A DNA stretch of 64,000 bases from Acidobacteriota bacterium. GTDB lineage: Bacteria; Acidobacteriota; Terriglobia; Versatilivoradales; Versatilivoraceae. Shown here piece after piece: positions 1-64,000 of the stretch. The number at the start of each line of letters is the position of its first letter. Within the stretch, counting starts at the first letter, position 1. The translations under genes were made by a program, and so were the position numbers. The stretch is from the NCBI GenBank assembly GCA_028875575.1, contig JAPPDF010000087.1, positions 14,147 through 78,146 of the forward strand, written 5' to 3'. The notes under the pieces were generated by a model. It was not told the DNA's origin. It made no database searches and worked only from the letters and a program-made list of their open reading frames with translations.

Positions 1-267
1 GATGTTCCAGGGTGGCTGCGGGGCCGTTCCGGAATCCACGAAGGTTAAATAGGTGACGAAAGACTCGGGGAATTCAACGGTGGATCGAAACACCGGTTTC
101 GAAGAAGTGACAATAGTCCGGCTCGAGATTTTCTTCAGTCACCGGATTGCCTTCGGGTATGATGGCCGGTTCCGGGTCGAAGCCAAGGGCAAGGCCATTT
201 CTTCAGGCCCGATGGCAGTGAGCCGCTGTCCGCCGGACCGGTTCCGGCCGCTCGGAGGGTTCTGTCC

Positions 268-1404
268 ATGAAAATCGCCGTACCGAGGGAACGCGATCAG
301 GAGGAGCGCCGGGTAGCCTTGATCCCCGACCACGTGGAGCAGCTGGTCCAAAAGGGGATACAGGTTACGGTGGAGGCCTCAGCGGGAGCGGGCGCCGGCT
401 GCCCGGACGAGGCCTATCGATCCGCCGGGGCCGAGGTCTCTTCCCAGCGGGAGAGCATGCTTGCGGCTGCCGACCTGGTTGTCGGTGTTCGCATCCTTCC
501 GGCGGAGGATGTGGCCCGCCTTGGAGAGGGGTGTCTTTCCATCAGTTTCCTGGATCCCTTCCAGGCATCCGAGTTGATTGAACTTCTGAGTAGTCGAGGA
601 ATCAGCGCTGTCAGCATGGAGCTGATTCCGAGATCCACCCGGGCCCAGAAAATGGATGCCTTGAGTTCCCAGGCCAGCCTGGCGGGGTATGTGGCGGTGA
701 TCCTGGCGGCCGAAGCCCTGGACAAGATTTTCCCCATGATGACAACTCCGGCCGGCACCATATTGCCGGCGCGGGTTTTCGTGCTCGGCGCGGGAGTGGC
801 GGGTCTTCAGGCCATCGCCACGGCCAAGCGGCTGGGGGCGCGGGTCGAGGCTTACGACACGCGGCCCGTGGTGGAAGAGCAGGTCAAGTCGCTGGGAGCC
901 CGCTTTGTAAAGATCGAACTGGGCAGCACGGGAGAGACCAGGCAAGGCTACGCCCGGGCTCTCTCCAAGGAGCAGTTGGGCCTGCAGCAGGAGGCGCTGG
1001 CGGCTGTCTGCGCCCAGTCGGATGTGGTGATTACCACCGCCCAGGTTTTTGGCCGCCAGGCCCCTCGATTGATCACCGGGCAGACCCTGAGCCGCATGAG
1101 ACCGGGCAGCGTGGTGGTGGATCTGGCCGTGGAGCGGGGGGGCAACGTGGAGGGTTCGGAGGTGGATCGAATCGTCGAGACCGGGGGCGTGAGGATCATC
1201 GGCCTGGCCAACCTTCCCGGCCGTGTCGCTGCCCACGCCAGCCAGATGTATTCCAGCAACCTTTTCCACCTCATCGAAGAATGCCTGCACGAAGGTGAGC
1301 CCCGTCTAAATCTGGATTTGAATCACGAGGTGCTTGGCGCCTGCCTGGTTACCCACCGAGGTCGCATCTTGTATGAGGGTATCAACCCGTCCGTCAATCG
1401 CTGA
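268..1404 (+). CDS. pntAA: NAD(P) transhydrogenase subunit alpha part 1 (PntAA; alanine-dehydrogenase-like NAD(H)-binding domains)
   Basis: 378-aa ORF with Rossmann motif VFVLGAGVAGLQAIATAKRLGARV, typical of PntA dI. It is followed directly by the small membrane PntAB and by PntB. Confidence 0.9.
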   Translation: MKIAVPRERDQEERRVALIPDHVEQLVQKGIQVTVEASAGAGAGCPDEAYRSAGAEVSSQRESMLAAADLVVGVRILPAEDVARLGEGCLSISFLDPFQASELIELLSSRGISAVSMELIPRSTRAQKMDALSSQASLAGYVAVILAAEALDKIFPMMTTPAGTILPARVFVLGAGVAGLQAIATAKRLGARVEAYDTRPVVEEQVKSLGARFVKIELGSTGETRQGYARALSKEQLGLQQEALAAVCAQSDVVITTAQVFGRQAPRLITGQTLSRMRPGSVVVDLAVERGGNVEGSEVDRIVETGGVRIIGLANLPGRVAAHASQMYSSNLFHLIEECLHEGEPRLNLDLNHEVLGACLVTHRGRILYEGINPSVNR

Positions 1405-1413
1405 GGAGAGTCC

Positions 1414-1713
1414 ATGTCCGCGGACCTGATCTTTTTGATGTTCATCCTGATGCTTGCCGTCTTTCTGGGTCTCGAGTTGATTTCCAAGGTGCCGGCGACG
1501 CTGCACACTCCGCTGATGTCGGGGTCCAACGCCATTTCCGGGATTACGCTGGTCGGAGCCCTGCTGGCCGCCGGGGCCGCCGACAGCACGCCCCTCAGCA
1601 TCGGTCTGGGCACGGCCGCGGTCACGCTGGCCACCATCAACGTGGTCGGGGGGTACCTGGTGACTCAGCGGATGCTGTCCATGTTCAAGAGGAAGCGCGG
1701 GGACCGGAAGTGA
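1414..1713 (+). CDS. pntAB: NAD(P) transhydrogenase subunit alpha part 2 (PntAB, membrane segment)
   Basis: 99-aa hydrophobic ORF between pntAA and pntB. Its 4-bp overlap with pntB (1710) indicates an operon. Confidence 0.85.
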   Translation: MSADLIFLMFILMLAVFLGLELISKVPATLHTPLMSGSNAISGITLVGALLAAGAADSTPLSIGLGTAAVTLATINVVGGYLVTQRMLSMFKRKRGDRK

Positions 1714-3095
1714 GCGTTACCATCCAACTGGCTTACCTGCTGGCGGCCTTCCTGTTTGCCCTGGGTCTGAAGTTGATGAGTTCCCCCGACACGGCCCGCT
1801 GGGGGAATCTGGCCTCTGCCTGTGCCATGCTCCTGACGGTGGTCGTCACCCTCCTCCATACGGAGGTGGTGGAATACCAGTGGATCCTGCTGGGAGTTCT
1901 CATCGGTTCGGCCATAGGATCCCTTGCGGCAACCCGCCTGCAGCTCACCGAGATGCCGGAACTGGTGGCGCTGTTCAACGGCTTTGGCGGGGGAGCCAGC
2001 CTGCTGGTGGGCTGGGAAGCCTACCATCGCCAGCCGCTTCAGGACCCGTTGGGTGCGGTGACCATCCTGCTGGCGGTCGTGATCGGCGGGGTCACCTTCA
2101 GTGGCAGTCTGGTGGCCTGGGGCAAGCTGAAGGAGATCGGTTGGCGATCCTTTCGCCTCAACAGGCCGTTGCTTTTCCCCGGTCAGCAGCCGATCAATTT
2201 CCTGTTGCTGGCGCTTCTCTGCCTGGGCGGCGTGCTCTACGGTCTCGATTCCCCGGAGAGCCAGACGCTGTTCCTGTTCCTGATGGGCTTGGCCTTTCTG
2301 CTTGGCATCATGGTGGTGGTCCCCATCGGCGGGGCCGACATGCCGGTGGTCATCTCGCTTCTCAACAGCTATTCCGGGCTGGCAGCATGCGCGGCAGGAT
2401 TTGTGATCTTCAACAACATCCTGATCGTGGCCGGTGCGCTGGTGGGAGCCAGCGGTCTCATACTGACCAACATCATGTGCAAGGCCATGAACCGGTCTCT
2501 CACCAACGTGCTGTTCAGCGGGTTCGGAGCCGTTGCCGGGAAAGGCGGCAAACAGGTCCATGGCGAGCCCCGACCCATCTCGGTCGAGGACGCCTACTTC
2601 ATCCTGGAAGCGGCCCGGTCGGTGGTTTTCGTGCCGGGCTACGGCCTGGCGGTCGCCCAGGCCCAACACGGGGTGATGGAGCTCGGGGAGATCCTGGAAG
2701 ACAATGGCTGCGAAGTCCGCTATGCCGTACATCCGGTCGCCGGCCGGATGCCGGGACATATGAACGTCCTGCTGGCAGAGGCCAACGTGTCCTACGACCT
2801 TCTGGTCGAGATTGACGACGTCAATCCCACCATGGAGACGGTGGATGTGTGTGTGGTGATTGGCGCCAACGACGTGGTCAACCCCGCCGCCAGGGACGAC
2901 GCCGAGAGTCCCATTTACGGAATGCCGATCATCGAGGTTGACCGGGCCAGGGTGGTGATTGTGTTGAAGCGTTCGATGGCAGCCGGTTTTGCGGGAATTG
3001 AAAACCCCCTCTTCTACAAGGACAACACCCGCATGCTCTTCGGAGATGCCAAGAGCAGCCTGAACGCGGTGCTGGGGGAGTTCAAAAGGAGTTAA
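1710..3095 (+). CDS. pntB: NAD(P) transhydrogenase subunit beta (PntB)
   Basis: 461 aa with an N-terminal multi-TM region and a C-terminal NADP(H)-binding dIII domain (GYGLAVAQAQH...VIGANDVVNPAA). Its TAA stop lies inside the TTAA at the MITE boundary. Confidence 0.92.
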   Translation: MSVTIQLAYLLAAFLFALGLKLMSSPDTARWGNLASACAMLLTVVVTLLHTEVVEYQWILLGVLIGSAIGSLAATRLQLTEMPELVALFNGFGGGASLLVGWEAYHRQPLQDPLGAVTILLAVVIGGVTFSGSLVAWGKLKEIGWRSFRLNRPLLFPGQQPINFLLLALLCLGGVLYGLDSPESQTLFLFLMGLAFLLGIMVVVPIGGADMPVVISLLNSYSGLAACAAGFVIFNNILIVAGALVGASGLILTNIMCKAMNRSLTNVLFSGFGAVAGKGGKQVHGEPRPISVEDAYFILEAARSVVFVPGYGLAVAQAQHGVMELGEILEDNGCEVRYAVHPVAGRMPGHMNVLLAEANVSYDLLVEIDDVNPTMETVDVCVVIGANDVVNPAARDDAESPIYGMPIIEVDRARVVIVLKRSMAAGFAGIENPLFYKDNTRMLFGDAKSSLNAVLGEFKRS

Positions 3096-3342
3096 CCCGC
3101 ATTTCTCACCAAGTCGCTGGAGGCATTACAAGAAGTAGATTATCTTCAGCACCTTGATTGGCTCCATGTCAAGGGCTTGCGCATCACAGACGGCCCTGGG
3201 CATGCCCTGGCTTGTCCTTTCCCTTTCAGCGCACACATGCTCCCTCGACCGTAGAAACCGCTACGCTCTTCGGTCGCGAGCACGCGCTGAAGGGGAAATT
3301 CCTGCGCCATGATCATGCCCCCTGGTGAGAAATGCGGGTTAA
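3092..3342. mobile_element. MITE copy 1 (~251 bp) with 20-bp terminal inverted repeats TTAACCCGCATTTCTCACCA / TGGTGAGAAATGCGGGTTAA, flanked by TTAA
   Basis: Near-perfect TIRs read directly in the sequence, with an internal long hairpin (CCCTTTCAGCGC...GCGCTGAAGGG). A second inverted copy lies at 56312..56560 with ~80% internal identity and conserved TIRs. Confidence 0.8.
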
Positions 3343-4142
3343 TCCACATATTCCTGTTGAAAAATCCTGCCGTCCTCCAATCGCATGGCCGTCAGCGGCC
3401 CTCCGCGGACACAGTTGCTGTCGAGGCCTGCGGTTCCGGGCGCCTGGTGCAACCCCAGGGCGGCCCAATGCCCGAAAAGGACGGTGGCGGAGCGGTTGCG
3501 CCGGCCGGGAAACGAAAACCAGGGGATGAGGGAGTCGGGCATCTCCGACAGTGGGCCCACGAAGGTGTGGTCCATGCTCCCGTCCGGGTTGAGCGTCCTC
3601 AGTTGGGTCATGGCACGGAGCGCCGCCGCCAGTCGCAATAATTCGGATTCTTCCTCCTTGATTGCCGACAGGTTCCTCGCCGTCAGGCACTGCAACAGCT
3701 CCGCGGCTCCCGGCCCCCTCAGGCGCCGTCGAACTTCCTCTCCCAGTTGGAGTGCCCGATCCACCGTCCATTCCGGCAACAGTCCGGCGTGAACCAGGAC
3801 ATACCCTCCTTCGCGGTGAACCAGAGGCCGGCCTCTGAGCCAGGCGAGCAATTCCTCGCGGTCCCCGGCAGCCAGTATCGAGCTCAGTTGAGGGTTCTTC
3901 AGGGAAGATCGAACTCCCAGGCCACAGGCCAGCAGCTTGAGGTCGTGGTTTCCGAGAACGCAGACGGCTCGATCGCCTAGATTCCGCGCCCAGCGGAGGA
4001 CCTCCAGGGATCTCGGTCCGCGGTTGACCAGGTCGCCCACCAGCCAAAGTCGATCCCGGCCGGGGTCGAACCGGATGGCTTCCATGAGGCGCTGCAGGGT
4101 CCGGAAGCATCCGTGAATGTCGCCGATCGCGTAAATAGCCAT
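3339..4142 (-). CDS. apaH: bis(5'-nucleosyl)-tetraphosphatase, symmetrical (ApaH; metallophosphoesterase)
   Basis: N-terminus MAIYAIGDIHGCFRTLQRLMEAIRFDPGRDRLWLVGDLVNRGPRSLEVL...GNHDL closely matches the ApaH consensus. Its stop codon is supplied by the TTAA at the MITE right end. Confidence 0.9.
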   Translation of the reverse strand: MAIYAIGDIHGCFRTLQRLMEAIRFDPGRDRLWLVGDLVNRGPRSLEVLRWARNLGDRAVCVLGNHDLKLLACGLGVRSSLKNPQLSSILAAGDREELLAWLRGRPLVHREGGYVLVHAGLLPEWTVDRALQLGEEVRRRLRGPGAAELLQCLTARNLSAIKEEESELLRLAAALRAMTQLRTLNPDGSMDHTFVGPLSEMPDSLIPWFSFPGRRNRSATVLFGHWAALGLHQAPGTAGLDSNCVRGGPLTAMRLEDGRIFQQEYVD

Positions 4143-4243
4143 GGCATGGAAGCAAAACTAGAGCGGCGGTGCCCCTTCGGTGGGGCAGGGCTGCCGGCCT
4201 CCCGGCTACCGGATGATGAGAGGCCTCAGCTTTGGAGAGGGTA

Positions 4244-4774
4244 TCAGGCCCGCTTCAGCCCGGATCGCAGCAACCATAAAAGTCCGGCGCCAAACTTGAC
4301 CAGATCGGTCACAGTGTAGGCAAGGTGGTAACGCCAGAAGGCATCCATCTGTGGCGGTGGCGGAGATCGGGGGATGAAGTCGACCTGGCGTCCGATTTCG
4401 ACAAGGGACGGCGTCACCCAAAGTGTCAGAATGGCTGCCAACAACCAGATTGCGCCCAGCAGACCCAACTCGAAGCGGTCAGCCGCCAGGCGCCAGCTCA
4501 AGATCAGGATCACCCCTCCAAGCATCAACTGGGACCAGCCCCAGACGGTGAAATAGAAGCGATTGAGCTCGGAGGCCAGGAAACGCAGGGCGACGCGCGC
4601 CTCGTCGGCGGGCAGGGGTTCCAGCCTTTGGTGGAATTCGGGATGGGGGCTGCTCAGAACCGCATCCACCCGACGGAAGTTTTCGGTGGCGACCAACCAG
4701 AGGAATGCCGTGCCCATCAGCCATGCGCCCATCAGGGACCATCGAAGGGAATTGGCAAGATGGGGGTGGAACAT
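4244..4774 (-). CDS. hypothetical integral membrane protein
   Basis: 176-aa ORF with 4-5 hydrophobic segments. I recognise no family. Confidence 0.5.
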   Translation of the reverse strand: MFHPHLANSLRWSLMGAWLMGTAFLWLVATENFRRVDAVLSSPHPEFHQRLEPLPADEARVALRFLASELNRFYFTVWGWSQLMLGGVILILSWRLAADRFELGLLGAIWLLAAILTLWVTPSLVEIGRQVDFIPRSPPPPQMDAFWRYHLAYTVTDLVKFGAGLLWLLRSGLKRA

Positions 4775-4832
4775 TGCCTGGAATGGCTTCGAGCGGGAGG
4801 GGTGCTTCCAACGGGTCTCTGATTGCCTCTCC

Positions 4833-5408
4833 CTATTCCGTCTTGAGGTTGAGAGCCGCCGAATTCATGCAGTAGCGCAAGCCGGTCGGCCTGGGGCCAT
4901 CATTGAAAACGTGTCCCAGGTGGGCGTCACAGCGATTGCACAGGACTTCCGTCCGGACCATGCCGTAAGCCCTGTCCGTTTCGGTGCGGATGTTCTCGGG
5001 AGCAATGGGCTCCCAGAAGCTCGGCCAACCGGTTCCCGAGTCGTACTTTGTGTCGGAGGTGAACAGGTCGATTCCGCAGCACACGCACTGGTAGATGCCG
5101 GTCTCCTTGGCGAAATTGTACTTCCCGCTGAAGGCGAGCTCGGTTCCTCCCTTGCGGGTCACGTTGTATTGCAGGGGCGTGAGTTGATTGCGCCAATCCT
5201 CCTCGGACTTGACTACCTTTTTCACCATGACCAGCTCTCCCTTCTCTACCGAAAAAATGCTGACGGTTGCGAGTGGACCGGCGCTGTGAGACGGAGAGGC
5301 CTTGGACAGTGGCTCGGTCCTGTTCGAACCGGCCTCGCTCGTGCAGCTGATCGATCCGGCACCAAGGGGCAAAGCCATCATGAAGACGATGGTGTTGAAG
5401 CCCCGCAT
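4833..5408 (-). CDS. msrB: peptide-methionine (R)-S-oxide reductase MsrB, with N-terminal signal/lipoprotein-like leader
   Basis: C-terminal 130 aa carry the MsrB motifs (CVCCG...[16 protein letters not shown]...RYCMNSAAL). The start is chosen at [22 protein letters not shown]; the ORF track extends it to 5534. Confidence 0.85.
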
Positions 5409-5623
5409 GATTGGCCTTTCGCTGGGGTTCGGCTGGACGCGCTTGCCCCTTTCAGTCCACTCCAACCAGTCTATTTTGCCTGCTCCGGAAGCACAAGGGA
5501 CAATTGGAACGAGTGTTAGAACCGGTGAAGACAAAAATATTGAGGGAGGCGAATCCAGATTATAAACTGAGTGGACCGTTCGGCCTGAGCGGCCGGAGAA
5601 GGAGTGATTCCTTGAAGAGATTG

Positions 5624-7429
5624 ATGCTGGTCATTGGGGGCGTCATGGTCCTGGCGTCCGGATCGTTTTCGGGGCTGGCCGGATCGCAGGACGCAGCCGA
5701 GTCCACCTCGTCCGCGGCGGAAGAGTTCGTGCGCCAGGCGGAGGAACGCCTGCTGGGGCTCTGGACCGAGGCCGCCCGCGCCAGTTGGGTCCGGTCGACC
5801 TATATCACCGGAGACACCCAGGCTCTGGCTGCAGTGGCCAGCAAGCGGGCCATCGAGGCCACCGCCAGGCTGGCCAAGGAATCGTCGGGCTTCGAAACGG
5901 CCGGTTTGCCGAGGGAACTGGCAAGGAAACTGGAGCTGCTTCGACTGTCGCTGACGCTGGCCGCTCCTCCCGACCCCAAGGCCAGCGAGGAGCTCACTCG
6001 GCTGGTGACATCAATGGAATCCACCTATGGAAAAGGGAAGGTTTGCGGGGAGGCCGGCGACGAGTGTCGGAACCTGCAGGATCTATCCCGCATCATGGCT
6101 TCCAGCCGGGATCCGAAAGCGCTGAAAGCAGCCTGGACTGGCTGGAGAGGTATTTCTCCTCCAATGCGAAGGGATTTTCAGCGGTACGTGGAACTGGCCA
6201 ATCAGGGAGCCCGCAGCCTGGGATTCTCGGATACGGGCGCCATGTGGCGGGCCAAGTACGACATGCCTCCGGAGGCCTTCCTTCGAGAGCTGGATCGCCT
6301 GTGGGAGCAGGTGCGACCATTCTATCTCTCGCTGCATGCCTACGTGAGACAGCGGCTGAGAACCCACTACGGGCCGGAGGTGGTTCCCGCCGACGGTCCC
6401 ATTCCGGCTCACTTGCTGGGCAACATGTGGGCGCAAACCTGGTCCAACGTCTTCCCGCTGGTCGCGCCGCGGGAAACCGATCCGGGCTTCGATCTCACCG
6501 AGATTCTTCGGTCTCGAAAGACGACCCCAAGGCAGATGGTCTCCTACGGAGAGGGATTTTTCAGTTCGCTCGGATTCGCCCCCCTGCCGCAGAGCTTCTG
6601 GGATCGATCCCTGTTTGAAAAACCCCGCGACCGGGAGGTCATCTGCCATGCCAGCGCCTGGAACGTGGATGCGCGCGAGGATTTGCGCATCAAGATGTGC
6701 ATCGACATCACCGCCGAGGATTTCAATGTCATCCACCACGAGTTGGGTCACAACTACTATCAGAGAGCCTACAGCCAGCAGCCGGTCCTCTTCAGGGAAA
6801 GTGCCAACGACGGGTTCCACGAGGCCGTGGGTGACACCATTGCACTCTCCATCACTCCGCCCTACCTGGTAAGGCTCGGGTTGCTGGATCAGGTGCCCCC
6901 GTCGTCAAAGGACCTGGGGTTGCTGCTGCGCCAGGCGCTGGACAAGATTGCCTTCCTTCCCTTCGGCCTGCTGGTGGATCAGTGGCGCTGGAAGGTATTC
7001 TCCGGTGAGATTCCGCCCGACCGCTACAATCAGGCCTGGTGGGAGCTGAGAGGCAAGTACCAGGGCATCGCTCCCCCAGTGGCTCGTAGCGAAGACGACT
7101 TCGACCCGGGCGCCAAGTACCACGTGCCGGCCAACGTACCCTATACCCGTTACTTTCTGGCCCAAATCCTGCAGTTTCAATTCCATCGGGCCCTGGCTCG
7201 GGAAGCCGCCTGCGAGGACAGCCTCCATCGATGCTCCATTTACGGGAGTGAGGCTGCCGGCAAGCGCCTGCGTGCCATGCTCGCCATGGGGGCCAGCCGG
7301 CCCTGGCCGGAGGCGCTGGAGGTGTTGACGGGAGAACGGGATATGGATGCCACCGCAATTCTGGAATACTTTGCCCCGCTGCAGAAGTGGCTGGATGAAC
7401 AGAACAAGGGCCAGCCGGTAGGTTGGTAG
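5624..7429 (+). CDS. M2-family peptidyl-dipeptidase (angiotensin-converting-enzyme-like zinc metallopeptidase), secreted
   Basis: HEXXH zinc motif [10 protein letters not shown], followed downstream by the FHEAVGD glutamate motif and an ACE-like N-terminal region. The signal peptide is [14 protein letters not shown]; the ORF track starts at TTG 5411, so the start is uncertain. Confidence 0.8.
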
Positions 7430-7531
7430 GGCCCGCTCAAGGGCAATTCGGTACCGAAGAGGGGCGGATCGAAGGACGACCGGCAAAGTCTATGGTATAA
7501 CTCTGAAAAACATTACAAGGAGGGACGCGTT

Positions 7532-8395
7532 ATGTCTGCCATTGAAGAACGAGGATACGCCAGCACGGACGCCCTGGTGTCGACCGAGTGGGTGTCGGAG
7601 CATCTGAACGATCCCAATCTCAGGTTTGCCGAATCCAACGAGGACCCGCTGCTCTATGCCTCCGGGCACATTCCGGGAGCGGTGGAAGTCGATTGGACCC
7701 GAGACCTGAACCACCCTCTGCGGCGGGACTATCTCGACAAGTCGGGGTTTGAAGACCTGATGAGGCGGATCGGGGCCACCCGGGAGACGACGGTGGTGCT
7801 GTACGGCGACAAGAGCAACTGGTGGGCCTGCTATGCCTTCTGGGTGTTTCAGTTGTTCGGGCATACCAATGCCAAGATCATGGACGGGGGCCGCCTGAAA
7901 TGGCAAAGCGAGGGGAGGCCGCTGGTGACCGAGGCCGCCATCTATCCCACCACCAGTTATCAGGCTCCGGAGAGGGATGACAGCAACGTCCGTGTCTTTC
8001 GAGACCAGGTGCTGGAGCATGTCCAGGCCGGAAGACCCCTGGTGGATGTGAGAAGCCCGGCGGAGTATACCGGCGAACGGCTGCACATGGAGGCCTATCC
8101 CAACGAGGGCGCCTTGCGTGGCGGGCACATTCCGGGAGCCGCCAACATCCCCTGGGCCCGCGCCGCCAACGAGGACGGCACCTTCAAGACCGCCGACGAG
8201 TTGCGCGCTATCTACACGGGTGAAAACAATCTGCAAGCCGGGGACGATATCGTCGCCTACTGCCGGATCGGGGAGCGCAGCAGCCACACCTGGTTCGTCC
8301 TGACCTACCTGCTCGGCTTCCAGCAAGTCAGAAACTATGACGGGAGCTGGACGGAGTGGGGCAACCTGGTCAACGTGCCCATCGAAAGACCATAA
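7532..8395 (+). CDS. sseA: 3-mercaptopyruvate / thiosulfate sulfurtransferase (tandem rhodanese domains)
   Basis: 287 aa with two rhodanese repeats. The catalytic Cys lies in the second domain ([16 protein letters not shown]). Confidence 0.85.
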
Positions 8396-8452
8396 GCCGC
8401 AGTTCCCGGCCAGGTTAACGCGGTCGCAGGCCGCAGGTAAACCCGGATCATC

Positions 8453-8953
8453 ATGAACGCATACCCGGAAAAACTGGCGATGTTGCTGGAGTATCTGGAC
8501 CTGTCGGGCGACCGCGACGAGCGCATCCAGATGCTCATCGACATCGCCTCCCGGTTCAAGTCGGTTCCGGAATTCATTGCCACACGTCCCTTTTCCAAGA
8601 CTCACCTGACGCCGGCCTGCGAGTCGGAGGCCTACGTCTGGTGCGAAGAGCTCCCCAGCCAGTCGCTGAAGTTCCATTTCGCCGTGGAGAACCCCCAGGG
8701 GATCTCTGCCAAGTGCATGGCCGTCATCCTGGACGAGACCCTGTCCGGAGAGTCGGCCTCCAGCCTGGCCCGGGTGCCCGGTGAGGTGGTCTATCGAATC
8801 TTCGGCAAGGACCTCTCCATGGGGAAGAGCATGGGTTTGATGGGGATGGTCTCCATGGTGCAGGCCTGCGCCAAGCGCTACCTGGCGTCCGGGCACGCCG
8901 ACCGACTGCTCGGAGAGAGTAGCGCCGCAGGCGCCGTCTCCGCGGGACCCTGA
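8453..8953 (+). CDS. sufE: SufE-family cysteine desulfuration / sulfur acceptor protein
   Basis: SufE-like fold motifs (LTPACESEAYVW...KFHFAVENPQGISAKCMAVILDE). Lies adjacent to the rhodanese gene. Confidence 0.8.
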   Translation: MNAYPEKLAMLLEYLDLSGDRDERIQMLIDIASRFKSVPEFIATRPFSKTHLTPACESEAYVWCEELPSQSLKFHFAVENPQGISAKCMAVILDETLSGESASSLARVPGEVVYRIFGKDLSMGKSMGLMGMVSMVQACAKRYLASGHADRLLGESSAAGAVSAGP

Positions 8954-8962
8954 GGCAGCAGT

Positions 8963-9649
8963 TCAGCCGAGCCGAACCAGGGTGACGGCGATATCCCCCC
9001 GAAAACAGGCTTCCACGTCCGTTCCCGGGTCATACCGTCTCCGGTGGTAGTTTCCGTTGTACAGAAAACCGGTGCCTTCCATTCGAAACGTGATCGGAAG
9101 GGGGGACATATCCAAGGGACAGTAGACGGTTTGTGGGTCGGGGCAGCCGGGTTCCAGGTGAGGCAGATTGATATTCCAGAAGGTCCCAGCGGCCCAGGGG
9201 GCCTGTAACAGCTTTCTTAGAAGGGGCCGCACCCATCGGGCCGAGCGGTTCCAGTCGATGGGAAGGTCTTTCTTGCAGTACTGAGAAACGGCGATGCCCG
9301 GCACGCCCTCCAGCACGCCTTCCCGAACGGCCGCTACCGTGCCGGAATAAAAGACATCCGCACCCAGGTTCCCTCCCTGATTGATTCCCGATAACACGCA
9401 ATCGGCATTGGACGCCAGTTGGCGCAGGCCGATACGTACACAGTCGGCGGGCGTTCCCGAGAGGCTGTAGCGCGAGAGGCCGCGAGCCTCCACCCGGATG
9501 GGCTCATGGGTGGTGACTTGGTGGCTGCAGCCCGACAGCGGTTCCTGGGGCGCCCCCACCACGCATCTCCCCAGACCCTCGACCGCCTTGATCAGTGCCT
9601 GGAGCCCGGGGGCATCGAAGCCGTCATCGTTGGTGAGGAGAAATTTCAT
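8963..9649 (-). CDS. surE: 5'/3'-nucleotidase SurE
   Basis: N-terminus MKFLLTNDDGFDAPGLQAL...GTPADCV...SGINQGGNLGADVFYSGTVAAVREG matches the SurE consensus. Confidence 0.9.
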   Translation of the reverse strand: MKFLLTNDDGFDAPGLQALIKAVEGLGRCVVGAPQEPLSGCSHQVTTHEPIRVEARGLSRYSLSGTPADCVRIGLRQLASNADCVLSGINQGGNLGADVFYSGTVAAVREGVLEGVPGIAVSQYCKKDLPIDWNRSARWVRPLLRKLLQAPWAAGTFWNINLPHLEPGCPDPQTVYCPLDMSPLPITFRMEGTGFLYNGNYHRRRYDPGTDVEACFRGDIAVTLVRLG

Positions 9650-9885
9650 GAACAGGAAGTCAAGACAACAGCCGGCGCATTTCCCGGGTGCCTCCGGGCA
9701 GAGTTCTATCCTTCCTGGACCAATATAGCAAGGGGCAGGGCGGGAATTCCTGCAGGAACCGCAGGAGGGGACTGCCGCGTGGCCGGATTTTCACCTGCCG
9801 GCGACTGGTAGACGACCAGCCGCCTTCCGCGCCTAAATGGCTTGACTCATTTTGGGCCAAGATGCTAAACAGACCCGTTCAGCCT

Positions 9886-9961
9886 GGGCGAGTAGCTCAG
9901 ATGGGAGAGCGCGGCGTTCGCAACGCCGAGGTCGAGGGTTCGATCCCCTTCTCGTCCACCA
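9886..9961 (+). tRNA. tRNA-Ala (anticodon CGC), 76 nt including encoded CCA
   Basis: Manual cloverleaf: acceptor GGGCGAG/CTCGTCC, D-arm GCTC-AGATGGGA-GAGC, anticodon stem CGGCG/CGCCG with loop TTCGCAA, and T-arm GAGGG-TTCGATC-CCCTT. The 3' 23 nt are the attL core of the downstream island. Confidence 0.85.
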
Positions 9962-10110
9962 TTTCCCCTTCCCGCCAATTCTTAGAAAATCCCATAAGTA
10001 ACTGATATAAAGGGAGTTATATTCCCTTTTTGTGCTTGCGTGTTCCTGCACAATCCCTTATAATCCTATATAGGTCGTGGGATAAAACGTGGGAGAAGCG
10101 CGGAGGGAAC

Positions 10111-11295
10111 ATGGGCAAGCTCACTGTTGTAAAGGTCAAATCTATCACAGAACCGGGGCGATACGGTGATGGCGGGACGCTGTTTCTGGTCGTTGCGCCC
10201 GGTGGATCGAAGTCCTGGGTGCAACGAATCGCCATCGACGGCAAGCGCCGGGACATTGGCCTGGGCGGCTGGCCGCTGGTGAGTCTGGCCGAAGCCAGAA
10301 TCAAGGCATTTGAGAATCGGAAGCTCGCCAGGGTGGACGGCGGCGATCCGCTGGCCGGGAAACGCAAGGCCAAGATGCCAACTTTCCAGGAGGCCGCCGA
10401 ACGCACATTTAGGGGGCTCAAGCCCAAGTGGCGAAACGCCAAGCACGCGGCGGACTGGTGGAGTTCTGTTGAGAGATACGCCTTTCCGATGGTCGGCAGT
10501 ACTCCGGTTGATCGAGTCCGCCGGGAGGACGTGCTGCGAATCCTGACGCCTATCTGGTCGAGCCGTCCGGAGCGGGCGCGGCGGCTGCGCCAGCGGATCC
10601 GGGCGATTTTTTCCTGGGCGCAAGCACACAACTACATTCCGGGAGAGAACGTGGCCGGCGAGGCAATCTCTGGAGCGCTGCCGACAATGGCGATCGGCAA
10701 AACTCACTTCCGGGCGCTGCCCTATCAGGAGGTCGCCGCGGCGCTTGCAAAGGTGGAGGGGACCAACGCGAGCATGGCCGCCAAGTACTGTCTCCGGTTT
10801 CTGGTATTGACGGCCGCCCGTAGTGGTGAGGCCCGGGAAGCGACCTGGAGCGAGATTGACCTGGACGCGAGAGAATGGCGCATTCCTGGCGAGCGAATGA
10901 AGGGCGGAGCCGAGCATCGGGTACCGCTGTCTGATGCCGCGGTCTCGGTACTGGAGCAGGCCCGGGTGCTGGATGATGGTTCCAGTCTGATTTTCCCTTC
11001 GGCGCTGAGGCCTGGGCGCTGTCTATCCAATATGACTTTAACCAAGCTGCTGCGGTCAACCGGCTTGGCCGAGCGGGCAACTGTGCACGGGTTTAGATCG
11101 AGCTTCCGTGACTGGTGCGGCGAGCGGGCGAATGTACCGCGCGAAATTGCTGAGGCCGCGTTGGCCCATACGGTCGGCGGTGTCGAGGGCGCCTATTTCC
11201 GAAGTGACTTGTTCGCCAAGCGGCGGCAGTTGATGGATCAGTGGGCCGCCTATCTGACCCGAGCTGTCGGGAAGGTGGTGCGGATCCATGGATAA
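10111..11295 (+). CDS. int: site-specific tyrosine integrase (P4-type, N-terminal DUF4102-like arm-binding domain)
   Basis: Catalytic signature HGFRSSFRDW...LAHTVGG...AYFRSDLFAKRR plus an N-terminal arm-binding domain. Lies immediately 3' of the tRNA, with RBS GGAGGG. Confidence 0.9.
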   Translation: MGKLTVVKVKSITEPGRYGDGGTLFLVVAPGGSKSWVQRIAIDGKRRDIGLGGWPLVSLAEARIKAFENRKLARVDGGDPLAGKRKAKMPTFQEAAERTFRGLKPKWRNAKHAADWWSSVERYAFPMVGSTPVDRVRREDVLRILTPIWSSRPERARRLRQRIRAIFSWAQAHNYIPGENVAGEAISGALPTMAIGKTHFRALPYQEVAAALAKVEGTNASMAAKYCLRFLVLTAARSGEAREATWSEIDLDAREWRIPGERMKGGAEHRVPLSDAAVSVLEQARVLDDGSSLIFPSALRPGRCLSNMTLTKLLRSTGLAERATVHGFRSSFRDWCGERANVPREIAEAALAHTVGGVEGAYFRSDLFAKRRQLMDQWAAYLTRAVGKVVRIHG

Positions 11296-11887
11296 GGTGG
11301 AAGCACTGATACGCAAGATACAGACACACCCTGCCTTCCACGGCGGTCCGGCTGATGAAGAATATTGGCTCGACTTTCTTGAGGCGACACTGGCGGAGTT
11401 TGGAACTTACGAGTTCCTGGTTGAGATGCAAGGAGAAGGATTAAGGCGGCGACCGGAGATGTTGGCTTTGTACATCCTTGCATCCCAAGAAGACCGGCTT
11501 GCTTGGGACGTGCTGGAAGCCCTTGTTAGACGACTTCGGCGGGGCGGCAAGCCCTTGCCAAATAGATTGGCTGAATGGTGGATAGATGCCGCAGCGGGGG
11601 TTCTCAAGAAACCGAAAGGAGGCGGGCGGGTTGCTCACCGAAACCGAATGAGGGACCTTGCGATTGCCGCAGCTGTCAACGGTATCCGCGACGTAACTGG
11701 GATACCCTACGAGTTCGATCAACGAATCTCCGCGCATCCTCGGACGGCCTGTCATGTTGTGGCGGAAAGGCTCAACATGAGCTATGGGGCCATCCGTTCA
11801 ATCTGGAGAAACATGAGGCCACATATCGAACGGGCTCGAGACCAAGGCCTCATTCTCCCACCCGGCAAGAAACAACGGCGACGTTAA
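11288..11887 (+). CDS. hypothetical protein (island-encoded)
   Basis: 199-aa ORF overlapping the int stop. No recognisable family; could be a regulator. Confidence 0.45.
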   Translation: MDKVEALIRKIQTHPAFHGGPADEEYWLDFLEATLAEFGTYEFLVEMQGEGLRRRPEMLALYILASQEDRLAWDVLEALVRRLRRGGKPLPNRLAEWWIDAAAGVLKKPKGGGRVAHRNRMRDLAIAAAVNGIRDVTGIPYEFDQRISAHPRTACHVVAERLNMSYGAIRSIWRNMRPHIERARDQGLILPPGKKQRRR

Positions 11888-11992
11888 CACCCTAAAACTA
11901 CTACCCCATATTTTCGGTATGTACCCGTGCGGGAAAGTTGGGCATTGTTTGGGAAAGCGGTGGATTTTCTGATCTCGAGAACTGGAGGAAAT

Positions 11993-12199
11993 ATGATTGA
12001 CCGACTTTTGACCCGAACGGAGGTAGAGCGGCGCTGTGGACTTGCCCGATCGACGGTCTACCGATTGATGAGGCAAAACTTGTTTCCTCTACCTTTGAAA
12101 CTTGGTGGAAAGGCCGTCCGCTGGCCTCAATCTGAAATTGAATCCTGGATCGCAAGCCGGCCCCGCGCAACTGGCGAGGGCTCCCGCGTGTCTGCCTGA
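11993..12199 (+). CDS. alpA: AlpA-family phage transcriptional regulator / excisionase-like HTH protein
   Basis: MIDRLLTRTEVERRCGLARSTVYRLMRQNLFPLPLKLGGKAVRWPQSEIESWIASRP matches the AlpA family. RBS GGAGG. Confidence 0.85.
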   Translation: MIDRLLTRTEVERRCGLARSTVYRLMRQNLFPLPLKLGGKAVRWPQSEIESWIASRPRATGEGSRVSA

Positions 12200-12254
12200 G
12201 CGCACAAAAAAAGCCCCAGGATGGCAGCCCGGGGCTGGCACGACGGTATGACCT

Positions 12255-13571
12255 ATGGACGGTGAGAGTAACACGTCTGCGGCCGACAAGCAACGGCCGG
12301 GGCGGGATGGACGTTTACCCGTCCAGGACGATAAAGGCAAGTGGCGATACTTCAACCTGGATCCGAGCGATTACGGCTACTATGCGCCGAACCTGGATGA
12401 TGCAACGCTGGTTCAATGGATCATCGAGGAAAAAGACCGGACCATCCGCTACCTGTTTGATACGGCCGAGGCCCGCGCCGACAATCCCACCTTTGAAGAG
12501 CTCCACCTTCCCGTTACCGCGGAACCGATCGAGCGCCAACCGTGCATCCTGGAGCGGTCCGATGGGGCCGCCATTCTGTATGCCGGCCGTTTTTCAACGT
12601 TGCACGGTGAGCCGGGCTGCGGCAAGTCCTGGGTGGCCCTGATTGCCGCCGGCAAGGCCATCGAGCGCGGCGGCCGGTGTCTCTGGATGGATTGCGAAGA
12701 TAGGCCCGGAACTGTGGCGACGCGGGCCGGCCCCTTGGGCCTGCTGGAGTCTGTCACCAATACGGACCGCTTCCGCTTTTACAATGCCCCGGAACTAATC
12801 GAGTCCAATGCCATCAAGGGCGAGGCCCTGGGGTGGTTGCTGACGGCCCCGGCCCCGCGCTTTTCCCTGGTGGTGATCGACAGCGCCGAAACCTGGGGCG
12901 GTGGCGGCCATGCTTCGGATGATGTAAATCCTTGGTTGGACAAGGCTGTTGATCCCTGGCGCAAGGCCGATGTTGCGGTCCTGCTGGTGGATCACATCCC
13001 AAAGCGCGAAAAGGACCGGCCCGCGGGGCCGATCGGAAGCCAAACCAAGCGCGCCAGGGTGGACGGTGCGGCCCTGCGGGTGGAAGGCGGCCGGCCCTAC
13101 CTGGACCGCAACCGACAGTTGCGATTTACCGGCGGACCGTGGACCAAAACCAAGGGCGGGCACGTCACCTTGCTGAACGAAAAAGACCGCATTGGCGACC
13201 TGGAGGCCGGGATGGGGCGGCCCATTGCGACCTTGGCCGGATCCTGGGACGCAAGCGGCGGTTTTGCCTGGGAGTTGGCCGCGCCCAAGGTCGAGGCCGA
13301 CACTGGAACCGAAGCCGAAGCGGGCGATATGGAAACGGTCTATGAGGCCATCAAGGCGGCCGGGCTGGAGGGGATCCGCGGAATTACCGCTGTGCAGGAG
13401 GCGGCCGGGATTCGGCGGTTCAAGGTGATTGAGGCCGTCCGGGGACTCGTGGAAGCTGGCCGGATCGAAAAGGAAAAGCAGGGGCGCGGATGGGTCTACC
13501 GGGTGGACGGCGGGGGCCTGACGCAAGAGGAAAAGGCCGAAGTTCAGGCCGCAATAGACTATGGGGATTAG
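12255..13571 (+). CDS. replication ATPase (RepA / AAA_25-like, RecA-fold P-loop) with C-terminal winged-helix
   Basis: Walker A GEPGCGKSW and Walker B LVVIDSAE, characteristic of plasmid/PICI replicative initiator-helicase loaders. The iteron array lies immediately downstream. Confidence 0.75.
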   Translation: MDGESNTSAADKQRPGRDGRLPVQDDKGKWRYFNLDPSDYGYYAPNLDDATLVQWIIEEKDRTIRYLFDTAEARADNPTFEELHLPVTAEPIERQPCILERSDGAAILYAGRFSTLHGEPGCGKSWVALIAAGKAIERGGRCLWMDCEDRPGTVATRAGPLGLLESVTNTDRFRFYNAPELIESNAIKGEALGWLLTAPAPRFSLVVIDSAETWGGGGHASDDVNPWLDKAVDPWRKADVAVLLVDHIPKREKDRPAGPIGSQTKRARVDGAALRVEGGRPYLDRNRQLRFTGGPWTKTKGGHVTLLNEKDRIGDLEAGMGRPIATLAGSWDASGGFAWELAAPKVEADTGTEAEAGDMETVYEAIKAAGLEGIRGITAVQEAAGIRRFKVIEAVRGLVEAGRIEKEKQGRGWVYRVDGGGLTQEEKAEVQAAIDYGD

Positions 13572-13700
13572 CGGTTCCGAGCGGTTCCGGGAACCGTTGT
13601 TTAGCGGTTCCGCCGGTTCTACGGTTCCCTAAAGGAACCGGAACCGGGAACCGATAAGCGGAAACAGGGCAAAATCATCAAGACGCGGGAACCGATAGCG
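13569..13700. promoter_or_regulatory. putative replication origin: ~10 iterons of CGGTTCC / GGAACCG in both orientations
   Basis: Direct reading of GCGGTTCCGAGCGGTTCCGGGAACCG...GCGGTTCCGCCGGTTCTACGGTTCCCTAAAGGAACCGGAACCGGGAACCG...GCGGGAACCG. SaPI/PICI ori sites sit 3' of rep in the same way. Confidence 0.6.
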
Positions 13701-13711
13701 AGGGGGTAACA

Positions 13712-14011
13712 ATGCCGACACCGAAGGGAAGCCGCTGGAGCCAATCACTGAGGCGGAACATGATGGCAGAACGCAACGGACGGACGGCCGACTGTGACGC
13801 GCTGGCGCTGCCCCTGGTCCGGTTGTGTCGGTCGCAAGGCTTCACCTTCGAGGAAACCGCGGCCGAGCTCGATAGGGCCGGACTCCCCACTTGCCGCACT
13901 CTGAGCCAGGGCAAGGCTTATCGGTGGTGCGCGGGGTCGGTGCGCAATCTCTGCCGCCGGCACGGGCTGGCGACGGCGAGGCGGAGCAAGCTGGACTGGA
14001 TAAGGGCGTGA
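13712..14011 (+). CDS. putative small terminase subunit / HTH DNA-binding protein
   Basis: 99-aa ORF directly upstream of terL with a predicted HTH (GFTFEETAAELDRAGL). The assignment rests on position and is tentative. Confidence 0.35.
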   Translation: MPTPKGSRWSQSLRRNMMAERNGRTADCDALALPLVRLCRSQGFTFEETAAELDRAGLPTCRTLSQGKAYRWCAGSVRNLCRRHGLATARRSKLDWIRA

Positions 14012-14075
14012 TGGCACCGGCGGCGGATTGCTTGGGGGTCGCACCTCGCCACGGGGGCTTTCTGTGTAACTCGAA

Positions 14076-15503
14076 ATGAATCAGCTTCGACGATTTCAAA
14101 GGCGGTTTCTGGCACGGGCGACAGCTCGCGGGGTCGATACGGCCGTGCTGTGTCTACCCCGTGGTAACGGGAAATCCTGGCTGGCGGGACACTTGGCGGC
14201 GCGGGTTCTGTCTCCGGCCGATCGTCTATTCCGTCCTGGGACTGAGTCGGTCTTGTGCGCGGCCTCGATCGAGCAGGCCAGGATAGTCTTTCGGTTTGTG
14301 CGCGCAATCCTGGAACCAAGGGGCGGCTATCGGTTTTTGGACAGCAACACGCGAATAGGGATCACACACACGGCCAGCAATACTAAGCTGCGGGTGATCG
14401 GATCGAACGGCAAGACGGCCATGGGCCTTGTCGGTTGCCCCTGGGTGATTGCCGACGAACCTGGGGCCTGGGAAGTGAGGGGCGGGACGTTGGTTCATGA
14501 CGCCATCGAAACCGCCAAGGGAAAGCCGGGCTCACCACTCCGCGCCGTCTACATAGGGACGCTGGCGCCATCAACGGGCGGCTGGTGGCACGATCTGGTT
14601 AAGGACGGATCGGGGCCGGGCGTGTACGTGCAGGTGCTGCAGGGGGATCGCAAGACCTGGGACCGCTGGCCAACCATCCGCAAGGCAAACCCACTGACGG
14701 CGATATCGGCAGACTTCCGGGCCAAGCTACTACAGGAGCGGGACGCAGCAAGGCGGGACACTCGGCTAAAGGCTCGGTTTCTGTCCTACCGGTTGAACAT
14801 CCCGACAGCCGACGAAAGCGAGGTCTTGCTGACGGTGGAGGATTGGGAGCGAGTGACGGCCAGGGCGGTCCCGGATCGGGAAGGCCTGCCGATGTTCGCC
14901 TATGACTTGGGCGGCGGCCGCGCATGGTCCGCGGCGGTGGCGCTGTGGCGCAACGGCCGAACCGAAGCCCTGGCGGTTGCCCCTGGAATTCCCTCGCTGG
15001 AAGATCAGGAGAAACGGGACCGCGTACCGGCTGGCCTCTACCGCAAGCTGGAGGAATCCGGCCGGCTGCTGGTTGCCGATGGGTTCCGGGTTCCGGCGCC
15101 GGCATTCCTTCACGGTTCGGCCGTGGCGGCCTGGGGCGGCCCCGATTGCATCCTGTGTGATCGCTTCCGCCTTCCCGAGCTGGCGGACGCGGTGAACGGT
15201 GCGCGGCTGGTTCCAAGAGTTACGCGGTGGAGCGAGGCGAGCGAGGATATCAGGGGCCTGCGGAAGCTGGCGGCCGATGGGCCGCTGTCGGTGGAAACCG
15301 GATCGCGGGATCTGTTGACGGCCTCTCTGTCGGTGGCCATGGTTAAAAACGACGATCAAGGCTCGGTCCGGTTGGTCAAGCGGGGATCGAATAACACGGC
15401 GCGGGATGATGTGGCGGCGGCCTGGCTGCTGGCTGCCGGCGCGTTGTCGCGGTGGATCCGCCGGCCCCGACGTCCTCGCTGGCGCTATCGAGGGGCGGTG
15501 TGA
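14076..15503 (+). CDS. terL: phage terminase large subunit (TerL)
   Basis: Walker A LPRGNGKSW, an ATPase domain and a C-terminal nuclease-like domain typical of TerL. Its stop overlaps the HNH start (TGATG). Confidence 0.85.
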   Translation: MNQLRRFQRRFLARATARGVDTAVLCLPRGNGKSWLAGHLAARVLSPADRLFRPGTESVLCAASIEQARIVFRFVRAILEPRGGYRFLDSNTRIGITHTASNTKLRVIGSNGKTAMGLVGCPWVIADEPGAWEVRGGTLVHDAIETAKGKPGSPLRAVYIGTLAPSTGGWWHDLVKDGSGPGVYVQVLQGDRKTWDRWPTIRKANPLTAISADFRAKLLQERDAARRDTRLKARFLSYRLNIPTADESEVLLTVEDWERVTARAVPDREGLPMFAYDLGGGRAWSAAVALWRNGRTEALAVAPGIPSLEDQEKRDRVPAGLYRKLEESGRLLVADGFRVPAPAFLHGSAVAAWGGPDCILCDRFRLPELADAVNGARLVPRVTRWSEASEDIRGLRKLAADGPLSVETGSRDLLTASLSVAMVKNDDQGSVRLVKRGSNNTARDDVAAAWLLAAGALSRWIRRPRRPRWRYRGAV

Positions 15504-15796
15504 TGGATCGGGCGGGCTCGAGGTTCTATGCCAGCATCCGGGGCCGGCGCTGGGATCGGGTCCGCCGGCGCGAACTCAAGCGCACCGGCTACCGCTGCGA
15601 GCGGTGCGGCAAGGCTGGCCGTCTCGAGGTCCACCACAAGCGGCCGCTGCACCGGGGCGGGGATGCCTACGCGGCCGATAACCTGGCCGTCCTTTGTCGG
15701 CGCTGTCATATTGAGGCGCACCGGCGACCCCTGAGTGATGAGGCGCAACGGTGGGCCGACCTGCTGAGGGGGGTTTTTCTTGCAGGGAAGATTTAA
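15503..15796 (+). CDS. HNH endonuclease (packaging-associated)
   Basis: Zinc-finger HNH motif CERCG...LEVHHKRPLHRGG...NLAVLCRRCH. HNH endonucleases next to terminase are typical of HK97-like and cf-PICI packaging modules. Confidence 0.85.
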   Translation: MDRAGSRFYASIRGRRWDRVRRRELKRTGYRCERCGKAGRLEVHHKRPLHRGGDAYAADNLAVLCRRCHIEAHRRPLSDEAQRWADLLRGVFLAGKI

Positions 15797-15832
15797 CAAT
15801 TGTATATTATTTGTAGATTTCGAGAGGGCAAG

Positions 15833-16294
15833 ATGAAAAAAAAGCCAATTCGATACCACGTCCAAATCAACGGAGACGGGAAGGGCGGCCCGGCAATGAT
15901 GGCAGACGGCACTCCCGAGGGCGAAATTCTGGAGGTCGCGCCGGTAACGACCGTTCGGGTAAATCGTGAAACCCGAAACTTGATTGACCGGTGCGGGCGG
16001 TTGCTGTCGGAATTGCCGGAGCCGCAACGGTCAAACCTGCGCTTTGTACTGTGCGCGACCGGCGGCGCCGTCCCGGCCCCTGGGGCGAAAATTCCCGCTG
16101 GTGAGGTCATTCATTACGCACTCGCGGCCCTCGAGGCAAACCTGGACCCCCAGGCGCGGGCGCAGCGCGAGGCCGCAGAAATGGCATATCAAAACTACCT
16201 GGAGCACTTGAGGAATGCGCACAAGGTCCGGGACGGGGTTGCGCGTGACGCGGACGGAAACCCCATTCCGGATCGAATTTCGGATGGGGAGTAA
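15833..16294 (+). CDS. hypothetical protein (island-encoded)
   Basis: 153-aa ORF between HNH and capsid with no recognisable family. Confidence 0.4.
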   Translation: MKKKPIRYHVQINGDGKGGPAMMADGTPEGEILEVAPVTTVRVNRETRNLIDRCGRLLSELPEPQRSNLRFVLCATGGAVPAPGAKIPAGEVIHYALAALEANLDPQARAQREAAEMAYQNYLEHLRNAHKVRDGVARDADGNPIPDRISDGE

Positions 16295-16324
16295 CGGAAG
16301 TCAGTTTTTCATGGAGGGTCGATC

Positions 16325-17617
16325 ATGACCAATTCGCAACGGCTGGCCGTCCGACTGTCGGAGATCCGGCAACGGCTGAATGAGATTGCAGGGCTGGAGG
16401 GTGACGCCTTCACCGACGAAATCCGGCAGGAAGCCGACCGGCTGCAAACCGAGTTCCGGGCCAAGGAAACGCAGTATCGGGCGGCCTTGGTAGCCGAGGG
16501 CGAGTCCGAAAGCCGGGCCCTGGAAACCGAGCCGGACGCCGAGCGCCGGGAGCGCCTGGAGCTGCGCAGCCGGGCCAACCTGTCGGCCTACCTACGGGCG
16601 GCGCTGTCGGGCCGGAGAGTGGACGGAGCCGAACGGGAGTTGCAGGAGGCCGCCGGCATCGGGGACGGCATCCCAATCGAGCTATGGGACACGGTGGCCC
16701 CGGAGGAACGGGCCGAGCATCGGCAGGGTGACGCGGCAACGGCTGCCCCTGGGACGGTCGGGGTCAACCTGGACCGGATCAGGCCGGCCGTGTTCGCGCA
16801 GTCTATCCTCCCGGGACTTGGGGTGGAAATGCCCCGAGTCGAGTCCGGCACCTACGCAAGCGCCACGATTACCACGTCCCTGACGGCCGCCAGCAAGGCC
16901 AAGGGCGCGGCACAGGAAGCCACCGCGGCGGCCTTCACGGTGACGTCGGTTACTCCCAAGCGGATCAGCGCCAGGTTGGGGATTCGGATTGAGGACGTGG
17001 CGGCCATAGGTCAAGGAAATTTCGAACCAATTTTGCGCGAAAATTTATCCCTGGTCCTGTCGGACGAATTGGACAAGCAAGGGCTGAACGGGGCCGGCAG
17101 CAATTCCGGGGCGGATCTGGTGGGCTTGTTTCACCGATTGACGGATCCAAGCGCCCCGGACACCTTGGCCACGTTCGACCTTTTCGCTGCGGCCCTGGCC
17201 GGCGGGGTTGATGGCCTTTGGGCGCTGAGTCAAAGGGACGTGGCGCTGCTGGTGGGGCCGGACACCTATCAGTTGGCCGGAAAGACCTTTCAATCGGCCG
17301 CCAATTACAAGGGCGAGCTTTCGGCCGCGTCCTACCTGATGGCCCAATCCGGAGGCTTCAAGACCAACAAGCGGATGCCGGACGCAGCCAACAAACTCCA
17401 GCAAGGCATCCTCTTTCGGATGGGACGGTCCATGATGGGCGGGACCGGAGCCATGCGGACGGCGGTTTGTCCCCACTGGAACGAAATTTCAATCAACGAC
17501 ATTTACAGCGGGAGCGCCAAGGGTGAGCGGTTCTTTACAATGCACGTCCTGCTCGGGGACGTGATCCTGGTTCAGCCGGACGCTTACTCTCAAATCGCTT
17601 TCAAGGTCGCGGCCTAA
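16325..17617 (+). CDS. phage major capsid protein, HK97 family (with N-terminal coiled-coil delta/scaffold-like domain)
   Basis: N-terminal ~120-aa coiled coil followed by an HK97-fold-like region (GVNLDRIRPAVFAQSILPGLGVEMPRV...FTVTSVTPKRISARLGI...). Size and placement within the head module fit an HK97 MCP. Confidence 0.7.
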   Translation: MTNSQRLAVRLSEIRQRLNEIAGLEGDAFTDEIRQEADRLQTEFRAKETQYRAALVAEGESESRALETEPDAERRERLELRSRANLSAYLRAALSGRRVDGAERELQEAAGIGDGIPIELWDTVAPEERAEHRQGDAATAAPGTVGVNLDRIRPAVFAQSILPGLGVEMPRVESGTYASATITTSLTAASKAKGAAQEATAAAFTVTSVTPKRISARLGIRIEDVAAIGQGNFEPILRENLSLVLSDELDKQGLNGAGSNSGADLVGLFHRLTDPSAPDTLATFDLFAAALAGGVDGLWALSQRDVALLVGPDTYQLAGKTFQSAANYKGELSAASYLMAQSGGFKTNKRMPDAANKLQQGILFRMGRSMMGGTGAMRTAVCPHWNEISINDIYSGSAKGERFFTMHVLLGDVILVQPDAYSQIAFKVAA

Positions 17618-17720
17618 AGGGGCCGCGCTGGCGCTGCGGCCGCGCCTGCTGGCGTTTCTAAGGCTCCAGGGTGGTCTATACCTCCGAGACCATCCTGGGG
17701 CCGTTTTTGCAGGATTTGCC

Positions 17721-18191
17721 ATGGGATCTGTCCTGATAAGCGGTCCGGCCGGGGCTGGCAAGAGCCAGGAAGCCAAGCGCCGGCGCGATGCGGCCAGCCG
17801 TCCGACGGTGGTTGCAGACTTTCAATCCCTGGTTGTGGCCATGCTCCAGCAAGAGCGCGGTCCGGATGGGAAGTATCCAGAGCGGCCGGAATGGATCCTG
17901 CCCCTTGCCGAGTACACGAGGCGGGCCGTTATCACGGCGGCGCGCAAGCGCGGGATTGACGTGGTAGCAACCAATTCTGACGGGGATCCCGGCCGGCGGC
18001 GGTTCCTGCTGGAGATCCTGGGGCCGCGGCGGGAAGATTTTGGCCCGGCCCTGGAGGGTACGGAGGAAGTCATTGTGGATCCGGGCGAAGAAGTGATAGC
18101 GCGGCGGCTGGCCGGGAAGTCGGGGCGGCTGTCGAGGGCCTGCAAGCAAGCGTCCGATCGGTGGTATAGACGCCTTCCGGGGCGGCGGTAG
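17721..18191 (+). CDS. P-loop NTPase / kinase-like protein (AAA_33 / zeta-toxin-like fold)
   Basis: Walker A GPAGAGKSQ at the N-terminus. It is a small 156-aa protein in an unusual position inside the head module. Confidence 0.55.
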   Translation: MGSVLISGPAGAGKSQEAKRRRDAASRPTVVADFQSLVVAMLQQERGPDGKYPERPEWILPLAEYTRRAVITAARKRGIDVVATNSDGDPGRRRFLLEILGPRREDFGPALEGTEEVIVDPGEEVIARRLAGKSGRLSRACKQASDRWYRRLPGRR

Positions 18192-18671
18192 GTGAGCATG
18201 GAACACGAAAGCCGAACGGTTGAAATCCGGTTTGAGTCTGATGCCGAGCGCATGAGTCCCGGCCGCCTGGTGGGCGTCTTGCTGCCCTACGGCGAGCGGG
18301 CGAGCGACCGGCCGGAAGTGTTTGAGGCCGGGGCCTTGCATTGGCCGGCCGATGGCGTCTTGCTGAGGGCCATGCACAAGCGGCAAGATCCCATTGCGCG
18401 GTTCATTCCCGAGGCCACGGAAACCGAGGTCCGGGTATCGATCGAGCTGCCGGACACCACGGCCGGCAGGGACGCGGCCACAAACGTCCGGGCGGGTGTC
18501 CTGCGGGGCCTGTCTGTTGAGTTCCGGGCCGAAAAGGAGACGCGCCGGGACGGGCTGCGGGTAATCCAGCGGGCGCGCCTGGTGGGCGCTGGTCTGGTGG
18601 ATTCGGGGGCCTACTCGGGCGCAACGGTGGAGGCCAGGGGCAAGGCCAAGAGGCGGCGGTTATGGCTGTAA
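18192..18671 (+). CDS. HK97-family phage prohead protease (peptidase S78/U35)
   Basis: Sequence pattern VEIRFESDAERMSPGRLVGVLLPYGERASDRPEVFEAGAL...GLSVEFRA is typical of prohead maturation proteases. Confidence 0.7.
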   Translation: MSMEHESRTVEIRFESDAERMSPGRLVGVLLPYGERASDRPEVFEAGALHWPADGVLLRAMHKRQDPIARFIPEATETEVRVSIELPDTTAGRDAATNVRAGVLRGLSVEFRAEKETRRDGLRVIQRARLVGAGLVDSGAYSGATVEARGKAKRRRLWL

Positions 18672-18976
18672 CGATTACGGCCGAGGAACTGCGGCAACGA
18701 GTGTCCGGGGTGGCCGAAACACACGCGGCGCAGCTTCGGAAAGTGGCAAAGGCGATAGTTGAGGCCGAGGCGCCGAACGCGCCGTCATGCGTTCAGAATG
18801 AAGCCGTGGTGAGGCTTGCTGGCTACCTGGCCCAATCCGATTTCGGCGGGATTGTGGAGGAGGAGCTGGGAGCGAAGCGGGTCGAGTATGCCGTCAACCA
18901 TGCGGCCATGTTTCACCGATCCGGGGCCAAGGGATTATTGAGCCGGTGGAAGCGCCGGCGAGCTGGGGCGATATGA
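18662..18976 (+). CDS. phage head-tail connector (gp6-like) protein
   Basis: ~100-aa gp6-like protein placed between protease and portal. Its stop overlaps the portal start (ATGA). Confidence 0.55.
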   Translation: MAVTITAEELRQRVSGVAETHAAQLRKVAKAIVEAEAPNAPSCVQNEAVVRLAGYLAQSDFGGIVEEELGAKRVEYAVNHAAMFHRSGAKGLLSRWKRRRAGAI

Positions 18977-20049
18977 TCGAGCTGGGGATTTCACAATTCA
19001 GGCCGGAGCGGCGGCAATCGGGCGGGAGCTTCACCGATGCCGTTGTGCGGTTGCTGGAAGCTCAAGCGGCCGGGACGGCGGCAAGCACCGGATCAACGGC
19101 CGCGGTCGAGGCGGCTGCCGGCGCACTCTCCCGGGCCCTGGCGGCGGCTGAGGTCTCGGGGCCTGAGTGGGCGACCGGGGCGGTGTCTGCCGAGTTCCTG
19201 GGGCAAGTCGGGCGCGACCTGGTGAGGTCGGGTCAATCCCTGCACGTCCTGGACGTGGACAACGCGGGGCGGGTATCCCTTCTGCCGGCGGCAAGCTGGC
19301 ATTTCGAGGGATCGGCCCATCCGTCAAGCTGGAGCGTTCGGGCCACGGTCTACGGACCATCAACGTCCGTCACTCGCCACTTGCCCTTTTCGGGGGTCGT
19401 GTTTGTCAAGTGGGGGTCCACTCCCGGCCAGCGGTACACAGGGACCGGGCCGCTATCCTGGGCCAATATCACGGCACGACTGCAATCGGAGTCCGAGCGG
19501 TCCCTGGCCGACGAGGCCGGCGGGCCGATTGCCAATCTGCTGGCCATCCCTCAGGACGGCGGGGACGGGACCGACGAGGATCCCTTGAAGGAACTGAAGG
19601 CCGATCTCCGGACGGCCAGGGGCAAGGCGCTGTTGCTGGAAACCACGGCGGCCGGTTGGGGCGATGGCAGGCTGTCGGCCCCTCAAAGGGACTGGAAGGC
19701 CGAGCGGTTGGGGCCGGCGCCGGCGGCCGGGCTGGTACAAGTCCGGGCCGATGCCTTTAAGGCCGTCCTGGCCGCTGCTGGGTGTTCGGTCGCCATGTTT
19801 GATGATTCCGACGGCACAAGCAAGCGAGAAGCCCTGCGGCAGTTCTTTCTAGGGACCGTGCAACCGCTGGCCCGGATGTTGCAGGCCGAGCTCGCGGCCA
19901 AGCTGGAAGCGCCGATCCGGCTGGGCTTCGATCTTTACAACGTGGACCTGGCCGGCCGGGCACAGTCGTTTCAGAAGTTAGTCGCGGGCGGGATGGACCT
20001 TGCCAAGGCGGCAGGATTGGCTGGGTTGATGGACATGGAGGCCGGTTAA
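18973..20049 (+). CDS. phage portal protein, HK97 family
   Basis: The C-terminal region (LLAIPQDGGDGTDE...SVAMFDDSDGTSKREALRQFFLGTVQPLARMLQAEL) matches the conserved portal clip/wing motifs. Start taken at the ATGA overlap (the track ORF begins at 18946). Confidence 0.7.
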   Translation: MIELGISQFRPERRQSGGSFTDAVVRLLEAQAAGTAASTGSTAAVEAAAGALSRALAAAEVSGPEWATGAVSAEFLGQVGRDLVRSGQSLHVLDVDNAGRVSLLPAASWHFEGSAHPSSWSVRATVYGPSTSVTRHLPFSGVVFVKWGSTPGQRYTGTGPLSWANITARLQSESERSLADEAGGPIANLLAIPQDGGDGTDEDPLKELKADLRTARGKALLLETTAAGWGDGRLSAPQRDWKAERLGPAPAAGLVQVRADAFKAVLAAAGCSVAMFDDSDGTSKREALRQFFLGTVQPLARMLQAELAAKLEAPIRLGFDLYNVDLAGRAQSFQKLVAGGMDLAKAAGLAGLMDMEAG

Positions 20050-20117
20050 CCGATACCGGTTCGTTCCCTTAGGGACAGAGCTAGGCACACCTTCGGGGCC
20101 AAGCTATAATTTCGGCA

Positions 20118-20966
20118 ATGAAACGAATGTGTTGTGTCAACCTGTTGGGCGGACTGGCCCTGTCTATATTGACCCTTACTCTCTGGTGGCATTGGGATTG
20201 GGTCGTGTCGTCCTCAGGGGAGTCCGGCTCAACGATCCTTCGAAACCTTGGGCTCGTATACGGTGGTCTCATTGCGATTTGGGTAGCCCTCTGGCGTGGT
20301 GTGGTGGCTGATCGACAGGCGGAGGCTTCCAGAGTCCAAGGCGAATCCTCCATGCAGCTAGCGAAGGCTGCCGAAGTCCAAGCTGATACTTCGCAGCGCG
20401 GGCTACTGAACGAGCGTTACCAAAGGAGCGCAGAAATGCTTGGCAGCAAGGTGATGGCTGTCCGCTTGGGAGGCATATTTGCGCTGCATCGTTTGGGCAA
20501 ACACGACCCAGAGCAATACCATGTCCAAACAATGCGGCTATTGAGTTCGTTCGTGTGCTACCCAACTGAGGAAGCTAGATCAACGGACCGCGAGGATGTT
20601 CGGGTCGCATTGGCGGTTATCGGTACCCGGAACAAAGCCGATATTGCACTTGAGAGGAAAGAGGCATATCGTGTGTTCCTGATTTCTGCAGACCTGTCCA
20701 ACATGATCCTGCGAGGGCCAAACCTGACCGGTGCGAAGCTGATAGGTGCAAACCTAACCAATACATTTTTGGGCACGGCCAACCTAACCGGTGTCCACCT
20801 ATTCGACGCGAATCTGACCAGGACGGATCTCTCCCGAACGAGAGGCCTAACCCAATTTCAGCTCGATGAAGCGTGCGCTGATCCAGCCGGTCCACCCAAG
20901 TTAGGTAGCCTTTGTGATGCCAGAACTGGTGAGCCTTTAGTTTGGAATGACAATCCTTGCAGTTAG
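20118..20966 (+). CDS. membrane-anchored pentapeptide-repeat protein (island cargo gene)
   Basis: Two N-terminal TM helices followed by consecutive pentapeptide repeats (ADLSNMILRGPNLTGAKLIGANLTNTFLGTANLTGVHLFDANLTRTDLSRT). Its GC is visibly lower (~50%) than the surrounding ~64%. Confidence 0.7.
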   Translation: MKRMCCVNLLGGLALSILTLTLWWHWDWVVSSSGESGSTILRNLGLVYGGLIAIWVALWRGVVADRQAEASRVQGESSMQLAKAAEVQADTSQRGLLNERYQRSAEMLGSKVMAVRLGGIFALHRLGKHDPEQYHVQTMRLLSSFVCYPTEEARSTDREDVRVALAVIGTRNKADIALERKEAYRVFLISADLSNMILRGPNLTGAKLIGANLTNTFLGTANLTGVHLFDANLTRTDLSRTRGLTQFQLDEACADPAGPPKLGSLCDARTGEPLVWNDNPCS

Positions 20967-21078
20967 CCCTTGGCGGAGCAAGTGCTCCGTTCGGCTCTGG
21001 CATTCGTGGGATCAAACGTGGTAAAAATTTGATTAGGTTTTTCTTAAATGACTTTATATCAGTTTGTTAGACTGATCA

Positions 21079-21101
21079 TTCGATCCCCTTCTCGTCCACC
21101 A
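21079..21101 (+). repeat. attR: 23-bp direct repeat of the tRNA-Ala 3' end
   Basis: TTCGATCCCCTTCTCGTCCACCA is identical to 9939..9961. Confidence 0.85.
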
Positions 21102-21621
21102 AACTCCATCCCAAGAAAGTCCGAGCGGTTCTGGTATTACCCTATAATCAACGTTTTAAAATCTTCAGCCGACCATTCCCATCCAACATTCCCATCTGAT
21201 AGCCCGGGGTAACTGACGGCCGGTCAGTTACGGGAAAAAGTCGCCCCCACCGTACGGCGCAGCGATATTAGCATTCGTCGGGCTCAGTCTGCCAAATCAT
21301 CCGGAAAATTGTTGGACGGAGGCTTCTCGTGTCTCGGAGTGCTCCACTCGTCCGGAAGTAGCTGACCGCACGGTGCTTACGGTCACCGTAAGTGCTTTTG
21401 CCGGCACCTACTCCTCCTGTAATTGCGTTTCAACCCACCGTAGGCCAATTCCCCGGGCGCGTTTCATTCCGGCTGCCATCGCGTCCACCGACAATGGGCG
21501 TTTTTTCCGTCAGCACTGGCGCGAGAACTGGTCGGAAGGGCAGAACAGCCAGGTTGGATTTACCAATCAGTTCCGGTATGCCTTACTATCTGTAGGATCA
21601 GAACTTCAGAGAAATAGGAAC

Positions 21622-21846
21622 ATGCAACTCTCAATGATTACAAGGCGCGGCCAGACGACCATCCCCAAGCGCATCCGTGAGGCGGCCAACCTGCACGTTG
21701 GTGATGTGATTTCTTTCGAGATCGAGGACGATCATCTAGTGGTACGCAAGGTGACGCCGGGGCAGGACAACTATCTGAAGTCTCTCTCCAAGGTTCTTGA
21801 CGAATGGTCCTCGCCCGAAGACGAGCATGCGTGGCGTGATCTTTGA
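21622..21846 (+). CDS. mazE: MazE/AbrB/SpoVT-family antitoxin
   Basis: MQLSMITRRGQTTIPKRIREAANLHVGDVISFEIEDDHLVVRKV is a swapped-hairpin AbrB/MazE motif. It overlaps the downstream toxin gene. Confidence 0.8.
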   Translation: MQLSMITRRGQTTIPKRIREAANLHVGDVISFEIEDDHLVVRKVTPGQDNYLKSLSKVLDEWSSPEDEHAWRDL

Positions 21847-22174
21847 GCCCCTCGATGTAGCCGTCGTCCCTTTTCCCTTCACCGACCGCCGACGCACGAA
21901 ACGCCGGCCGGCCCTGATAGTCTCATCGGCAATCTTCAATCGGACTCATGAACAATCCATCCTGGCAATGATAACCACAGCCGGGCGCGATTGGCCGAGC
22001 GACGTAGCAATTCAGGGCTGGCGGCAGGCCTGCCTCAATGTTCCTTGCAAGGTCCGCTTCAAGCTCTTCACCCTGGATGATGCTCTGATTGTCCGTAAGC
22101 TCGGGGCGTTGTCGAAACAAGATGGGGAAGCGATGAAGAGAGCCCTCGGGCACGTCGTGGCAGGCAGTGTGTAG
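21827..22174 (+). CDS. mazF: MazF/PemK-family mRNA interferase toxin
   Basis: PemK/MazF pattern VVPFPFTDRRRTKRRPALIVS...AMITT...VRFKLFTLDDALIVRKLG, with a 20-bp overlap on mazE. Confidence 0.8.
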   Translation: MRGVIFEPLDVAVVPFPFTDRRRTKRRPALIVSSAIFNRTHEQSILAMITTAGRDWPSDVAIQGWRQACLNVPCKVRFKLFTLDDALIVRKLGALSKQDGEAMKRALGHVVAGSV

Positions 22175-23600
22175 TTCACTGCCACGTGACCGATGCCGAT
22201 GTTAATTGCAGTTATTCCAGTAATTCAACAACGTCCCCTACTTTCTGCCTCTTTTTTCAGTGACTGCGGAAAACAAACCGCTTCCCGATTCGTTCTGATT
22301 TCGGTAACCGGTTTTTATAGCCGGAACCGGATTTCGGAGCCTTTTCTTCGCTCTTGATTCACGTCCAGTTTCGTCTCTGGCAAGGCTCCACTGCACCTCC
22401 TATTCGCCCTTCTTGAGAAGGACCAGCCGCCCTTCCTCTCTCATCATGTTCAAGCTGCTGGAGATGGTGTTTTCTTGACCTCCACGGCTCTTGCGGGAAA
22501 TCCGCAGGAGAGGGGCCCTCTCGACCAAGGAGCCGGGGTCTGGCCAAATCGAACGTCATTTGTCTCAGTTTGGGATATTTTGTCTAAAAACACGTAATGG
22601 ACACTTTATTAGATCTAATAGTCACTTTAAGAGCACATTCGTTTGTTAGCGTCAGGCGTGATTTCCTCGAAATCAACTCTCTGCAGGATCTGTTTCGGGA
22701 GCCCTTTCAGGGCAACATTCGTATTAGCAGTGATTTGAGAAACCTTGGGAGCGGAGGAAAGCAGGCAGGTGCATCGACCTTAAGTCGGAGTGCAGTGCAG
22801 AAGGACCTTCTCTCTGGGGGCCGCGTCTACCTTCCTGCCGTCCGGCCCGGGCGCATTCCCTTCCTGTCGGCCTTGAGCCTTTCCCCGGTTCGGCGGCGGT
22901 TGGGGGGTGGCAAAGGCGTGATGCAGGGCAACAGAAGGACGTCAAGGGAGGGGGGCGACCCTGAATTTCGGAGGTTTACGTCGGGAGGTAAGCCTGTGGG
23001 AAGCCATTTTCGAAATGGTGGCGGCCATCGCAGCTCGTGCCCTTTCGATACCGTCGCTTCTGCTGATCAAGTAAAACGACAAGGCTGTTCTTAGGATCAA
23101 GAACCCTTTGGCGGCTCTCCGCAGGGCCGCCGCAGAGTTGTCAGGAGGCTCGAAAGCGGGAATGTAATTCCTGGAGCGCCCCCTCCAGGATAGGTGTGGC
23201 TGGTCGTCTTACCCAATTCTACGGCCAGTCACACCGCCCGGGCCGCGCCAGGTCCGATGGCCACGGTCGATGAACTCAACAGGGTCATATCCCCGGGGGA
23301 TCCAGATCTCTTAAAGGAGGTAGTGGATTCAGGCGTCGACCCCAACACGGTCGACGATTCCGACCCGGCACGCTAGAGGGCCGAGCACCGGTGCGCCCGC
23401 GACTATGACGCCGTGGGTTTGTGGGGAACCATGGGGTGTTACCGGGATGCCCGGGTTCAGGGGTGGAAGTGTCAGGAACGCTGGTGCGCCATGCATCCTG
23501 TGCCGTTGTGTCCTCACCGTCAGCGTCACTAAACCAACCCGAAAAGGGCGTCGGTCCGGCTTCGCCATGAGGCCGGCCCTTCATTCTTCAGGAGGCCACC

Positions 23601-23779
23601 TTGCCCATTGATTCTATCATCGCCATCGGCAGACTGGCTGAAACCGCCGTCGCTGTGATCTTCCCCGTAGCGGTGTTTTTTCTGGTATGGGGCATCTACC
23701 GCAAACTTGCCGACGCGGTGGTGCTGCTGCAATTCATCCGGGACCATATCCACGTGGACGAGAACATCCGATGGTCATG
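23601..23779 (+). CDS. putative small membrane protein (59 aa, TTG start)
   Basis: GGAGG lies 6 nt upstream of the TTG. It has one clear TM helix (AVAVIFPVAVFFLVWGIY). It falls below the ORF-track length cutoff; low confidence. Confidence 0.25.
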
Positions 23780-24410
23780 ACGGTTCACTCCCACGAGTTT
23801 AATGAACTCTCACGCCGCATCGACAGGATCGCCGGAGCAGGTCTTCCGCCTCCATGCAGAATACATCCGTGAGTTGAAACCTGTACTGACCTCCGAGGCC
23901 AGAGCCCCCCCCAGGAAGAGCCAACAAGGCCTGGACCGAGGAGGAGAAGGCGGAGGTTAAGGCGACCTTCCAGAAGGGGGTTCCCGTCCGCGGGATTGCC
24001 GTCCGGCAGCAGCGCGCGCCGAACTTCATCAAGTCAGCCCCGATAAGGCTCGGGCTAGTGGGTCAGTGGTGAGGAAAAATGGAGTGGTTCGTCGGTGCGG
24101 TGATTATCTCAGTGCTGGTGATCATCGGCTTCATGGTCTACGACGAGCGGGGGAGGGGCGACTGAGCTTGCCCGCCAACAGAAAAATCCGAGAGGAGGTT
24201 CACACCAAAAAAATGGAACGATGTAAGAGTTAATCCACTTGATCGGTGAGCCATCCTCACTTGTTGGAAAGTTTCGAGGGAACCCCCAGGGGACGTTGTT
24301 GAATTAGTGGAATTGCTTGTGCCCGGCCGTCTTTGACATCGCAAACTCCGATCCACAGCCGGCTGGCTCGCCGCACCTGAAATCACTGGCATTTTACCCC
24401 GACCAGGTTC

Positions 24411-25455
24411 TCACTCCGGAGCCCGCGGCGGGGCGCAGATCCGGTCCATGAAGAACTGCAGGAACCGGTCGGCGTCGATCAGCACTGGAACCTGGGCATT
24501 GGGTTCAACAGGCTCGAGCCCGGTAAGAACGTAGTGGTCTCCGGAGTCTTCTATGGATTCCCTGAGCAGATAGCGATTGGCCACCGTTTCGCCGTAGGTC
24601 AATCGCCCCCGGGTCTCCACGGCGATATGCATGGGACGACTCTCCGTGGCCAGGGACGAATCCACTGCCAAACCCACTGCCAGCGGATCGTGGAGCGCGC
24701 CTCCTTCAAAGCCGATGCTCTCGGAAAAAGCGAGGTAGAAATCGGCCAATTGAGCCACATAGCGTGCGATGGGTGATCGATGGTCGGCGAGAGCAGCCGT
24801 ATGGGATCGTTGCAACAGGGTTTGATGAGTGGCGCCCAGACCCACCATGGTGATGGGAATGCCCGACTCGAAGACGATCTTGGCGGCCTCCGGATCGTTG
24901 TAGATGTTGGCCTCGGCGGCAGGGGTGGCGTTTCCTCCTTCGATAGAGCCGCCCATCAGGATGATCTCGGGTATCTGTTCTGCGATGTCCGGTCGCTTGA
25001 GCAGGACCCGAGCGATATTGGTCAGTGGTCCCAGGGGCAGCAGGGTGATTTGCCCGGGGTGGGCGCGGACGAGATCGACGATCAGATCCACGGCGTGACC
25101 CGACTCGGCGGTCTTGGCCGGGGAAGGCAATTCCGTCTCTCCGAGACCGTTCCTGCCATGCACGATGGGGGCCGTGATCAGCTTTTTCCGGAGTGGGCAT
25201 TTCTCTCCCCTGGCCACCGGGATCTCGGTCCGGCCGGCCAGTTCGACCAGCTTGAGCGCATTCTCCACACCCTGGTCCACCAGCACGTTTCCGGAGACCA
25301 CGGTAATCGCCTCGATTCGCAATTCCGGGGACTGGGCCGCCAAAAGGATGGCCATGGCATCGTCAATGCCGGGGTCCGAATCGAGAATGATCCTGCGAGG
25401 CCGGGATGTCGTCGGGTTGGTGCCTGTTTGTGCCGGTAAGTTTGAACCGATGGTA
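24411..25455 (-). CDS. nucleoside hydrolase (IunH/RihA-like); start codon unclear, possibly a pseudogene or non-canonical start
   Basis: The essential DXDXXXDD motif (RRIILDSDPGIDDAMA) lies in-frame upstream of the first ATG (25355). No ATG, GTG or TTG exists between the upstream stop (25471) and the motif; the only candidate is CTG at 25455. The rest of the protein is an intact IU-NH fold (LPLGPLTNIA...NIYNDPEAA). Confidence 0.6.
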
Positions 25456-25532
25456 AGCTCCAGGGAGAGTCTCTTTCACCTTGCCGGGGTAACAGGAACC
25501 TCTTGGCGCGTTCCCCATCCCAATCAAAGCGT

Positions 25533-27695
25533 CTATTCCAACTCCAGTTCCAGCTGGCCGGGTTCGGTGACCGGGGCCTTGCAGGTGTAGTTCTCGCAGA
25601 CGTAGGCGGCGGGCCGGCCCCTGACCAGCGTCTTGCCCTCCAGCAGGGGCAGCTCGCGAGCGCCGCCGGCGTCGTTCGGGTCCAGAAGGGCCACCACCTT
25701 GTTGGGCAGGAACTTCCGATGAACGACATCGAGCAGCCGTTGGGTCTCGTCGGACTCCGGATCGCCCACCACGGCGATTTCCTTGACCGGGCCCAGGTAG
25801 AAGTCGGCGGCCCCCAGCAGGTATCCGAAGCCGTTGGGATAGCGGGTCAGCGGAAGGTGCATGTTCTCGAGGTTGGTCTCGGCAATGCTCCGATACTCGA
25901 GGTTTCCAGTCAGGATGGCCAGCTTGAGAAGATTGAACACCGCCACCGAGCTTCCGGCCGGGGTGGCGTTGTCGTAGGCGTCCCTGACCGGAGTCACCAG
26001 TTGCTCGTGTTCCTCGCCGGTGAGGAAGAAGATGGCCTGCTCCCGGTCCCAGAACTGCTCCAGCATGGCGTCGTTGTAGATGACTGCCTGGTCCAGCCAC
26101 TCTCTCTCGCCGGTGGCCTGGTATAGCGCCAGCAAATGCTCCACCAGGTTGGCGTAGTCATCGAGGTAGCCGGGCAGCTTGGACACCCCGTCCTTGCGGG
26201 TGCGGAGTATCCTGTTTCCTCGGGAAAGGTGCTCGAGCAGATAGCGGGCATTGCGCTTGGCGACCTCCAGGTAATCGGCCCGCTGCAGGACCACCGACGC
26301 CTCCACGAAGCTGACGCCCATCATGCCGTTCCAGCCGGTGAGAATCTTCTCGTCACGGTGCGGCTTGACCCGCTTCTCACGCTCCCGGAACAGGCGTTCC
26401 CGGGCTTCGGAAAGGATCCTGGCAAGCTCGCCCGGAGACAGTGACAGCTCGCCGGCCACCTGTTCCAGGGGCCGGGGCACGTTCAGGATGTTGGACCCTT
26501 CGAAGTTCCCCCCGTCAGTGACGTCGTAATATCGGCAGAAGGCCTTGCTTTCCTCCTCGCCGAGGATCTCCCCGACCTCGGTTGGAGTCCAGACAAAGAA
26601 CTTGCCCTCGTGGCCCTCACTGTCGGCGTCCTGGGTCGAGTAGAAGCCGCCCTGGGGATTCAGCATCTCTCGGACCACGTAATCCAGGATCTCCTCCACC
26701 ACTCTGGCATAGAGGGGTTGCGGGTCGAGCTGATAGGCTTCGAGATAGAGCCGGCTCAGGAGGGCGTTGTCGTAGAGCATCTTCTCGAAATGGGGCACCA
26801 GCCAGCGCTCATCCACCGAGTAGCGGTGAAATCCTCCTCCCAGTTGGTCGTACATGCCCCCCCGGGCCATCTTCTCCAGGGTCAGGGATACGAATTCGCG
26901 TCCCTCCGGGCGGCCGGTCCGGGAGAAGTGGCGAAGAAGAAAGGTCAGGCTCATGGATCCGGGAAACTTGGGAGCTCCGGTGAAACCGCCATGGGTCAGG
27001 TCAAAACGTGGGGCCAACTGGTCGAAAGCCCGGTCGAGGCTGGCGCGGGTCACTTTGGCGGCGCCCGCTGGCAGCGTGTTCATGGCCTCCAGGCGCTGCA
27101 GAATGTCGGGCCCCCGGGCCTCAATCTCCTCCCGCTTCTCGCGATAGGCCTCGGCCAGAGCCAGGCAGAGGCGCCCGAAGCCGGGCCGACCGAAGCGGTC
27201 GTCGGGAGGGAAATAGGTCCCCCCGAAAAAGGGGATCTCGTCGGGAGTCAGAAACACCGTCATGGGCCAGCCGCCGCTTCCAGTGGTCATCTGGACATAG
27301 TTCATGTAGAGGGTGTCCAGGTCGGGCCGTTCCTCCCGATCGACCTTGATGTTCACGAAGTGGGCGTTCATGACCTCGGCGATGGCTTCGTTTTCGAAGG
27401 ACTCCCGCTCCATGACATGGCACCAGTGGCAAGCCGAATATCCGATGCTGAGCAGAATCGGCTTGTCTTCCCGCCTGGCCTTTTCAAGGGCTTCCTCTCC
27501 CCAGGGGAACCAGTCCACCGGGTTGTGGGCATGCTGCCGCAGATAGGGGCTGGTCTCGTGGATCAATCGATTGGTAAATTCGGGCTCGGCAGCCGAATTC
27601 CGGGTGGTTTTCATGGATATTTCCTCTGAAGGCCGGCTCTCCGGGAAGGCGAAGAGAAGTAACAGAATCAGCAGGATGAGAGTTCCGTTCTTCAT
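25533..27695 (-). CDS. thioredoxin-domain protein, YyaL/SPATA20 family (DUF255 plus six-hairpin glycosidase-like domain), with signal peptide
   Basis: [11 protein letters not shown] thioredoxin-like motif at the N-terminus after signal peptide [17 protein letters not shown], with long alpha/alpha-toroid-like C-terminal domains. Confidence 0.8.
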
Positions 27696-27913
27696 CCGGG
27701 CAAGGGTCCGAAGGAATGCCGCCCGCTGGGATTCAGGCAGGACAGGGATTCCCGTCGGCAGGTAACCATAACCCGGCGGAGAACCCCGGTCAAGGCTGGT
27801 TGCGGCAGCGGCAATTTCGCGATGCAATCGAAGCGGCTTTACACTAGAATGAGGCCGACAAAAAGAGTTGGAAACGATTGTTTCTGGAAGCTGTTTCCTG
27901 AGGTGGGGCCGAC

Positions 27914-28693
27914 ATGAAACCTGACAAGCTGGTCATTGCTGGACGGGAATTTTCATCCCGTCTGCTGGTGGGGACGGGGAAGTACGCATCTTTTGCGCAG
28001 ATGGTGGAAGCCCATGAGAAGTCGGGCGCCGAGATTGTGACGGTGGCGGTTCGCCGGGTGAATCTTTCCGATCGAAACCGGGAGTCGCTGCTGGACTGGA
28101 TCGATACCAAGCGTTATTTCATCCTGCCCAATACGGCCGGTTGCTACAGCCGGGACGAAGCCGTGCGGGCTGCTCGGCTCGGCCGCGAAGCCGGCCTTTC
28201 CAACTGGGTGAAGCTGGAGGTCATCGGAGACGAAAAGACTCTCTTTCCCGACAACGCGGGCCTGCTTGAGGCGACCGAGATCCTGGTGAAGGAAGGATTC
28301 GTGGTGCTTCCCTACACCAACGACGATCTCGTGACCGCCCGGCGTCTGATCGATGCCGGAGCGGCAGCGGTGATGCCGCTGGGGGCGCCCATCGGCTCGG
28401 GAATGGGAATTCAGAACGTGGCCACCATGAAAATCCTGCGGGAGATGATTACCGAGGTTCCGTTGATCGTGGATGCCGGCGTGGGCACGGCCTCGGACAC
28501 CGCTCTGGCCATGGAGTTGGGCGCCGATGCCGTCCTGATGAACACCGGTATCGCCTCGGCGGATGACCCGGTGGAGATGGCCGAAGCCATGAATCTGGCT
28601 ACCCGGGCGGGCCGGCTGGCCTACCTGGCAGGCAGAATTCCCAGGAAGCTGTACGCCACCGCCAGCAGCCCGCTGGAGGGAGTGGTGCGGTAG
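27914..28693 (+). CDS. thiG: thiazole synthase ThiG
   Basis: Full-length ThiG ([24 protein letters not shown]...[14 protein letters not shown]...). Confidence 0.92.
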
Positions 28694-28729
28694 CAATGGC
28701 GAGTCGCCACCGGGGTGCCGGCGCGGGCG

Positions 28730-29164
28730 CTACCAGGTGCTGTAGGCCGTACCCTCGGAGGAGATGGCCTCCGAATTGCTGCGAACATCGTAGATTCCCA
28801 GCTCGAGCTGGTCGGGGAACATGGAGGCCTCTTCCATCACGATCTGCCAGTCGGTCTCGTTGGTGATCGGATCCTTGGGGAGAGCGCGCAGGTAACCGGC
28901 AGTCACCAGGTCATCCAGTGTTTGGGGGGCCTTCCTCTTGTCGGCGGTGTAGTGGTCGATGAGGGTGCGCAGCGTGTGCAGATTGCTCTTCAGAACGGCT
29001 TCACGGGCGCGAAGGATGGCCGAGTCGGCAATGGGAAGGGCAATGCTCACCAGGATGGCCACGATGGTGAGCACAATCATCAACTCGATCAGAGTGAAGC
29101 CGTCTCTCCCCAGCCTCCCTCCCGGCTGACCCGCGGCCCCTTCACCGTCACTCCATCGATTCAT
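28730..29164 (-). CDS. prepilin-type N-terminal cleavage/methylation domain protein (T2SS pseudopilin / type IV pilin-like)
   Basis: GFTLIELMIVLTIVAIL class III signal motif, with a GspG-like C-terminal domain. Confidence 0.75.
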   Translation of the reverse strand: MNRWSDGEGAAGQPGGRLGRDGFTLIELMIVLTIVAILVSIALPIADSAILRAREAVLKSNLHTLRTLIDHYTADKRKAPQTLDDLVTAGYLRALPKDPITNETDWQIVMEEASMFPDQLELGIYDVRSNSEAISSEGTAYSTW

Positions 29165-29171
29165 TCCCGTC

Positions 29172-29666
29172 CTACCATTCCGAGTACCTGGAACCGTCCA
29201 GGGCCGTTCCGTTGCTCCTGCTGTAGACGTCGTAGACATTCTGGCCGCCGTGGCTGGTGGCATCCCAACTGTCCTGCGAGGAGCGCAACCCCCATTCCTT
29301 CTCGCCCGTCATGGGATCGGTGGGGACACGCCGCAGGAAACGAAGCCGCTTGTCGACCGCGTTGAGCTGGTCCACCCCTTCCACCAGCGTGTCCAGGTCG
29401 GGCGGCCAGCCATCGGTGCCGAACTTGATCTCGATCTGACCTCCCAGGGCGGCGTCGTGGTAGCGGTCGATGGCCGTTCTCATGTCTCTCAGAGCTCGCC
29501 GGAGCTCAACCTCCTTTTGTCGCTGAATCACCACCTTGGTCAAGGGCAGAGCGCCCAGGGCCAGGATGCTGACGATGGTGACGGTGGCGATCAGCTCCAC
29601 CAGCGTCAAACCCCTGTCGGAGCACCTGCGACTTCTGAAGGTGGCCTTGATTGAGCGGAAGGACAT
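29172..29666 (-). CDS. prepilin-type N-terminal cleavage/methylation domain protein (GspG-like pseudopilin)
   Basis: RGLTLVELIATVTIVSILA prepilin motif. An alternative GTG start at 29678 overlaps the secretin stop. Confidence 0.75.
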   Translation of the reverse strand: MSFRSIKATFRSRRCSDRGLTLVELIATVTIVSILALGALPLTKVVIQRQKEVELRRALRDMRTAIDRYHDAALGGQIEIKFGTDGWPPDLDTLVEGVDQLNAVDKRLRFLRRVPTDPMTGEKEWGLRSSQDSWDATSHGGQNVYDVYSRSNGTALDGSRYSEW

Positions 29667-29674
29667 GACCGTCC

Positions 29675-31930
29675 TCACTGAATGGTTACCTCGGTGCCGG
29701 CAAGGCTGGTGGGAATGACCGCCTGCCCGCTGTCGCGCAGGACGGAATCGGGCCCGAAGGAAATGGCGCCGTCTCCGGTCCCCACGGCCTCGAACCTGAG
29801 ATTCATCAACACGCCGGATCCGGTGACACCCGGGCTGTCGGGGGGCCGGGCCATCGAAATCACCGCTCGCCCCAGTGAGTTCTCCAGGCGTTCGGCCAGA
29901 GCCACCGAAATTCCGTCGCTGCTGAGGAATCCGCCGCCTTGAACATCCACCAACTGTACCCGTTCCGGATTGAATCTGAAATTGAGGGAAAGCCCGTGGA
30001 CCTGTTGTGCATTGGCGACCGAGACGCCAACCCTGAACCGACTGCCTCGCGAAACCGGTCCCGAGGGCCCGACCAGCCTGACGAAAGCCAGGCGGGGCGC
30101 CGGCCGATCGGTTGATTGAGGCGGCGCTTGCAGGGTCTCCCCGGGCCTGTCGGCCACGGTCGAGCCGCTGCCTGCCCTGGGCGGCGAGGTTTGACCGTTT
30201 CCTGCGTGGGGTGTCGGAATCTCTCCGATGAGTTGCTTGGGAGATCCCAGAAACTTGGGGGTATTGCTGGATCCCAGCAAGGCCAGGGAAGTGTCCTGCT
30301 CCAGGATGTCGGGCAGCCGAACAATTCGGGGAGTAATCACGACAATGATTTCGTTATCCGAAGTGTTGTTGTCCTCGGTGGAGAAGAGGTATCGCAGCAG
30401 CGGAATCTTGCTCAGCCCGGGGATTCCGTCCACCGTAACCGAGTCGGAACGCTGGATGATTCCGCCCACCACGCTGGATTCACCTTCCCGAAGCCGGATG
30501 TCGTGGTTGATCTCGCGATTGGCCAGGATGGGATAGCGGTTCCCGTCCAGGGTTTCAAAGCCGCTGATGGTCTTCAAGGCAACGTCAATTTCCAAGGAGA
30601 TGTCGCGGTTCAGCAATACCTGGGGAGTGATAGTCAGCGTGACCCCGACATCCACGGTGGTAAAGGTGGTGAAGGCGCCTCCCCCGAAACCCGTTCCCCC
30701 GCCGATTCCAGTGGAAAAACTTCCTGACGCGATGGGTTGCTGGGTGCCGACCTTGAAGGTGGCCTCCTCGCCGTCTGAAGCCCGCAAAGTGGGGTTCTGC
30801 AACACGCGGCCCTTGACCCGGGTGTAGAGCTGGCCGAGCTGGATGGAAGGGATGGTCGCGGAAAAACTGTCTCTGCCGAGCTCCCCCAGCTCACCGAGGC
30901 GGATGGCGTTGGACCCCTGTTCGTCCTGGGGGCCGTTGGGAGTGACGTTGATCGCACTGGGGAGGCCTGGTCTCAAGCCCAGAAACTGCCTCATGCTGCC
31001 CACCACTTCCAGGATGTACACCTCGATCATGACTTCGGGCTTGGACTTGTCGATGGTCCGGATGATCCGCTCGGCGGCTGCAATCTTGTCGGGGGTATCC
31101 CGCACCACGATGGCGTTCTGGGAATCGATCTGGGCGACCTTGTTCATCAGGAGCAGGGAGCGCAGGGCGGTGGCGATCTGGCCCAGGTCCGTTTTGTCCC
31201 CCACGTTGGACAGGTGGAAGGTCCTGACGATCTCTTCCTGGTATCGCTGGCGGGTCTGCTGGGTGTCCTCGGCGACCAGAATGGTGTTTTCCTTGAGGAC
31301 CGACCAGTAGGTCTTGCTCTGCAAGGCGAGTAGATCCAGGGCTTCGGTGAGGGTCACGTCGATGAAGTCGAGCTCGACTTCCGGAGGGCTGGGGTTGAAG
31401 TCGGGGGCGAAAATGACGTTGATGCCGCCGACCTTCCCCAGGGTCACATAGGCTTTGCGAACCTCTCCCGAGAGTTTGAACACCGGCAGGAATTGCCGGG
31501 AAGGGTATAGTGCTTCTTTCAGGCCATCCGACTCCCCCTGTTCCTCCTGTCTCTCCCGGTCTCGGATCAGTGCGGCCACCGTCTCGGCTTCCTGATGGGC
31601 CGCCACTATGGAGGGATCGATCTGCACGGCCCGGCGGAACTCCTGCAGGGCTTCCTCCAATCGACCCTCTTCCCTGAAGCGCCTGCCGCGGTCGAAATGG
31701 GCCATGGCCGCCTGGAAGCGGGCCCGCTCGAAATAGAGGCGGTACTTGGCGTTGTCGGGGTCGGCGCTCAGGGCCTCTTCGTAGCTCTGCAGAGCAGCGT
31801 CATAGTTCTTGAGCTGTTCGTACTCCAGGCCACGCTTGAAGGCGCTGGAGCCGCCGCAGGAAAGCAGGGCAAGGGCAAACACCAGCGGAGCCAGGATGCC
31901 GGCAGTGGAGAATTTGCGGCGCAAAACCAT
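29675..31930 (-). CDS. secretin (GspD/PilQ family) with N-terminal TPR domain and lipoprotein signal, plus a C-terminal extension
   Basis: Lipobox LLSCGGS, TPR repeats, Secretin_N and secretin core (VLQNPTLRASDGEEATFKVG...IPGLSKIPLLRYLF). A ~180-aa C-terminal extra domain follows the secretin core. Confidence 0.8.
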   Translation of the reverse strand: MVLRRKFSTAGILAPLVFALALLSCGGSSAFKRGLEYEQLKNYDAALQSYEEALSADPDNAKYRLYFERARFQAAMAHFDRGRRFREEGRLEEALQEFRRAVQIDPSIVAAHQEAETVAALIRDRERQEEQGESDGLKEALYPSRQFLPVFKLSGEVRKAYVTLGKVGGINVIFAPDFNPSPPEVELDFIDVTLTEALDLLALQSKTYWSVLKENTILVAEDTQQTRQRYQEEIVRTFHLSNVGDKTDLGQIATALRSLLLMNKVAQIDSQNAIVVRDTPDKIAAAERIIRTIDKSKPEVMIEVYILEVVGSMRQFLGLRPGLPSAINVTPNGPQDEQGSNAIRLGELGELGRDSFSATIPSIQLGQLYTRVKGRVLQNPTLRASDGEEATFKVGTQQPIASGSFSTGIGGGTGFGGGAFTTFTTVDVGVTLTITPQVLLNRDISLEIDVALKTISGFETLDGNRYPILANREINHDIRLREGESSVVGGIIQRSDSVTVDGIPGLSKIPLLRYLFSTEDNNTSDNEIIVVITPRIVRLPDILEQDTSLALLGSSNTPKFLGSPKQLIGEIPTPHAGNGQTSPPRAGSGSTVADRPGETLQAPPQSTDRPAPRLAFVRLVGPSGPVSRGSRFRVGVSVANAQQVHGLSLNFRFNPERVQLVDVQGGGFLSSDGISVALAERLENSLGRAVISMARPPDSPGVTGSGVLMNLRFEAVGTGDGAISFGPDSVLRDSGQAVIPTSLAGTEVTIQ

Positions 31931-32110
31931 GGTGAGTTGCCCGTTTTTGAGATCGGACCGGGCCAATTTCAGCCAATCGGCCGGCACATTGGGCGAATTT
32001 CTCGCCATTGATAGATCTGACAGGCTGGTCGACAGAACCTACCGGTAGATCCAAAATCAGTTTAACACAAATGGAAACCTATGAAAAAGAAAGGCTTTTT
32101 GCCACATTGG

Positions 32111-32893
32111 TCAACCCCTGCCGCATCCAATTCTCCGGGTTGGGAACGCCGGAGGTTGCCACGGATGCAGTCGGGAAGAGGTCGCGTTTTTCGCTTCGCG
32201 ATGGAGTTTGCGCAGCACCGGTTCAATGACCGTCCAGACGTTTTCGGCCACGATCTGCTGCCCCCGGCCGTTGGGATGGATTCCGTCCGGAAAATTGAGC
32301 TCGGGTCGCCCGCCCACCCCTTCCAGGAGAAAGGGGATCAACAGAGCCCCATGCTTTGCCGCCACCTCCGGAAAGAGATCTCTGAATTCCCGGACGTATC
32401 TCGTTCCATAGTTGGGTGGGATCTGAATGCCGGCTACCACTACCGTCACCTCGGGATAGCGGGCGGAGGTCTTTGAGATGATCGCCCCGAGATTCTTGCG
32501 GATCTGCGCCAACGGGAGGCCGCGCAGTCCGTCGTTGCCTCCCAGGGCCAGGATCAGGACATCGATCCTTCGTTGCAGAAACCAGTCCAGCCGCCGCAGC
32601 GCGGCGGCTGTAGTGTCTCCTCCCAGGCCCGCATTGATCACCCTGAACTTCCAATCCAGGGCGTCGATTTTCTCCTGCAGCCGGGCAGGGAAGGCTTGGG
32701 ACCGATCCAGTCCTGAGCCCTCGGTGAGGCTGTCGCCCAGGCACAGGATGGTCATGGCGGATGGATGAAGAAGTGGGGGTGGATCCGGGGCCTGTAGGGC
32801 AGGCTGCCGCGGGGAGGAGGGCTGTTCGGGAGAGCAGGCTGAAAACAGGGCGCCGGTCAGAAATGCGCAGAAGATGTTCGAAAGGCGTTTCAC
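32111..32893 (-). CDS. tesA: SGNH/GDSL hydrolase, TesA-like (acyl-CoA thioesterase I / arylesterase / lysophospholipase L1)
   Basis: ILCLGDSLTEG...GGNDGLRG...DGIHPN catalytic blocks closely resemble E. coli TesA. A GTG start at 32893 gives lipoprotein-like leader VKRLSNIFCAFLTGALFSACS; the ORF track extends it to 33061. Confidence 0.8.
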   Translation of the reverse strand: MKRLSNIFCAFLTGALFSACSPEQPSSPRQPALQAPDPPPLLHPSAMTILCLGDSLTEGSGLDRSQAFPARLQEKIDALDWKFRVINAGLGGDTTAAALRRLDWFLQRRIDVLILALGGNDGLRGLPLAQIRKNLGAIISKTSARYPEVTVVVAGIQIPPNYGTRYVREFRDLFPEVAAKHGALLIPFLLEGVGGRPELNFPDGIHPNGRGQQIVAENVWTVIEPVLRKLHREAKNATSSRLHPWQPPAFPTRRIGCGRG

Positions 32894-33307
32894 CTGTTTG
32901 CCTCTAGTCTGGAACACCCCTGTTTGCCCCTTGTGAGCCGCCTCGTCGTAGGGGACGGCGGCACAAGCAGCTGAAAAGTGAATAGTGGAGAGTGAAGAGT
33001 GAAGAGCTATTTGATCGACACCCAAAGCGTCTTGTCGGTCTCGGCGCAGTCCTTCAAACAAGCGCAGTCAGGTCATCAGGCGCTTGCCTGTTTCCGAGCC
33101 CCTCGGCTGACCACTCTCCACTCTCCACTCTCCACTCTCCACCTACCTCCAGGTGGGCGTTACTATTATGAACGAGGCGGAACTGTGCAACAATAAGGCC
33201 CAGCGGATAGCCGTTCGGTTCCGCTTCTCGCGTTGAACCGGACGGTCCGATTTCACCCTGGAATACTCACGCTCGAAGGATTCCCGTCCATTTCCGGAGG
33301 TCGCTTC

Positions 33308-34093
33308 TTGAATTCCACCGCAGTCCCTGACCCTCCGGTGTTGCAAGTGGACCGACTCACCAAGTGCTATCGGAGCGGCGAGCGCCTGCTCACCGTGGTC
33401 GACGACATCACCCTTTCGCTGGGCCCCGGAGAAACCTGCTCGGTGCTGGGACCTTCCGGCAGCGGCAAGACCACCTTGCTTGGTCTGTGCGCGGGCCTGG
33501 ACCGTCCCACCTCGGGATCGGTTGTGCTCAACGGTCAGAATCTGGGCGACCTCGACCAGGACCGACTGGCGGAGCTGAGAAACCGGTCGGTGGGGTTCGT
33601 GTTTCAGACCTTTCAGCTGGTCCCGACCCTGACGGCGCTGGAAAACGTCATGGTGCCGTTGGAATTGCGGGGAGAACCCGGCAGAACCTGGGCCTGGGAG
33701 CTGCTGAGCCGGGTGGGACTGGAGGATCGCGCCCACCATTACCCGGTGCAACTGTCGGGTGGGGAGCAACAGAGAGTCGGTCTGGCCCGGGCTTTCGTCA
33801 ATCGCCCCAGGATACTGTTCGCCGACGAACCGACCGGAAACCTGGACGCCGATACCGGCGAGAAGGTGATCGACTTGCTTCTGGAGATGAACCGGGGCTT
33901 CGGCACCGCTCTTCTGGTGGTGACCCACGACCTGGAGCTCTCCGGGAAGACCCGACGGATTCTGACCCTCAAGGGTGGGAAGATCACTTCCGATCGGGAC
34001 TCCGACTCCATCCGGCCACCGGAACAAATCCCGCAACAGACCCTGTCAGGTGATCTCCGGGATTCGTCCCGTACCGAATCGGAGCCGTCCTGA
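33308..34093 (+). CDS. ybbA: ABC transporter ATP-binding protein (YbbA / LolD / MacB-type)
   Basis: Walker A GPSGSGKTTL, signature LSGGEQQRV and Walker B ILFADEPT. It is divergent from tesA, as in E. coli tesA-ybbA-ybbP. The start (TTG 33308 or GTG 33338) is uncertain. Confidence 0.8.
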   Translation: MNSTAVPDPPVLQVDRLTKCYRSGERLLTVVDDITLSLGPGETCSVLGPSGSGKTTLLGLCAGLDRPTSGSVVLNGQNLGDLDQDRLAELRNRSVGFVFQTFQLVPTLTALENVMVPLELRGEPGRTWAWELLSRVGLEDRAHHYPVQLSGGEQQRVGLARAFVNRPRILFADEPTGNLDADTGEKVIDLLLEMNRGFGTALLVVTHDLELSGKTRRILTLKGGKITSDRDSDSIRPPEQIPQQTLSGDLRDSSRTESEPS

Positions 34094-34103
34094 GGCGCCT
34101 CCC

Positions 34104-36650
34104 ATGAGATCTATTTTCACCTCCTGGCCCTGGAAAATGGCTTGGCGGGACAGCAGGTCCAGCCGCGGACAGTTGTTGCTGTTCGCCGCCTCCATCGTTT
34201 TGGGCGTGGCCGCCCTGGTGGCCATCAGCGGCTTCCGCGCCAACCTGAAAACGGCTCTGGACCTCCAGGCCAAGTCCTTGCTGGGGGCCGACCTGCTGCT
34301 TAGCGGCCGGCAGCCTCTCACCGGCGAGGCTGAAGCTCTGGTGGACGGACTGGGTGGAACTCAGGCCCGCGAGGTACGATTCTCCTCGATGGTGCATTTC
34401 CCCGCAAGAGACGGTAGCCGGCTGGCCCAGGTGCGGGCCGGCGAGACGGCCTTTCCATTCTACGGCACCGTGGAGGTGGACCCGCCCCATGCGTCCGCCC
34501 GACTCGATCAGGGTCCCTTTGCCCTGGTCGAAGAGAGCCTGATGGATCAGTTCCAGGCTCGCCTGGGAGAAGTCATCCGGATCGGGAATCGGTCGTTTCG
34601 TATCGCCGGACGGCTCAGGCAAATGCCGGGCGAGTTTCTGGGGAGCAACCTGGTGGGTGGACGGGTCTACATTCCCCTCGCCTACCTGGAAGAGACCGGT
34701 CTGTTGGGGTGGGGAAGCGCGGCTTCCTACCGGGTCTATTTCAAGTTCGAAGACGGGGTTGACCTGGCGGCCTTGCTTCGGGGGATCCAGCCGCAACTGC
34801 TGGAGTATCGCCTGCGGGCCGAAACGGTGGCCGAGCGCAAGGCCCGCTTGGGACGAATCCTGGAGAATTCGGCCGATTTCCTGAACCTGGTCGGGTTCAT
34901 CGCTCTGCTGCTGGGGGGACTGGGTGTGGCCAGTTCTGTCCACGTCTACGTCAAACGCAAGGTGCCTACGGCCGCCCTGTTGCGCTGCCTGGGAGCCAAG
35001 GCGCCTCAGACGCTATCCGTCTACCTCTGTCAGGCCCTGGGAATGAGTCTGGCCGGCATCCTTGGCGGCATCCTGCTGGGAGTAGGTCTGCAATATTTTC
35101 TGCCGGGCATCCTGCGGGACTTCTTGCCGGTGGACATTCCCTTCAACCTGTCCTGGAGCGCATTGGCCGGGGCCGGGCTCATCGGACTGATCCTGGCCTG
35201 GTTGTTCTCGATTCAGCCGCTGTTGTTCCTTCGCAGAGTCTCCCCCCTGGCGGCCGTGCGGATGGACTACGAGGCCGGCCGGCAGCCCTTTGACTGGGCC
35301 CAGTGGCTGGTTCGCCTGGCCATTGTGGCCGCCATCCTGGGTTTTGCGCTGGTCCACACCCGGCGCTGGATGGATGCCGTGGCCTTTGTGCTCGGTCTGT
35401 TGATCTCGTTGGCACTGCTGGCGGCGTCTGCACGGCTGGGCATGATGCTGATTCGAAAGTTCTTTCCGGGCTCCTGGCCCTACCCCTGGCGCCAGGGATT
35501 GGCCAACCTCCACCGCCCCCACAACCAGACCGTGGTCCTGGTGCTGTCCATCGGCTTCGCCACCTTCCTGATGATGCTCCTCTACCTGGTGCACCAGGGA
35601 CTGCTCGGCCAGATCCTGAGAGCAGCCGGCAGCGGTCAGCCCGACATGGTGCTGTTCGATGTTCAGGGTGACCAGAAGGCGGAGCTTTCCGACCTGCTGC
35701 GTGGATTTGGGGCGCCCGTGCTTCAGGATGTGCCGGTGGTGGCCATGCGACTGCAATCGATCCGGGGGAAGAGCGTTGCCCAACAATTGAAAGACCCCGG
35801 AAACACCATCCCGGCCTGGGCCCTGAGGCGGGAGTACCGGTCCACCTACCGGGGAGGGCTGCTGGAGAACGAGGAATTGCTTCGGGGAAGGTGGCCGGTT
35901 GGGAACGGGGAGGGTGACGGTCCCCCTCTCGTCTCCCTGGACGAAGGGATTGCGCGCCGCCTGCAAGCCGGCTTGGGAGACGAGCTGGTTTTCGACGTCC
36001 AGGGAATGCTGGTCACGACCCGGGTGGGCAGCATCCGTAGAGTGAACTGGCGCAAGGTCCAACCCAATTTCTTCGTGGTCTTTCCTCCCGGAGTGCTGGA
36101 GGAAGCCCCCCAGTTTCATGTCCTGGTGACCCGGACCGAAACGGGGCCCAGGGCCGCGGCCATTCAGCGAGCAGCGGTCAAGCGTTTTCCCAACGTTTCG
36201 GTCATCGACCTGGCGCTGATTCTGGAGACCATTGACGAACTCCTGCAAAAGGTCTCGTTCGTCCTTCGGTTCATGGCCTTGTTCAGCATCGTCGCCGGCC
36301 TGACCGTCCTGGTTGCGGTGGTGGGGAACAGCAGGTATCAGCGCCTGAGGGAAGGCGCCCTCCTCAGGATACTGGGAGCATCCAGACGCCAGGTATTTCT
36401 GATCCTCGGGGTGGAGTACCTCTGCCTGGCGGGCGTGGCCGCGTTGGGAGGAGTGCTGCTGGCCTGGCTGGGAAGCTGGGTCCTGGCCCGCCTGGTCTTC
36501 CAGTCCCCCTTTGTGCCGGCTTTTCTCCCTAGTCTGGGAGTGTGCCTGCTGGTAACGGCCGTAACCGTGCTCGTCGGCTTGCTGGCCAGTCGCGGTCTCA
36601 ACAGGCTGCCCCCGCTGGAAGCGCTGCGAGCCGGCGCCCATCGGCTATAA
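34104..36650 (+). CDS. ybbP: ABC transporter permease with two FtsX-like domains (YbbP family)
   Basis: ~848 aa with two 4-TM FtsX-like modules and large periplasmic loops. ATG at 34104 immediately follows the ATPase stop. Confidence 0.8.
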   Translation: MRSIFTSWPWKMAWRDSRSSRGQLLLFAASIVLGVAALVAISGFRANLKTALDLQAKSLLGADLLLSGRQPLTGEAEALVDGLGGTQAREVRFSSMVHFPARDGSRLAQVRAGETAFPFYGTVEVDPPHASARLDQGPFALVEESLMDQFQARLGEVIRIGNRSFRIAGRLRQMPGEFLGSNLVGGRVYIPLAYLEETGLLGWGSAASYRVYFKFEDGVDLAALLRGIQPQLLEYRLRAETVAERKARLGRILENSADFLNLVGFIALLLGGLGVASSVHVYVKRKVPTAALLRCLGAKAPQTLSVYLCQALGMSLAGILGGILLGVGLQYFLPGILRDFLPVDIPFNLSWSALAGAGLIGLILAWLFSIQPLLFLRRVSPLAAVRMDYEAGRQPFDWAQWLVRLAIVAAILGFALVHTRRWMDAVAFVLGLLISLALLAASARLGMMLIRKFFPGSWPYPWRQGLANLHRPHNQTVVLVLSIGFATFLMMLLYLVHQGLLGQILRAAGSGQPDMVLFDVQGDQKAELSDLLRGFGAPVLQDVPVVAMRLQSIRGKSVAQQLKDPGNTIPAWALRREYRSTYRGGLLENEELLRGRWPVGNGEGDGPPLVSLDEGIARRLQAGLGDELVFDVQGMLVTTRVGSIRRVNWRKVQPNFFVVFPPGVLEEAPQFHVLVTRTETGPRAAAIQRAAVKRFPNVSVIDLALILETIDELLQKVSFVLRFMALFSIVAGLTVLVAVVGNSRYQRLREGALLRILGASRRQVFLILGVEYLCLAGVAALGGVLLAWLGSWVLARLVFQSPFVPAFLPSLGVCLLVTAVTVLVGLLASRGLNRLPPLEALRAGAHRL

Positions 36651-36758
36651 TGGCCCGCAACTTTCCTACGGCGTCCCATTGACGCGGATGCGCGTTCCGG
36701 GAATCGGCTCCGCCACGCCGGTCAGCGAGTCCGCGTCCCTGCTGCGAGGAGACCAGCC

Positions 36759-38477
36759 ATGAACACCAGCCAACAGAGTCTGAGCTACGCTCGCGGACCC
36801 GGGGACGTTCCCTTGCTCGATTCCACCATTGGAGCCGTTCTGGAGCGGACGGCAGCCAGGTATCCAAAGCGGGAGGCCCTGGTAGTGGTTGCCGAGGGAG
36901 TCCGCTTGGGATGGGGAGAGTTTCTGGAAGAGGTGGATCGGGTCGCCCGTGGACTGACGGCCATGGGAGTGGGGAAGGGACACCGGGTCGCCATCTGGGC
37001 GACCAACCGCTCCCAATGGGTCCTGACCCAATTTGCCACGGCGCGGATCGGCGCCATCATGGTCAACATCAACCCCGGTTACGGGTCGCGTGAGCTTCAC
37101 TATGCCCTGGAACAGTCGGAGACTCAGACTCTCATCACGATTCATGGTTTCAGGTCGGCGAACTACCTGGAGATGATTGCCGAAATCTGTCCGGAAGCGG
37201 TCGAAGCCGGGCAAAGAGACTGGCGGTCTGACGGTCTCCCTCACCTCAGAAACCTGGTTCTGGCCGGGGAGGGGAAGCCCCTGGGGGCCATGGGGCGATG
37301 GGATGAGATGGTTTCCGATGGGCAGGCTGTCGATTCAGAGAGAGTGGAGGGGAAGACGGAAACTTCCTTGAGTTCTCACGACCCCATCAACATCCAGTAC
37401 ACCTCCGGAACCACGGGTTATCCCAAGGGGGCCGTGCTCACCCACCACAACATCGTCAACAACGCCTATCTGGTGGGTCAACGGATGGAGCTCACCTGCC
37501 GGGACCGTGTCTGCATTCCGGTGCCCTTCTACCACTGCTTCGGCATGGTGCTGGGAAACATGGCCTGTGCCGTTCACGGAGCAACCATGGTCATTCCCGC
37601 CGAGTCCTACGATCCCTGGACCACGCTGAAGGCGGTAGAGAAAGAGCGATGCACGGCTGTCTACGGAGTGCCGACCATGTTCATTCGAGAACTGGAGCAC
37701 CCCGAATTCTCCCAGTTCGATCTGGGCTCCTTGCGGACCGGAATCATGGCCGGCTCACCCTGTCCCATCGAAGTGATGAAGCAGGTGGTCGATAAAATGC
37801 ACTGTCGGGAGATGACCATTGCCTATGGACTTACCGAGAGTTCCCCGGTCATCACCCAGACCGGGGTGAGCGACCCGCTCCAAACTCGAGTCACCACGGT
37901 GGGCCGGCCCCTGCCCCATACCGAAGTCAAGATCGTGGATCCCGAGTCAGGCGAGGTGGCGCGCCGGGGAACTCCCGGAGAGCTGTGCACTCGCGGCTAC
38001 CTGGTGATGAGCGGCTACTACAGGAATCCGAGAGCGACACGGGATGCCATCGACTCCGAGGGCTGGCTGCACACCGGGGATCTGGCGACCCTGGACGAAG
38101 AGGACTACTGCAGGATCACCGGAAGGGTGAAGGACATGATCATCCGTGGCGGTGAGAACGTCTATCCCCGTGAGATCGAGGAGTTTCTCTATACCCATCC
38201 CGCGGTGAGCGACGTCCAGGTGGTGGGCGTGCCCGATGCCAGGATGGGCGAAGAAGTCCTGGCCTGGATCCAACTGAAGGAGCCGGGGATGACCACAGAC
38301 CGCGACATCAAGGACTTCTGTCGCGGCAAGATCGCCAAATTCAAGATTCCGCGGTATATCAAGTTCGTGGACAGCTATCCCATGACCATCACGGGAAAAA
38401 TCCAGAAATACAAGATCCGGGAAATCGCGATCCGGGAACTGGGGTTGGAAGCGATCTCCAAGACGCCGACTGCTTGA
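36759..38477 (+). CDS. AMP-dependent acyl-CoA synthetase / fatty-acid-CoA ligase
   Basis: AMP-binding motifs YTSGTTGYPKGA, ...GYGLTE and ...RGGENVYP...ITGKIQK. Confidence 0.9.
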   Translation: MNTSQQSLSYARGPGDVPLLDSTIGAVLERTAARYPKREALVVVAEGVRLGWGEFLEEVDRVARGLTAMGVGKGHRVAIWATNRSQWVLTQFATARIGAIMVNINPGYGSRELHYALEQSETQTLITIHGFRSANYLEMIAEICPEAVEAGQRDWRSDGLPHLRNLVLAGEGKPLGAMGRWDEMVSDGQAVDSERVEGKTETSLSSHDPINIQYTSGTTGYPKGAVLTHHNIVNNAYLVGQRMELTCRDRVCIPVPFYHCFGMVLGNMACAVHGATMVIPAESYDPWTTLKAVEKERCTAVYGVPTMFIRELEHPEFSQFDLGSLRTGIMAGSPCPIEVMKQVVDKMHCREMTIAYGLTESSPVITQTGVSDPLQTRVTTVGRPLPHTEVKIVDPESGEVARRGTPGELCTRGYLVMSGYYRNPRATRDAIDSEGWLHTGDLATLDEEDYCRITGRVKDMIIRGGENVYPREIEEFLYTHPAVSDVQVVGVPDARMGEEVLAWIQLKEPGMTTDRDIKDFCRGKIAKFKIPRYIKFVDSYPMTITGKIQKYKIREIAIRELGLEAISKTPTA

Positions 38478-38565
38478 TCCTCTAAGGATGTTCCCGGAAT
38501 GTACCCGTCAGGCGATGGCTGATGCGATGGGGGGCGTCGGATCGGCGCAGGCGATCGGTATTTGT

Positions 38566-38825
38566 TTTTGAACATCGATGCACAGGATGCACAGGATTAA
38601 CAGCACGAAAGCGTGCTGCACAAGGTGTTAACCGGCGAGACGATCCGAAACGGATTTGCGGATGCCTGGGATCAGGGCACTGCAAACTCCCAAAACCAAA
38701 TCCTGTAAATCCTGTGCATCGATGTTAATAGTCCGTTCAAGTGATGCCCGGAATTGCAGTATCTGGGACTCCCCGAGACAATCCTGTTTGTCCTGTTCAT
38801 CCATATAAATTATTCCTGTAAATCG
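38566..38825. repeat. structured intergenic repeat family B, copy 1 (~260 bp) with internal inverted repeats AACATCGATGCACAGGATGCACAGGATT / AATCCTGTAAATCCTGTGCATCGATGTT
   Basis: Direct reading. An inverted copy with ~85% identity lies at 46645..46905. Confidence 0.7.
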
Positions 38826-38898
38826 CGGCGTTGGTGCGGTCGCATAAGCCGAACTGGAAGGCGAGGGCTGCTGCGGTGGGGGTGGCGCCGCAGTTGCG

Positions 38899-41178
38899 CT
38901 ATTCACGGAATTCGTTACCGTACAGCCGTTTATACAAATGGTAGTTGCGGTGGAAGATCTTGACGTAGTTCCTGGTCTCGGTGAAGGGAATATTTTCCAC
39001 GAACTCGGCGGCTTCCCGGTAGTTGCCCTCGCTGAGCCAGAGGGAAACGGGGTCGGGTCCGGCATTGTAGCTGGCCACCGCCCGGTCGATGTTGCCCTGG
39101 AACTGTGCCAGTCGGTCGGCCAGGTACTGGCTTCCCAGGCGAATGTTCAACCGCGGAAGGAAGAGTTGGTCGATTGAGAAGCGGTCCAACTGGAGTTGGC
39201 GCGCCACCCGCCTGGCGGTCGGAGGAATGAGCTGCATCAGTCCCCGGGCCTGCGCCGCCGACACAGCCCGGTGGTCGAAGGCCGATTCCTGGCGGACCAG
39301 CGCCAGCAGCACATAGGGATCGAGCCCGTGTCTTCGAGCTTCCCGAGCAAAGAAGGGGGCGTGCTTGATGGGCAAGAGCATCCTCCAGATCTCTCTTGGC
39401 AGGGTGGCGAAGGACCGAAAGACAAAGCCCGGGAAGAGTTGCTGCAAGTGGGAAGTGGAGGCGCGGTAGTGACCGCCGCGGTCGAGGAGCATGGCCGCCT
39501 GAAGCTGAGTGCCTCGTGTGTTTGGGCTGGTTCGCAAGAGCTCCCCGGCAGCAGCCTCGAACATCTGGATCAAGCCAAGTGTCTTGACTCTGGCGGAGAG
39601 CCGTCCGGGCAGGTCTGGAACCTGGGCGGCCTGGGAGGAGAATCGGGTGGTGGTGCGGCGCTTGAAGCGGTCCAGAATGGTGGAAAGCGTCGGATCCAGC
39701 GCCGCCCGGTTGGCCTGGGTGGGGCGGTTTCCATCCAGACGCTCCCTGGACTGATGAGCATAGTAGTGGTTGCTGAAGAGTTCGGTGATTGTCTGGTATA
39801 TGGATCGGGCTTGGGCGGGATCGTCGGAATCTTCCCGGATGCGGGCGGTCCAGTAGAGAGCGGCCGGCCGGTGAGGCGAGCGCGGAAACCGCTGGAGGTG
39901 TTCGGTGAACAGGGCAAGGGCGCTACCATAGTCGCGTTTTCTGTAGTGGTGCCAGGCCACACGCCAATGGGCGCGGGTAACCCGGCGTCCGCTCGAGAAT
40001 CGGTCGGCCATCTTGCGGTAGAACCGGTTGGCCTCGTCCAGCTCACGTTTGACCAACCGGGAGTTTGCCAGGCTGAACCAGGCTCTCTCCAGCCAGGAGG
40101 ACCTGGGGTAGCGTTGCTGTATCTGTTGGACCGTTCTCAGAAAGGAAGCGTCGTCCTCGAGTCTGCGGTAGTTCTCGGCCCGGTAGAACAGGGCCTGCGG
40201 CTGCAGCGCCAATTCCGGCGGCAGGGACTGCAGCGTTCGCAGAGATTCCCGTTGCATTCTGGAGTGAAATTCTGAAATTGCCCGCCACAACTGAAGCCTG
40301 GCCCTTTCGGCGGGTGAGCCGGCCGCATCCAGGGCGGCGTTCAATGCCTCCACGGCCTGGCGATAGCGTTTCCCCTTGTAGAGCTCCTCAGCCCGTCCTT
40401 GCTTCCAGCCCGGAGGGACCTCGAAGGACTCCCGGGGATGGTCGAGCCGCAGGCGATTGATGGCCGCCAGAGCCTGCGAGCTCACCGGACTCAAGGGAAA
40501 CCGGTAGTACAGGCGGAGAAAGCCGTCGATGGATCGGCGGGTCTCTCCCATGGACTCGTGAGCGGCCGCGGCGTAGAAGAGAGCTTCGGCAGACCTGGAC
40601 AGATGAGGCCAATCCCGATGGGAATCCAGAATGAGTTGAGCTCTTCCCGCCATGAGAGCGTCTTCCCAGAGGGAAGCGACGGCCTTCCGGGCAAGATGCC
40701 CCCGGGGAAACCGCCTCAGGTAGGTAAGCCACCCCTCGATGGCACCTGCGGGACGATTGAGCTCGTGCAGGATTTCGGCGTGGTGGTAGAGGATGAAATC
40801 CGGGATCGGGACCTGGTCTGCACCGACCAGCGCCAGTTCCAGCGAGTCCAGCGCCGATTCCAGACGACCCTCCCGTAGGTCCCTGTAGCCCAGCAGGTAG
40901 TACCCGAGGGCAGCCAGCGGACTCCGCGGGTTCTGTTGACTGAACTCCAGCAGTTCCAGCCTGGCGGAAGACGAATTTCCCTCCACGAAATTACGGCAAA
41001 GCCGCTCGAATCGGACCTCGTCCAAGCCCTGGGCCAGAGCGCTGAAGCCCCAACCGGTGGGGTACAGGACCAGGCATAGCAGGATCACGCAAACCTGCCG
41101 GGGCACGAAGGAACATTTTTCACCACGTGTTGCACTCTTGAGAAATTCGCAGAGAGAGAAAGTCGTGATTGACACCAT
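38899..41178 (-). CDS. slt: soluble lytic murein transglycosylase (Slt70-like; TPR/superhelical domain plus lysozyme-like domain)
   Basis: C-terminal catalytic motifs LALVRQESAFDHRAVSAAQARGLMQLIPPTA ... ASYNAGP, with a long N-terminal alpha-superhelical region. Confidence 0.85.
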   Translation of the reverse strand: MVSITTFSLCEFLKSATRGEKCSFVPRQVCVILLCLVLYPTGWGFSALAQGLDEVRFERLCRNFVEGNSSSARLELLEFSQQNPRSPLAALGYYLLGYRDLREGRLESALDSLELALVGADQVPIPDFILYHHAEILHELNRPAGAIEGWLTYLRRFPRGHLARKAVASLWEDALMAGRAQLILDSHRDWPHLSRSAEALFYAAAAHESMGETRRSIDGFLRLYYRFPLSPVSSQALAAINRLRLDHPRESFEVPPGWKQGRAEELYKGKRYRQAVEALNAALDAAGSPAERARLQLWRAISEFHSRMQRESLRTLQSLPPELALQPQALFYRAENYRRLEDDASFLRTVQQIQQRYPRSSWLERAWFSLANSRLVKRELDEANRFYRKMADRFSSGRRVTRAHWRVAWHHYRKRDYGSALALFTEHLQRFPRSPHRPAALYWTARIREDSDDPAQARSIYQTITELFSNHYYAHQSRERLDGNRPTQANRAALDPTLSTILDRFKRRTTTRFSSQAAQVPDLPGRLSARVKTLGLIQMFEAAAGELLRTSPNTRGTQLQAAMLLDRGGHYRASTSHLQQLFPGFVFRSFATLPREIWRMLLPIKHAPFFAREARRHGLDPYVLLALVRQESAFDHRAVSAAQARGLMQLIPPTARRVARQLQLDRFSIDQLFLPRLNIRLGSQYLADRLAQFQGNIDRAVASYNAGPDPVSLWLSEGNYREAAEFVENIPFTETRNYVKIFHRNYHLYKRLYGNEFRE

Positions 41179-41825
41179 ATCGGAGAGGCACTGCGTTGCG
41201 GAAGGATGCTCCCGAGCCGCCGTTCCGCGGCTACCATGAATCTTTTCTAAAAGACTAATTATAATAGACTTACTGAGGATCAGCCCGCTTCCATCCCCTC
41301 ATTATATCCCGCTGTTCGAACCGGAATCCACTGGACCGTCCAGGACGTTGACGAACAAGACCTGCGATCGTTCGGCCCCAGAGACTCTTTGTTCGGGACC
41401 GACCACCCGCGGGCGGTCGGCGCCCGCCTGCCGGCGCGACAGGGCATGAACCCTGCCAACGGCGTCCTGCCGGACGCCCCACGCGCAAGCGCAGCCCGGA
41501 AGGGCAGCGCGGTCGCTGGACCTGAAGCGCCGGACATGAAATCGGAGGCAGCTACCATGGCGGCCACGGCCGCCACCGCGAGAGGTTCGCCGTGGCGTTC
41601 CTGTGCAGCCTTCGGATCCGATGCTGCAGCGCGTCAGTATTGTCGCTTGACTGGCCCCTTCCTGGTGACATTTATGTGACAGCGATATGAGAGAGTGAAA
41701 AACACGTGAAATCTACACTAATTTGGAGGGACACCACACTCTATATTCATAACTTATTGTTACTATGCTCTGTCGGTGGTTGCCGTGCAATGTCACATCT
41801 TGGAGACGTCAATGGGGAGGCAGAC

Positions 41826-44531
41826 ATGACGGGCAGGGAAGCGTCCTGGATGGTTCTTTTGGGGTGTATTGTAGTTCTGGCTGGCCTCTTTACCGAGGTG
41901 CGTCCCGCCGCGGCACAGGCGCAGGGAGATTGTCCGGTCCCTCCCGGCGTGACTCTTCCTGCGGATCCGAGTGTTACGGCCCAACAGGTGGAGGAGGGCA
42001 GCGCCAGCCTGATGGACTTTGCGCTGGCCGCGAGAGAAAAATTCAAGAGCCAGACCCAGCAAACAGAGAATCTGGAACAAGTACTATACTTTGGATGCAT
42101 CGTCCGTCAGGAGGGGAGTGCTTACCGTTCCGGTTCCACCTATCTTGTGCAACTGCTGCTCGATGGCAGGGTATTCGTCCATGCGAAGAACATGGCATTG
42201 TCGGGGACGCTGCTCAACCCCTTGATCTATGCAGAGATCCTTACTGTGCTGGGAGTCGAACCGACTGTGCTGGCCGGCTTGGCTTCCCCCGATCCTGCTA
42301 CCGCCGCCCAGGCTCGCACCGCCCTCCTGGACACATTGTCGCAAGAACCGGCTGCCCCATTCGATGCGACCACCCCTGTTCCAGGCCTGCGGCCGGGGAT
42401 TCCAGGCGCCTCCGGCTATGCCACCGTCTATGTCTCGGTCAATTTCGGAGGCCCGACCGTGCTGCTCGCCGGATTCGATCTCAATGAATCTCACCTGGCT
42501 GAAGAAACTATCGATTATGGCAACCCGTCCGTTACTGCCGGAGAGGTGGTGGACCGACAAACCCTGAAGGACTTTGTTACGGAAGCAGGGGAGTACTTTC
42601 TCCAATTACGGGAGGCCGGCGATTTCGCCGCAGCGTGGAAAGCCAAGATCGCCTTGCGGGATCCGAACGGACCCTGGAGACACGGTCCCGTGTATCTCTA
42701 CGTCCTGGATCTGACCAGCAACATCATCTTATTTCACGGCGCGTTTCCGGACAGATACGAGCTGCGACCCCTGGTAGCGACTGTCCGGGACGTCATTACC
42801 GGAGAGCTTATTCTGCCTCAGGTCATCGAAGCAGCAAAAAGTAACCCGGAAGGCGGCTTCGTGGAGTATTACTTCGACGATCCCACCGACGACACCGACA
42901 GCGCCGATATCCCCAAGGTGGGCTACGCCCGCGAGTTCAAAACTGAAATCAACGTAGGCTCACGCGTAGTCCCGTTCAACTTCATCGTTGGATCCGGTTT
43001 TTATACCAGAACAGGTCCGGCGGACACCATGACCCGGTTCGTCCCGGTGGTGCTGGACTCGAGGGGAAAGAGCAAGTCCCACTTCACCTCGGAGCTGGCC
43101 TTGACCAACCGGGGGCCCGATGCGGCCATGCTCAACTTCACCTACACGGCTGACAAGGGCGGGGGCAGCGGCGCCGCCACCGACATGCTGGGTCCCCACC
43201 AGCAGATGATCGCCTCCAACGCCATCGACTATCTCAGGAGCCTCGACGTTCCCATTCCCGAAACCGGCAAGCGGGTCGGGACCTTGCGAGTGGATGTCTC
43301 GGGTTCCTCCGATACAAGCGTGCGGGTCCGGACCACCACCCGCACGACCGTCCCCGAAGGGCGGGCCGGGCTGGCCTATCTGGGGGTTTCGGAAAACGAG
43401 GGATTCCACCACGAAGCGGTCTACCTGTGCGGACTGCGCGACAACCCGCAGGACCGCTCCAACGTGGCCGTCCAGAACATGGGGTCGGAGGGCTCGATCA
43501 CCTTGAGGATCACAGCCTTTTCCGGTAATCCGAGCGACCCCAGGGGCCAAGTGGTGTGGGAAGACACGCTGGGGCCGGGAGAATTCCACCAGGCAAACGA
43601 AGTGTTGAAGAACGCCGGCAAGACCGATCCCATGTCCGGGGGCTACGTCCGGGTGGAGCGGGTGGAGGGAATGGCTCCCTTCTATGCCTATGGAGTCATC
43701 AACGACAACGTCAACTCGGACGGGTCTTTCGTCTTTCCGGTCACGGCAGGTTCACTGGCGGGAGTCCGTGAGCAGACGCTGCCGGTCGTCATCGAAAACC
43801 CCAGCTTCAGCACCGAACTGATCTTGACCAACTTCTCGGATGAGGCCAAGTTGGTCGACGTCCACTTTGTGGCCGATGCCATCGGGACGCCCGACAAGAC
43901 TGCCTCGGTCACGGGCGACCTGATCCCTCCTGGAGGGCAGGCGATTATTCCCGACGCTGTGCAAATGCTGCGCGAGTCCGGTGCGGAGGGTATCGGCCCG
44001 CGCGGCCGGACCATCGCGGGGGCGGCATTCTTCACGGCACCCGTGGCAGACCTGAGCGGGGTGGTGATCGCGGCCCGGGTGGTGGCCCAGGCGGACCCGG
44101 AGGACCCGACCAAAGGGCAGTACGGCGTCTTCTACACGGCGGTGCCCCGGGGCCGGGGTTTCACCCAAAGCGCCTGGGTGGACGGGTTGCAGCAGAACGA
44201 GGAGAACCGCAGCAACCTGGCCCTGATCAACACCGGAGAAGTCGATGACCAGGACATCGTCTTCGAGATCGACATCTACGACGGGGAGACCGCCGCGCTA
44301 AGCAAGACCGTTACCATGGACGAGGAAGGTAAACTCGTCGTTCCGGCCAAGGGTTTCAAGCAAATCGACCAAGTGCTGAAGCACGCCCCGGGAACCAGGC
44401 AGGGCTATATCGAGATCCGTAAGGTATCCGGAACCAGCCCCAATCCCTTCCTGGCTTACGGGGTGGTGAACGACGGCGGGACCCCGGGTGAGAGAACCGG
44501 TGACGGTGCCTATATCCCGGCCCGAGAATAG
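41826..44531 (+). CDS. large secreted protein of unknown function (signal peptide; N-terminal Cache-like segments; C-terminal repeated beta-rich Ig/CARDB-like modules)
   Basis: Signal peptide MTGREASWMVLLGCIVVLAGLFTEVRPAAAQA. The C-terminal part has a repeated motif (ELALTNRGPDAAMLNFTY / ELILTNFSDEAKLVDVHF / NLALINTGEVDDQDIVFEI). It is preceded by a ~650-bp AT-richer leader. The domain calls are tentative. Confidence 0.55.
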   Translation: MTGREASWMVLLGCIVVLAGLFTEVRPAAAQAQGDCPVPPGVTLPADPSVTAQQVEEGSASLMDFALAAREKFKSQTQQTENLEQVLYFGCIVRQEGSAYRSGSTYLVQLLLDGRVFVHAKNMALSGTLLNPLIYAEILTVLGVEPTVLAGLASPDPATAAQARTALLDTLSQEPAAPFDATTPVPGLRPGIPGASGYATVYVSVNFGGPTVLLAGFDLNESHLAEETIDYGNPSVTAGEVVDRQTLKDFVTEAGEYFLQLREAGDFAAAWKAKIALRDPNGPWRHGPVYLYVLDLTSNIILFHGAFPDRYELRPLVATVRDVITGELILPQVIEAAKSNPEGGFVEYYFDDPTDDTDSADIPKVGYAREFKTEINVGSRVVPFNFIVGSGFYTRTGPADTMTRFVPVVLDSRGKSKSHFTSELALTNRGPDAAMLNFTYTADKGGGSGAATDMLGPHQQMIASNAIDYLRSLDVPIPETGKRVGTLRVDVSGSSDTSVRVRTTTRTTVPEGRAGLAYLGVSENEGFHHEAVYLCGLRDNPQDRSNVAVQNMGSEGSITLRITAFSGNPSDPRGQVVWEDTLGPGEFHQANEVLKNAGKTDPMSGGYVRVERVEGMAPFYAYGVINDNVNSDGSFVFPVTAGSLAGVREQTLPVVIENPSFSTELILTNFSDEAKLVDVHFVADAIGTPDKTASVTGDLIPPGGQAIIPDAVQMLRESGAEGIGPRGRTIAGAAFFTAPVADLSGVVIAARVVAQADPEDPTKGQYGVFYTAVPRGRGFTQSAWVDGLQQNEENRSNLALINTGEVDDQDIVFEIDIYDGETAALSKTVTMDEEGKLVVPAKGFKQIDQVLKHAPGTRQGYIEIRKVSGTSPNPFLAYGVVNDGGTPGERTGDGAYIPARE

Positions 44532-44762
44532 GGTTCAATCGAGGCCGAATGGAGTCCTTGCACATCCCCTCTCACCAGACCGCTGTCACACCTTACCCTT
44601 CCCGGTGCCGCACCCGCGGCCGAGAGAGCGTTGCTCGCTCCACTTTCTTCTCGCTCGTGCGTCGCCCGGCGCGCCGGGCGACGCGGAGAAGCGCCTCGCT
44701 TTGCTTTACTGTATCGGACGGAGAAAAGCGGTTGTGAATTTCCAGGGATGCTACCTGCGCAG

Positions 44763-45437
44763 CTACGGTTGCGCCGGATTCACGCGATCGGCCAGTAGCG
44801 TCTGAATGGCGTCAAAGGGTCGCCGGTCTCTCCAGCGATCCAGCCGCAAGCCGGCTTGGCCGCGGACGCATTTGTCGGCATAAGGGGCCAAGATCTGTTC
44901 TACGGAAGGGTCCTGGGCGGTGTCGGATCGGTCGGTCTCCGGAAGGAATGGGTTGACCACTACCAGGTCAGCCGTCTCCATGAGTCGTTCGGAGTCGCCT
45001 TTCCACCAATCCCGGGGAAGTAGAGGATTTACCACGAACAGCAGCAAATCGGGCGTCAAGTGCCCCAGGACCGTGTTTCCCTCGGTCAACAGCAGGGTGC
45101 TTTCCCGGAAGCGATCCCTGTGCAGCAGGTCCACAAGTGCCGGATACCCGTCCGGCCGTGCCACACCCCAGATAGTCTGCCTGGCGCCGGCCTCCACCAG
45201 TTTCCCCGTGTCCGTATCCGGTTGAGCCAGAACACTGGGGTCTTCGCACAGTAGAAAGCTCCCCTCCAGGCGATGGCAGGGGCAGCCGCTGTTTCCGACC
45301 GGGCAGAACTGTTCGTCCCGATAGATGGTGGTGAACTTGGCGGTTGAAAAAGCGCCCGGGAACGCCTGCAGAATAGCCAGCAGCAGCGATGTTTTTCCAG
45401 AGCCGTTGCAGGGTGCTGCGACTGAGACCTGAAGCAT
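44763..45437 (-). CDS. hypothetical P-loop NTPase with Cys-rich motif (MobB/HypB-like?)
   Basis: Walker A CNGSGKTSLL plus CPVGNSGCPCH. I cannot place the family. Confidence 0.45.
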   Translation of the reverse strand: MLQVSVAAPCNGSGKTSLLLAILQAFPGAFSTAKFTTIYRDEQFCPVGNSGCPCHRLEGSFLLCEDPSVLAQPDTDTGKLVEAGARQTIWGVARPDGYPALVDLLHRDRFRESTLLLTEGNTVLGHLTPDLLLFVVNPLLPRDWWKGDSERLMETADLVVVNPFLPETDRSDTAQDPSVEQILAPYADKCVRGQAGLRLDRWRDRRPFDAIQTLLADRVNPAQP

Positions 45438-45538
45438 GATTCAGGATTCTAGCGCCAACCGCGCCGGCTTCCGAAGCAAAATTGTGTGGTGGGGGCGCTG
45501 TGAGGGTTCCAAGTCCGGTGTGCGGCCATTGGGGAATT

Positions 45539-46540
45539 TCAGGGATCGGCCGGGTTGATGCCTGCCAGCCGGTTCCAGGCAATCACGGCTGCACCGACGG
45601 CGCCGGCGTGGTCGCCCAGTCGAGAGGGCACGATTCTGACGGGCTCCAGGTGTGGCGCCCGGAGAATGTGCCGGGTGGCCGTCGCACGAATCGGCTCCAG
45701 GAACTCATCCTTCAACCGATCTGCGATGCCTCCGCCAATCACCACGCAATCCGGGTCCAGCAGGTTGACCAGGCTTGCCACCAGGAGCCCCAGGCAGTGC
45801 TGGGCCCGTTGCAGGATTTCCCGCATGAGGGGGTCTCCCTCCCTTAGCGCCTCTTGAATCACCCGGCTGGTCATTCGCTCCCGACCCATTCTGGCCATGA
45901 TGTCCGGAACCAGACTGGTCCGCCCCGAATCGACGGCTTGACGCATGTCCCGCTCCATGGCCGTGCGGCTGGCCAATCCTTCGGCGCAGCCCTCGCGCCC
46001 GCACCCGCAGAGAGGCCCTTCTGCAAGGATTTTGATGTGACCTACCTCTCCGGCCCCGCCGTGGCTTCCGTGGTAGAGCCGGTTGTTCAGTATGATGCCG
46101 CCGCCAATACCGGTTCCGACGAAAATTGCCACCAGGTTTACGGCGCCTTGTCCGGAACCGAGGGCATGCTCGCCGACCGCGCCCCCGTTGACGTCGTTGT
46201 CGAGGGTCACCGGCAGCCTCAGGAGTCGGCTGAGTGATTCCGCCAGCGGATGGTTCTGCCAATTCAGGTTTGGAGCATAGAGCACCACCCCCCTCTCGGG
46301 GTCCACGGTTCCCGGAGCTCCAATCCCGATTCCCTGAACCCGTTTCGAATTCTTTCCCAGGTCTTTCAGGAGCTTGCGGACGGTTGCTGCAATTCTCCGG
46401 TTGACGCCCTCGGGACCCAGTTCGGGACAAGTGGACCTCTTCCTGGAGGCGAGCACGCGGCCCCGGCCATCCAGCGCCACCGCCGTCATGCTGGTCCCCC
46501 CAAGGTCCACACCGACCATGAGTCCATCTTTCTTCCCCAT
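45539..46540 (-). CDS. ROK-family sugar kinase (glucokinase / N-acetylglucosamine kinase-like)
   Basis: VGVDLGGTSMTAVAL...ROK signature and zinc motif GHIKI...CGCGREGCAE. The track ORF is extended N-terminally through repeat element B; ATG 46540 with RBS is the likely start. Confidence 0.85.
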   Translation of the reverse strand: MGKKDGLMVGVDLGGTSMTAVALDGRGRVLASRKRSTCPELGPEGVNRRIAATVRKLLKDLGKNSKRVQGIGIGAPGTVDPERGVVLYAPNLNWQNHPLAESLSRLLRLPVTLDNDVNGGAVGEHALGSGQGAVNLVAIFVGTGIGGGIILNNRLYHGSHGGAGEVGHIKILAEGPLCGCGREGCAEGLASRTAMERDMRQAVDSGRTSLVPDIMARMGRERMTSRVIQEALREGDPLMREILQRAQHCLGLLVASLVNLLDPDCVVIGGGIADRLKDEFLEPIRATATRHILRAPHLEPVRIVPSRLGDHAGAVGAAVIAWNRLAGINPADP

Positions 46541-46644
46541 AGGAGCTCTTCTCCCGGGCGTCAACCGGCCGCTGGAGCTGGCGAGAGGTTCAGCCCCGGC
46601 ACAGCGCAACGGTTCTGAAACAGAGTCGCAGCTTACCCCGATTT

Positions 46645-46905
46645 TTTCCAGTAAATTAACATGGATGAACAGGATATACAGGATTGCCTTGGGGAGTCCC
46701 GCGTCCTGCAATTCCGGGCATCTTTGGAATGAATCATTAACATCGATGCACAGGATGCACAGGATTTTTTCAGGAAATGGCCAGCCGGCAGTCCGGGGCA
46801 TCCGTAACTCCCCGTCGAATCGTCTCGCCGGTCAACCCCCTGTGCAGCAACCCTTCGTCCTGTTAGTCCTGTGCATCCTGTGCATCGATGTTCAAAAAAA
46901 TAGTA
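46645..46905. repeat. structured intergenic repeat family B, copy 2 (inverted orientation relative to copy 1)
   Basis: Contains CATCGATGCACAGGATGCACAGGAT ... ATCCTGTGCATCCTGTGCATCGATG and is collinear with the reverse complement of 38566..38825. Confidence 0.7.
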
Positions 46906-47054
46906 AATTTCAGCGCCACGGCCAAGGAAGGTCTGGAAACATCGGTGTGGCGCCCGCTTTACAACCAGGCTGAGCTCCGCATCGGTCATTGGCGGTCAGG
47001 CGGGCGGTTGCAGGCCTTGTTGAAGCCTGGTCGTGGCTGTGGTAAATTTTCGCC

Positions 47055-47810
47055 GTGTTCGACCGTGATCGTCCGCCGAAGCGCAGGGGCCGCAGAAAGC
47101 TGGTCGGATTTCTGCGGATGCTCTTCCTGGCCGGCGTGCTCATCAGCGCTGCCTTGCTGAGCTGCTTGACAGCCATGCGTCTGGCCATTCGAGGCAGTGA
47201 AGTCACGGTTCCGGGCGTGGTGGGTCGCTCCCTGGAGGAGGCAGGTCGACGGATTTCGAGTGCGCAACTGGTCCTCAAAGTGAGAGGACACCGATTCGAT
47301 GACCATGTGCCCCCGGACGGAATCATTACTCAGAGCCCGGTGGAGGGGAGCCGCCTCAAGAACCTGGGCACCGTCAAGGTGCTGGTCAGCCTGGGGCCGC
47401 GGCGCATCCAGGTTCCCGACTTGCGCGGCAAGACGCTGAGGGCCGGACGCTATCAGCTTCTCCAGAGGGGACTCACGCCGGGCTTCACCTCGACCATCAG
47501 CTCCGACAGCACGGAAAAGGACCTGGTGCTGTCCCAGTTTCCCCTGCCCGGGGAGCAGGAGACCCGATCGCCCACGGTCAACATGTTGGTCTCGGCCGGC
47601 CGGACCAGGGTGGCCTACCTGATGCCCGATCTGGTGGGCAAGCAGTTGGGTGAGGTCTCCCGAACCTTGGCCCTGTGGGACATCGAGTTGGGAGAAGTCC
47701 ACTACCAGAGCCTTCCCGGCCTGGCCCCGGGGACCGTGTTGGAACACAGCCCGGCGGCCGGCGACATCGTTCTGGAAACAGCCTCGGTCGACTTCGAGGT
47801 GGCCCGATAG
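47055..47810 (+). CDS. membrane-anchored PASTA-domain protein (three PASTA repeats)
   Basis: N-terminal TM segment followed by three ~65-aa PASTA-like repeats (VPGVVGRSLEEA..., VPDLRGKTLRAG..., MPDLVGKQLGEV...). Confidence 0.7.
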   Translation: MFDRDRPPKRRGRRKLVGFLRMLFLAGVLISAALLSCLTAMRLAIRGSEVTVPGVVGRSLEEAGRRISSAQLVLKVRGHRFDDHVPPDGIITQSPVEGSRLKNLGTVKVLVSLGPRRIQVPDLRGKTLRAGRYQLLQRGLTPGFTSTISSDSTEKDLVLSQFPLPGEQETRSPTVNMLVSAGRTRVAYLMPDLVGKQLGEVSRTLALWDIELGEVHYQSLPGLAPGTVLEHSPAAGDIVLETASVDFEVAR

Positions 47811-47814
47811 GCCG

Positions 47815-48501
47815 ATGATTCAAATTGCACCCTCCATTCTGTCCGCGGATTTTGCCGCTCTGGGAGAGCAGGTTCAAACCGTGGAAGAGGCCGGTGCCCA
47901 TCTCCTTCATCTGGACGTCATGGACGGCCACTTTGTGCCCAACATTACCTTGGGCCCACCCGTAGTGGCGTCCGTCCGAAAGATTACCCGGCTGCCCCTG
48001 GATGTCCATCTGATGATCGAGAACCCGGATGCCTATGTCGAGGCCTTTGCCGATGCGGGAGCCGACTGGATTTCGGTCCATAGCGAGGCCTGCGCTCACC
48101 TGGACCGCACCCTCAACCGGATTCGCTCCCTCGGATTGTCGACCGGAGTGGTTCTGAATCCGGCCACCTCGCTGTCGGTCCTGGACAATGTCCTGTCCCT
48201 GGTCGATTTCGTGCTGATCATGTCGGTCAATCCCGGCTTCGGGGCCCAGAAGTTCATCCCCTACTCCTTGCGGAAGATCGAGGAGCTTCGAAAGATGATT
48301 GATCGGAAGGGACTATCCGTTAAAATAGAAGTGGACGGGGGGGTAAGCCTCCACAACCTGTGCGCGTTGGTCAGGAGCGGTGCGGAGGTGTTGGTTGCCG
48401 GTTCCCAGATATTCGGCTCGCCGGACCCTGGCGCCGTGGTCCGACAAATGATCGATCGCTCGGCCGATTGTGTCGAAAGCGGTCAGGGTGGAGTGAGATA
48501 A
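47815..48501 (+). CDS. rpe: ribulose-phosphate 3-epimerase
   Basis: MIQIAPSILSADFAALGEQV...HLDVMDGHFVPN...consensus. Confidence 0.92.
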   Translation: MIQIAPSILSADFAALGEQVQTVEEAGAHLLHLDVMDGHFVPNITLGPPVVASVRKITRLPLDVHLMIENPDAYVEAFADAGADWISVHSEACAHLDRTLNRIRSLGLSTGVVLNPATSLSVLDNVLSLVDFVLIMSVNPGFGAQKFIPYSLRKIEELRKMIDRKGLSVKIEVDGGVSLHNLCALVRSGAEVLVAGSQIFGSPDPGAVVRQMIDRSADCVESGQGGVR

Positions 48502-48526
48502 TCAGGAGACGTTCCTGGAGGAGTTC

Positions 48527-49639
48527 ATGATAAGTCGGAGACCGTTAGCTTGGTTGGCTGTGCTCAGCTTGACCTTTTCGGGTTGCTTCTTCGGAGGGAA
48601 AAAGGGAGAGGTCATCACCCCCGACGGGGGGGCTGAGCCCGACAAGATTCTTTACGAAAAAGGCCTGCAGGATGTGGCCAAGGGTCGTTACGACGTGGGC
48701 CGCCTGGTTTTCCAAAACCTGTTGAACACCTACCCCGACAGTGAATACCAGGAACGGGCCAAGTTGGCCATTGCGGATTCCTATTTCAAGCAGGGAGGAA
48801 CCTCGGGGCTGCTCCAGGCCAGGGCCGAATATGAGGACTTCAAGACCTTCTTCCCCACCAGCGAGGAACTTGACGACGCCCAGATGCGCATTGCGCTGAC
48901 GCACTATCGCCAGATGGAGAAACCCAATCGGGACGCCACCCAGGCCAGGGCCGCCCAAAAGGAATTCCAGGCCTTTATCGCGGAACACCCCGGGAGCCCG
49001 CTCGTGGATGAAGCGCGCCAGTACCTGCGGGAGGTTGAAGAGGTCCTGGCGGTGGGTGACCTTGGGGTGGCCAAGCACGAGTTCGTTCGAAAAAACTACA
49101 GGGGGGCCTTCAATCGCGCGGCAACGGCCATCAAGTACGCCGATTTCAGCCGGCAGGATGAGGTTCTCTACGTCCTGGGCCGGGTGCGTGAACGTCAGCA
49201 GAACATCGTGGCGGCCGGGTATTACTACGGCTTGGTGGTCCGGTATCACCCGCTCAGCGAGTTTGAAGGCGAGTCCAGAAAAAAGCTGGAGAAGCTGGGC
49301 CTTCCCATTCCCGACGTCGACCCGGTGGCCCTGGCACGCGCCCAGGAAGACCTGAATAATGAAACCAAGCGGTCCCTGATGGGGCGGTTCGCAACGCTCT
49401 TTAGCAGGAGGCCCGATGTCTCCCAGGCGCGCAAGGCCGAACGCCCGGCTCTGCTTTTGGGACCGGAGCAAATCAACCTGGAGCCGGGTGGCCCCGCGGA
49501 TCACATTACCACTCCCGCTCCCGCACCCGGTGCTCCAACCGCTGTCCCCAGTGGATCACTCGGTATCGAGATCGTCACCCGTCCCGAAAGAGAGAAGGGC
49601 GACGAGTCGGCCTCCCCGGATTCCGGTTCCGAAGAGTAG
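48527..49639 (+). CDS. bamD: outer membrane protein assembly factor BamD (YfiO lipoprotein, TPR-like)
   Basis: Lipobox LTFSGC, a conserved BamD N-terminal region (YEKGLQDVAKGRYDVGRLVFQNLLNTYPDSEYQERAKLAIADSYFK) and a low-complexity C-terminal tail. Confidence 0.85.
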   Translation: MISRRPLAWLAVLSLTFSGCFFGGKKGEVITPDGGAEPDKILYEKGLQDVAKGRYDVGRLVFQNLLNTYPDSEYQERAKLAIADSYFKQGGTSGLLQARAEYEDFKTFFPTSEELDDAQMRIALTHYRQMEKPNRDATQARAAQKEFQAFIAEHPGSPLVDEARQYLREVEEVLAVGDLGVAKHEFVRKNYRGAFNRAATAIKYADFSRQDEVLYVLGRVRERQQNIVAAGYYYGLVVRYHPLSEFEGESRKKLEKLGLPIPDVDPVALARAQEDLNNETKRSLMGRFATLFSRRPDVSQARKAERPALLLGPEQINLEPGGPADHITTPAPAPGAPTAVPSGSLGIEIVTRPEREKGDESASPDSGSEE

Positions 49640-49831
49640 GCAGGCGACTGACTCCGGGATAGCTGGAGGCGCCCCGCCGGCGTCCTGCCAGACCCCATCT
49701 GCCGGGCAATCCATCCCCTCCCGTTACCGGTGTTTTCCCTTCACTTTTGAAGGGACGGCGCTACAATAGCCTGCCTGCGGCCCAGCGAGAATCGAGGGTT
49801 CGCAATACCCCTGCCGGTCCGAGTCATCAGC

Positions 49832-52504
49832 ATGGAAATTTCAAAAACGTACGATCCCCAATCGGTTGAGCCGGGCTGGATGAAGTTCTGGGAACGGGAG
49901 CGCCTTTTCGTAGCCGATGCCGAATCCAGCCGACCCCCCTTCGTGATCGTCATTCCTCCACCCAATGTGACGGGTTCTCTGCACATGGGGCACATGCTGG
50001 TTTACACGCTGCATGACATCGTTGTCCGCTGGCGAAGGATGCAAGGGTACAACACGCTCTGGCTACCGGGAACCGACCACGCCGGCATAGCCACCCAGAA
50101 CGTGGTGGAACGTCAACTGGAAGCCGAGGGGACCTCCCGCCAGGCATTGGGGAGGGAGGCCTTCGAACGGCGAGTGTGGGAATGGAAGGAGCAGAGCGGC
50201 AACACCATTCTGAAGCAATTGCGCCGGTTGGGGGGCTCCTGTGACTGGACACGAGAGAGATTCACGCTGGATGAAGGGCTGTCCAGGGCAGTGAGAGAAG
50301 TCTTTGTGCGGCTCCATGAGGAAGGACTCATCTACCGGGGCAAGAGACTGATCAACTGGTGCGTTCGTTGCCGTACGGCGCTTTCCGACCTGGAGGTCAA
50401 TGCAGAGCCGACGCAGGGGAGATTGTATACCCTGCGTTATCCCCTGGCGGACGGAGAGCGTCTGCTCTCGGTGGCCACCACGCGGCCGGAGACCATGCTG
50501 GGAGATACCGCGGTGGCCTTCAACCCCGAGGACGAGCGGTATCAGGGGCTTGCCGGCAAGGTGGTGCGGCTGCCATTGGTCGACCGTGAGATTCCAATTG
50601 TGGCCGATTCCTTTGTGGATCCCGAATTCGGAACCGGATTGGTGAAAGTCACGCCGGCCCACGATCCCAACGACTTCGAAATAGGACTGCGCCACAGCCT
50701 GCAACAGATTTCGGTGCTGGACGAGGATGGACGGATGACCGATGCGGCGGGCGATTTTCAGGGCTTGGACTGTTTGGACTGCCGGGCCGCCGTGGTCAGG
50801 GAACTGGACCGGCAAGGCCTTTTGGAAAAGGTGGAAGACCATGCCCACAGCGTGGGGCAGTGCGATCGCTGCAAGGATGTGATAGAGCCTCTCCTGTCCA
50901 CCCAGTGGTTCGTCAAGACCAGGCCCTTGGCCGAACCGGCCATCCGGGCCGTCGAGGAAGGCCGAATCCGATTTGTTCCGGCCAACTGGTCCAAGACCTA
51001 TTTCGAGTGGATGCGAAACATCAAGGACTGGTGCATCTCCCGGCAACTGTGGTGGGGGCACCGCATCCCCGCCTGGCACTGCCGGAGCTGCGGAGAGGTC
51101 AATGTGGCCCGGCAGGAACCGAAGCAGTGTGTCCGTTGCTCCAGCCGGGAGTTGACGCCGGAGACCGACGTGCTGGATACCTGGTTCAGCTCGGGCCTCT
51201 GGCCGTTTTCGACCCTGGGTTGGCCCGATCAGACCCGGGACCTGCAACAGTTCTACCCGACCTCCGTCCTGATCACCGGATTCGATATCATCTTCTTCTG
51301 GGTGGCTCGCATGATCATGGCCGGGCTCAAGTTTGCCGGGGACGTCCCCTTCCGGACCGTCTACATCAACAGCCTGGTGCGGGATGCCGAAGGGAAGAAG
51401 ATGAGCAAGTCGAAGGGCAACGTGGTGGATCCGCTGGACCTGATGGAACAGTACGGTACCGATGCGGTTCGCTTCACCCTGGCCATCATGGCCGCCCCGG
51501 GCACCGACATCAGCCTCTCCGAAGAAAAGATCCTCAGCCATCGGGCCTTTGCCAACAAGGTCTGGAATGCTTTCCGACTGGTCACCCTGCACCTGGACAG
51601 CATTCGAGCCCAGCTGCCTCCGGACTTCGATGTCAGAAACGAGATGGAAGAGCTTTCCCGGAGGTGGAAGGAGCTGTCCCAGGTGGACCGATGGATTCTT
51701 TCCAGGCTGTCCGGCATCACACGCCAGGTCAACGAGGGGTTGGAGGCTTATCGGTTTCACGAGTCCAGCCACGCCATCTACCACTTTTTCTGGGGAGAGC
51801 TCTGCGACTGGTATATCGAGTTTGTAAAGCCCAAGATCGTCGCCCGGGAAAAGCATCCCGAGGATCAACTGTCCTACCGGGTGCTGCTGGTCGTCTTCGA
51901 TCAGTCTCTTCGGCTGATGCATCCCTTTATGCCCTTCATCACCGAGGAGATCTGGCAACGGTTGCCGCACAAGGGGCTCTCCATTGCCGTCCAGTCCTAT
52001 CCCGAGGGCTTCCCGGCCTGGGTCGACTCCGAGGCTGAAGCCCGAGTCGGCATGCTGCAGGACGTCATCACCAAGATCCGAAACCTCAGAGCCGAGATCA
52101 ACCTGGACCCCGGGCGAAAAATCCCGGTTCGGTTGGCCAGTTCGGAGCCGAAAGTCCGCTCGTTCCTGCTGGAGAGCCGGCCTTATGTCCTCAATCTGGC
52201 CCGTTGCGATCGGGTCGAGGTGGTGGCCGCGGTTGGCCGGGAAGACCATTCGGCTCGCTCGGTGGCTTCAGAAGTGGATATTGAGATTCCGCTGGCGGGA
52301 CTGATCGATCTACAAGTGGAGAAGGGGCGGATCGAAAGGGAGATTCTCAAGTTGGAGCGGGAGATGACACCGATCCGGCAGCGGCTGCAAAACCAGGCCT
52401 TCATGAGCAACGCACCGGAGAAAGTCGTCGAACTCAATCGCAATCGTCTCATCCAGTTTCAGGAGAAGCTGGGCAAGTTGAGGGAGTATCGGAATCAACT
52501 GTAA
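49832..52504 (+). CDS. valS: valine--tRNA ligase
   Basis: HIGH motif (PPPNVTGSLHMGH), KMSKS, an editing domain and a C-terminal coiled coil. 890 aa. Confidence 0.95.
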   Translation: MEISKTYDPQSVEPGWMKFWERERLFVADAESSRPPFVIVIPPPNVTGSLHMGHMLVYTLHDIVVRWRRMQGYNTLWLPGTDHAGIATQNVVERQLEAEGTSRQALGREAFERRVWEWKEQSGNTILKQLRRLGGSCDWTRERFTLDEGLSRAVREVFVRLHEEGLIYRGKRLINWCVRCRTALSDLEVNAEPTQGRLYTLRYPLADGERLLSVATTRPETMLGDTAVAFNPEDERYQGLAGKVVRLPLVDREIPIVADSFVDPEFGTGLVKVTPAHDPNDFEIGLRHSLQQISVLDEDGRMTDAAGDFQGLDCLDCRAAVVRELDRQGLLEKVEDHAHSVGQCDRCKDVIEPLLSTQWFVKTRPLAEPAIRAVEEGRIRFVPANWSKTYFEWMRNIKDWCISRQLWWGHRIPAWHCRSCGEVNVARQEPKQCVRCSSRELTPETDVLDTWFSSGLWPFSTLGWPDQTRDLQQFYPTSVLITGFDIIFFWVARMIMAGLKFAGDVPFRTVYINSLVRDAEGKKMSKSKGNVVDPLDLMEQYGTDAVRFTLAIMAAPGTDISLSEEKILSHRAFANKVWNAFRLVTLHLDSIRAQLPPDFDVRNEMEELSRRWKELSQVDRWILSRLSGITRQVNEGLEAYRFHESSHAIYHFFWGELCDWYIEFVKPKIVAREKHPEDQLSYRVLLVVFDQSLRLMHPFMPFITEEIWQRLPHKGLSIAVQSYPEGFPAWVDSEAEARVGMLQDVITKIRNLRAEINLDPGRKIPVRLASSEPKVRSFLLESRPYVLNLARCDRVEVVAAVGREDHSARSVASEVDIEIPLAGLIDLQVEKGRIEREILKLEREMTPIRQRLQNQAFMSNAPEKVVELNRNRLIQFQEKLGKLREYRNQL

Positions 52505-52555
52505 GCAGCCGAGACGAGGGCCCCTGCGCTGAATGTCTTCAAGCGCCTTCCCGCC

Positions 52556-53416
52556 ATGCTGCAACTGGATTCCCAGAAGCTGACACCCATAGTCTCCCAG
52601 GCGTTGGCGGAGGACCGCGGAGCCGGCGATGTCACCAGCCGGCTCACCGTCGATCCATTTCTGCAGGCTCGAGGAGATTTCCGTGCCAAGGAGGATCTGG
52701 TCCTGGCAGGATGGCCGGTGGTGGCTGAGACTTTTCGCCTCCTCTCGGACCGGTTTGCTTCTCAGGCATTTTTTGGAGAAGGCGACCGAGTGGCCATGGG
52801 AAGCCTTCTGGGAACGGTCCGCGGGCCCGCGTTGCTGCTGCTCGGTGGGGAGCGGGTGGCGCTCAACTTCCTGCAGCGGTGCAGCGGCATCGCGACCTTG
52901 ACCAGGGCCATGGTTGGCGCCGTGGAGGGCAGCGGGATTTCCGTCCTGGATACGCGCAAGACTACCCCCGGGCTGCGTTTCCTGGAAAAGTATGCCGTTG
53001 CCATGGGAGGGGGGAAGAACCATCGCTTCGGTCTCTATGACGGGATTCTGATCAAGGAGAACCACATCCGGGCCGCGGGCGGAATCGAAGCGGCCGTCTC
53101 CAGGATTCGCTCCGGATCGGGCACTCCGCAAAGGATCGAGGTGGAGGTGTCCAATCTTCAGGAGTTGGAGCAGGCCCTCAGGGTTGGGGTGGAGGCCATT
53201 CTGCTGGACAACATGACTCCGGGACAGGTACGAGAGTGCGTCGACCGGGCCCGGGGGCAGGCTCTCTTGGAGGTCTCCGGTGGCATTGATCTGCACAATA
53301 TCAGGGACTATGCCGTAACCGGAGTGGACTTCATCTCGGTGGGCGCCTTGACGCACTCCGCGAAGGCGGCGGATATCAGCCTGGAGCTGCAGCTAGCCAG
53401 TCCCTGCGGACGATGA
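52556..53416 (+). CDS. nadC: nicotinate-nucleotide pyrophosphorylase [carboxylating] (quinolinate phosphoribosyltransferase)
   Basis: Typical NadC/QAPRTase TIM-barrel motifs (VLDTRKTTPGLR...ENHI...LLDNM). Confidence 0.9.
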   Translation: MLQLDSQKLTPIVSQALAEDRGAGDVTSRLTVDPFLQARGDFRAKEDLVLAGWPVVAETFRLLSDRFASQAFFGEGDRVAMGSLLGTVRGPALLLLGGERVALNFLQRCSGIATLTRAMVGAVEGSGISVLDTRKTTPGLRFLEKYAVAMGGGKNHRFGLYDGILIKENHIRAAGGIEAAVSRIRSGSGTPQRIEVEVSNLQELEQALRVGVEAILLDNMTPGQVRECVDRARGQALLEVSGGIDLHNIRDYAVTGVDFISVGALTHSAKAADISLELQLASPCGR

Positions 53417-54405
53417 GGGAACTTCCATCCAGCGGTCGGCAGCTCGGTCGACTTGTCGAGTTGCTGGCGGGTTCAGCCGGCGAGGTTTGGTCCCTGGCGG
53501 AGCTTGCCCGTTCCACGGATATGTCTCCGTCCGAGCTGTCGGCAGTGCTGGCCACGCTCCAGACGGAGGGTCTGTCTTTGGAGGTAGACTCGGATGGGCG
53601 GGTGGGGCTGCCGGCCGCTGCGGATATGCCGGTTGCCTCCCGCGTTCGACCGCATCTCTCCACCAACCGGCTGGGTCAGAGGCTTCACCACTACCTGAGG
53701 GTCGACTCCACCAACGACACCGCCCGGCGCCTTGCCGAGGCCGGGGCAGCCGAAGGGACAGTGGTGGTGGCCGAAGAGCAGGCCGGCGGGCGAGGGCGTC
53801 TGGGCAGAACCTGGTTGTCTCGCAAGGGCAGGGACATCCTCCTTTCGCTGGTATTGCGCCCCCACGTGGATCCGGCGCAGGCGCCCGGCTTGAACCTGGT
53901 GGTGGGGCTGGCGGCCGGTCAGGCTATTGGGGAGGTTGCCGGAATCTCCACCGACCTCAAGTGGCCGAACGACGTGCTCACCGGCGGCGGAAAGTGCTGC
54001 GGAGTGCTGACGGAGATGAATGCCGATCCCGGGAAGATCCATTTCGTTATCGTAGGAGTCGGCATCAACGTCAACGGGACCTCTCTTCCCAATGCCATTG
54101 CCGGTCGGGCTTCAACCTTGGAGCAAGCGGCGGGTGGTCCCATCCACAGGCCGAGGCTGGTGGCGGCCTTGTTGAACCGCCTGGAAGCCTTGTACCTGGT
54201 ATTCCTGGACCGGGGACTCCGACCTCTCTTGGAGCGCTGGGTGGCATCGTCTTCGTCCGTCCGGGGCCGCCCGGTCCTGGTCTCGAACCACGGCCGCTCC
54301 CTTCGGGGGACCACTGCCGGCCTTAGCGAGCAGGGAGCCTTGCGAATCAAACGGGAGGACGGCAGCGTGGAAGAAGTCCTGGCCGGGGACGTGGTTCAAT
54401 GGTAG
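53413..54405 (+). CDS. birA: bifunctional biotin--[acetyl-CoA-carboxylase] ligase / bio operon repressor BirA
   Basis: N-terminal HTH followed by BPL catalytic motifs (GRGRLGRTW, KWPNDV, GILTE-like GVLTEM), with a 4-bp overlap on nadC. Confidence 0.88.
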   Translation: MRELPSSGRQLGRLVELLAGSAGEVWSLAELARSTDMSPSELSAVLATLQTEGLSLEVDSDGRVGLPAAADMPVASRVRPHLSTNRLGQRLHHYLRVDSTNDTARRLAEAGAAEGTVVVAEEQAGGRGRLGRTWLSRKGRDILLSLVLRPHVDPAQAPGLNLVVGLAAGQAIGEVAGISTDLKWPNDVLTGGGKCCGVLTEMNADPGKIHFVIVGVGINVNGTSLPNAIAGRASTLEQAAGGPIHRPRLVAALLNRLEALYLVFLDRGLRPLLERWVASSSSVRGRPVLVSNHGRSLRGTTAGLSEQGALRIKREDGSVEEVLAGDVVQW

Positions 54406-54507
54406 TGCCGGCCAGAAGAATCAATCTCGGCACATTCGGTGCATTCTGTAACTACAAACCTTTAAATTAGGTCCGATAAACGACTGCAATTAAAATCTTT
54501 TTCATGA

Positions 54508-54688
54508 TGAGATTTTTGCAAAATCCGCAACGGGTCAGGTCATCTTGCCAGCAAACCTGAGGTTCTGCCTATTTCAATATCGGGTGCGAACTGGTGAAAA
54601 AAGCTGTCTAACCACAAAAAGCACAAAAGTCACAATGTGTGTTTTTGTGCCTTTTGTGGCCATTTCCGGTGAACGTTCCGCTGGCGAA
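54508..54688. repeat. structured intergenic repeat family C, copy 1 (~180 bp) containing an 18-bp-stem hairpin CCACAAAAAGCACAAAAG...TTTTTGTGCCTTTTGTGG
   Basis: Direct reading. A second copy at 63503..63685 has ~85% identity in the same orientation. Confidence 0.7.
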
Positions 54689-54779
54689 TATTGCAAAAGG
54701 CTCATGATGTATGAATCGGCCCGGTGAAAATTGCGGGCCCCATTCTTGAATAGGCAGGGTGTCAGGAGACAAAGCGGAT

Positions 54780-55550
54780 ATGCTGCTGGTCATCGACGTC
54801 GGCAACACCAATACCTGGCTGGGAATCTACGAGGGCTCCACGCTGAGGAAAGACTGGCGCCTGGAAACCAAGGAGCGTCAATCCGCGGATGAATACGGAA
54901 TATTGATCAGGAACCTCTTCAGTCTGGCGGGCATCGATTTTACCCACATCTCGGATATCGTGATTGCATCGGTGGTTCCTCCGCTCAACACCGTGCTGGA
55001 GCAGACAGCCTTGAAGTATTTCAAGGTTGCCCCCCTGTTTGTCGAGCCGGGCGTCAAGACCGGAATGCCCATCCTCTACGATCCACCTTCGGACGTGGGG
55101 GCCGACAGGATCGTCAATGCGGTAGCCGCCTTTCATCGTTACGGGGGACCCTGCATCGTGGTGGACTTTGGGACAGCCACCACCTTCGACGCGATTTCCA
55201 GTAAGGGAGAGTACCTGGGAGGGGTCATCAGTCCCGGCCCGGTGATCGCAGCCGAGGCGCTGTTCACCAGAACAGCCCGACTTCCCAGAGTCGAGGTCAA
55301 GCCGTCTGTCAACGTGATCGGCACCTCGACGGTCGCCAGTATCCAGTCGGGCCTCTATCACGGGTATGTCAGCCTGGTTGACGGCATCCTGCAGCGCATG
55401 ATTGGGGAGTTGGGTCCTGAAACCACGGTGGTTTCCACGGGTGGTCAGGCCGCTCTTTTCGGGTCCGGCACCCGCCATATTCAACATATCGATTCCCACT
55501 TGACGCTGGATGGATTGCGCCTCATCCACGAGAAAAACTTTCCTCGGTGA
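54780..55550 (+). CDS. coaX: type III pantothenate kinase
   Basis: MLLVIDVGNTNT... matches CoaX/Baf. It lies downstream of birA, a common pairing. The track ORF starts at GTG 54759. Confidence 0.9.
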   Translation: MLLVIDVGNTNTWLGIYEGSTLRKDWRLETKERQSADEYGILIRNLFSLAGIDFTHISDIVIASVVPPLNTVLEQTALKYFKVAPLFVEPGVKTGMPILYDPPSDVGADRIVNAVAAFHRYGGPCIVVDFGTATTFDAISSKGEYLGGVISPGPVIAAEALFTRTARLPRVEVKPSVNVIGTSTVASIQSGLYHGYVSLVDGILQRMIGELGPETTVVSTGGQAALFGSGTRHIQHIDSHLTLDGLRLIHEKNFPR

Positions 55551-55595
55551 GTACCGGGAGCTGCCCTGCCGGGAGACGCCCGTGTCCCCTGCGCC

Positions 55596-56315
55596 ATGGA
55601 AAATTACTTCAACTACTTTACCGAGATCGAGGAGCACTTCCAAAAGCGGCGCGGGCAGGCCCGTCCCCTATCGCCTCTGGACTGGTCCCTGATCGAATCC
55701 CTGCGAGAGGCCGGCGTCCCCCTGGAGGTGGTGCTGCGCGGGGTGGACCGGGCTTTCGACAAGCGCTCCAAGAGGCGAAGGGTGGTGGGAAGGGTGAACA
55801 GCCTCGCCTACTGTACGCAGGCCATTCTGGCTGAACACGAGCGCCGGAATGAGAGTCGGGCCGGTCGCCACGAGCCGGCAGCCCAAGCTGCCGAAGGAGA
55901 TTTGGAAGTATCGCAGTTGCTGGAACTGCTCGAAAGCGCCCGTCGCCAACTGGAGGCGCTCCCGGGACGTTCCAAAGCGGTTGAGCTGCCGGCCTTGGAA
56001 ACCGTGGTGGGGACGGTTGTCGACTCGCTGAACGAGATCATGCTGGAAATCCAAGCATCCCGGTCGCTGGACTATGAGGCGCTGGAACTGAAGCTGAATA
56101 CCCTGGAAGAACGCATTCTGGCGGCCATCTCCTCGGGTATAAGCGAAGAGTCTCTGCTGGAAGCGAAGCAGGAGACTCGGCGGGAGATCCAACGGAACAA
56201 GCGGGGCTTGAAGGCCGAGCACATTGCCATGCTGGAAGGCAAGTTGATGCGCAAGAAACTCCTACAGGAATTTGGCGTTCCGCGGCTGAGCCTCTTTTAC
56301 CTCCCCCTCAATTAA
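55596..56315 (+). CDS. hypothetical protein (possible DnaD-like domain)
   Basis: 239 aa with an N-terminal helical domain (LSPLDWSLIESLREAGVPLEVVLRGVDRAF...NSLAYCTQAIL) and a C-terminal coiled coil. Its TAA stop sits inside the MITE TTAA boundary. Confidence 0.45.
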   Translation: MENYFNYFTEIEEHFQKRRGQARPLSPLDWSLIESLREAGVPLEVVLRGVDRAFDKRSKRRRVVGRVNSLAYCTQAILAEHERRNESRAGRHEPAAQAAEGDLEVSQLLELLESARRQLEALPGRSKAVELPALETVVGTVVDSLNEIMLEIQASRSLDYEALELKLNTLEERILAAISSGISEESLLEAKQETRREIQRNKRGLKAEHIAMLEGKLMRKKLLQEFGVPRLSLFYLPLN

Positions 56316-56560
56316 CCCGCCTTTCTCACCAGGGGGCGTGATCGTGGCGCAGGAATTTTCCCCTCAGCGCGTGCTCGAGAGCGAAGAGCGTAGCCGCCAC
56401 TACGGTCGAGCGAGCATGGATGCGCTGAGGGGAAAAGGACAAGCCAGGGCGCGCCCAGCACCGTGTGTAACCGCAAGGCGTCCCAATCGGACCACCAAGT
56501 TGCTGAAAATAAATGACCTTTCATTGTGAGTCCAGCGACCTGGTGAGAAATGCGGGTTAA
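56312..56560. mobile_element. MITE copy 2 (inverted relative to copy 1), TIRs TTAACCCGCCTTTCTCACCA / TGGTGAGAAATGCGGGTTAA, flanked by TTAA
   Basis: Same TIRs as 3092..3342 with one mismatch, and the interior matches the reverse complement of copy 1. Confidence 0.8.
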
Positions 56561-56566
56561 CCGGCC

Positions 56567-57868
56567 ATGAAGACCTTTCAGGTCACGGTCGAGCGAATGA
56601 TCCCGGGTGGCAAGGGAATTGCCTTTCTTGAAAAGAAGGCGGTCTTTCTCCCGCTGGTAGTCCCCGGTGATCGTGTCCTGGTCAAGCAGGCGGCCGACCG
56701 TGGCAGCTACCTTGAAGTGCTGGACGGTGAGCTGATCGAAGCCTCCCCCGATCGGCAGACGCCTCCCTGTCCCTACTTTGGTCGGTGCGGGGGATGCGAT
56801 TTCCAGCAAATGACAGTTCCCCGACAGCTCGACAGCAAGACGGAAATCTTGACCGACGCTCTGCGGCGGGTGGGTCGCATTGGCGGTTCCCACAGCGGAA
56901 TCGTGCGGATTCCTTCCCCTGACTCGGCCTACCGGAATCGCTTGCAACTGAAGGTCCTGGCTCGAAACGGGAGAGTCTCCTGGGGATTTTTCGAACGGGC
57001 TTCCCACCGGGTAGTGGAAGTCGACCGGTGCCGGATCGCCCTGGACGGGCTGTGGGCGATCCTTCCCGATCTGCGGGCCTTCCTGGAGCGCTCGCCAATG
57101 ACGGTGGGCTGTCTGAGCGAGGTTGAGATCTTCCAGGGAGATGGAGAGGAAGCCTTGATCGACCTGAAGGTGATGCCGGGCGCCGAAAACCTTTCCACCC
57201 TCAGGCGAGATCTGCTGGCCGCTGGGTTCGACTGGGAAAGTCGGCCCGTGAGCCTCTACGTGTCCCGATCGCAGAAGCGCACGCTTCGGGTGTCGGGGCC
57301 CGGCTTTGTCCACAAGACGGTGGGAAATTGGACATTCCGGGTGAGCCGTGGATCCTTTTTTCAAATCAACGAATGCATGCTGGAGTCCTTGAGCCGACGG
57401 GCAACGCAGGGTCTGGCAGGATCTCGCGCCCTCGATCTCTTCTGTGGAGTGGGGTTCTTCACCCTGCCGCTGTCAAAGACGTTCGAACTGGTGTGGGCAG
57501 TGGACCAAAACGCCGCGGCCATCCTGGATATGGAAGCGAACGCCCGTAGGAACGGGCGCCGCAACTGCCGCATTTTTCACAGAGACCTTGATACCTTTCT
57601 GCGAGACCGCCGTCGGGACCTGGAGGAGGTCGACCTGGTTCTGCTGGACCCGCCTCGAACCGGAATCCCCAAGACCACTGTCGGGAGGGTCGCCGACCTG
57701 AGGGCTTCCAGGGTGGTCTACGTCTCCTGCGATCCCTCCACCCTTGCCAGGGATCTGAGAATCATTCTGGGCAGGGGCTACGCGATCGAATCCCTGGAGA
57801 TCGTGGACCTGTTTCCGCATAGCCATCACATGGAGACCATCGCGAGACTGAAACGAACGGGCGGTTGA
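56567..57868 (+). CDS. rlmD: 23S rRNA (uracil-C5)-methyltransferase RlmD/RumA family (TRAM plus 4Fe-4S plus SAM-MTase)
   Basis: Cys cluster CPYFGRCGGCDFQ and methyltransferase motifs (LDLFCGVGFFTLPL, DPPRTG). Confidence 0.85.
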   Translation: MKTFQVTVERMIPGGKGIAFLEKKAVFLPLVVPGDRVLVKQAADRGSYLEVLDGELIEASPDRQTPPCPYFGRCGGCDFQQMTVPRQLDSKTEILTDALRRVGRIGGSHSGIVRIPSPDSAYRNRLQLKVLARNGRVSWGFFERASHRVVEVDRCRIALDGLWAILPDLRAFLERSPMTVGCLSEVEIFQGDGEEALIDLKVMPGAENLSTLRRDLLAAGFDWESRPVSLYVSRSQKRTLRVSGPGFVHKTVGNWTFRVSRGSFFQINECMLESLSRRATQGLAGSRALDLFCGVGFFTLPLSKTFELVWAVDQNAAAILDMEANARRNGRRNCRIFHRDLDTFLRDRRRDLEEVDLVLLDPPRTGIPKTTVGRVADLRASRVVYVSCDPSTLARDLRIILGRGYAIESLEIVDLFPHSHHMETIARLKRTGG

Positions 57869-57921
57869 CAGCCAGCGGGAAAACTCCTCGAGGGACGAAT
57901 GTTTGACACGCGGCGGGACCG

Positions 57922-60282
57922 ATGGTAGGTTTCGGTCATTCATCGAAGATAGAGATCACAGGATCTCGACTCCCGAGTCGGCGTGAGGATTGTTGGGTGA
58001 AGCGGAAGAAAAAGGTTCCCATTCGGCCTTTGGCGGCATTGGTGTGTCTGCTTTCGCCGCTGGCGTTGAGTGCCGCCTGGTCAGGGAAATTGGCGGATGA
58101 GCTCTTCAGTCCGCATCAGCGGAAACACTGGGCTTTTCAGAAAGTTCAGCGTCCGGAATTGCCGGCGGTTCGCCACTCCGACTGGGTTCGAACTCCAATC
58201 GATGCCTTCGTGCTGGCCGGGCTGGAAGCCAAGGGCTTGGATCCGTCCCCGCCGGCCGACCGGGTGACTCTTCTGCGCCGTGCTTATTTCGATCTGATTG
58301 GTTTGCCTCCCATGCCCGAAGACGTCGACGCTTTTCTGGCAGACCAATCCTCCAAGGCTCTTGGGAGAGTTGTCGACCGGCTCCTGGACTCCCCTCATTA
58401 CGGGGAGCGGTGGACCCGCCACTGGCTCGATCTGGCTCGTTACGCCGACAGCGAAGGGTTCAAGTCGGATCAAACCCGTCCCAATGCGTGGCGCTACCGG
58501 GAATATCTGATTCGATCATTCAACGGCGACAAGCCTTATAACCGCTTCGTGCGCGAGCAGATCGCCGGTGACGAGCTATGGTCGAACGATCCCGATGCCG
58601 GTTTGGCCACGGCGTTCAACCGCCTCTATCCCGATGAGCACAATGCCCGCAACCTGGTGCAGAGGAGACAGGAAATACTCCATGACATTACCTCCGTGGT
58701 GGGTGGGGTCTTCCTGGGACTCACCTATGAGTGTGCGCGCTGTCACGACCACAAATTCGATCCACTCCTGCAGGCGGACTACTACCGGCTGCAGGCCTTT
58801 TTTGCCAATGTCCGGGCCAGGGACGATATCGTGCTTGCCTCCCGGGAAACTGCCCATCGGCATCGCCGTCAACTTGCGGCGTGGGAGGAAGAGACCGCCT
58901 CGATTCGCCGGGAAATGGCGGCCCTTGAAGAACCCAAGCGCAAGGAGATTCTCGACGAGTTGATTGCAAGATATCCGGATGCAATCAAGGAGGCGATCTC
59001 AAGCCCCTCCGAGAATCGGACGCCCTTCCAGTGGCTGATGTATTACAAGATGCAGGCCTTTTTGGACCCAGGTTCCTATCTCTATCACGCACCGACCCGG
59101 TCTGTGGTCAACCAACTGAAGGATGAGGAGAAGAAACATTGGAAGGAACTCAAGTCGCGACTCGACAAATTTTCGGATTTGCACCCGGGTGAGTTGCCGA
59201 TCGGTATCGGCATTGCGGACGCGGGCCGCGAGGCGCCCCCGACGTTTATCCTCTCCGGGGGCGCTTACGATGCAAGCGGGGAAGAGGTAGAACCCGGTTT
59301 CCCCACACTCTTCGATCCCGGCCCGGCCAAAATTGTGGCGCCGGAAGGGATGGAGTCCACGGGTCGGCGTACGGCATTAGCCAACTGGATCGCCGATCCG
59401 GACAATCCCTTGACGGCCCGCGTCATGGTGAACCGGATCTGGCACTACCACTTCGGTCGAGGTATCGTCGATACTCCCAGCAATCTGGGACTTTCGGGCG
59501 GATTGCCCAGTCATCCGCAGTTGCTGGACTGGCTGGCCACGGAGTTCATCCGAAACAACTGGAGCATCAAGCACCTGCACCGCCTCATCCTCAACTCGAA
59601 TACCTATCGACAGGCTTCCCTCTATCGTGAGGCTGCAGCCAAAATCGACCCGGAGAACAAACAGTTGTGGCGTTTTCCCCGGCAGCGCCTGGAAGGAGAA
59701 ATCATCCGCGATGCGGCACTGGCAGTTTCCGGGTTGTTGAATCCGGAAATGGGTGGCCCCAGTGTCTTTCCCCCGATTCCCCCGGGCATGAAGGCCAATT
59801 GGGAAACAACCCAAGACTCTGCGGAGCGCAATCGCCGCAGTCTCTATGTGTTCATTCGCCGCAACACGCGCTATCCGATGTTTGAGACCTTCGACCTGCC
59901 GGACACTCACGAAAGTTGTCCGCGCCGGGACATTACGACCAGCCCGCTGCAAGCGCTCACCATGATGAACAGTGAGGTGGTGCTCGAATGGGCTCGAGCT
60001 TTTGCGGGCCGGTTGCTTTTCGCGGCGGGTTTCGACCCTGCTGCCCAAATCGACATGGCTTATCGCCTGGCCTATTCACGGCACCCGACGAGCGAAGAGA
60101 AGGACACGGCCCTGGATTTCCTGCATCGCCATCATGGGGTCATCGCAGGGCATGCCGAAGAGGGGGAAAAGCTGGTGTTGCCCTTGATGCGTCCCTATAA
60201 CGTCGATCCGGCAGACGCGGCGACACTGGTCGATTTTTGTCACATGATCATCAATTCAAACGAGTTTACCTATCGGCACTAG
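57922..60282 (+). CDS. DUF1549 (PSCyt2) / DUF1553 (PSD1) domain protein
   Basis: Conserved blocks WTRHWLDLARYADSEGF and the C-terminal DUF1553 region. An alternative GTG start at 57997 gives a signal peptide. Confidence 0.75.
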   Translation: MVGFGHSSKIEITGSRLPSRREDCWVKRKKKVPIRPLAALVCLLSPLALSAAWSGKLADELFSPHQRKHWAFQKVQRPELPAVRHSDWVRTPIDAFVLAGLEAKGLDPSPPADRVTLLRRAYFDLIGLPPMPEDVDAFLADQSSKALGRVVDRLLDSPHYGERWTRHWLDLARYADSEGFKSDQTRPNAWRYREYLIRSFNGDKPYNRFVREQIAGDELWSNDPDAGLATAFNRLYPDEHNARNLVQRRQEILHDITSVVGGVFLGLTYECARCHDHKFDPLLQADYYRLQAFFANVRARDDIVLASRETAHRHRRQLAAWEEETASIRREMAALEEPKRKEILDELIARYPDAIKEAISSPSENRTPFQWLMYYKMQAFLDPGSYLYHAPTRSVVNQLKDEEKKHWKELKSRLDKFSDLHPGELPIGIGIADAGREAPPTFILSGGAYDASGEEVEPGFPTLFDPGPAKIVAPEGMESTGRRTALANWIADPDNPLTARVMVNRIWHYHFGRGIVDTPSNLGLSGGLPSHPQLLDWLATEFIRNNWSIKHLHRLILNSNTYRQASLYREAAAKIDPENKQLWRFPRQRLEGEIIRDAALAVSGLLNPEMGGPSVFPPIPPGMKANWETTQDSAERNRRSLYVFIRRNTRYPMFETFDLPDTHESCPRRDITTSPLQALTMMNSEVVLEWARAFAGRLLFAAGFDPAAQIDMAYRLAYSRHPTSEEKDTALDFLHRHHGVIAGHAEEGEKLVLPLMRPYNVDPADAATLVDFCHMIINSNEFTYRH

Positions 60283-60420
60283 CAGAAGCGAACACGCCCC
60301 CCAGTGTGGGAGGAGGGCCGCTGCCGGGAGGACATCCGGAAAGAGACCGTCGGGTGCTGGAGGGAGACGGTAATCCTGTTTCTGAGACAGGACACCAGTA
60401 CCCCGTTTCAGGAGCTCAAA

Positions 60421-61863
60421 ATGGTTGAAAAGGAACCTCACATTCTGCCCTTGGCCTCCCGTCGTGATTTTCTGTGCCGGGCGGGCAGCGGTTTCGGTTC
60501 CGTTGCCTTGACTTATCTTCTTGACCAAGACGGCTTCTTTGCCCATGCGGCAGCGGTCCCAGGCAACCGCTTTTCGTCTGCCAGGCAACCACACTACCCG
60601 GGCAAGGCTCGATCGGTCATTTGGCTGTTTATGGAAGGGGGACCGAGCCACGTCGACCTGTTCGATCCCAAGCCGGAGTTGGACCGGCTGGCGGGACAAC
60701 CCATGCCCGAGTCGTTTGCCCGTCCCTTTACAGCCAACAAGGGTGTGGCAAACAACACCTTGATGCCCTCCAAGCGCAGTTGGAAGCAGTACGGGGAAGG
60801 TGGACTCTGGGTTTCCGATTGGTACGCCCGGATGGCCCGGCACGTCGACGATATTGCGGTATTCCGATCCTGCCACCAAGAGGGTATCAACCACGTGGGT
60901 GCGCTCTGTCAAATGAATACGGGTTCGATCCTGGCCGGTCGGCCCTCTTTAGGTGCCTGGACCACCTATGGTCTGGGCAGCGCCAACCAGAACCTCCCGG
61001 CATTTGTCGTGCTCAGGGAGGTCAAACAGGTGGTGGGCGGCCCCAAGAATTGGAGTTCCGGGTTTCTACCGGCTTCCTATCAAGGCACTCTATTCCGCAA
61101 GGAGGGATCACCCATTTTCCACCTGAAGACTCCTGACGGGATCACGGAGGCACAGCAGCGCAGCAAGCTGGACTACCTGAGGGCTCTCAACAGGTTCCAT
61201 GCAGCCGACAAGGCTGAGGACACTGAACTGGAGGCCCGTTTGAATTCCTACGAGTTGGCCTATCGGATGCAATCGGCAGCCCCCGAGGCCATCGATTTGA
61301 ACCGGGAATCCGAGGCAACCAGGAGGCTCTACGGTCTGGACGATGAAAGGACGGCGACCTTTGGCCGAAACTGTCTCCTGGCCCGTCGATTGGTCGAAAG
61401 GGGGGTGCGATTCGTTCAGTGTTACTCGGGCAGCGGTCAGGGTTGGGACGCCCACGAAGACCTGGAAGGCAACCACTCAAAGATGACCAGGTCCACGGAC
61501 AGGCCCATTGCAGGACTGTTGGCTGACCTGAAGGCTCGCGGCCTGCTCGAGGAGACTCTGGTGGTATGGGGAGGCGAGTTCGGACGGACTCCCTTCAACG
61601 AAAAGGGAAACGGTCGAGATCACAACCCGTGGGGATTCACCATCTGGATGGCGGGGGCCGGAATCAAGGGCGGACAGGTGATAGGAAGCACAGACGAAAT
61701 TGGGCTTCGGGCGGCTGAGCGGCCTTGTCATGTCCACGACATTCACGCTACCATCCTGCATGCGCTGGGCCTGAACCATCTCAACTTGACCTATTTGCAC
61801 AACGGCAGGTCGGAGCGAGCCACCATCAACGGCGGAGAAGTGATCGAAGAGGCTTTCGCCTGA
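60421..61863 (+). CDS. DUF1501 family protein (sulfatase-like fold) with Tat-type signal
   Basis: Twin-arginine leader SRRDFLCRAGSGFGSVAL. It is the canonical partner gene of DUF1549/DUF1553 proteins. Confidence 0.8.
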   Translation: MVEKEPHILPLASRRDFLCRAGSGFGSVALTYLLDQDGFFAHAAAVPGNRFSSARQPHYPGKARSVIWLFMEGGPSHVDLFDPKPELDRLAGQPMPESFARPFTANKGVANNTLMPSKRSWKQYGEGGLWVSDWYARMARHVDDIAVFRSCHQEGINHVGALCQMNTGSILAGRPSLGAWTTYGLGSANQNLPAFVVLREVKQVVGGPKNWSSGFLPASYQGTLFRKEGSPIFHLKTPDGITEAQQRSKLDYLRALNRFHAADKAEDTELEARLNSYELAYRMQSAAPEAIDLNRESEATRRLYGLDDERTATFGRNCLLARRLVERGVRFVQCYSGSGQGWDAHEDLEGNHSKMTRSTDRPIAGLLADLKARGLLEETLVVWGGEFGRTPFNEKGNGRDHNPWGFTIWMAGAGIKGGQVIGSTDEIGLRAAERPCHVHDIHATILHALGLNHLNLTYLHNGRSERATINGGEVIEEAFA

Positions 61864-61875
61864 GGGAAGTGCAGG

Positions 61876-62199
61876 TCAGGTCTTTCCGCCCCGGCAGTCT
61901 TCGCAGGGGCAAATCTCCCGCAAATAGGAGTAGGAGTAGATTCCGTCGGCATGCCCGTCATTCCAGTGGAACTGGATGGCGTAATGGCCGACGGGAGTGG
62001 CTCCCGTGGCGGCAATCGGGCCCTTTCCGAGGATCGGAAAGGGATCGGGCTCGGTCTTGACGACGGGGGGAGTGTCGCGGCAGATGGCGCAGGGGCATCG
62101 CCGGCGGAGGAAGGCGTAGGAATAGGTGCAGGCATGTCCGTCGCTCCACCTGACAGCCACGCCGCCAGGAGCCGAGAGTTTGATGGAAACAGGAACCAC
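61876..62199 (-). CDS. DUF971 family protein (gamma-butyrobetaine hydroxylase N-terminal-like Cys-rich domain)
   Basis: Duplicated W.DGH...Y...LR..CPC motifs. It lies adjacent to apbC, as in many genomes. Confidence 0.7.
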   Translation of the reverse strand: MVPVSIKLSAPGGVAVRWSDGHACTYSYAFLRRRCPCAICRDTPPVVKTEPDPFPILGKGPIAATGATPVGHYAIQFHWNDGHADGIYSYSYLREICPCEDCRGGKT

Positions 62200-62201
62200 T
62201 C

Positions 62202-63290
62202 TCAGACCTCGATGGTCGGAGTCTGAACGGCGGCATGGTTGGCGATGCTGACCCGCGCGGCCACGGCAGCGGCGATGGCCTGAAAGGCTTCACGGCCGGA
62301 ACTGCGACCCAGAACCGTGGGTTCGCCGCTGTCGCTGGCAAGCCGGATCTCGCTGCTCAGGGGAATCTCACCCAGGAAAGGAAAGCCCATCTCACGGCTG
62401 GCCTGGCTGGCGCCCCCGTGACCGAAAATATCGTCCCGGCGCCCGCAGTGAGCGCAGGTGTAGAAGCTCATGTTTTCGACCACCCCCAGGATGGGCGTAT
62501 TGAGTTTCTTGAACATGGCGATGGCTTTGGAGGCCACTTTGAGGGCAAGGTCCTGAGGGGTGGAGACGATGACGGCGCCCGTCAGGGGGATGGTCTGACA
62601 CAGACTGAGCTGGATATCCCCGGTTCCGGGCGGCAAGTCGATTACCAGGTAGTCCAGATCCCCCCATTCCACCTCTCCCAAAAACTGGTGAATCATCTTG
62701 TGCAGCATGGGGCCTCTCCAGATCACGGCCTCGTTCTTGGGAAGAAAATAGCCCATGGATATCATCTTGACCTTGTGGACTACCGGCGGGACGATCCGGT
62801 TTCCGACCACCTGAGGTGTATGCGAGGAGCCCATCAGGGTAGGGAGGCTGGGTCCGTAGACATCGGCATCCATCAGTCCCACCCGGGCTCCGCACTCCAT
62901 CAGTGCGGCAGCCAGATTGGCGGCGACGGTGGATTTTCCCACGCCGCCCTTTCCGCTGGCCACCGCGATGGTGTTGCTTACCCCAGGTATCAGGGTTCGG
63001 CTCTGGGAGCCCTGCCGGCGAGTCACCTTGAAGCTCATTTCCACGGAGACCGAGCGGACTCCCTCGAGCGATCCGACCAGGCGTTCGGCTTCCGCCTTGA
63101 TCTGGTCCTTGACCGGGCAGGCAGGATTGGCCAACTCGATGGTGAAGGCGACCCTGGAGCCCTTGACGGTGAGATTCTTCACGAAATTCATTCCGACGAT
63201 GTCTTCCTGCAGGTCGGGGTCCCGGATGCTCTTGAGGGTTTGAAGCACCTGTTGCGGACTGACGCCGCCGTTTTTCTCGAATAAAGCCAT
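62202..63290 (-). CDS. apbC: Mrp/NBP35-family iron-sulfur cluster carrier ATPase ApbC
   Basis: N-terminal DUF59 (MIP18-like) domain plus deviant Walker A ASGKGGVGKSTVAANLA and CxxC (CAHCG). Confidence 0.9.
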   Translation of the reverse strand: MALFEKNGGVSPQQVLQTLKSIRDPDLQEDIVGMNFVKNLTVKGSRVAFTIELANPACPVKDQIKAEAERLVGSLEGVRSVSVEMSFKVTRRQGSQSRTLIPGVSNTIAVASGKGGVGKSTVAANLAAALMECGARVGLMDADVYGPSLPTLMGSSHTPQVVGNRIVPPVVHKVKMISMGYFLPKNEAVIWRGPMLHKMIHQFLGEVEWGDLDYLVIDLPPGTGDIQLSLCQTIPLTGAVIVSTPQDLALKVASKAIAMFKKLNTPILGVVENMSFYTCAHCGRRDDIFGHGGASQASREMGFPFLGEIPLSSEIRLASDSGEPTVLGRSSGREAFQAIAAAVAARVSIANHAAVQTPTIEV

Positions 63291-63502
63291 TTCATCCCTT
63301 TCATCGCCCTGCCGGAGAGGCGGGCCCAGGCAGTCTGGAGCTGCCCCATGCGGTCAACGTCCGATAGTTTAGATGACTTGACCGAAGGGGAAAAGAGTTA
63401 TCCACGAACGGGATCCACGAAGGGACACGAAGGGCCACCAAGGGGTTGGAGAAAACTCAAGTGGGATCTGCCGAAGGTCGGGAAGGCGGAGACTTAAACG
63501 GA

Positions 63503-63685
63503 TTGATGAGTTGAGCTTTTTGCAAAGTTCGCAGCGGGGCAGGTCATCTTGCCCGCAAACCTGAGGTTTTGCCTTTTTTAATACTGGGTGCGATCTGGGG
63601 ATAAATGCTGTCTAACCACAAAAAGCACAAAGGGCACAAGTTGTGTTTTTGTGCCTTTTGTGGCCATTCCCGGCAAACGTCCCTC
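63503..63685. repeat. structured intergenic repeat family C, copy 2
   Basis: Aligns with 54508..54688 (GGTCAGGTCATCTTGCC...CTGTCTAACCACAAAAAGCACAAA...TTTTTGTGCCTTTTGTGGCCATT). Confidence 0.7.
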
Positions 63686-63689
63686 CACT

Positions 63690-63770
63690 CTCCACTCTTC
63701 ACACTTCTCACTTCAAACTTCTCACTTCAAACTTCTCACTTCACACTTCTCACCTCACTCTTCGGAAAAT
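63690..63770. repeat. tandem repeat of ~12-bp unit CTTCTCACTTCA(A/C)A with CTCTCCACT-like units (~6 copies)
   Basis: Direct reading. Related CTCTCCACT arrays occur at 32975..33005 (inverted) and 33106..33140. Confidence 0.75.
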
Positions 63771-64000
63771 ATTCCCTCCAACGCCGGTCGACGGTTCGTT
63801 CAACGTCAGGCGCAGAGGCGACCTCGGGGGGATAGGAGGGCTTCATTCTGGCATCCACCAGGATGGGAGCCTGGTAGCAGAGATGATGGCGCCGCACGGT
63901 GGTCTGAGCCGCATGGACGTCGGCGGCCGGCTCGAAGCGTGTGAAGACCGACCACAGGAAGCGGGAGGAGTCCTGGGATATGGAGGGGTCGTCGGTCAGG
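63736..64000 (-). CDS. partial CDS (C-terminal end of an unidentified protein; continues beyond the window)
   Basis: Open frame on the minus strand from the window edge to a TGA at 63736..63738 (...RFLWSVFTRFEPAADVHAAQTTVRRHH...). The C-terminal codons run into the tandem repeat, so the true stop is uncertain. Confidence 0.35.
   Translation of the reverse strand, partial: LTDDPSISQDSSRFLWSVFTRFEPAADVHAAQTTVRRHHLCYQAPILVDARMKPSYPPEVASAPDVERTVDRRWREYFPKSEVRSVK

What the first reader, a model, noticed from the sequence alone, without database searches (positions are those of the whole stretch)
3092..3342. MITE with conserved 20-bp TIRs inserted into a TTAA shared by two convergent genes, so that pntB and apaH both take their stop codons from the duplicated TTAA
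The element is bounded by TTAA at both ends. The pntB TAA (3093..3095) lies within the left TTAA, and the apaH stop on the minus strand (3339..3341) lies within the right TTAA. The ancestral state is most simply two convergent genes overlapping at a single palindromic TTAA. The element then inserted into it and duplicated TTAA, so each gene kept a stop. This shows target-site duplication and the element's TTAA target preference directly.
Basis: partly seen in the sequence, partly recalled or inferred. Interest (0 to 1): 0.6.

Follow-up and report, generated by a model that had tools for sequence, protein, structure and literature searches.

The report
Small transposon at shared stop codons
A 243-bp non-coding mobile element (a MITE moved by IS1380-type transposases) inserted into the four bases TTAA where two convergent genes, pntB and apaH, shared their stop codons; it duplicated those bases, so both genes stayed intact, which is a clean but ordinary example of transposon biology.

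Summary
A 243-bp element (3096-3338) lies between two TTAAs. The pntB stop is in the left TTAA and the apaH stop is in the right one. Three more distant relatives have a single CTAA there.

The element is a MITE. Its 16-18-bp terminal repeats (CCCGCATTTCTCACCARG) match those of full-length insertion sequences that encode IS1380-family transposases, the bacterial relatives of piggyBac.

Two refinements:
- The "20-bp TIR" includes the 4-bp duplication.
- The target is not TTAA specifically. Across 120 loci from several phyla the flanks are YTAR: CTAG 61%, TTAA 13%. In this window CTAG is 15-fold depleted, which probably explains why TTAA was used.

Further results:
- A second copy lies at 56316-56556 and also sits on a gene's stop codon.
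- A different subfamily member independently occupies the same pntB-apaH TTAA in another lineage.
- The element carries a ~130-nt internal hairpin with strong compensatory covariation across phyla. This hairpin is absent from the full-length ISs.

Verdict: real, correctly read, and a new member of a known kind. Interest is modest.

The parts
1710..3095 (+). pntB (NAD(P) transhydrogenase beta subunit), 461 aa. Its stop TAA is at 3093-3095, inside the left TTAA.
   Evidence: ORF list. NCBIfam NF006974, E 1.2e-141 (below that model's curated cut-off but full length). Same 461-aa length in empty-site relatives.
3092..3095 (.). Left copy of the 4-bp target-site duplication (TTAA).
   Evidence: The empty sites hold a single tetranucleotide.
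3096..3113 (+). Left terminal inverted repeat, CCCGCATTTCTCACCAAG.
   Evidence: Identical 14-18 nt at the ends of IS1380-family ISs.
3114..3191 (+). Variable module. It is 96-97% identical to copies at unrelated loci (L042, L048) but only ~51% identical to the element at the same site in L127.
   Evidence: Alignment A2 and the identity matrix.
3192..3322 (+). Conserved ~130-nt internal hairpin module: nested helices with compensatory changes and a conserved apical sequence (...CCGTAG...GCTACGCTCTTCGG...).
   Evidence: RNAalifold. Pair counts: 95.8% paired, 13 of 22 pairs compensatory, slid controls at most 55%. Covariance model hit at 149.6 bits. 96% paired over 35 copies.
3321..3338 (-). Right terminal inverted repeat (CCCGCATTTCTCACCAGG on the - strand).
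3339..3342 (.). Right copy of the 4-bp target-site duplication (TTAA).
3339..4142 (-). apaH (symmetrical bis(5'-nucleosyl)-tetraphosphatase), 267 aa. Its stop TAA is the reverse complement of 3339-3341, inside the right TTAA.
   Evidence: ORF list. NCBIfam NF001204, 295.6 bits against a cut-off of 176. Most homologues are also 267 aa.
55596..56315 (+). 239-aa ORF whose stop TAA (56313-56315) lies in the left TTAA of the second copy.
56312..56560 (-). Second copy of the element: 241 bp at 56316-56556, in the opposite orientation, ~79% identical to copy A, with TTAA at 56312-56315 and 56557-56560. The next gene's ATG is at 56567.
   Evidence: Covariance model hit at 56332-56462 (-), 142.4 bits.

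Best explanation
The element is a 243-bp non-autonomous transposon (a MITE). It carries the terminal inverted repeats of a clade of IS1380-family insertion sequences but encodes no transposase.

Proposed mechanism: a transposase supplied in trans recognises the 16-18-bp ends. It integrates the element at a 4-bp YTAR target, preferably a palindrome (CTAG or TTAA), through cuts staggered by 4 nt. Gap repair then duplicates the four bases. YTAR reads as a stop codon (TAR) on both strands. Here the target was the single TTAA in which convergent pntB and apaH overlapped and both terminated. After duplication each gene keeps a complete TAA and an unchanged protein, so the insertion costs no coding sequence.

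Shown here: the element's boundaries; the filled and empty sites; the unchanged gene lengths; the shared TIRs with IS1380 elements; the YTAR flanks; the multi-copy and multi-phylum distribution.

Inferred: trans-mobilisation by an IS1380 transposase (none is present in this window); the 4-nt staggered cut; and that scarcity of targets plus selection explain why copies sit on stop codons.
For: 1. Anatomy. Perfect 20-nt inverted repeat including TTAA. Both stop codons lie in the TTAAs.
2. Empty sites. L126 (96-97% nt identity) has a single TTAA with a 4-bp gene overlap. L128, L129 and L130 have a single CTAA. All five contigs encoding the identical ApaH are filled or break inside the element.
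3. The tetranucleotide comes from the target. Among 60 paired elements, matched flanks are CTAG/CTAG 22 times and TTAA/TTAA 3 times. Close relatives of copy A (L048 at 94%, L057 at 88%) have CTAG/CTAG.
4. Partner. L074 (1764 bp, CTAG/CTAG) and L009 (1711 bp) carry the same TIRs and encode 471- and 458-aa proteins. These match Pfam DDE_Tnp_1_4 (E 1e-150) and NCBIfam transpos_IS1380 (379-397 bits against a cut-off of 180). A third such element is L030. A 1655-bp IS on plasmids of Stutzerimonas and P. putida has the TIR CCCGCATTTCTCAC and CTAG on both sides at two different sites.
5. Stop-codon association. 47 of 163 element ends abut an open frame of at least 100 codons that ends in the flank's stop, against 10% of all YTAR sites in the same loci.
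6. Target scarcity in this window. CTAG is seen 15 times against 226 expected, and TTAA 34 against 92. Ten of the 34 TTAAs end long frames.
7. IS1380 is the recognised prokaryotic counterpart of piggyBac (PMC5718144; used as an outgroup in PMC10813416). From my own knowledge, piggyBac makes 4-bp TTAA duplications and has CCC...GGG termini.
Against: - No IS1380 transposase is encoded in the 64-kb window (tblastn), and I could not scan the rest of this genome. Mobilisation in trans is therefore inferred.
- The MITE shares only the TIR and at most ~40 bp of the right end with the full-length ISs found. It is not a simple deletion derivative of any of them.
- At this single site, a 4-bp TTAA duplication cannot be told apart by sequence from a TA duplication by an element ending A...T.
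- Only 25 of 60 paired elements have perfectly matched flanks, and no matched CTAA/CTAA or TTAG/TTAG pair was seen. I attribute the mismatches to decay of old copies, but they leave some room for other models.
- No clean empty site was found for the second copy.
Confidence: 0.9

Rival explanations
1. The duplication is only TA, as in IS630/Tc1-mariner-mobilised MITEs such as RUP or Correia. On this model the element proper ends in A...T here and in G...C in most other copies.
For: - At this site the two models predict identical sequence.
- Some pairs fit a G...C-ended element with a TA duplication better than a 4-bp duplication: TTAG...CTAG three times and TTAG...CTAA once.
Against: - The elements that carry these TIRs and encode a transposase are IS1380 family, not IS630.
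- The outer and inner flank bases are strongly associated: CTAG 99, TTAA 22, against TTAG 18 and CTAA 16 (odds ratio about 7.6 from the counts).
- TTAA/TTAA matched pairs occur 3-4 times, where independent outer and inner bases would give about 0.1.
- No CTAA...TTAG pair was seen, which is what an A...T-ended element in a CTAG target would produce.
- Near-identical copies would have to differ in just their terminal base, always in step with the outer base.
Confidence: 0.06
2. The TTAA belongs to the element, giving a true 20-bp TIR, and nothing was duplicated.
For: TTAA is palindromic, so it extends the inverted repeat to a perfect 20 nt.
Against: - All four empty sites retain one tetranucleotide between the two genes. 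If TTAA were carried in, pntB and apaH would lack their stops in the empty state.
- Copies 94-96% identical to this one are flanked by CTAG instead.
Confidence: 0.01
3. It is an IS5-family MITE, because YTAR/CTAG with a 4-bp duplication is the classic IS5-group target (from my own knowledge).
For: The flank spectrum is CTAG > TTAA, TTAG, CTAA, which is YTAR.
Against: - All five full-length elements found with these TIRs encode IS1380-family transposases.
- No IS5-type transposase was found next to any TIR in the 120 loci.
Confidence: 0.02
4. History rival: there was one ancestral insertion at the pntB-apaH TTAA, inherited by the window lineage and the L127 lineage, and then removed seamlessly from the L126 lineage by piggyBac-style precise excision. 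The alternative is two independent insertions.
For: - L127 (91-94% nt identity) carries an element at the same TTAA in the same orientation, while the closer L126 is empty.
- From my own knowledge, piggyBac relatives are known for footprint-free excision.
Against: - The variable module of copy A is 96-97% identical to copies at unrelated loci (L042, L048) but only 50.7% identical to the L127 element.
- The L127 hairpin is closest to L026 (93.9%), not to copy A (87.9%).
- The two occupants are therefore different subfamily members, which favours two separate hits.
Confidence: 0.12

Closest known systems
IS1380-family insertion sequences. Examples: the 1655-bp IS encoding WP_034018616.1 on P. 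putida pKF715A and a Stutzerimonas megaplasmid, and the elements in L009 and L074.
   Same: - Identical terminal 14-18 bp (CCCGCATTTCTCAC...).
- 'CC' termini.
- The same tetranucleotide, mostly CTAG, on both sides.
   Different: - The MITE is 243 bp and has no transposase.
- Its interior is unrelated to these ISs, apart from at most ~40 bp at the right end.
- It carries a conserved hairpin module that the ISs lack.
piggyBac transposons (eukaryotic superfamily paired with IS1380; PMC5718144).
   Same: - 4-bp palindromic target containing TA. At this locus it is literally TTAA, duplicated on insertion.
- Termini begin CCC and end GGG.
- Related DDE transposase superfamily.
   Different: - This element is prokaryotic.
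- The family prefers CTAG to TTAA.
- Seamless excision was not tested.
- The MITE itself encodes nothing.
Bacterial MITEs such as Correia/NEMIS (Neisseria), RUP (pneumococcus) and ERIC/YPAL (reviewed in PMC2229807).
   Same: - Short and non-coding, with TIRs.
- TA-containing duplication.
- Many copies, lying next to or between genes.
- Predicted to fold into stable stem-loops and to be co-transcribed with neighbouring genes.
   Different: - Different mobilising family: RUP is linked to IS630, and those elements mostly give a TA duplication.
- G+C-rich rather than A+T-rich.
- Found across several phyla with an almost invariant TIR.
IS5-group elements that target YTAR/CTAG.
   Same: The same target consensus and duplication length (from my own knowledge of IS5).
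   Different: Different transposase family and different TIRs. Membership was rejected.

Membership tests
MITE (miniature inverted-repeat transposable element) | Short (under ~500 bp) and without a transposase gene. | tested here: met
   243 bp. Only 52-67-aa frames lie inside it. Its interior varies modularly between copies.
MITE (miniature inverted-repeat transposable element) | Terminal inverted repeats. | tested here: met
   16 of 16 perfect, 17 of 18. Nearly invariant in 23 aligned copies.
MITE (miniature inverted-repeat transposable element) | Target-site duplication shown by comparing filled and empty sites. | tested here: met
   A single TTAA (L126) or CTAA (L128-L130) at the empty site, against TTAA...TTAA when filled.
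MITE (miniature inverted-repeat transposable element) | Multiple dispersed copies. | tested here: met
   Two copies in the window. 60 paired elements.
MITE (miniature inverted-repeat transposable element) | TIRs shared with an autonomous element that could mobilise it. | tested here: met
   L009, L074, L030 and the plasmid ISs L212/L213 carry the same TIR and encode a transposase.
IS1380-family derivative | The partner's transposase belongs to IS1380 (DDE_Tnp_1_4 / NF033539). | tested here: met
   Pfam E 1e-150 to 1e-156. NCBIfam 379-397 bits against a cut-off of 180.
IS1380-family derivative | 4-5-bp direct repeats and 'CC' termini (family description recalled from ISfinder; IS1247 is listed with a 5-bp DR in PMC3281130). 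| tested here: met
   4-bp duplication. Termini are CCCGC...GCGGG.
IS1380-family derivative | Actual mobilisation by that transposase. | not testable with these tools
   This needs a transposition assay. No transposase is present in the window.
piggyBac-like mechanism (works-like, not membership) | Strict TTAA target. | tested here: not met
   CTAG at 100 of 163 TAR-flanked ends, TTAA at 22.
piggyBac-like mechanism (works-like, not membership) | Seamless excision that restores a single target. | tested here: inconclusive
   The closest relative is empty while a more distant one is filled. However, the two occupants are different subfamilies, so no excision is required.
IS5-family MITE | A partner encoding an IS5-type transposase. 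| tested here: not met
   All partners found are IS1380.
Known structured RNA family (Rfam) | A match to an Rfam covariance model. | tested here: not met
   No hit at gathering threshold. The only hit at E up to 10 is mir-2068 at 15.9 bits against a gathering score of 99, which is a chance match.

The most novel reading that the evidence does not exclude
The ~130-nt internal hairpin is not passive filler but a selected functional module, acting as RNA or as single-stranded DNA. It keeps its nested helices through compensatory changes across at least three subfamilies, in Acidobacteriota and Gammaproteobacteria. It has conserved loop and apical sequences, and it is absent from the full-length IS1380 elements.

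Two candidate roles:
1. It helps a piggyBac-related transposase bring together the two ends of a very short element.
2. It insulates or stabilises transcripts when the element lands on stop codons between convergent genes.

Either role could explain the family's spread across phyla. A related possibility is that this IS1380 clade excises seamlessly, as piggyBac does.
Probability: 0.25. Interest if true: 0.6.

Novelty: new member of a known kind. Interest (0 to 1): 0.35.

Why it matters
For this locus it matters little. The insertion changes no protein, and MITEs with target-site duplications are textbook biology. It is a very clean natural demonstration, with filled and empty sites, that a YTAR-targeting element can land on overlapping convergent stop codons and leave both genes intact. 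The same 4-bp site was hit twice independently.

More broadly, the TIR defines a MITE family I could not find described in the papers I searched. It appears to be mobilised by IS1380 (piggyBac-related) transposases. It is spread across Acidobacteriota, Gamma- and Alphaproteobacteria, Planctomycetota and other groups. It breaks short-read assemblies at its copies. Its internal hairpin covaries strongly and its function is unknown. The family could be useful for annotating metagenome-assembled genomes and for studying how IS1380 and piggyBac transposases choose targets.

Tried and rejected
- Rfam, whole window at gathering threshold and the element at E up to 10: nothing relevant.
- Promoter and terminator scan of 2900-3550: no promoter. 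The one weak terminator-like hairpin is no more than the shuffles give.
- IS1380 transposase in the window by tblastn: none.
- MITE against PLSDB plasmids with distant blastn: no match.
- Empty site for copy B: the metagenome scan gave only one close relative (L131, ~85% nt). It has a TTGA stop and a different 90-bp spacer, so it is not a clean empty site. The exact-protein look-up gave a contig that breaks inside the element.
- Deletion-derivative origin: the MITE interior does not match L009 or L074 beyond the ends. The hairpin covariance model finds nothing in five full-length ISs with filters off.
- Strand-specific function: no orientation bias relative to the gene whose stop the element abuts (9 against 6). 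G-U and C-A mismatch counts do not clearly favour one strand.
- IS5-family origin, TA-only duplication and 'TTAA is part of the TIR' were each considered and rejected (see the rival explanations).
- Literature searches for IS1380 with MITE, IS1380 with CTAG, sponge-symbiont MITEs and 'Versatilivorator' found no description of this family.

Full report
**1. The observation**

The + strand reads ...AAAAGGAG-TTAA-CCCGCATTTCTCACCAAG...CCTGGTGAGAAATGCGGG-TTAA-TCCACAT.... The repeat finder reports a perfect 20-nt inverted repeat, 3092-3111 / 3323-3342. Four of those bases are the palindromic TTAA, so the terminal repeat proper is 16 perfect bases (17 of 18).

The 461-aa ORF 1710-3095 (+) is the PntB beta subunit. 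It follows pntAA (268-1404) and the small pntA 4TM subunit (1414-1713). The 267-aa ORF 3339-4142 (-) is ApaH. The pntB TAA is at 3093-3095 and the apaH TAA is the reverse complement of 3339-3341.

The 16-mer end is found 6 times in the window with up to 3 mismatches, against 0.82 expected. Four of these hits are the ends of two complete copies.

**2. A second copy**

The stretch 56316-56556 (241 bp) is the same element in the opposite orientation, ~79% identical to copy A, and again lies between two TTAAs. Its left TTAA contains the stop of a 239-aa ORF (55596-56315). Its right TTAA lies 6 nt before the ATG of the next gene.

**3. Empty sites**

Contigs encoding exactly the window's ApaH all carry the element or break inside it. 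I then looked up the contigs encoding ApaH homologues.

| Locus | nt identity to window flanks | State of the pntB-apaH junction | Calls |
|---|---|---|---|
| L126 | 96-97% | Empty.
| L128, L129, L130 | 87-95% | Empty. Single CTAA (pntB then stops with TAG) | 25-27 |
| L127 | 91-94% | Filled. 241-bp element at the same TTAA, in the same orientation | 24, 27 |

Both proteins are 461 and 267 aa in all of these loci. The ancestral state was therefore two convergent genes sharing a YTAR tetranucleotide, and the insertion added 243 + 4 bp.

**4. What the element is**

The hosts are MAGs of Acidobacteriota (including Ca. Versatilivorator, class Terriglobia), Gamma- and Alphaproteobacteria, Planctomycetota, Myxococcota and others.

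Sixty paired elements were found. Most are 240-243 bp, with further size classes of about 126-186 and 254-349 bp.

Three loci hold full-length elements with the same ends:
- L074: 1764 bp, CTAG/CTAG flanks, 471-aa ORF.
- L009: 1711 bp, 458-aa ORF.
- L030: frameshifted.

Their proteins are IS1380-family transposases: Pfam DDE_Tnp_1_4 at E 1e-150 and NCBIfam transpos_IS1380 at 379-397 bits against a cut-off of 180.

A 55%-identical transposase (WP_034018616.1) sits in a 1655-bp IS on a Stutzerimonas megaplasmid and on P. putida pKF715A. That IS has the TIR CCCGCATTTCTCAC and CTAG on both sides at two different sites.

The transposases are only 47-55% identical to each other, yet the TIR is conserved. 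It is thus the recognition sequence of a whole IS1380 clade, which explains its near-invariance across phyla. IS1380 is the recognised prokaryotic counterpart of piggyBac (PMC5718144, PMC10813416). From my own knowledge, the TTAA-CCC...GGG-TTAA layout seen here mirrors piggyBac ends.

**5. Target and duplication**

Over all ends, the four bases outside the TIR are CTAG (99-100), TTAA (22), TTAG (18) and CTAA (16). This is YTAR.

Matched pairs are CTAG/CTAG 22 times and TTAA/TTAA 3 times. The remaining pairs differ at one or two positions of many kinds, which fits decay of old copies.

Copies 88-96% identical to copy A sit at unrelated loci. L048 and L057 lie between matched CTAG/CTAG. The tetranucleotide is therefore target-derived and is neither part of the element nor TTAA-specific.

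A TA-only duplication by an element ending A...T cannot be excluded from this one site alone. It is disfavoured by the strong association of the outer and inner flank bases, by the excess of TTAA/TTAA pairs, and by the IS1380 partner.

In the window itself CTAG is 15-fold depleted (15 observed, 226 expected). TTAA is less depleted (34 observed, 92 expected). This probably explains why both local copies used TTAA.

**6. Why copies sit on stop codons**

YTAR contains TAR on both strands. Ten of the window's 34 TTAAs end frames of at least 100 codons. Family-wide, 47 of 163 element ends abut such a frame ending in the flank's stop, against 10% of all YTAR sites in the same loci. Scarcity of targets inside G+C-rich genes, together with selection against disruptive insertions, is enough to explain the pattern. 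This step is inference.

**7. The same site was hit twice**

Copy A's variable module (3114-3191) is 96-97% identical to L042 and L048, which lie at other loci in Ca. V. vitaminiformans. It is only 50.7% identical to the element in L127's pntB-apaH site. L127's hairpin is closest to L026 (93.9%), not to copy A (87.9%). The two occupants are therefore different subfamily members. Two independent insertions into the same 4 bp are more likely than one insertion followed by seamless loss in L126.

**8. Internal structure**

The element folds very stably on either strand (-120 kcal/mol with z = -9.3, and -123 kcal/mol with z = -7.4).

Beyond the TIR pairing, the right-hand ~130 nt (3192-3322) is conserved across Acidobacteriota and Gammaproteobacteria as a rod of four nested helices. 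In 23 copies, 95.8% of cells pair and 13 of 22 pairs show compensatory changes. No shuffle reaches the observed values, and slid controls reach at most 55% pairing and at most 5 compensatory pairs.

A covariance model built from this region finds it in 35 or more copies, including a third and much more divergent gammaproteobacterial subfamily. There the helices have entirely different sequences (for example GGGCATG/CATGCCC against ATCACGG/CCGTGAT) but are still 96% paired. The internal-loop sequences (GTCTT......AATCCTGCGC) and the apical sequence (CCGTAG...GCTACGCT.TTCG) are conserved.

The hairpin is always inside a MITE and never in the five full-length ISs. No Rfam family matches it. No orientation bias relative to adjacent genes was seen, and it contains no promoter or canonical terminator.

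Its function is open. Possibilities are an aid to transposition of a very short element, a transcript insulator or stabiliser, or concerted evolution of a palindrome without any function.

**9. Verdict**

The finding is real and was correctly interpreted. Two corrections apply: the TIR is 16-18 bp rather than 20, and the target is YTAR with CTAG preferred, not TTAA specifically.

In kind it is ordinary: a MITE with a target-site duplication. The family itself, an IS1380-mobilised MITE found across phyla with a covarying internal hairpin, appears undescribed in the literature I could search. I classify it as a new member of a known kind, of modest interest.

Noticed in passing
window 56312-56560: A second copy of the element (241 bp, opposite orientation, ~79% identical) also lies between two TTAAs. 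The upstream 239-aa ORF takes its stop from the left TTAA, and the next gene's ATG is 6 nt after the right TTAA. The only close relative found (L131) has a TTGA stop and an unrelated 90-bp spacer there.
   Followed up: partly
window 3192-3322 and 56332-56462 (-); alignments A2, A4, A5: A ~130-nt internal hairpin is conserved across Acidobacteriota and Gammaproteobacteria. It shows strong compensatory covariation (13 of 22 pairs; 96% paired in 35 copies) and has conserved loop and apical sequences. It is absent from full-length IS1380 elements and matches no Rfam family.
   Followed up: partly
L127 3301-3549 compared with window 3092-3342: In a relative with 91-94% nt identity, the same pntB-apaH TTAA is occupied, in the same orientation, by a different subfamily member (variable module only 51% identical). 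The closest relative (L126) is empty. This points to recurrent independent insertion into one 4-bp site.
   Followed up: yes
whole window: CTAG is about 15-fold under-represented (15 observed, 226 expected from base composition). TTAA, CTAA and TTAG are depleted 3-6-fold. A large share of the remaining YTAR sites are gene stop codons.
   Followed up: partly
window 54536-54680 and 63540-63684: This is a second, unrelated interspersed repeat of ~145 bp. The two copies are in the same orientation and ~86% identical. It contains an A/T-rich 17-nt hairpin (CCACAAAAAGCACAAAA / TTTTGTGCCTTTTGTGG). One copy lies just upstream of the type III pantothenate kinase gene (54759-55550).
   Followed up: partly
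window 63680-63790 (- strand): A short tandem array of GAAGTGAGAAGT(T/G)T-like units lies next to the second copy of the 145-bp repeat.
   Followed up: no
window 54721-54737; also 54565-54584 / 54738-54757: There is a solo TIR-like 16-mer with 3 mismatches and no YTAR flank, which is probably a chance match. A weak 20-nt inverted repeat (75% complementary) brackets the region that holds it and part of the 145-bp repeat.
   Followed up: no
L122, L123, L125, L211: Short-read metagenome contigs of this organism end 25-90 bp into the element. The repeat therefore breaks assemblies, which implies many near-identical copies in the genome.
   Followed up: no
L012, L045, L063, L071, L117, L025, L095, L027, L115, L054, L112, L029, L064 and others: The same TIR bounds elements of several other size classes (about 126-186 bp and 254-349 bp). 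Several distinct MITE families, or internal deletion and insertion variants, therefore share this IS1380 recognition end. Some gammaproteobacterial copies carry an extra palindromic insert inside the hairpin arms.
   Followed up: no

What the first reader, a model, noticed from the sequence alone, without database searches (positions are those of the whole stretch)
9886..21101. tRNA-Ala-integrated ~11 kb element with the gene repertoire of a capsid-forming phage satellite (cf-PICI-like), apparently in an Acidobacteria/PVC-like host
Sequence: a 23-bp exact direct repeat of the tRNA-Ala 3' end brackets 11.2 kb. In one orientation this segment carries int, a 199-aa ORF, alpA, a RecA-fold rep ATPase with downstream iterons, a candidate TerS, TerL, HNH, an HK97 MCP, a P-loop protein, a prohead protease, a gp6-like connector and an HK97 portal. 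Translational-coupling overlaps occur at TGATG (terL/HNH) and ATGA (connector/portal). There are no tail, baseplate, lysis or DNA-polymerase genes.

Established knowledge: PICIs are ~10-15 kb and tRNA- or att-integrated. They encode int, alpA and pri-rep with a 3' iteron ori. The capsid-forming subclass encodes its own HK97 head and packaging module, including HNH, and hijacks only helper-phage tails.

Inference: this is a cf-PICI-like satellite rather than a decayed prophage, because the module is compact and intact and the missing functions are specifically the tail and lysis functions. To my knowledge such satellites have been described mainly in Proteobacteria and Firmicutes, so one in this lineage would be new.
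Basis: partly seen in the sequence, partly recalled or inferred. Interest (0 to 1): 0.85.

Follow-up and report, generated by a model that had tools for sequence, protein, structure and literature searches.

The report
Capsid-encoding tail-less integrative satellite element
An 11-kb mobile island in a tRNA gene of an uncultured Acidobacteriota bacterium carries genes to build and fill a virus head but none for a tail, like the known capsid-forming phage satellites, and belongs to a large unnamed family found in bacteria labelled as seven phyla.

Summary
An exact 23-bp copy of the tRNA-Ala(CGC) 3' end (9939-9961, 21079-21101) brackets an 11.14-kb one-strand gene set. A conspecific contig has the tRNA joined directly to the sequence beyond attR, so this is a discrete insertion.

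Profile and fold evidence supports:
- integrase, AlpA, and an AAA_25 replication ATPase with a 9-copy iteron origin;
- TerL, HNH, an HK97-family capsid protein, an S78 protease and a portal;
- a gp6-fold head-to-tail adaptor.

No tail or lysis gene was detected in the element or the 64-kb window. The TerS call is unsupported (orphan ORF). No head-closure or neck gene was found, although some relatives carry them.

At least 30 related elements, mostly 10-11 kb and tRNA-bounded, share the order terL-HNH-capsid-protease-adaptor-portal. This differs from the order reported for proteobacterial cf-PICIs. They sit in genomes labelled Acidobacteriota, Gemmatimonadota, Alpha- and Gammaproteobacteria, Actinomycetota, Spirochaetota and Binatota. 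Capsid and portal are 55-71% identical across them and match none of 50,697 phage genomes.

Best reading is a new lineage of capsid-forming, tail-dependent phage satellites. Helper dependence is inferred, not shown.

The parts
9886..9961 (+). tRNA-Ala(CGC), the integration target; it stays intact because its 3' end is duplicated by the insertion
   Evidence: ARAGORN
9939..9961 (+). attL core: 23-bp direct repeat, equal to the tRNA 3' end
   Evidence: Exact repeat; none expected by chance
10111..11295 (+). Tyrosine integrase (394 aa from the ATG; the open frame begins at 10030)
   Evidence: PF13356, PF22022 and PF00589; phrog_1 E 5e-46; start taken from the gene call
11288..11887 (+). 199-aa ORF of unknown function; overlaps the int stop
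   Evidence: No Pfam, PHROG or NCBIfam hit; weak homologs in L012, L023 and L032 at the same position
11993..12199 (+). AlpA-family HTH regulator/excisionase (open frame from 11927)
   Evidence: PF05930 E 1.8e-16; phrog_66 E 8e-14
12255..13571 (+). Replication initiator candidate: RecA-fold AAA_25 ATPase, 438 aa. A C-terminal winged-helix DNA-binding domain is inferred by eye only.
   Evidence: PF13481 E 5.9e-11; weak RecA/RadB matches
13572..13694 (.). Iteron-type origin candidate: 9 exact CGGTTCC/GGAACCG heptamers in both orientations
   Evidence: 9 of the window's 40 copies lie within 123 bp
13712..14011 (+). Orphan ORF (83-99 aa) in the position where a TerS would be expected; function unknown
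   Evidence: No profile hits; only itself in the protein database
14076..15503 (+). Large terminase subunit
   Evidence: phrog_9 E 5e-37 over residues 6-459; PF20441 weak; 24-29% identity to phage TerLs
15503..15796 (+). HNH endonuclease, translationally coupled to terL through the TGATG overlap
   Evidence: PF01844 E 6e-11; phrog_144 E 2e-16
15800..16294 (+). 153-164-aa ORF of unknown function; variable among relatives
   Evidence: No hits; no similarity to relatives' head-closure or neck proteins
16325..17617 (+). HK97-family major capsid protein with a helical N-terminal, delta-like region
   Evidence: 29 of 34 family members hit PF05065 (best E 1.6e-6). The 82-sequence profile's top 8 and 11 of its top 12 PDB hits are capsid proteins including HK97 gp5. 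hhalign against gp5 gives 64% probability, E 6e-5. N-terminal helices are seen in the otherwise poor model.
17721..18191 (+). Small P-loop protein (Walker A GPAGAGKS); accessory, present in only 2 relatives
   Evidence: AAA_33 E 9e-4, below cutoff; homologs in L023 and L029
18198..18671 (+). Prohead (S78, HK97-type) serine protease
   Evidence: PF04586 E 3e-8; phrog_80 E 2e-13; TIGR01543 E 6e-9
18662..18976 (+). Head-to-tail adaptor (HK97 gp6 / SPP1 gp15 fold), 104 aa
18973..20049 (+). Portal protein (358 aa from the ATG in the ATGA overlap)
   Evidence: PF04860 E 1.2e-8 (35 bits, cutoff 39.1); phrog_12 E 8e-7; 38-71% identical in 29 related loci
20118..20966 (+). Cargo: pentapeptide-repeat protein with a hydrophobic N-terminus; lower G+C (0.55)
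   Evidence: PF00805 E 2e-12; no homolog in related loci; composition
21079..21101 (+). attR core: second copy of the 23-bp repeat
   Evidence: the empty site in L004 joins the tRNA to 21102-21120

Best explanation
This is an intact member of a large, apparently undescribed family of ~10-11 kb tRNA-integrating elements that behave like capsid-forming phage satellites.

**Shown here**
- The element is a discrete insertion bounded by a 23-bp duplication of the tRNA-Ala 3' end.
- It encodes a tyrosine integrase, an AlpA regulator and an AAA_25 ATPase next to an iteron cluster.
- It also encodes a head-and-packaging set: TerL, HNH, an HK97-family capsid protein with an N-terminal helical region, an S78 protease, a gp6-fold adaptor and a portal.
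- No tail or lysis gene was detected in it.

**Inferred mechanism**
1. After induction, AlpA and the integrase excise an 11.14-kb circle.
2. The ATPase fires the iteron origin.
3. The capsid protein assembles on the portal into a small procapsid, which the protease matures.
4. TerL with HNH cuts and packages unit-length DNA.
5. The adaptor on the portal offers a docking surface for tails made by a co-resident or co-occurring tailed phage, giving an infectious particle.

The conserved ~10-11 kb size fits a small-capsid headful limit.
For: **Discrete and recently mobile**
- Exact att repeats.
- A conspecific empty site.

**Gene functions**
- Profile hits.
- Capsid family evidence.
- Iterons.
- Translational coupling.

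**No tail or lysis module**
- None in the element, its flanks or the remaining window.

**Family level**
- 29 genome loci plus 2 IMG/VR contigs share int-alpA-(variable rep)-terL-HNH-capsid-protease-adaptor-portal.
- In 10 loci, tRNA-derived repeats bracket 9.8-10.8 kb. In several of them the tRNA lies 0.2-1.1 kb past the portal, leaving no room for tails.
- Some relatives additionally carry head-closure and Neck1 genes. These are parts that only make sense if a tail is attached.
- The capsid and portal have no tblastn match in 50,697 phage genomes. This parallels the separation of cf-PICI head genes from phage genes.
- One relative assembles as a 13.6-kb circle.
- A more distant relative is an 8.7-kb head-to-tail repeat with no tail genes, in a scaffold whose name points to CsCl-purified sponge viromes.

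**Published criteria**
- Size, modules and absence of tail and lysis genes match the published cf-PICI search criteria.
Against: - No helper phage, induction, particle or transfer has been observed. Satellite behaviour rests on gene content and analogy.
- No TerS could be identified; the candidate ORF is an orphan.
- No head-closure or neck protein was found in this copy.
- Four ORFs are unannotated, so a cryptic function such as lysis cannot be excluded.
- Capsid and portal assignments rest on modest E-values, and the capsid structure prediction failed.
- No attP junction was found in public contigs, though that search has very low power.
- Only 97 kb of the host genome is available, so a helper prophage could not be sought.
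Confidence: 0.7

Rival explanations
1. The family are satellites, but this particular copy is crippled. It lacks a recognisable TerS, head-closure and Neck1 gene, so it may excise and replicate but cannot make stable, tail-competent heads. Alternatively it can do so only by borrowing these parts from a helper.
For: - Head-completion (PF05521) or Hc1/Ne1-like genes exist in relatives but have no homolog in the window.
- The TerS-position ORF is an orphan.
Against: - About half of the related loci also leave no room for a gene between adaptor and portal, so the minimal layout is common rather than a one-off loss.
- All core ORFs are intact and translationally coupled.
- The att repeats are identical, and a conspecific empty site argues for recent activity.
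- Three unannotated ORFs could supply the missing parts.
Confidence: 0.13
2. An autonomous tail-less capsid vehicle. The element makes DNA-filled heads that reach new cells without any phage tail, for example by uptake of released capsids, so it is a minimal virus-like or GTA-like agent rather than a satellite.
For: - No tail gene was found in any att-bounded family member.
- Integrase-less 8.7-13.6 kb circular or concatemeric relatives look like self-contained genomes.
- Known cf-PICIs do release tail-less capsids.
Against: - The element keeps a portal-bound gp6-fold adaptor, and relatives keep head-closure and Neck1 proteins, whose known role is tail attachment.
- From general knowledge, no portal-containing HK97-type particle is known to infect without a tail.
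- No lysis or entry function was identified.
Confidence: 0.1
3. A decayed prophage remnant: the head half of a former HK97-like temperate phage whose tail and lysis genes were deleted.
For: Integrase next to a tRNA and phage-type head genes are also what a prophage remnant would show.
Against: - Exact att repeats enclose exactly the compact module.
- The element is precisely absent in a conspecific.
- The same ~10-11 kb layout recurs in at least 30 loci across phyla with intact genes.
- It has its own plasmid-like ATPase and iteron origin.
- No phage genome has related capsid or portal genes.
Confidence: 0.04

Closest known systems
Capsid-forming PICIs (cf-PICIs; EcCIEDL933, KpCIDSM30104, EcCIGN02175)
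   Same: - Size class, 10-18 kb.
- Site-specific integration.
- int, alpA and a replication module.
- Own HK97-type capsid, protease, portal, adaptor, HNH and TerL.
- No tail or lysis genes.
- Head genes far from those of sequenced phages.
   Different: - Gene order is (orphan ORF)-terL-HNH-x-capsid-x-protease-adaptor-portal. Proteobacterial cf-PICIs run capsid-protease-portal-connectors and then hnh-terS-terL. The full gene orders of the two Firmicutes groups were not retrieved, so they were not compared.
- No TerS or connector was identified in this copy.
- The replication protein is an AAA_25 ATPase, not a recognised primase-replicase.
- It is smaller: 11.1 kb against 15.5 kb for the T=4 EcCIEDL933.
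- Hosts are uncultured Acidobacteriota and other phyla rather than Proteobacteria and Firmicutes.
- Sequence relatedness to cf-PICI proteins was not tested directly.
Classical PICIs / SaPIs
   Same: Integrase, AlpA-type regulation (in Gram-negative PICIs), a replication initiator with an adjacent iteron origin, ~10-15 kb, and accessory cargo at the end.
   Different: Classical PICIs remodel helper-encoded capsids and lack their own capsid, portal, adaptor and TerL. SatelliteFinder treats portal and head-tail genes as forbidden for PICI.
Marine VEIMEs (virion-encapsidated integrative mobile elements)
   Same: Small integrative elements of uncultured marine bacteria; found as concatemers in virus particles.
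   Different: [quoted passage not shown] This family encodes a full head.
Phage HK97 head module (gp2-gp7, plus HNH gp74)
   Same: - HNH-assisted terminase.
- Portal and S78 protease.
- Capsid protein with a built-in N-terminal assembly domain.
- gp6-fold adaptor.
   Different: - Sequence similarity is only at the profile level.
- Different gene order.
- No gp7, gp10 or gp11, and no tail or lysis genes.
- The genome is about 3.5-fold smaller.
Satellite P4
   Same: About 11-kb integrative satellite of comparable genome size.
   Different: From general knowledge, P4 uses the helper P2 capsid protein, redirected by Sid, and encodes no capsid, portal or terminase. Nothing P4-like was detected here.

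Membership tests
cf-PICI (criteria of He et al. 2025 preprint and SatelliteFinder) | Size about 10-18 kb, chromosomally integrated at a specific site | tested here: met
   11,140 bp between the att repeats in tRNA-Ala; empty site in a conspecific
cf-PICI | Integrase or other site-specific recombinase | tested here: met
   PF13356, PF22022 and PF00589; phrog_1 E 5e-46
cf-PICI | AlpA-type regulator | tested here: met
   PF05930 E 1.8e-16
cf-PICI | Replication module (primase-replicase plus origin) | tested here: inconclusive
   An AAA_25 ATPase (E 5.9e-11) and a 9-copy iteron cluster are present. No primase domain was seen. SatelliteFinder's pri-rep profiles could not be run.
cf-PICI | Own major capsid protein (HK97 fold) | tested here: met
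   - PF05065 hit in 29 of 34 family members.
- PDB profile hits to HK97-type capsid proteins.
- hhalign against gp5, E 6e-5.
- The structure model failed.
cf-PICI | Prohead protease | tested here: met
   PF04586 E 3e-8; phrog_80 E 2e-13
cf-PICI | Portal protein | tested here: met
   PF04860 E 1.2e-8, slightly below Pfam's cutoff; phrog_12 E 8e-7. Conserved at the same position across the family.
cf-PICI | Head-tail adaptor | tested here: met
cf-PICI | Head-tail connector (head closure) | tested here: not met
   No homolog of the relatives' PF05521/Hc1-like or Neck1-like proteins in the window. Such genes are present in some relatives.
cf-PICI | HNH endonuclease in the packaging module | tested here: met
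   PF01844 E 6e-11, coupled to terL
cf-PICI | Small terminase | tested here: inconclusive
   The ORF at 13712-14011 is in a plausible position but has no profile hit and no homolog. The ORFs upstream of terL in relatives are not conserved.
cf-PICI | Large terminase | tested here: met
   phrog_9 E 5e-37
cf-PICI | Absence of tail and lysis genes | tested here: met
   None detected by Pfam or PHROGs in the element or flanks. Four ORFs remain unannotated.
cf-PICI | Gene order of, and relatedness to, one of the three described clades | tested here: not met
   The order differs from the proteobacterial arrangement described in the preprint. The full order of the two Firmicutes groups was not retrieved, so only their reported starts could be compared. 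Direct sequence comparison with cf-PICI proteins was not possible with the tools at hand.
cf-PICI | Production of small capsids and transfer that depends on helper-phage tails | not testable with these tools
   Needs induction, electron microscopy and transduction experiments in an uncultured host.
Complete temperate prophage | Tail, lysis and immunity modules within the att-bounded unit | tested here: not met
   Only 11.1 kb lies between the att sites; no such genes.
Classical PICI | No own portal, head-tail or TerL genes; uses helper capsid proteins | tested here: not met
   Portal, adaptor, TerL and capsid protein are all encoded.

The most novel reading that the evidence does not exclude
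One capsid/portal lineage, 55-71% identical at the protein level and absent from all 50,697 sequenced phage genomes searched, is carried by ~10-kb integrative elements. These sit in chromosomes labelled as seven phyla, including Actinomycetota alongside Acidobacteriota, Gemmatimonadota, Proteobacteria, Spirochaetota and Binatota. Many of the source records have sponge- or marine-associated names.

The most novel reading is that these are tail-pirating satellites whose conserved head docks onto tails of unrelated local phages. The more variable adaptor and neck genes would mediate the docking. That would make them a cross-phylum gene-transfer vehicle in dense host-associated communities, much broader than the cross-genus spread shown for enterobacterial cf-PICIs.
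Probability: 0.35. Interest if true: 0.85.

Novelty: new variant of a known kind. Interest (0 to 1): 0.62.

Why it matters
- **Reach of the strategy.** Capsid-forming satellites have so far been documented in Proteobacteria and Firmicutes, mostly in cultured pathogens. This element shows the same strategy in uncultured Acidobacteriota, with a gene order unlike the proteobacterial one and head genes not found in any sequenced phage.
- **Scale of the family.** It belongs to a family of hundreds of capsid-protein clusters spread over several phyla.
- **A possible transfer route.** If these elements do borrow tails, they are a candidate for a major overlooked route of gene exchange across very distant bacteria in marine and sponge microbiomes. 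The conserved head with a variable adaptor and neck would be a natural system for studying head-tail compatibility.
- **Annotation.** These loci are almost all labelled 'hypothetical' and are nearly absent from IMG/VR, where the pattern scan found 2 hits.

Tried and rejected
- **Capsid structure prediction.** AlphaFold2 on the 34-sequence alignment failed (pLDDT 42.8). I used a deeper 82-sequence profile against the PDB and HK97 gp5 instead.
- **Sequence searches of solved structures.** Single-sequence and shallow-profile PDB searches found nothing useful for the capsid, portal, TerL or adaptor. hhalign of the adaptor against gp6, and of the head-closure and Neck1 alignments against HK97 gp7 and gp10, had no power. 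Foldseek against BFVD gave only weak adaptor hints.
- **The ~9-11 kb contigs.** I first read the many contigs of this size carrying capsid homologs as possible free elements. They are low-coverage long-read contigs, so their length is an assembly property. I dropped that argument.
- **TerS.** There are no hits for the candidate, no homologs, and no conserved upstream-of-terL gene across relatives.
- **attP junction.** An exact search in JGI metagenomes and IMG/VR gave 0 hits. This is uninformative, because the source sample is probably not in those collections.
- **Promoter and terminator scan.** Nothing above chance.
- **A third att copy.** None exists that would make the MazEF region a tandem island.
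- **Other kinds considered and rejected.** Gene transfer agent (this element has an integrase and att sites and is strain-variable), encapsulin (it has a portal and TerL), and a P4-like element (nothing P4-like was detected).

Full report
**1. The observation**

The window holds one tRNA gene, tRNA-Ala(CGC) at 9886-9961 on the + strand. Its last 23 nt (9939-9961) recur exactly at 21079-21101. With up to three mismatches there is no third copy, and shuffles gave none. The copies are 11,140 bp apart.

Between them every substantial gene lies on the + strand. Directly after the stop of the 438-aa ATPase gene, nine exact CGGTTCC/GGAACCG heptamers sit within 123 bp (13572-13694). The whole window has 40 copies against 15.6 expected.

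**2. What the genes are**

Clear Pfam and PHROG calls:
- a tyrosine integrase with arm-binding, central and catalytic domains;
- an AlpA regulator (E 1.8e-16);
- an AAA_25 RecA-fold ATPase (E 5.9e-11);
- a large terminase (phrog_9, E 5e-37);
- an HNH endonuclease;
- an S78 prohead protease;
- a pentapeptide-repeat protein.

The portal reaches PF04860 at E 1.2e-8, just under Pfam's cutoff, and phrog_12 at E 8e-7.

The capsid protein alone is marginal (PF05065, E 0.0076). Family-level evidence supports it:
- 29 of 34 family members hit PF05065, best E 1.6e-6.
- For an 82-sequence profile, the top 8 and 11 of the top 12 PDB hits are capsid proteins, including HK97 gp5 (best E 1.9e-4).
- hhalign against gp5 gives 64% probability, E 6e-5.
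- The structure prediction failed (pLDDT 42.8), but it shows a confident helical N-terminal ~100 residues. That fits an HK97-style assembly (delta) domain.

The 'candidate TerS' (13712-14011) has no profile hit and no homolog but itself in 5.8 billion protein clusters. orf199, orf164 and the P-loop protein also remain unassigned.

**3. Surroundings**

| Side | Genes |
|---|---|
| Upstream | PntAB, a metallophosphoesterase, MsrB, an M2 peptidase, rhodanese, SufE, SurE |
| Downstream | MazE/MazF, a nucleoside hydrolase, a DUF255 thioredoxin, ThiG, a secretin, and further ordinary host genes to 64 kb |

There is no tail or lysis module anywhere in the window.

The sequence comes from a 97-kb metagenome scaffold. 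NCBI labels its proteins 'MAG... [Acidobacteriota bacterium]'.

**4. It is a discrete, recently mobile unit**

A contig from another sequencing run (L004) is 99.76% identical to window 7100-9961. After the intact tRNA-Ala it continues with window 21102-21120. That is exactly the sequence that follows attR here.

After those 19 bp the two strains differ again. L004 has an OLD-family ATPase plus a UvrD helicase, and the window has MazEF. The tRNA-Ala neighbourhood is therefore a variable spot.

**5. The family**

*Size.* The capsid protein has at least 1,967 relatives at 90% clustering. Among 1.84 billion 50%-identity representatives it has 2,550, of which 567 are below E 1e-30. Nearly all are unnamed.

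*Architecture.* A scan of one genome per species returned 29 loci, and IMG/VR returned two. tblastn with the element's proteins shows the same order almost everywhere: int, (small ORF), alpA, variable replication genes, terL, HNH, capsid, (variable), protease, adaptor, (optional gene), portal.

*Boundaries.* Ten loci have tRNA-derived direct repeats of 13-52 bp, or tRNA-adjacent repeats, that bracket 9.8-10.8 kb. Two larger elements measure 12.5 and 14 kb. At least seven different tRNA isoacceptor types are used as targets. In several loci the tRNA lies only 0.2-1.1 kb beyond the portal gene, which leaves no room for tail genes.

*Conservation.* Identity to the window's proteins across related loci:

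| Protein | Median identity | Range |
|---|---|---|
| Capsid | 60% | 55-70% |
| Portal | 63% | 38-71% |
| Integrase | 46% | 25-63% |
| HNH | 45% | 34-55% |
| Adaptor | 44% | 36-60% |
| Protease | 37% | 34-55% |
| TerL | 33% (bimodal) | 26-69% |

The window's rep, orf99, orf164 and cargo have no counterparts at all.

*Hosts.* The record labels cover:
- Gemmatimonadota (Longimicrobiales);
- Alpha- and Gammaproteobacteria;
- Actinomycetota (Candidatus Spongiisociaceae);
- Spirochaetia;
- Candidatus Binatia;
- with the window, Acidobacteriota.

Several loci lie in 2-6 Mb chromosome-scale assemblies, so they are not binning artefacts. Many record names point to sponge or marine sources (SB06xx, APA, Langseth, Spongiisociaceae, ROBB21, JAHN19). 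I did not verify the habitats.

*Relation to phages.* The capsid and portal have no tblastn match in 50,697 phage genomes. TerL matches only at 24-29% identity.

**6. Neck genes**

In about half of the loci a gene sits between adaptor and portal. In L021 it is a head completion protein (PF05521, E 7.9e-9), and two others give weak hits.

L038 lies on a 4.81-Mb contig and its capsid is 78% identical to the window's. There, the two genes just upstream of terL match head closure Hc1 (phrog_939 E 9e-10; phrog_501) and 'tail completion or Neck1' (phrog_222, E 2e-8). They have homologs in L007/L020 and in L023/L024/L028.

Proteins of this kind act at the head-tail joint. Their presence in tail-less elements is the strongest internal argument that the heads are meant to receive tails. 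The window copy has no detectable homolog of either.

**7. Free forms**

- The IMG/VR contig L034 (13,632 bp) has a 55-bp terminal overlap, so it assembled as a circle. It has no tyrosine-integrase match.
- L037 is a circularly permuted long-read contig.
- A more distant relative, L041, is an 18-kb scaffold holding a head-to-tail repeat. To the window it shows TerL 56%, capsid 34% and portal 24% identity.
  - The period is 8,703 bp, 100% identical over 5.7 kb.
  - The unit is terL-HNH-capsid-protease-portal-117 aa-AAA_25 rep, with no integrase or tail genes.
  - Its record name (JAHN19, SAMN10953138) suggests the CsCl-purified sponge viromes of Jahn et al. (10.1101/608950). I could not verify that link.
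- I had first read the many ~10-kb contigs carrying capsid homologs as free elements. They are low-coverage long-read contigs, so this was discarded.

**8. Mechanism**

*Shown:* the anatomy above and a strain-level insertion polymorphism.

*Inferred from the known roles of these families:*
1. AlpA and integrase excise an 11.14-kb circle.
2. The AAA_25 ATPase fires replication at the iterons, probably through a C-terminal winged helix.
3. The capsid protein, with its own N-terminal assembly domain, builds a small procapsid on the portal, and the S78 protease matures it.
4. TerL with HNH performs HK97-style cos cleavage and packaging.
5. The adaptor caps the portal and recruits a tail from a helper phage.

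The tight 10-11 kb size distribution fits a capsid-capacity limit. For comparison, the 15.5-kb EcCIEDL933 fills a T=4, 47.5-nm capsid. I put this at about 0.7.

The main alternatives are that this copy is incomplete (0.13), that transfer is tail-independent (0.10), or that it is a prophage remnant (0.04).

**9. Comparison with known systems**

cf-PICIs are defined by three features:
- a size of 10-18 kb;
- no tail or lysis genes.

Here nine of the eleven core components are met. TerS is inconclusive, and the connector was not found in this copy. The gene order differs from the proteobacterial arrangement, which runs capsid-protease-portal-connectors and then hnh-terS-terL. The preprint passages I read give only the start of the operon for the two Firmicutes groups, so those orders were not compared in full.

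cf-PICIs are already thought to have arisen three times independently. The cautious classification is a further lineage of the same functional kind, not a member of a described clade.

Classical PICIs and marine VEIMEs lack capsid genes. Searches of the held literature found nothing on satellites in Acidobacteriota or on cfPICI in metagenome-assembled genomes.

**10. Verdict**

I class it as a new variant of a known kind.

Interest is moderate to high. A specialist would not be surprised that more capsid-forming satellites exist. A single capsid/portal lineage shared at ~60% identity by elements integrated in genomes of seven phyla, and absent from known phages, is unexpected. It makes the 'tail piracy' idea testable at cross-phylum scale.

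Noticed in passing
L004 1815-5898 (conspecific contig) versus window 21121-24400: Right after tRNA-Ala plus 19 shared bp, the other strain carries a Gabija-like pair: an OLD/AAA_15-TOPRIM ATPase of 674 aa and a UvrD helicase of 682 aa. At the same place the window has a low-GC (0.53-0.55) stretch with MazE/MazF. The tRNA-Ala neighbourhood is a variable defence/TA hot spot independent of the 11-kb element.
   Followed up: partly
window 21120-21134 and 13576-13590: TCCGAGCGGTTCTGG begins at 21120, one base before the point (21121) where the window and the empty-site contig diverge. It is a 14/15 match to TCCGAGCGGTTCCGG inside the element's iteron origin. This could be chance or a scar of an earlier related element.
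   Followed up: no
L041 1-16360 (ENA ERZ23493635, JAHN19-1_SAMN10953138 scaffold_17); also L042, L043: An 8,703-bp unit (terL-HNH-capsid-protease-portal-117 aa-AAA_25 rep) is repeated head to tail. It has no integrase or tail genes. The scaffold name suggests a purified sponge virome. TerL is 56% identical to the window's.
   Followed up: partly
L034 (IMGVR_UViG_2617270816_000001, 13,632 bp); L037 (9,977 bp): L034 has a 55-bp terminal overlap, so it is a circular assembly, and it has no tyrosine-integrase match. L037 is circularly permuted: it starts with the protease and ends with the capsid gene. These may be episomal or excised forms of family members.
   Followed up: partly
L038 6394-7229; L023 7320-7757; L024 7294-7731; L028 6848-7303: Some relatives carry head-closure (Hc1-like) and Neck1/HK97-gp10-like genes immediately upstream of terL rather than next to the adaptor. 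Neck genes therefore occupy different positions in different family members.
   Followed up: partly
window 5411-7429 (+): A bacterial angiotensin-converting-enzyme-like peptidase (Peptidase_M2, E 4e-229) lies in the host flank.
   Followed up: no
window 29675-32008 (-): A secretin with N-terminal TPR repeats and a C-terminal cohesin domain, which is an unusual domain combination.
   Followed up: no
window 20118-20966 (+): The element's cargo gene encodes a pentapeptide-repeat protein with a hydrophobic N-terminus. It has lower G+C (0.55), a sigma-70-like site just upstream (20082-20110, 10 of 12 matches) and no counterpart in relatives. Its function, possibly anti-phage or host-interaction, is unknown.
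   Followed up: no

What the first reader, a model, noticed from the sequence alone, without database searches (positions are those of the whole stretch)
13569..13700. Iteron array (about 10 copies of CGGTTCC/GGAACCG in both orientations) immediately 3' of the rep ATPase gene: candidate satellite ori
The 130-bp intergenic stretch is almost entirely GGTTCC/GGAACC heptamers, some arranged as short palindromes (CGGTTCCGGGAACCG). Iterons directly downstream of pri-rep are the hallmark of SaPI/PICI replication origins and of RepA-type plasmid oris. This supports autonomous replication of the island.
Basis: partly seen in the sequence, partly recalled or inferred. Interest (0 to 1): 0.6.

Follow-up and report, generated by a model that had tools for sequence, protein, structure and literature searches.

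The report
Replication origin of a capsid-forming phage satellite
The cluster of short repeats just after the rep gene is real. It is most likely the site where the island's own helicase-type initiator binds to start copying an 11-kb phage-satellite-like island, an expected kind of feature found here in a previously undescribed family.

Summary
Nine exact CGGTTCC/GGAACCG heptamers, plus one 6/7 copy, lie in 13572-13694, where about 0.06 are expected. They start 1 nt after the rep stop codon.

The array sits in an 11.1-kb island at tRNA-Ala, bounded by 23-bp att repeats. The island carries int, alpA, rep, TerL, HNH, capsid, protease and portal, but no tail or lysis genes.

All 15 related loci examined have an array at the rep stop codon. 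The plan is the same throughout: direct units, a unit palindrome, and inverted units around a C-run/G-run hairpin. The heptamer itself differs between loci.

The unit tracks the start of the recognition helix of Rep's C-terminal winged helix. It does not track the integrase, the regulator, the small downstream ORF or TerL. In two loci the head module lies upstream on the other strand, yet the array stays 3' of rep.

Two small actinobacterial plasmids have homologous ATPases but no packaging genes. Both carry the same array-plus-hairpin, which argues against a cos/pac site.

Best reading (about 0.8): a Rep-bound origin that works like SaPI/PICI origins. It differs in using a RecA-fold ATPase and a GC-rich palindrome instead of an AT-rich centre. 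This is a new variant of a known kind, and nothing has been tested experimentally.

The parts
12255..13571 (+). rep: 438-aa RecA-fold (AAA_25) ATPase with a C-terminal winged helix; the putative initiator-helicase
   Evidence: Pfam AAA_25, E 5.9e-11. The AF2 model matches RecA/KaiC/Twinkle by Foldseek. Distant homologues are annotated as phage primase/helicases. Homologue P0016 carries a DnaG zinc ribbon plus Toprim plus AAA_25.
13305..13505 (+). Coding region of the Rep C-terminal winged-helix domain (residues 351-417). The specificity segment, residues 385-392, is nt 13407-13430.
   Evidence: Secondary structure H1-H2-H3-wing. All top Foldseek PDB hits are winged-helix DNA binders (MarR, ArsR, AspA, BlaI, KAT6A WH-DNA), best E 4.5e-3, TM about 0.5. 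Only the three CGGTTCC loci have RR at positions 387-388.
13572..13620 (+). Left iteron set. CGGTTCC at 13572, 13582 and 13605, a 6/7 copy at 13614, and an inverted copy at 13590 that forms the palindrome CGGTTCCGGGAACCG.
   Evidence: The first two copies are spaced 10 bp apart. Positionally homologous sites are seen in relatives (alignment A2).
13622..13640 (.). Central hairpin/palindrome CGGTTCC-CTAAA-GGAACCG. This is the window's version of the C-run/loop/G-run hairpin conserved across the family.
   Evidence: The hairpin is present in the DNA fold of the whole array, which has z -3.6. A C-run/G-run hairpin is found in 13 of 16 loci, always with the C-run first on the rep strand. It is also present in plasmids L021 and L020.
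13634..13653 (-). Right iteron set: three abutting GGAACCG copies (13634, 13640, 13647), in the opposite orientation to the left set
13654..13687 (.). Unit-free, less GC-rich spacer. Its minimum is 40% GC over 25 nt, against 61% for the window. It is a candidate unwinding region and/or the promoter of the downstream operon.
   Evidence: An equivalent low-GC stretch lies to the right of the hairpin in most relatives. No sigma-70-like promoter was found there.
13688..13694 (-). Distal GGAACCG copy, just upstream of the ribosome-binding site (GAGGGGG, 13700-13706)
   Evidence: An equivalent last copy is present in L003 and L004.
13712..14011 (+). 99-aa ORF downstream of the array, function unknown. 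Not the determinant of the repeat unit.
   Evidence: No Pfam or PHROG hit. It is homologous in L001 but unrelated to the ORF at the same position in L004, which has the same unit.
9939..9961 (+). attL: the 3' end of tRNA-Ala(CGC) (gene at 9886-9961)
   Evidence: Exact 23-nt direct repeat with 21079-21101.
21079..21101 (+). attR. The island spans 11.1 kb.
   Evidence: family D5.
10030..11295 (+). Tyrosine integrase
   Evidence: Pfam Arm-DNA-bind_3, Phage_int_M and Phage_integrase.
11927..12199 (+). AlpA-type regulator/excisionase
   Evidence: Pfam Phage_AlpA, E 1.8e-16.
14076..15503 (+). Large terminase
   Evidence: phrog_9, E 5e-37.
15452..15796 (+). HNH endonuclease (ORF limits given; the real start is probably near 15500)
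   Evidence: Pfam HNH, E 6e-11; tblastn.
16325..17617 (+). Major capsid protein (HK97-type)
   Evidence: Weak Pfam Phage_capsid hit. 30% identity, E 1e-26 to 1e-28, to the L009 protein that carries PF05065.
18192..18671 (+). Prohead protease (S78)
18946..20049 (+). Portal protein
   Evidence: phrog_12. Pfam Phage_portal, E 1.2e-8 but 35.0 bits, below the family's 39.1-bit gathering cut-off. Homologues in L001, L002 and L006 carry PF04860.

Best explanation
The array is the replication origin of an 11.1-kb capsid-forming, phage-satellite-like island.

Proposed mechanism: the island's Rep is a RecA-fold (SF4-like) ATPase with a C-terminal winged helix, and that winged helix recognises the heptamer CGGTTCC. 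Copies in direct orientation, spaced about one helical turn apart right after the rep stop codon, nucleate a Rep oligomer. Oppositely oriented copies on the two sides of a central palindrome position Rep assemblies facing each other. The palindrome, and/or the adjacent less GC-rich spacer, is then opened so that the ATPase rings load themselves as helicases. Priming would come from the host or a helper phage, because no primase was found in the island.

Shown here: the array exists. It is tied to rep across the family. Its unit co-varies with the start of Rep's recognition helix. It occurs in plasmids that have no packaging genes.

Inferred: Rep binding, helicase activity, melting at the palindrome, and replication itself.
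For: (1) Enrichment: 9 exact copies in 123 bp against about 0.06 expected.

(2) All 16 loci with a Rep homologue have a short-unit array at or just after the rep stop codon. All share one plan, with 14 different unit strings among them, some near-identical.

(3) In L009 and L013 the head genes (in L009 the terminase too) lie on the other strand upstream of rep, yet the array stays 3' of rep. The small ORF that follows the array in L007 is homologous to the one that sits next to TerL, away from the array, in L009.

(4) The window, L001 and L004 share CGGTTCC. L004, however, has an unrelated integrase, regulator and downstream ORF, and a TerL of the other lineage at 33% identity. L005 has a TerL 86% identical to the window's but the unit CGTTTCC.

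(5) L004 and L006 are near-identical elements: int 96.5%, p166 100%, regulator 98.6%, capsid 95%. Their Rep is only 64% identical. Every site changed in concert from CGGTTCC to CGTTTCT, while the flanking non-unit bases stayed the same.

(6) Within the winged helix, close pairs differ mainly at residues 385-392, the turn plus the N-terminus of helix 3. For L004/L006, 38/52 residues are identical outside the segment and 3/8 inside. For L016/L017 the figures are 47/51 and 5/8. RR at 387-388 is found only in the three CGGTTCC loci.

(7) The C-terminal domain model matches only winged-helix DNA binders.

(8) Streptomyces plasmid p-XQ-29-C and Kineococcus plasmid pKRAD02 encode homologous AAA_25 ATPases and show no capsid or terminase genes in the regions examined. 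Both have the same array plus C/G hairpin at the 3' end of that gene.

(9) The placement and layout match what is experimentally established for SaPI/PICI origins (PMC9371898; PMC6092414).
Against: There is no experimental evidence of any kind.

The centre of the array is a GC-rich palindrome rather than the AT-rich melting region of known PICI origins. The only lower-GC stretch is modest, 40% GC over 25 nt.

No primase was detected in the island.

The RecA fold also includes non-helicase ATPases such as RecA and KaiC, which are the top structural hits. RSF1010 RepA was not retrieved by the profile search of the PDB.

The covariation rests on few loci and on inspection of a short segment, not on a formal test.

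The array also occupies the region just upstream of the next operon, so a regulatory role, alone or in addition, is not excluded.

The most distant homologue context examined (L011) shows no such array.
Confidence: 0.8

Rival explanations
1. The array is the packaging signal (a cos or pac site with terminase-binding repeats, like lambda cosB). It lies just upstream of the small ORF and the TerL-HNH genes.
For: In the window and in most relatives the array lies directly upstream of a small ORF followed by TerL and HNH. A GC-rich dyad could in principle be a cleavage site.
Against: The array stays with rep when the head module is inverted and upstream (L009, L013). The unit does not follow TerL lineage or the small ORF family. 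The same array plus hairpin occurs in two plasmids that show no capsid or terminase genes in the regions examined. A near-perfect palindrome would give self-complementary ends, unlike known cohesive ends (own knowledge).
Confidence: 0.04
2. The array is only a transcriptional control region between the early (rep) and late (head) genes. It would act as a terminator or roadblock, or as an operator bound by Rep acting as a regulator, with the true origin elsewhere.
For: The array lies between two co-directional gene blocks, and its last unit abuts the ribosome-binding site of the next ORF. The pattern scan flags a terminator-like hairpin at 13575-13592. The strong hairpin could stop or stabilise transcripts.
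Against: No other candidate origin or second array exists in the island. The hairpin lacks a T tract in most relatives, and its sequence (C-run first) is conserved rather than free to covary. The downstream gene differs completely among loci, including the plasmids, while the array keeps its plan. The binder carries a helicase-family ATPase. A dual role remains possible.
Confidence: 0.1
3. The array is a centromere-like or other architectural site, bound by the winged helix for segregation or for excision/integration (for example integrase arm sites or AlpA sites).
For: The C-terminal domain resembles the centromere-binding winged helices AspA and TubR, among many other winged helices. Arm-type integrase sites are also short repeats.
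Against: L004 shares the unit with the window but has an unrelated integrase and regulator. L004 and L006 have 96-100% identical integrase and regulators but different units. The array is 3.6 kb from attL. The resemblance to AspA and TubR is generic to the fold, at E 0.006 to 0.5 (AspA 0.006-0.07; TubR 0.035-0.5). No ParA-type partner is present.
Confidence: 0.03

Closest known systems
SaPI / PICI replication origins (Rep or Pri-Rep plus iterons)
   Same: The origin lies immediately 3' of the rep ORF. It has 6-12 very short iterons, in sets pointing in opposite directions on the two sides of a centre. Rep is an ATPase with a C-terminal winged helix that sets iteron specificity. The rep-ori pair diverges as a cassette between otherwise similar islands (PMC9371898; PMC6092414; compare).
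   Different: The ATPase here is RecA-fold (AAA_25, SF4-like), not the AAA+ SF3/MCM-like SaPI Rep. The centre is a GC-rich palindrome or C-run/G-run hairpin rather than an AT-rich tract. Units are heptamers. No primase gene was found.
Capsid-forming PICIs (cfPICI, e.g. EcCIEDL933)
   Same: A 10-18 kb island with an integrase, AlpA, a replication module, TerL, HNH, capsid, protease and portal. It has no tail or lysis genes, and all genes run in one direction (PMC10085698; bioRxiv 10.1101/2025.02.11.637232).
   Different: Small terminase, head-tail adaptor and connector were not recognisable. The gene order is unusual, with the portal last. The Rep is of a different family. The hosts are outside the Proteobacteria and Firmicutes where cfPICIs were described: Dehalococcoidia MAGs and an unidentified diderm for the window.
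Satellite phage P4 alpha protein with its ori/crr octamer repeats (own knowledge)
   Same: One protein combines the replication ATPase with a C-terminal winged-helix origin-binding domain that recognises short repeats in both orientations.
   Different: P4 alpha has an N-terminal primase and a different helicase class. Its repeats are split between two sites (ori and crr) and are not placed at the 3' end of the gene. No sequence relationship was tested.
SV40 large T antigen and papillomavirus E1 origins (own knowledge)
   Same: Short 5-6 bp sites are arranged as inverted pairs around a central palindrome, which assembles two self-loading helicase hexamers head to head.
   Different: These are eukaryotic viruses with AAA+ SF3 helicases, unrelated DNA-binding domains and flanking AT tracts.
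IncQ plasmid RSF1010: RepA helicase, RepC, oriV (own knowledge)
   Same: A plasmid-encoded RecA-fold hexameric helicase works at an origin that combines iterons with hairpin-forming initiation signals.
   Different: In RSF1010 the iteron binder (RepC), the helicase (RepA) and the primase (RepB') are separate proteins, and the iterons are about 20 bp direct repeats. RSF1010 RepA was not among the PDB hits of the Rep profile.
Archaeal plasmid pRN1: ORF904 with a stem-loop origin downstream of the gene (PMC4234260)
   Same: The origin is a structured element just downstream of the gene for a multifunctional replication protein.
   Different: In pRN1 the origin is a single 100-nt stem-loop, no heptamer array is described, and the protein is a prim-pol plus SF3 helicase.

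Membership tests
PICI/SaPI-type origin | Located immediately 3' of the rep ORF | tested here: met
   The first unit starts 1 nt after the stop codon. The same holds in all 15 related loci.
PICI/SaPI-type origin | Six to twelve very short iterons | tested here: met
   9 exact heptamers plus one 6/7 copy.
PICI/SaPI-type origin | At least two iterons on each side of the centre, pointing in opposite directions | tested here: met
   To the left of the hairpin loop there are four exact CGGTTCC copies and one 6/7 copy (plus one inverted GGAACCG copy at 13590). To the right there are four GGAACCG copies.
PICI/SaPI-type origin | AT-rich region at the centre of the origin | tested here: not met
   The centre is a GC-rich palindrome. 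Only a modest off-centre low-GC spacer exists at 13654-13687, with a 40% GC minimum.
PICI/SaPI-type origin | Rep has a C-terminal winged-helix domain that determines iteron specificity | tested here: met
   The fold is predicted, and all top hits are winged-helix proteins. The unit co-varies with residues 385-392. Binding itself was not tested.
PICI/SaPI-type origin | Rep ATPase of the SaPI Rep type (AAA+, SF3/MCM-like) | tested here: not met
   Pfam AAA_25. Foldseek and PDB profile hits are RecA, KaiC and Twinkle.
PICI/SaPI-type origin | The rep-ori segment drives autonomous replication | not testable with these tools
   This needs cloning. The only indirect support is the same module in two plasmids.
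cfPICI (capsid-forming PICI) | Island of 10-18 kb bounded by att sites, with an integrase | tested here: met
   11.1 kb between 23-nt repeats at tRNA-Ala. Integrase domains found.
cfPICI (capsid-forming PICI) | Own TerL, HNH, capsid, protease and portal | tested here: met
   The portal's Pfam score (35.0 bits) is below the 39.1-bit gathering cut-off and the capsid's Pfam hit is weak; both rest also on PHROG hits and on homologues that carry the domains.
cfPICI (capsid-forming PICI) | Small terminase, head-tail adaptor and connector | tested here: inconclusive
   The ORFs of 99, 164 and 104 aa have no Pfam or PHROG hit, and the 156-aa ORF only a weak sub-threshold one (AAA_33). SatelliteFinder profiles were not available.
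cfPICI (capsid-forming PICI) | No tail module and no lysis genes | tested here: met
   None was detected among the ORFs between attL and attR. Element size and gene content are conserved in L001 and L006, which are flanked by host genes on both sides; L010 shares the gene order.
cfPICI (capsid-forming PICI) | Induction and tail supply by a helper phage | not testable with these tools
   No helper is known. No relative was found in IMG/VR.
Terminase recognition site (cos/pac) | Linked to and co-varying with the terminase genes; present only in packaged elements | tested here: not met
Classical iteron plasmids (Rep_3/RepA winged-helix initiators) | Direct iterons of about 17-22 bp, bound by a WH1-WH2 Rep with no ATPase | tested here: not met
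   The units are 7 bp and occur in both orientations. Rep has no Rep_3 hit and is an ATPase.

The most novel reading that the evidence does not exclude
The array, together with this Rep, defines an undescribed class of self-loading initiator-helicase replicon. The class would consist of a RecA-fold (SF4-like) ATPase fused to a specificity-determining winged helix, acting on heptamer iterons arranged around an invariant C-run/G-run palindrome. That palindrome would be extruded or melted in place of an AT-rich unwinding element. The module would be shared by capsid-forming satellites of at least two distant bacterial lineages and by actinobacterial plasmids, and it would be convergent with the AAA+-based SaPI/PICI, P4 and SV40 designs.
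Probability: 0.35. Interest if true: 0.65.

Novelty: new variant of a known kind. Interest (0 to 1): 0.45.

Why it matters
If correct, the layout known from SaPI/PICI origins has been built a second time on an unrelated ATPase scaffold. That layout is short iterons directly after rep, read by a C-terminal winged helix on the helicase itself.

It would also extend capsid-forming satellites to Dehalococcoidia and to an unidentified diderm, lineages where no phage satellites have been described.

The natural variants offer a ready-made specificity code to test. There are 14 unit strings, each paired with a change at the start of the recognition helix. Near-isogenic pairs such as L004/L006 differ essentially in rep plus array.

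The invariant C/G hairpin raises a concrete question: how is an origin opened without an AT-rich element?

In practice, rep plus about 150 bp could serve as a compact replicon for genetically intractable high-GC bacteria.

Tried and rejected
- Packaging-site reading: rejected after the L009/L013 gene order, the TerL and small-ORF dissociations, and the two plasmids.
- Integrase arm sites or AlpA operator: rejected from the L004-versus-window and L004-versus-L006 comparisons.
- Known RNA element: no Rfam family reaches threshold in the window apart from the tRNA. Only sub-threshold noise falls in 13400-13900.
- Promoter: no sigma-70-like site lies in the array. The one terminator-like call, at 13575-13592, is made of the units themselves and its T-rich tail is not conserved.
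- More relatives: IMG/VR gave none. JGI metagenomes gave one 1.1-kb fragment, L018, which was not usable. Only 17 protein homologues were found in the 5.8-billion-protein set.
- L011, a distant homologue (33-34% identity) in an integrative element with an integrase but no head or terminase genes: no array found. The association therefore may not extend to the whole AAA_25 superfamily.
- RSF1010 RepA as a direct relative: not retrieved at E <= 1.
- The unit-like 15-mer just outside attR (21120-21134): a single 6/7 copy, treated as chance.
- Host identification: only hints were obtained, namely a secretin and PSD1/PSCyt2 proteins.
Full report
**Observation**

GGAACCG or its complement occurs nine times between 13572 and 13694. 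Four copies are CGGTTCC on the + strand (13572, 13582, 13605, 13622). Five are GGAACCG (13590, 13634, 13640, 13647, 13688). A 6/7 copy lies at 13614-13620.

The rest of the 64-kb window holds 31 copies and never more than two within 150 bp. About 0.06 copies are therefore expected in 123 bp, Poisson P about 2.5e-17. Two unit palindromes exist: CGGTTCCGGGAACCG at 13582-13596, and CGGTTCC-CTAAA-GGAACCG at 13622-13640. The latter forms the central hairpin of a fold that is more stable than shuffled sequence (z -3.6).

Units occupy about half of the 140-bp intergenic stretch, not nearly all of it. A 34-bp unit-free, less GC-rich spacer precedes the last copy.

**Context**

The array lies inside an 11.1-kb island. 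The island is bounded by an exact 23-nt direct repeat: the 3' end of tRNA-Ala(CGC) at 9939-9961 and its copy at 21079-21101.

All island genes are on the + strand. In order they are:
- a tyrosine integrase
- a 199-aa ORF
- AlpA
- the 438-aa AAA_25 protein called rep
- the array
- a 99-aa ORF
- TerL and HNH
- a 164-aa ORF
- an HK97-type capsid protein
- a 156-aa ORF
- an S78 protease
- a 104-aa ORF
- a portal protein
- a pentapeptide-repeat protein

No tail or lysis genes are present. This matches the published gene-content criteria for capsid-forming PICIs (PMC10085698; bioRxiv 10.1101/2025.02.11.637232). The small terminase, adaptor and connector could not be recognised.

**The Rep protein**

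Pfam gives AAA_25. An AlphaFold model built on a shallow 10-sequence alignment (pLDDT 72) matches RecA, KaiC and the Twinkle helicase. A profile search of PDB sequences agrees.

Distant homologues in phages are annotated as primase/helicase or primase/polymerase. One homologue, P0016, carries a DnaG zinc ribbon and a Toprim domain in front of the AAA_25 domain. The ATPase therefore belongs with SF4-type replicative helicases, although helicase activity is inferred.

Residues 351-417 form helix-helix-helix-wing. Modelled alone, this domain retrieves only winged-helix DNA binders: MarR, ArsR/SmtB, Sso10a, AspA, BlaI and a KAT6A WH-DNA complex. The scores are modest, best E 4.5e-3 and TM about 0.5.

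**Relatives**

The family is rare. There are 17 homologues in the 5.8-billion-protein set, the best at 60% identity. Six more loci come from Dehalococcoidia MAGs. IMG/VR has none, and JGI metagenomes gave one fragment.

Fifteen loci with usable flanks were read. Every one has a short-unit array starting at or within a few tens of bases of the rep stop codon, each strongly enriched over its own background.

The plan is shared:
- two to four direct units at an 8-10 bp period
- an inverted unit that makes a palindrome
- a spacer
- one more forward unit
- a hairpin made of a C-run, a 3-6 nt loop and a G-run
- one or more reverse units
- a lower-GC stretch
- often a last reverse unit just before the next ribosome-binding site

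The hairpin was found by pattern in 13 of 16 loci, always with the C-run first on the rep strand. The window and L014 have shorter versions.

The unit itself differs between loci:

| Unit | Loci |
|---|---|
| CGGTTCC | window, L001, L004 |
| CGGGTCY | L002 |
| CGTGTCC | L003 |
| CGTTTCC | L005 |
| CGTTTCT | L006 |
| CGTGCCT | L007 |
| CGTGGCG | L009 |
| TGAGTCC | L010 |

L012-L017 carry further units.

**Which protein reads the unit?**

Natural variation separates the candidates.

- Position. In L009 and L013 the head genes (in L009 the terminase too) lie on the opposite strand upstream of rep, yet the array is still directly 3' of rep. The small ORF that follows the array in L007 is homologous (E 2e-8) to the ORF that precedes TerL, far from the array, in L009.
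- Small ORF. The window and L001 share one family. L004, L005 and L006 share another. L004 has the same unit as the window but an unrelated small ORF.
- TerL. The window's TerL is 86% identical to that of L005, whose unit is CGTTTCC. It is only 32-35% identical to those of L001 and L004, which have the window's unit.
- Integrase and regulators. L004 has no detectable similarity to the window's integrase or AlpA. L004 and L006 are 96.5%, 100% and 98.6% identical in integrase, p166 and the 72-aa regulator, but their units differ.
- Rep. Between L004 and L006, Rep is only 64% identical. In the DNA alignment every site has changed in concert, while the bases between sites, the hairpin and an AAGCGGGG motif are kept.

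Within the winged helix, close pairs differ mainly at residues 385-392, the turn and the first residues of helix 3. For L004/L006, 38/52 residues are identical outside the segment and 3/8 inside. For L016/L017, whose units GTGTCCC and GTGTACC differ by one base, the figures are 47/51 and 5/8. Only the three CGGTTCC loci have Arg-Arg at 387-388.

This is the pattern expected if helix 3 of Rep reads the unit. The sample is small and no formal phylogeny-corrected test was run.

**Plasmids**

A translated search of 72,556 plasmids with Rep found only two records. Both are small actinobacterial plasmids with no capsid or terminase genes in the regions examined.

In Streptomyces griseoaurantiacus p-XQ-29-C (7.9 kb), the AAA_25 ATPase is 31% identical over 192 aa. 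Starting 1 nt after its stop codon come seven forward CCTGCCC units. Then comes the hairpin CCCCACCCCCCCCTCTAGGGGTGGG, and then a reverse unit. Eight of the plasmid's ten copies lie within 174 bp.

In Kineococcus radiotolerans pKRAD02 (12.9 kb, circular), about nine GGGAACCACC/GGTGGTTCCC units surround the hairpin CCCGGTTCCCCG-TCTAGTAC-CGGGGAACCGGG. They begin right after a winged-helix-like segment. The annotated ORF reads on through the array as a low-complexity tail.

The module therefore travels with the ATPase in autonomous replicons. That removes the packaging-site reading and makes an origin the simplest account.

**Mechanism (inferred)**

Published work on SaPI Reps shows self-loading helicases whose C-terminal winged helix binds 5-6 bp iterons. 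Those iterons lie immediately downstream of rep. Sets on either side of an AT-rich centre point in opposite directions, and two hexamers are thought to load there (PMC9371898). Gram-negative PICIs share that origin layout, and a rep-ori clone replicates (PMC6092414).

By analogy, I propose three steps. Rep oligomers nucleate on the phased direct units. Opposed units place two assemblies facing each other across the palindrome. The palindrome, or the neighbouring low-GC spacer, then opens for helicase loading. Priming would be by a host or helper primase.

There are three differences from the known family. The ATPase is non-homologous (RecA fold rather than AAA+). The centre is GC-rich and sequence-conserved rather than AT-rich. 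No primase is present.

**Rivals**

- A purely regulatory role, as terminator or operator between early and late genes, is not excluded and could coexist with origin function (about 0.1).
- A packaging site is now unlikely (about 0.04).
- Integrase, AlpA or centromere sites are unlikely (about 0.03).

**Verdict**

The feature is what one expects next to a satellite's rep gene, so the finding on its own is not surprising.

The added value is threefold. The island belongs to an undescribed, cross-phylum family of capsid-forming satellite-like elements. Its initiator is built on a different ATPase from known PICIs. Its origin plan, including an invariant C/G hairpin, recurs in actinobacterial plasmids. 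I classify it as a new variant of a known kind, interest 0.45.

Noticed in passing
window 9939-21101: The finding sits in an intact 11.1-kb island at tRNA-Ala(CGC) with exact 23-nt att repeats. The island has head genes but no tail or lysis genes, and islands of similar size and content recur in unrelated metagenome contigs and in Dehalococcoidia MAGs. No relative was found in IMG/VR.
   Followed up: partly
window 14076-20049: The head-module gene order is unusual: TerL, HNH, 164 aa, capsid, 156 aa, protease, 104 aa, portal. The portal comes last instead of directly after the terminase. The order is conserved in L001, L002, L005, L006 and L010.
   Followed up: partly
window 17721-18191: A conserved 156-aa ORF between the capsid and protease genes gives weak P-loop kinase-like hits (Pfam AAA_33, E 9e-4). 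Its L009 counterpart hits AAA_16 and AAA_33 weakly. Its function in a head module is unexplained.
   Followed up: no
window 20118-20966: The last gene inside the island encodes a 282-aa pentapeptide-repeat protein, in a region of lower GC (53-57%). It is probably cargo and is absent from the relatives examined.
   Followed up: no
window 14076-15503; L001-L017: Two TerL lineages, about 32% identical to each other, are shuffled among otherwise similar elements. One lineage is in the window, L005, L010, L012 and L017. The other is in L001-L004, L006, L009 and L016. This indicates modular exchange of the terminase.
   Followed up: partly
L004 1-8633 versus L006 5857-14511: These are near-isogenic elements (int 96.5%, p166 100%, regulator 98.6%, capsid 95%). 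In them only rep (64%), the array unit and the small downstream ORF (51%) have diverged. The rep-ori segment therefore behaves as a cassette, perhaps reflecting incompatibility or immunity between co-resident satellites.
   Followed up: partly
L003, L004, L006 arrays; window 13655-13669: A conserved motif (GATAGCAAGCGGGG, AAGCGGGG-like) lies just to the right of the hairpin-proximal reverse unit. A related inverted motif (ATCGCTTGAT) lies in the left spacer. Neither is explained by the heptamer. They may extend the inner binding sites or bind a second factor.
   Followed up: no
L020 (NC_009660.1 pKRAD02) locus 4038-4230: The annotated 891-aa 'AAA family ATPase' ORF reads through the repeat array as a low-complexity tail. 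Either the annotation over-extends the ORF, or the array genuinely overlaps coding sequence.
   Followed up: no
window 21120-21134 and 21373-21846: Just outside attR there is a single unit-like 15-mer, TCCGAGCGGTTCTGG (6/7 match to the unit), probably by chance. A MazE-like antitoxin ORF follows in a lower-GC stretch (about 20.5-22.5 kb), which might be a remnant of another mobile element.
   Followed up: no
window 5411-7429; 29675-32008; 57922-60282: Host genes include an angiotensin-converting-enzyme-like M2 peptidase, a TPR-secretin, and a PSCyt2/PSD1 (DUF1549/DUF1553) protein. These point to a diderm host that is not Dehalococcoidia, so the satellite family spans distant lineages.
   Followed up: no
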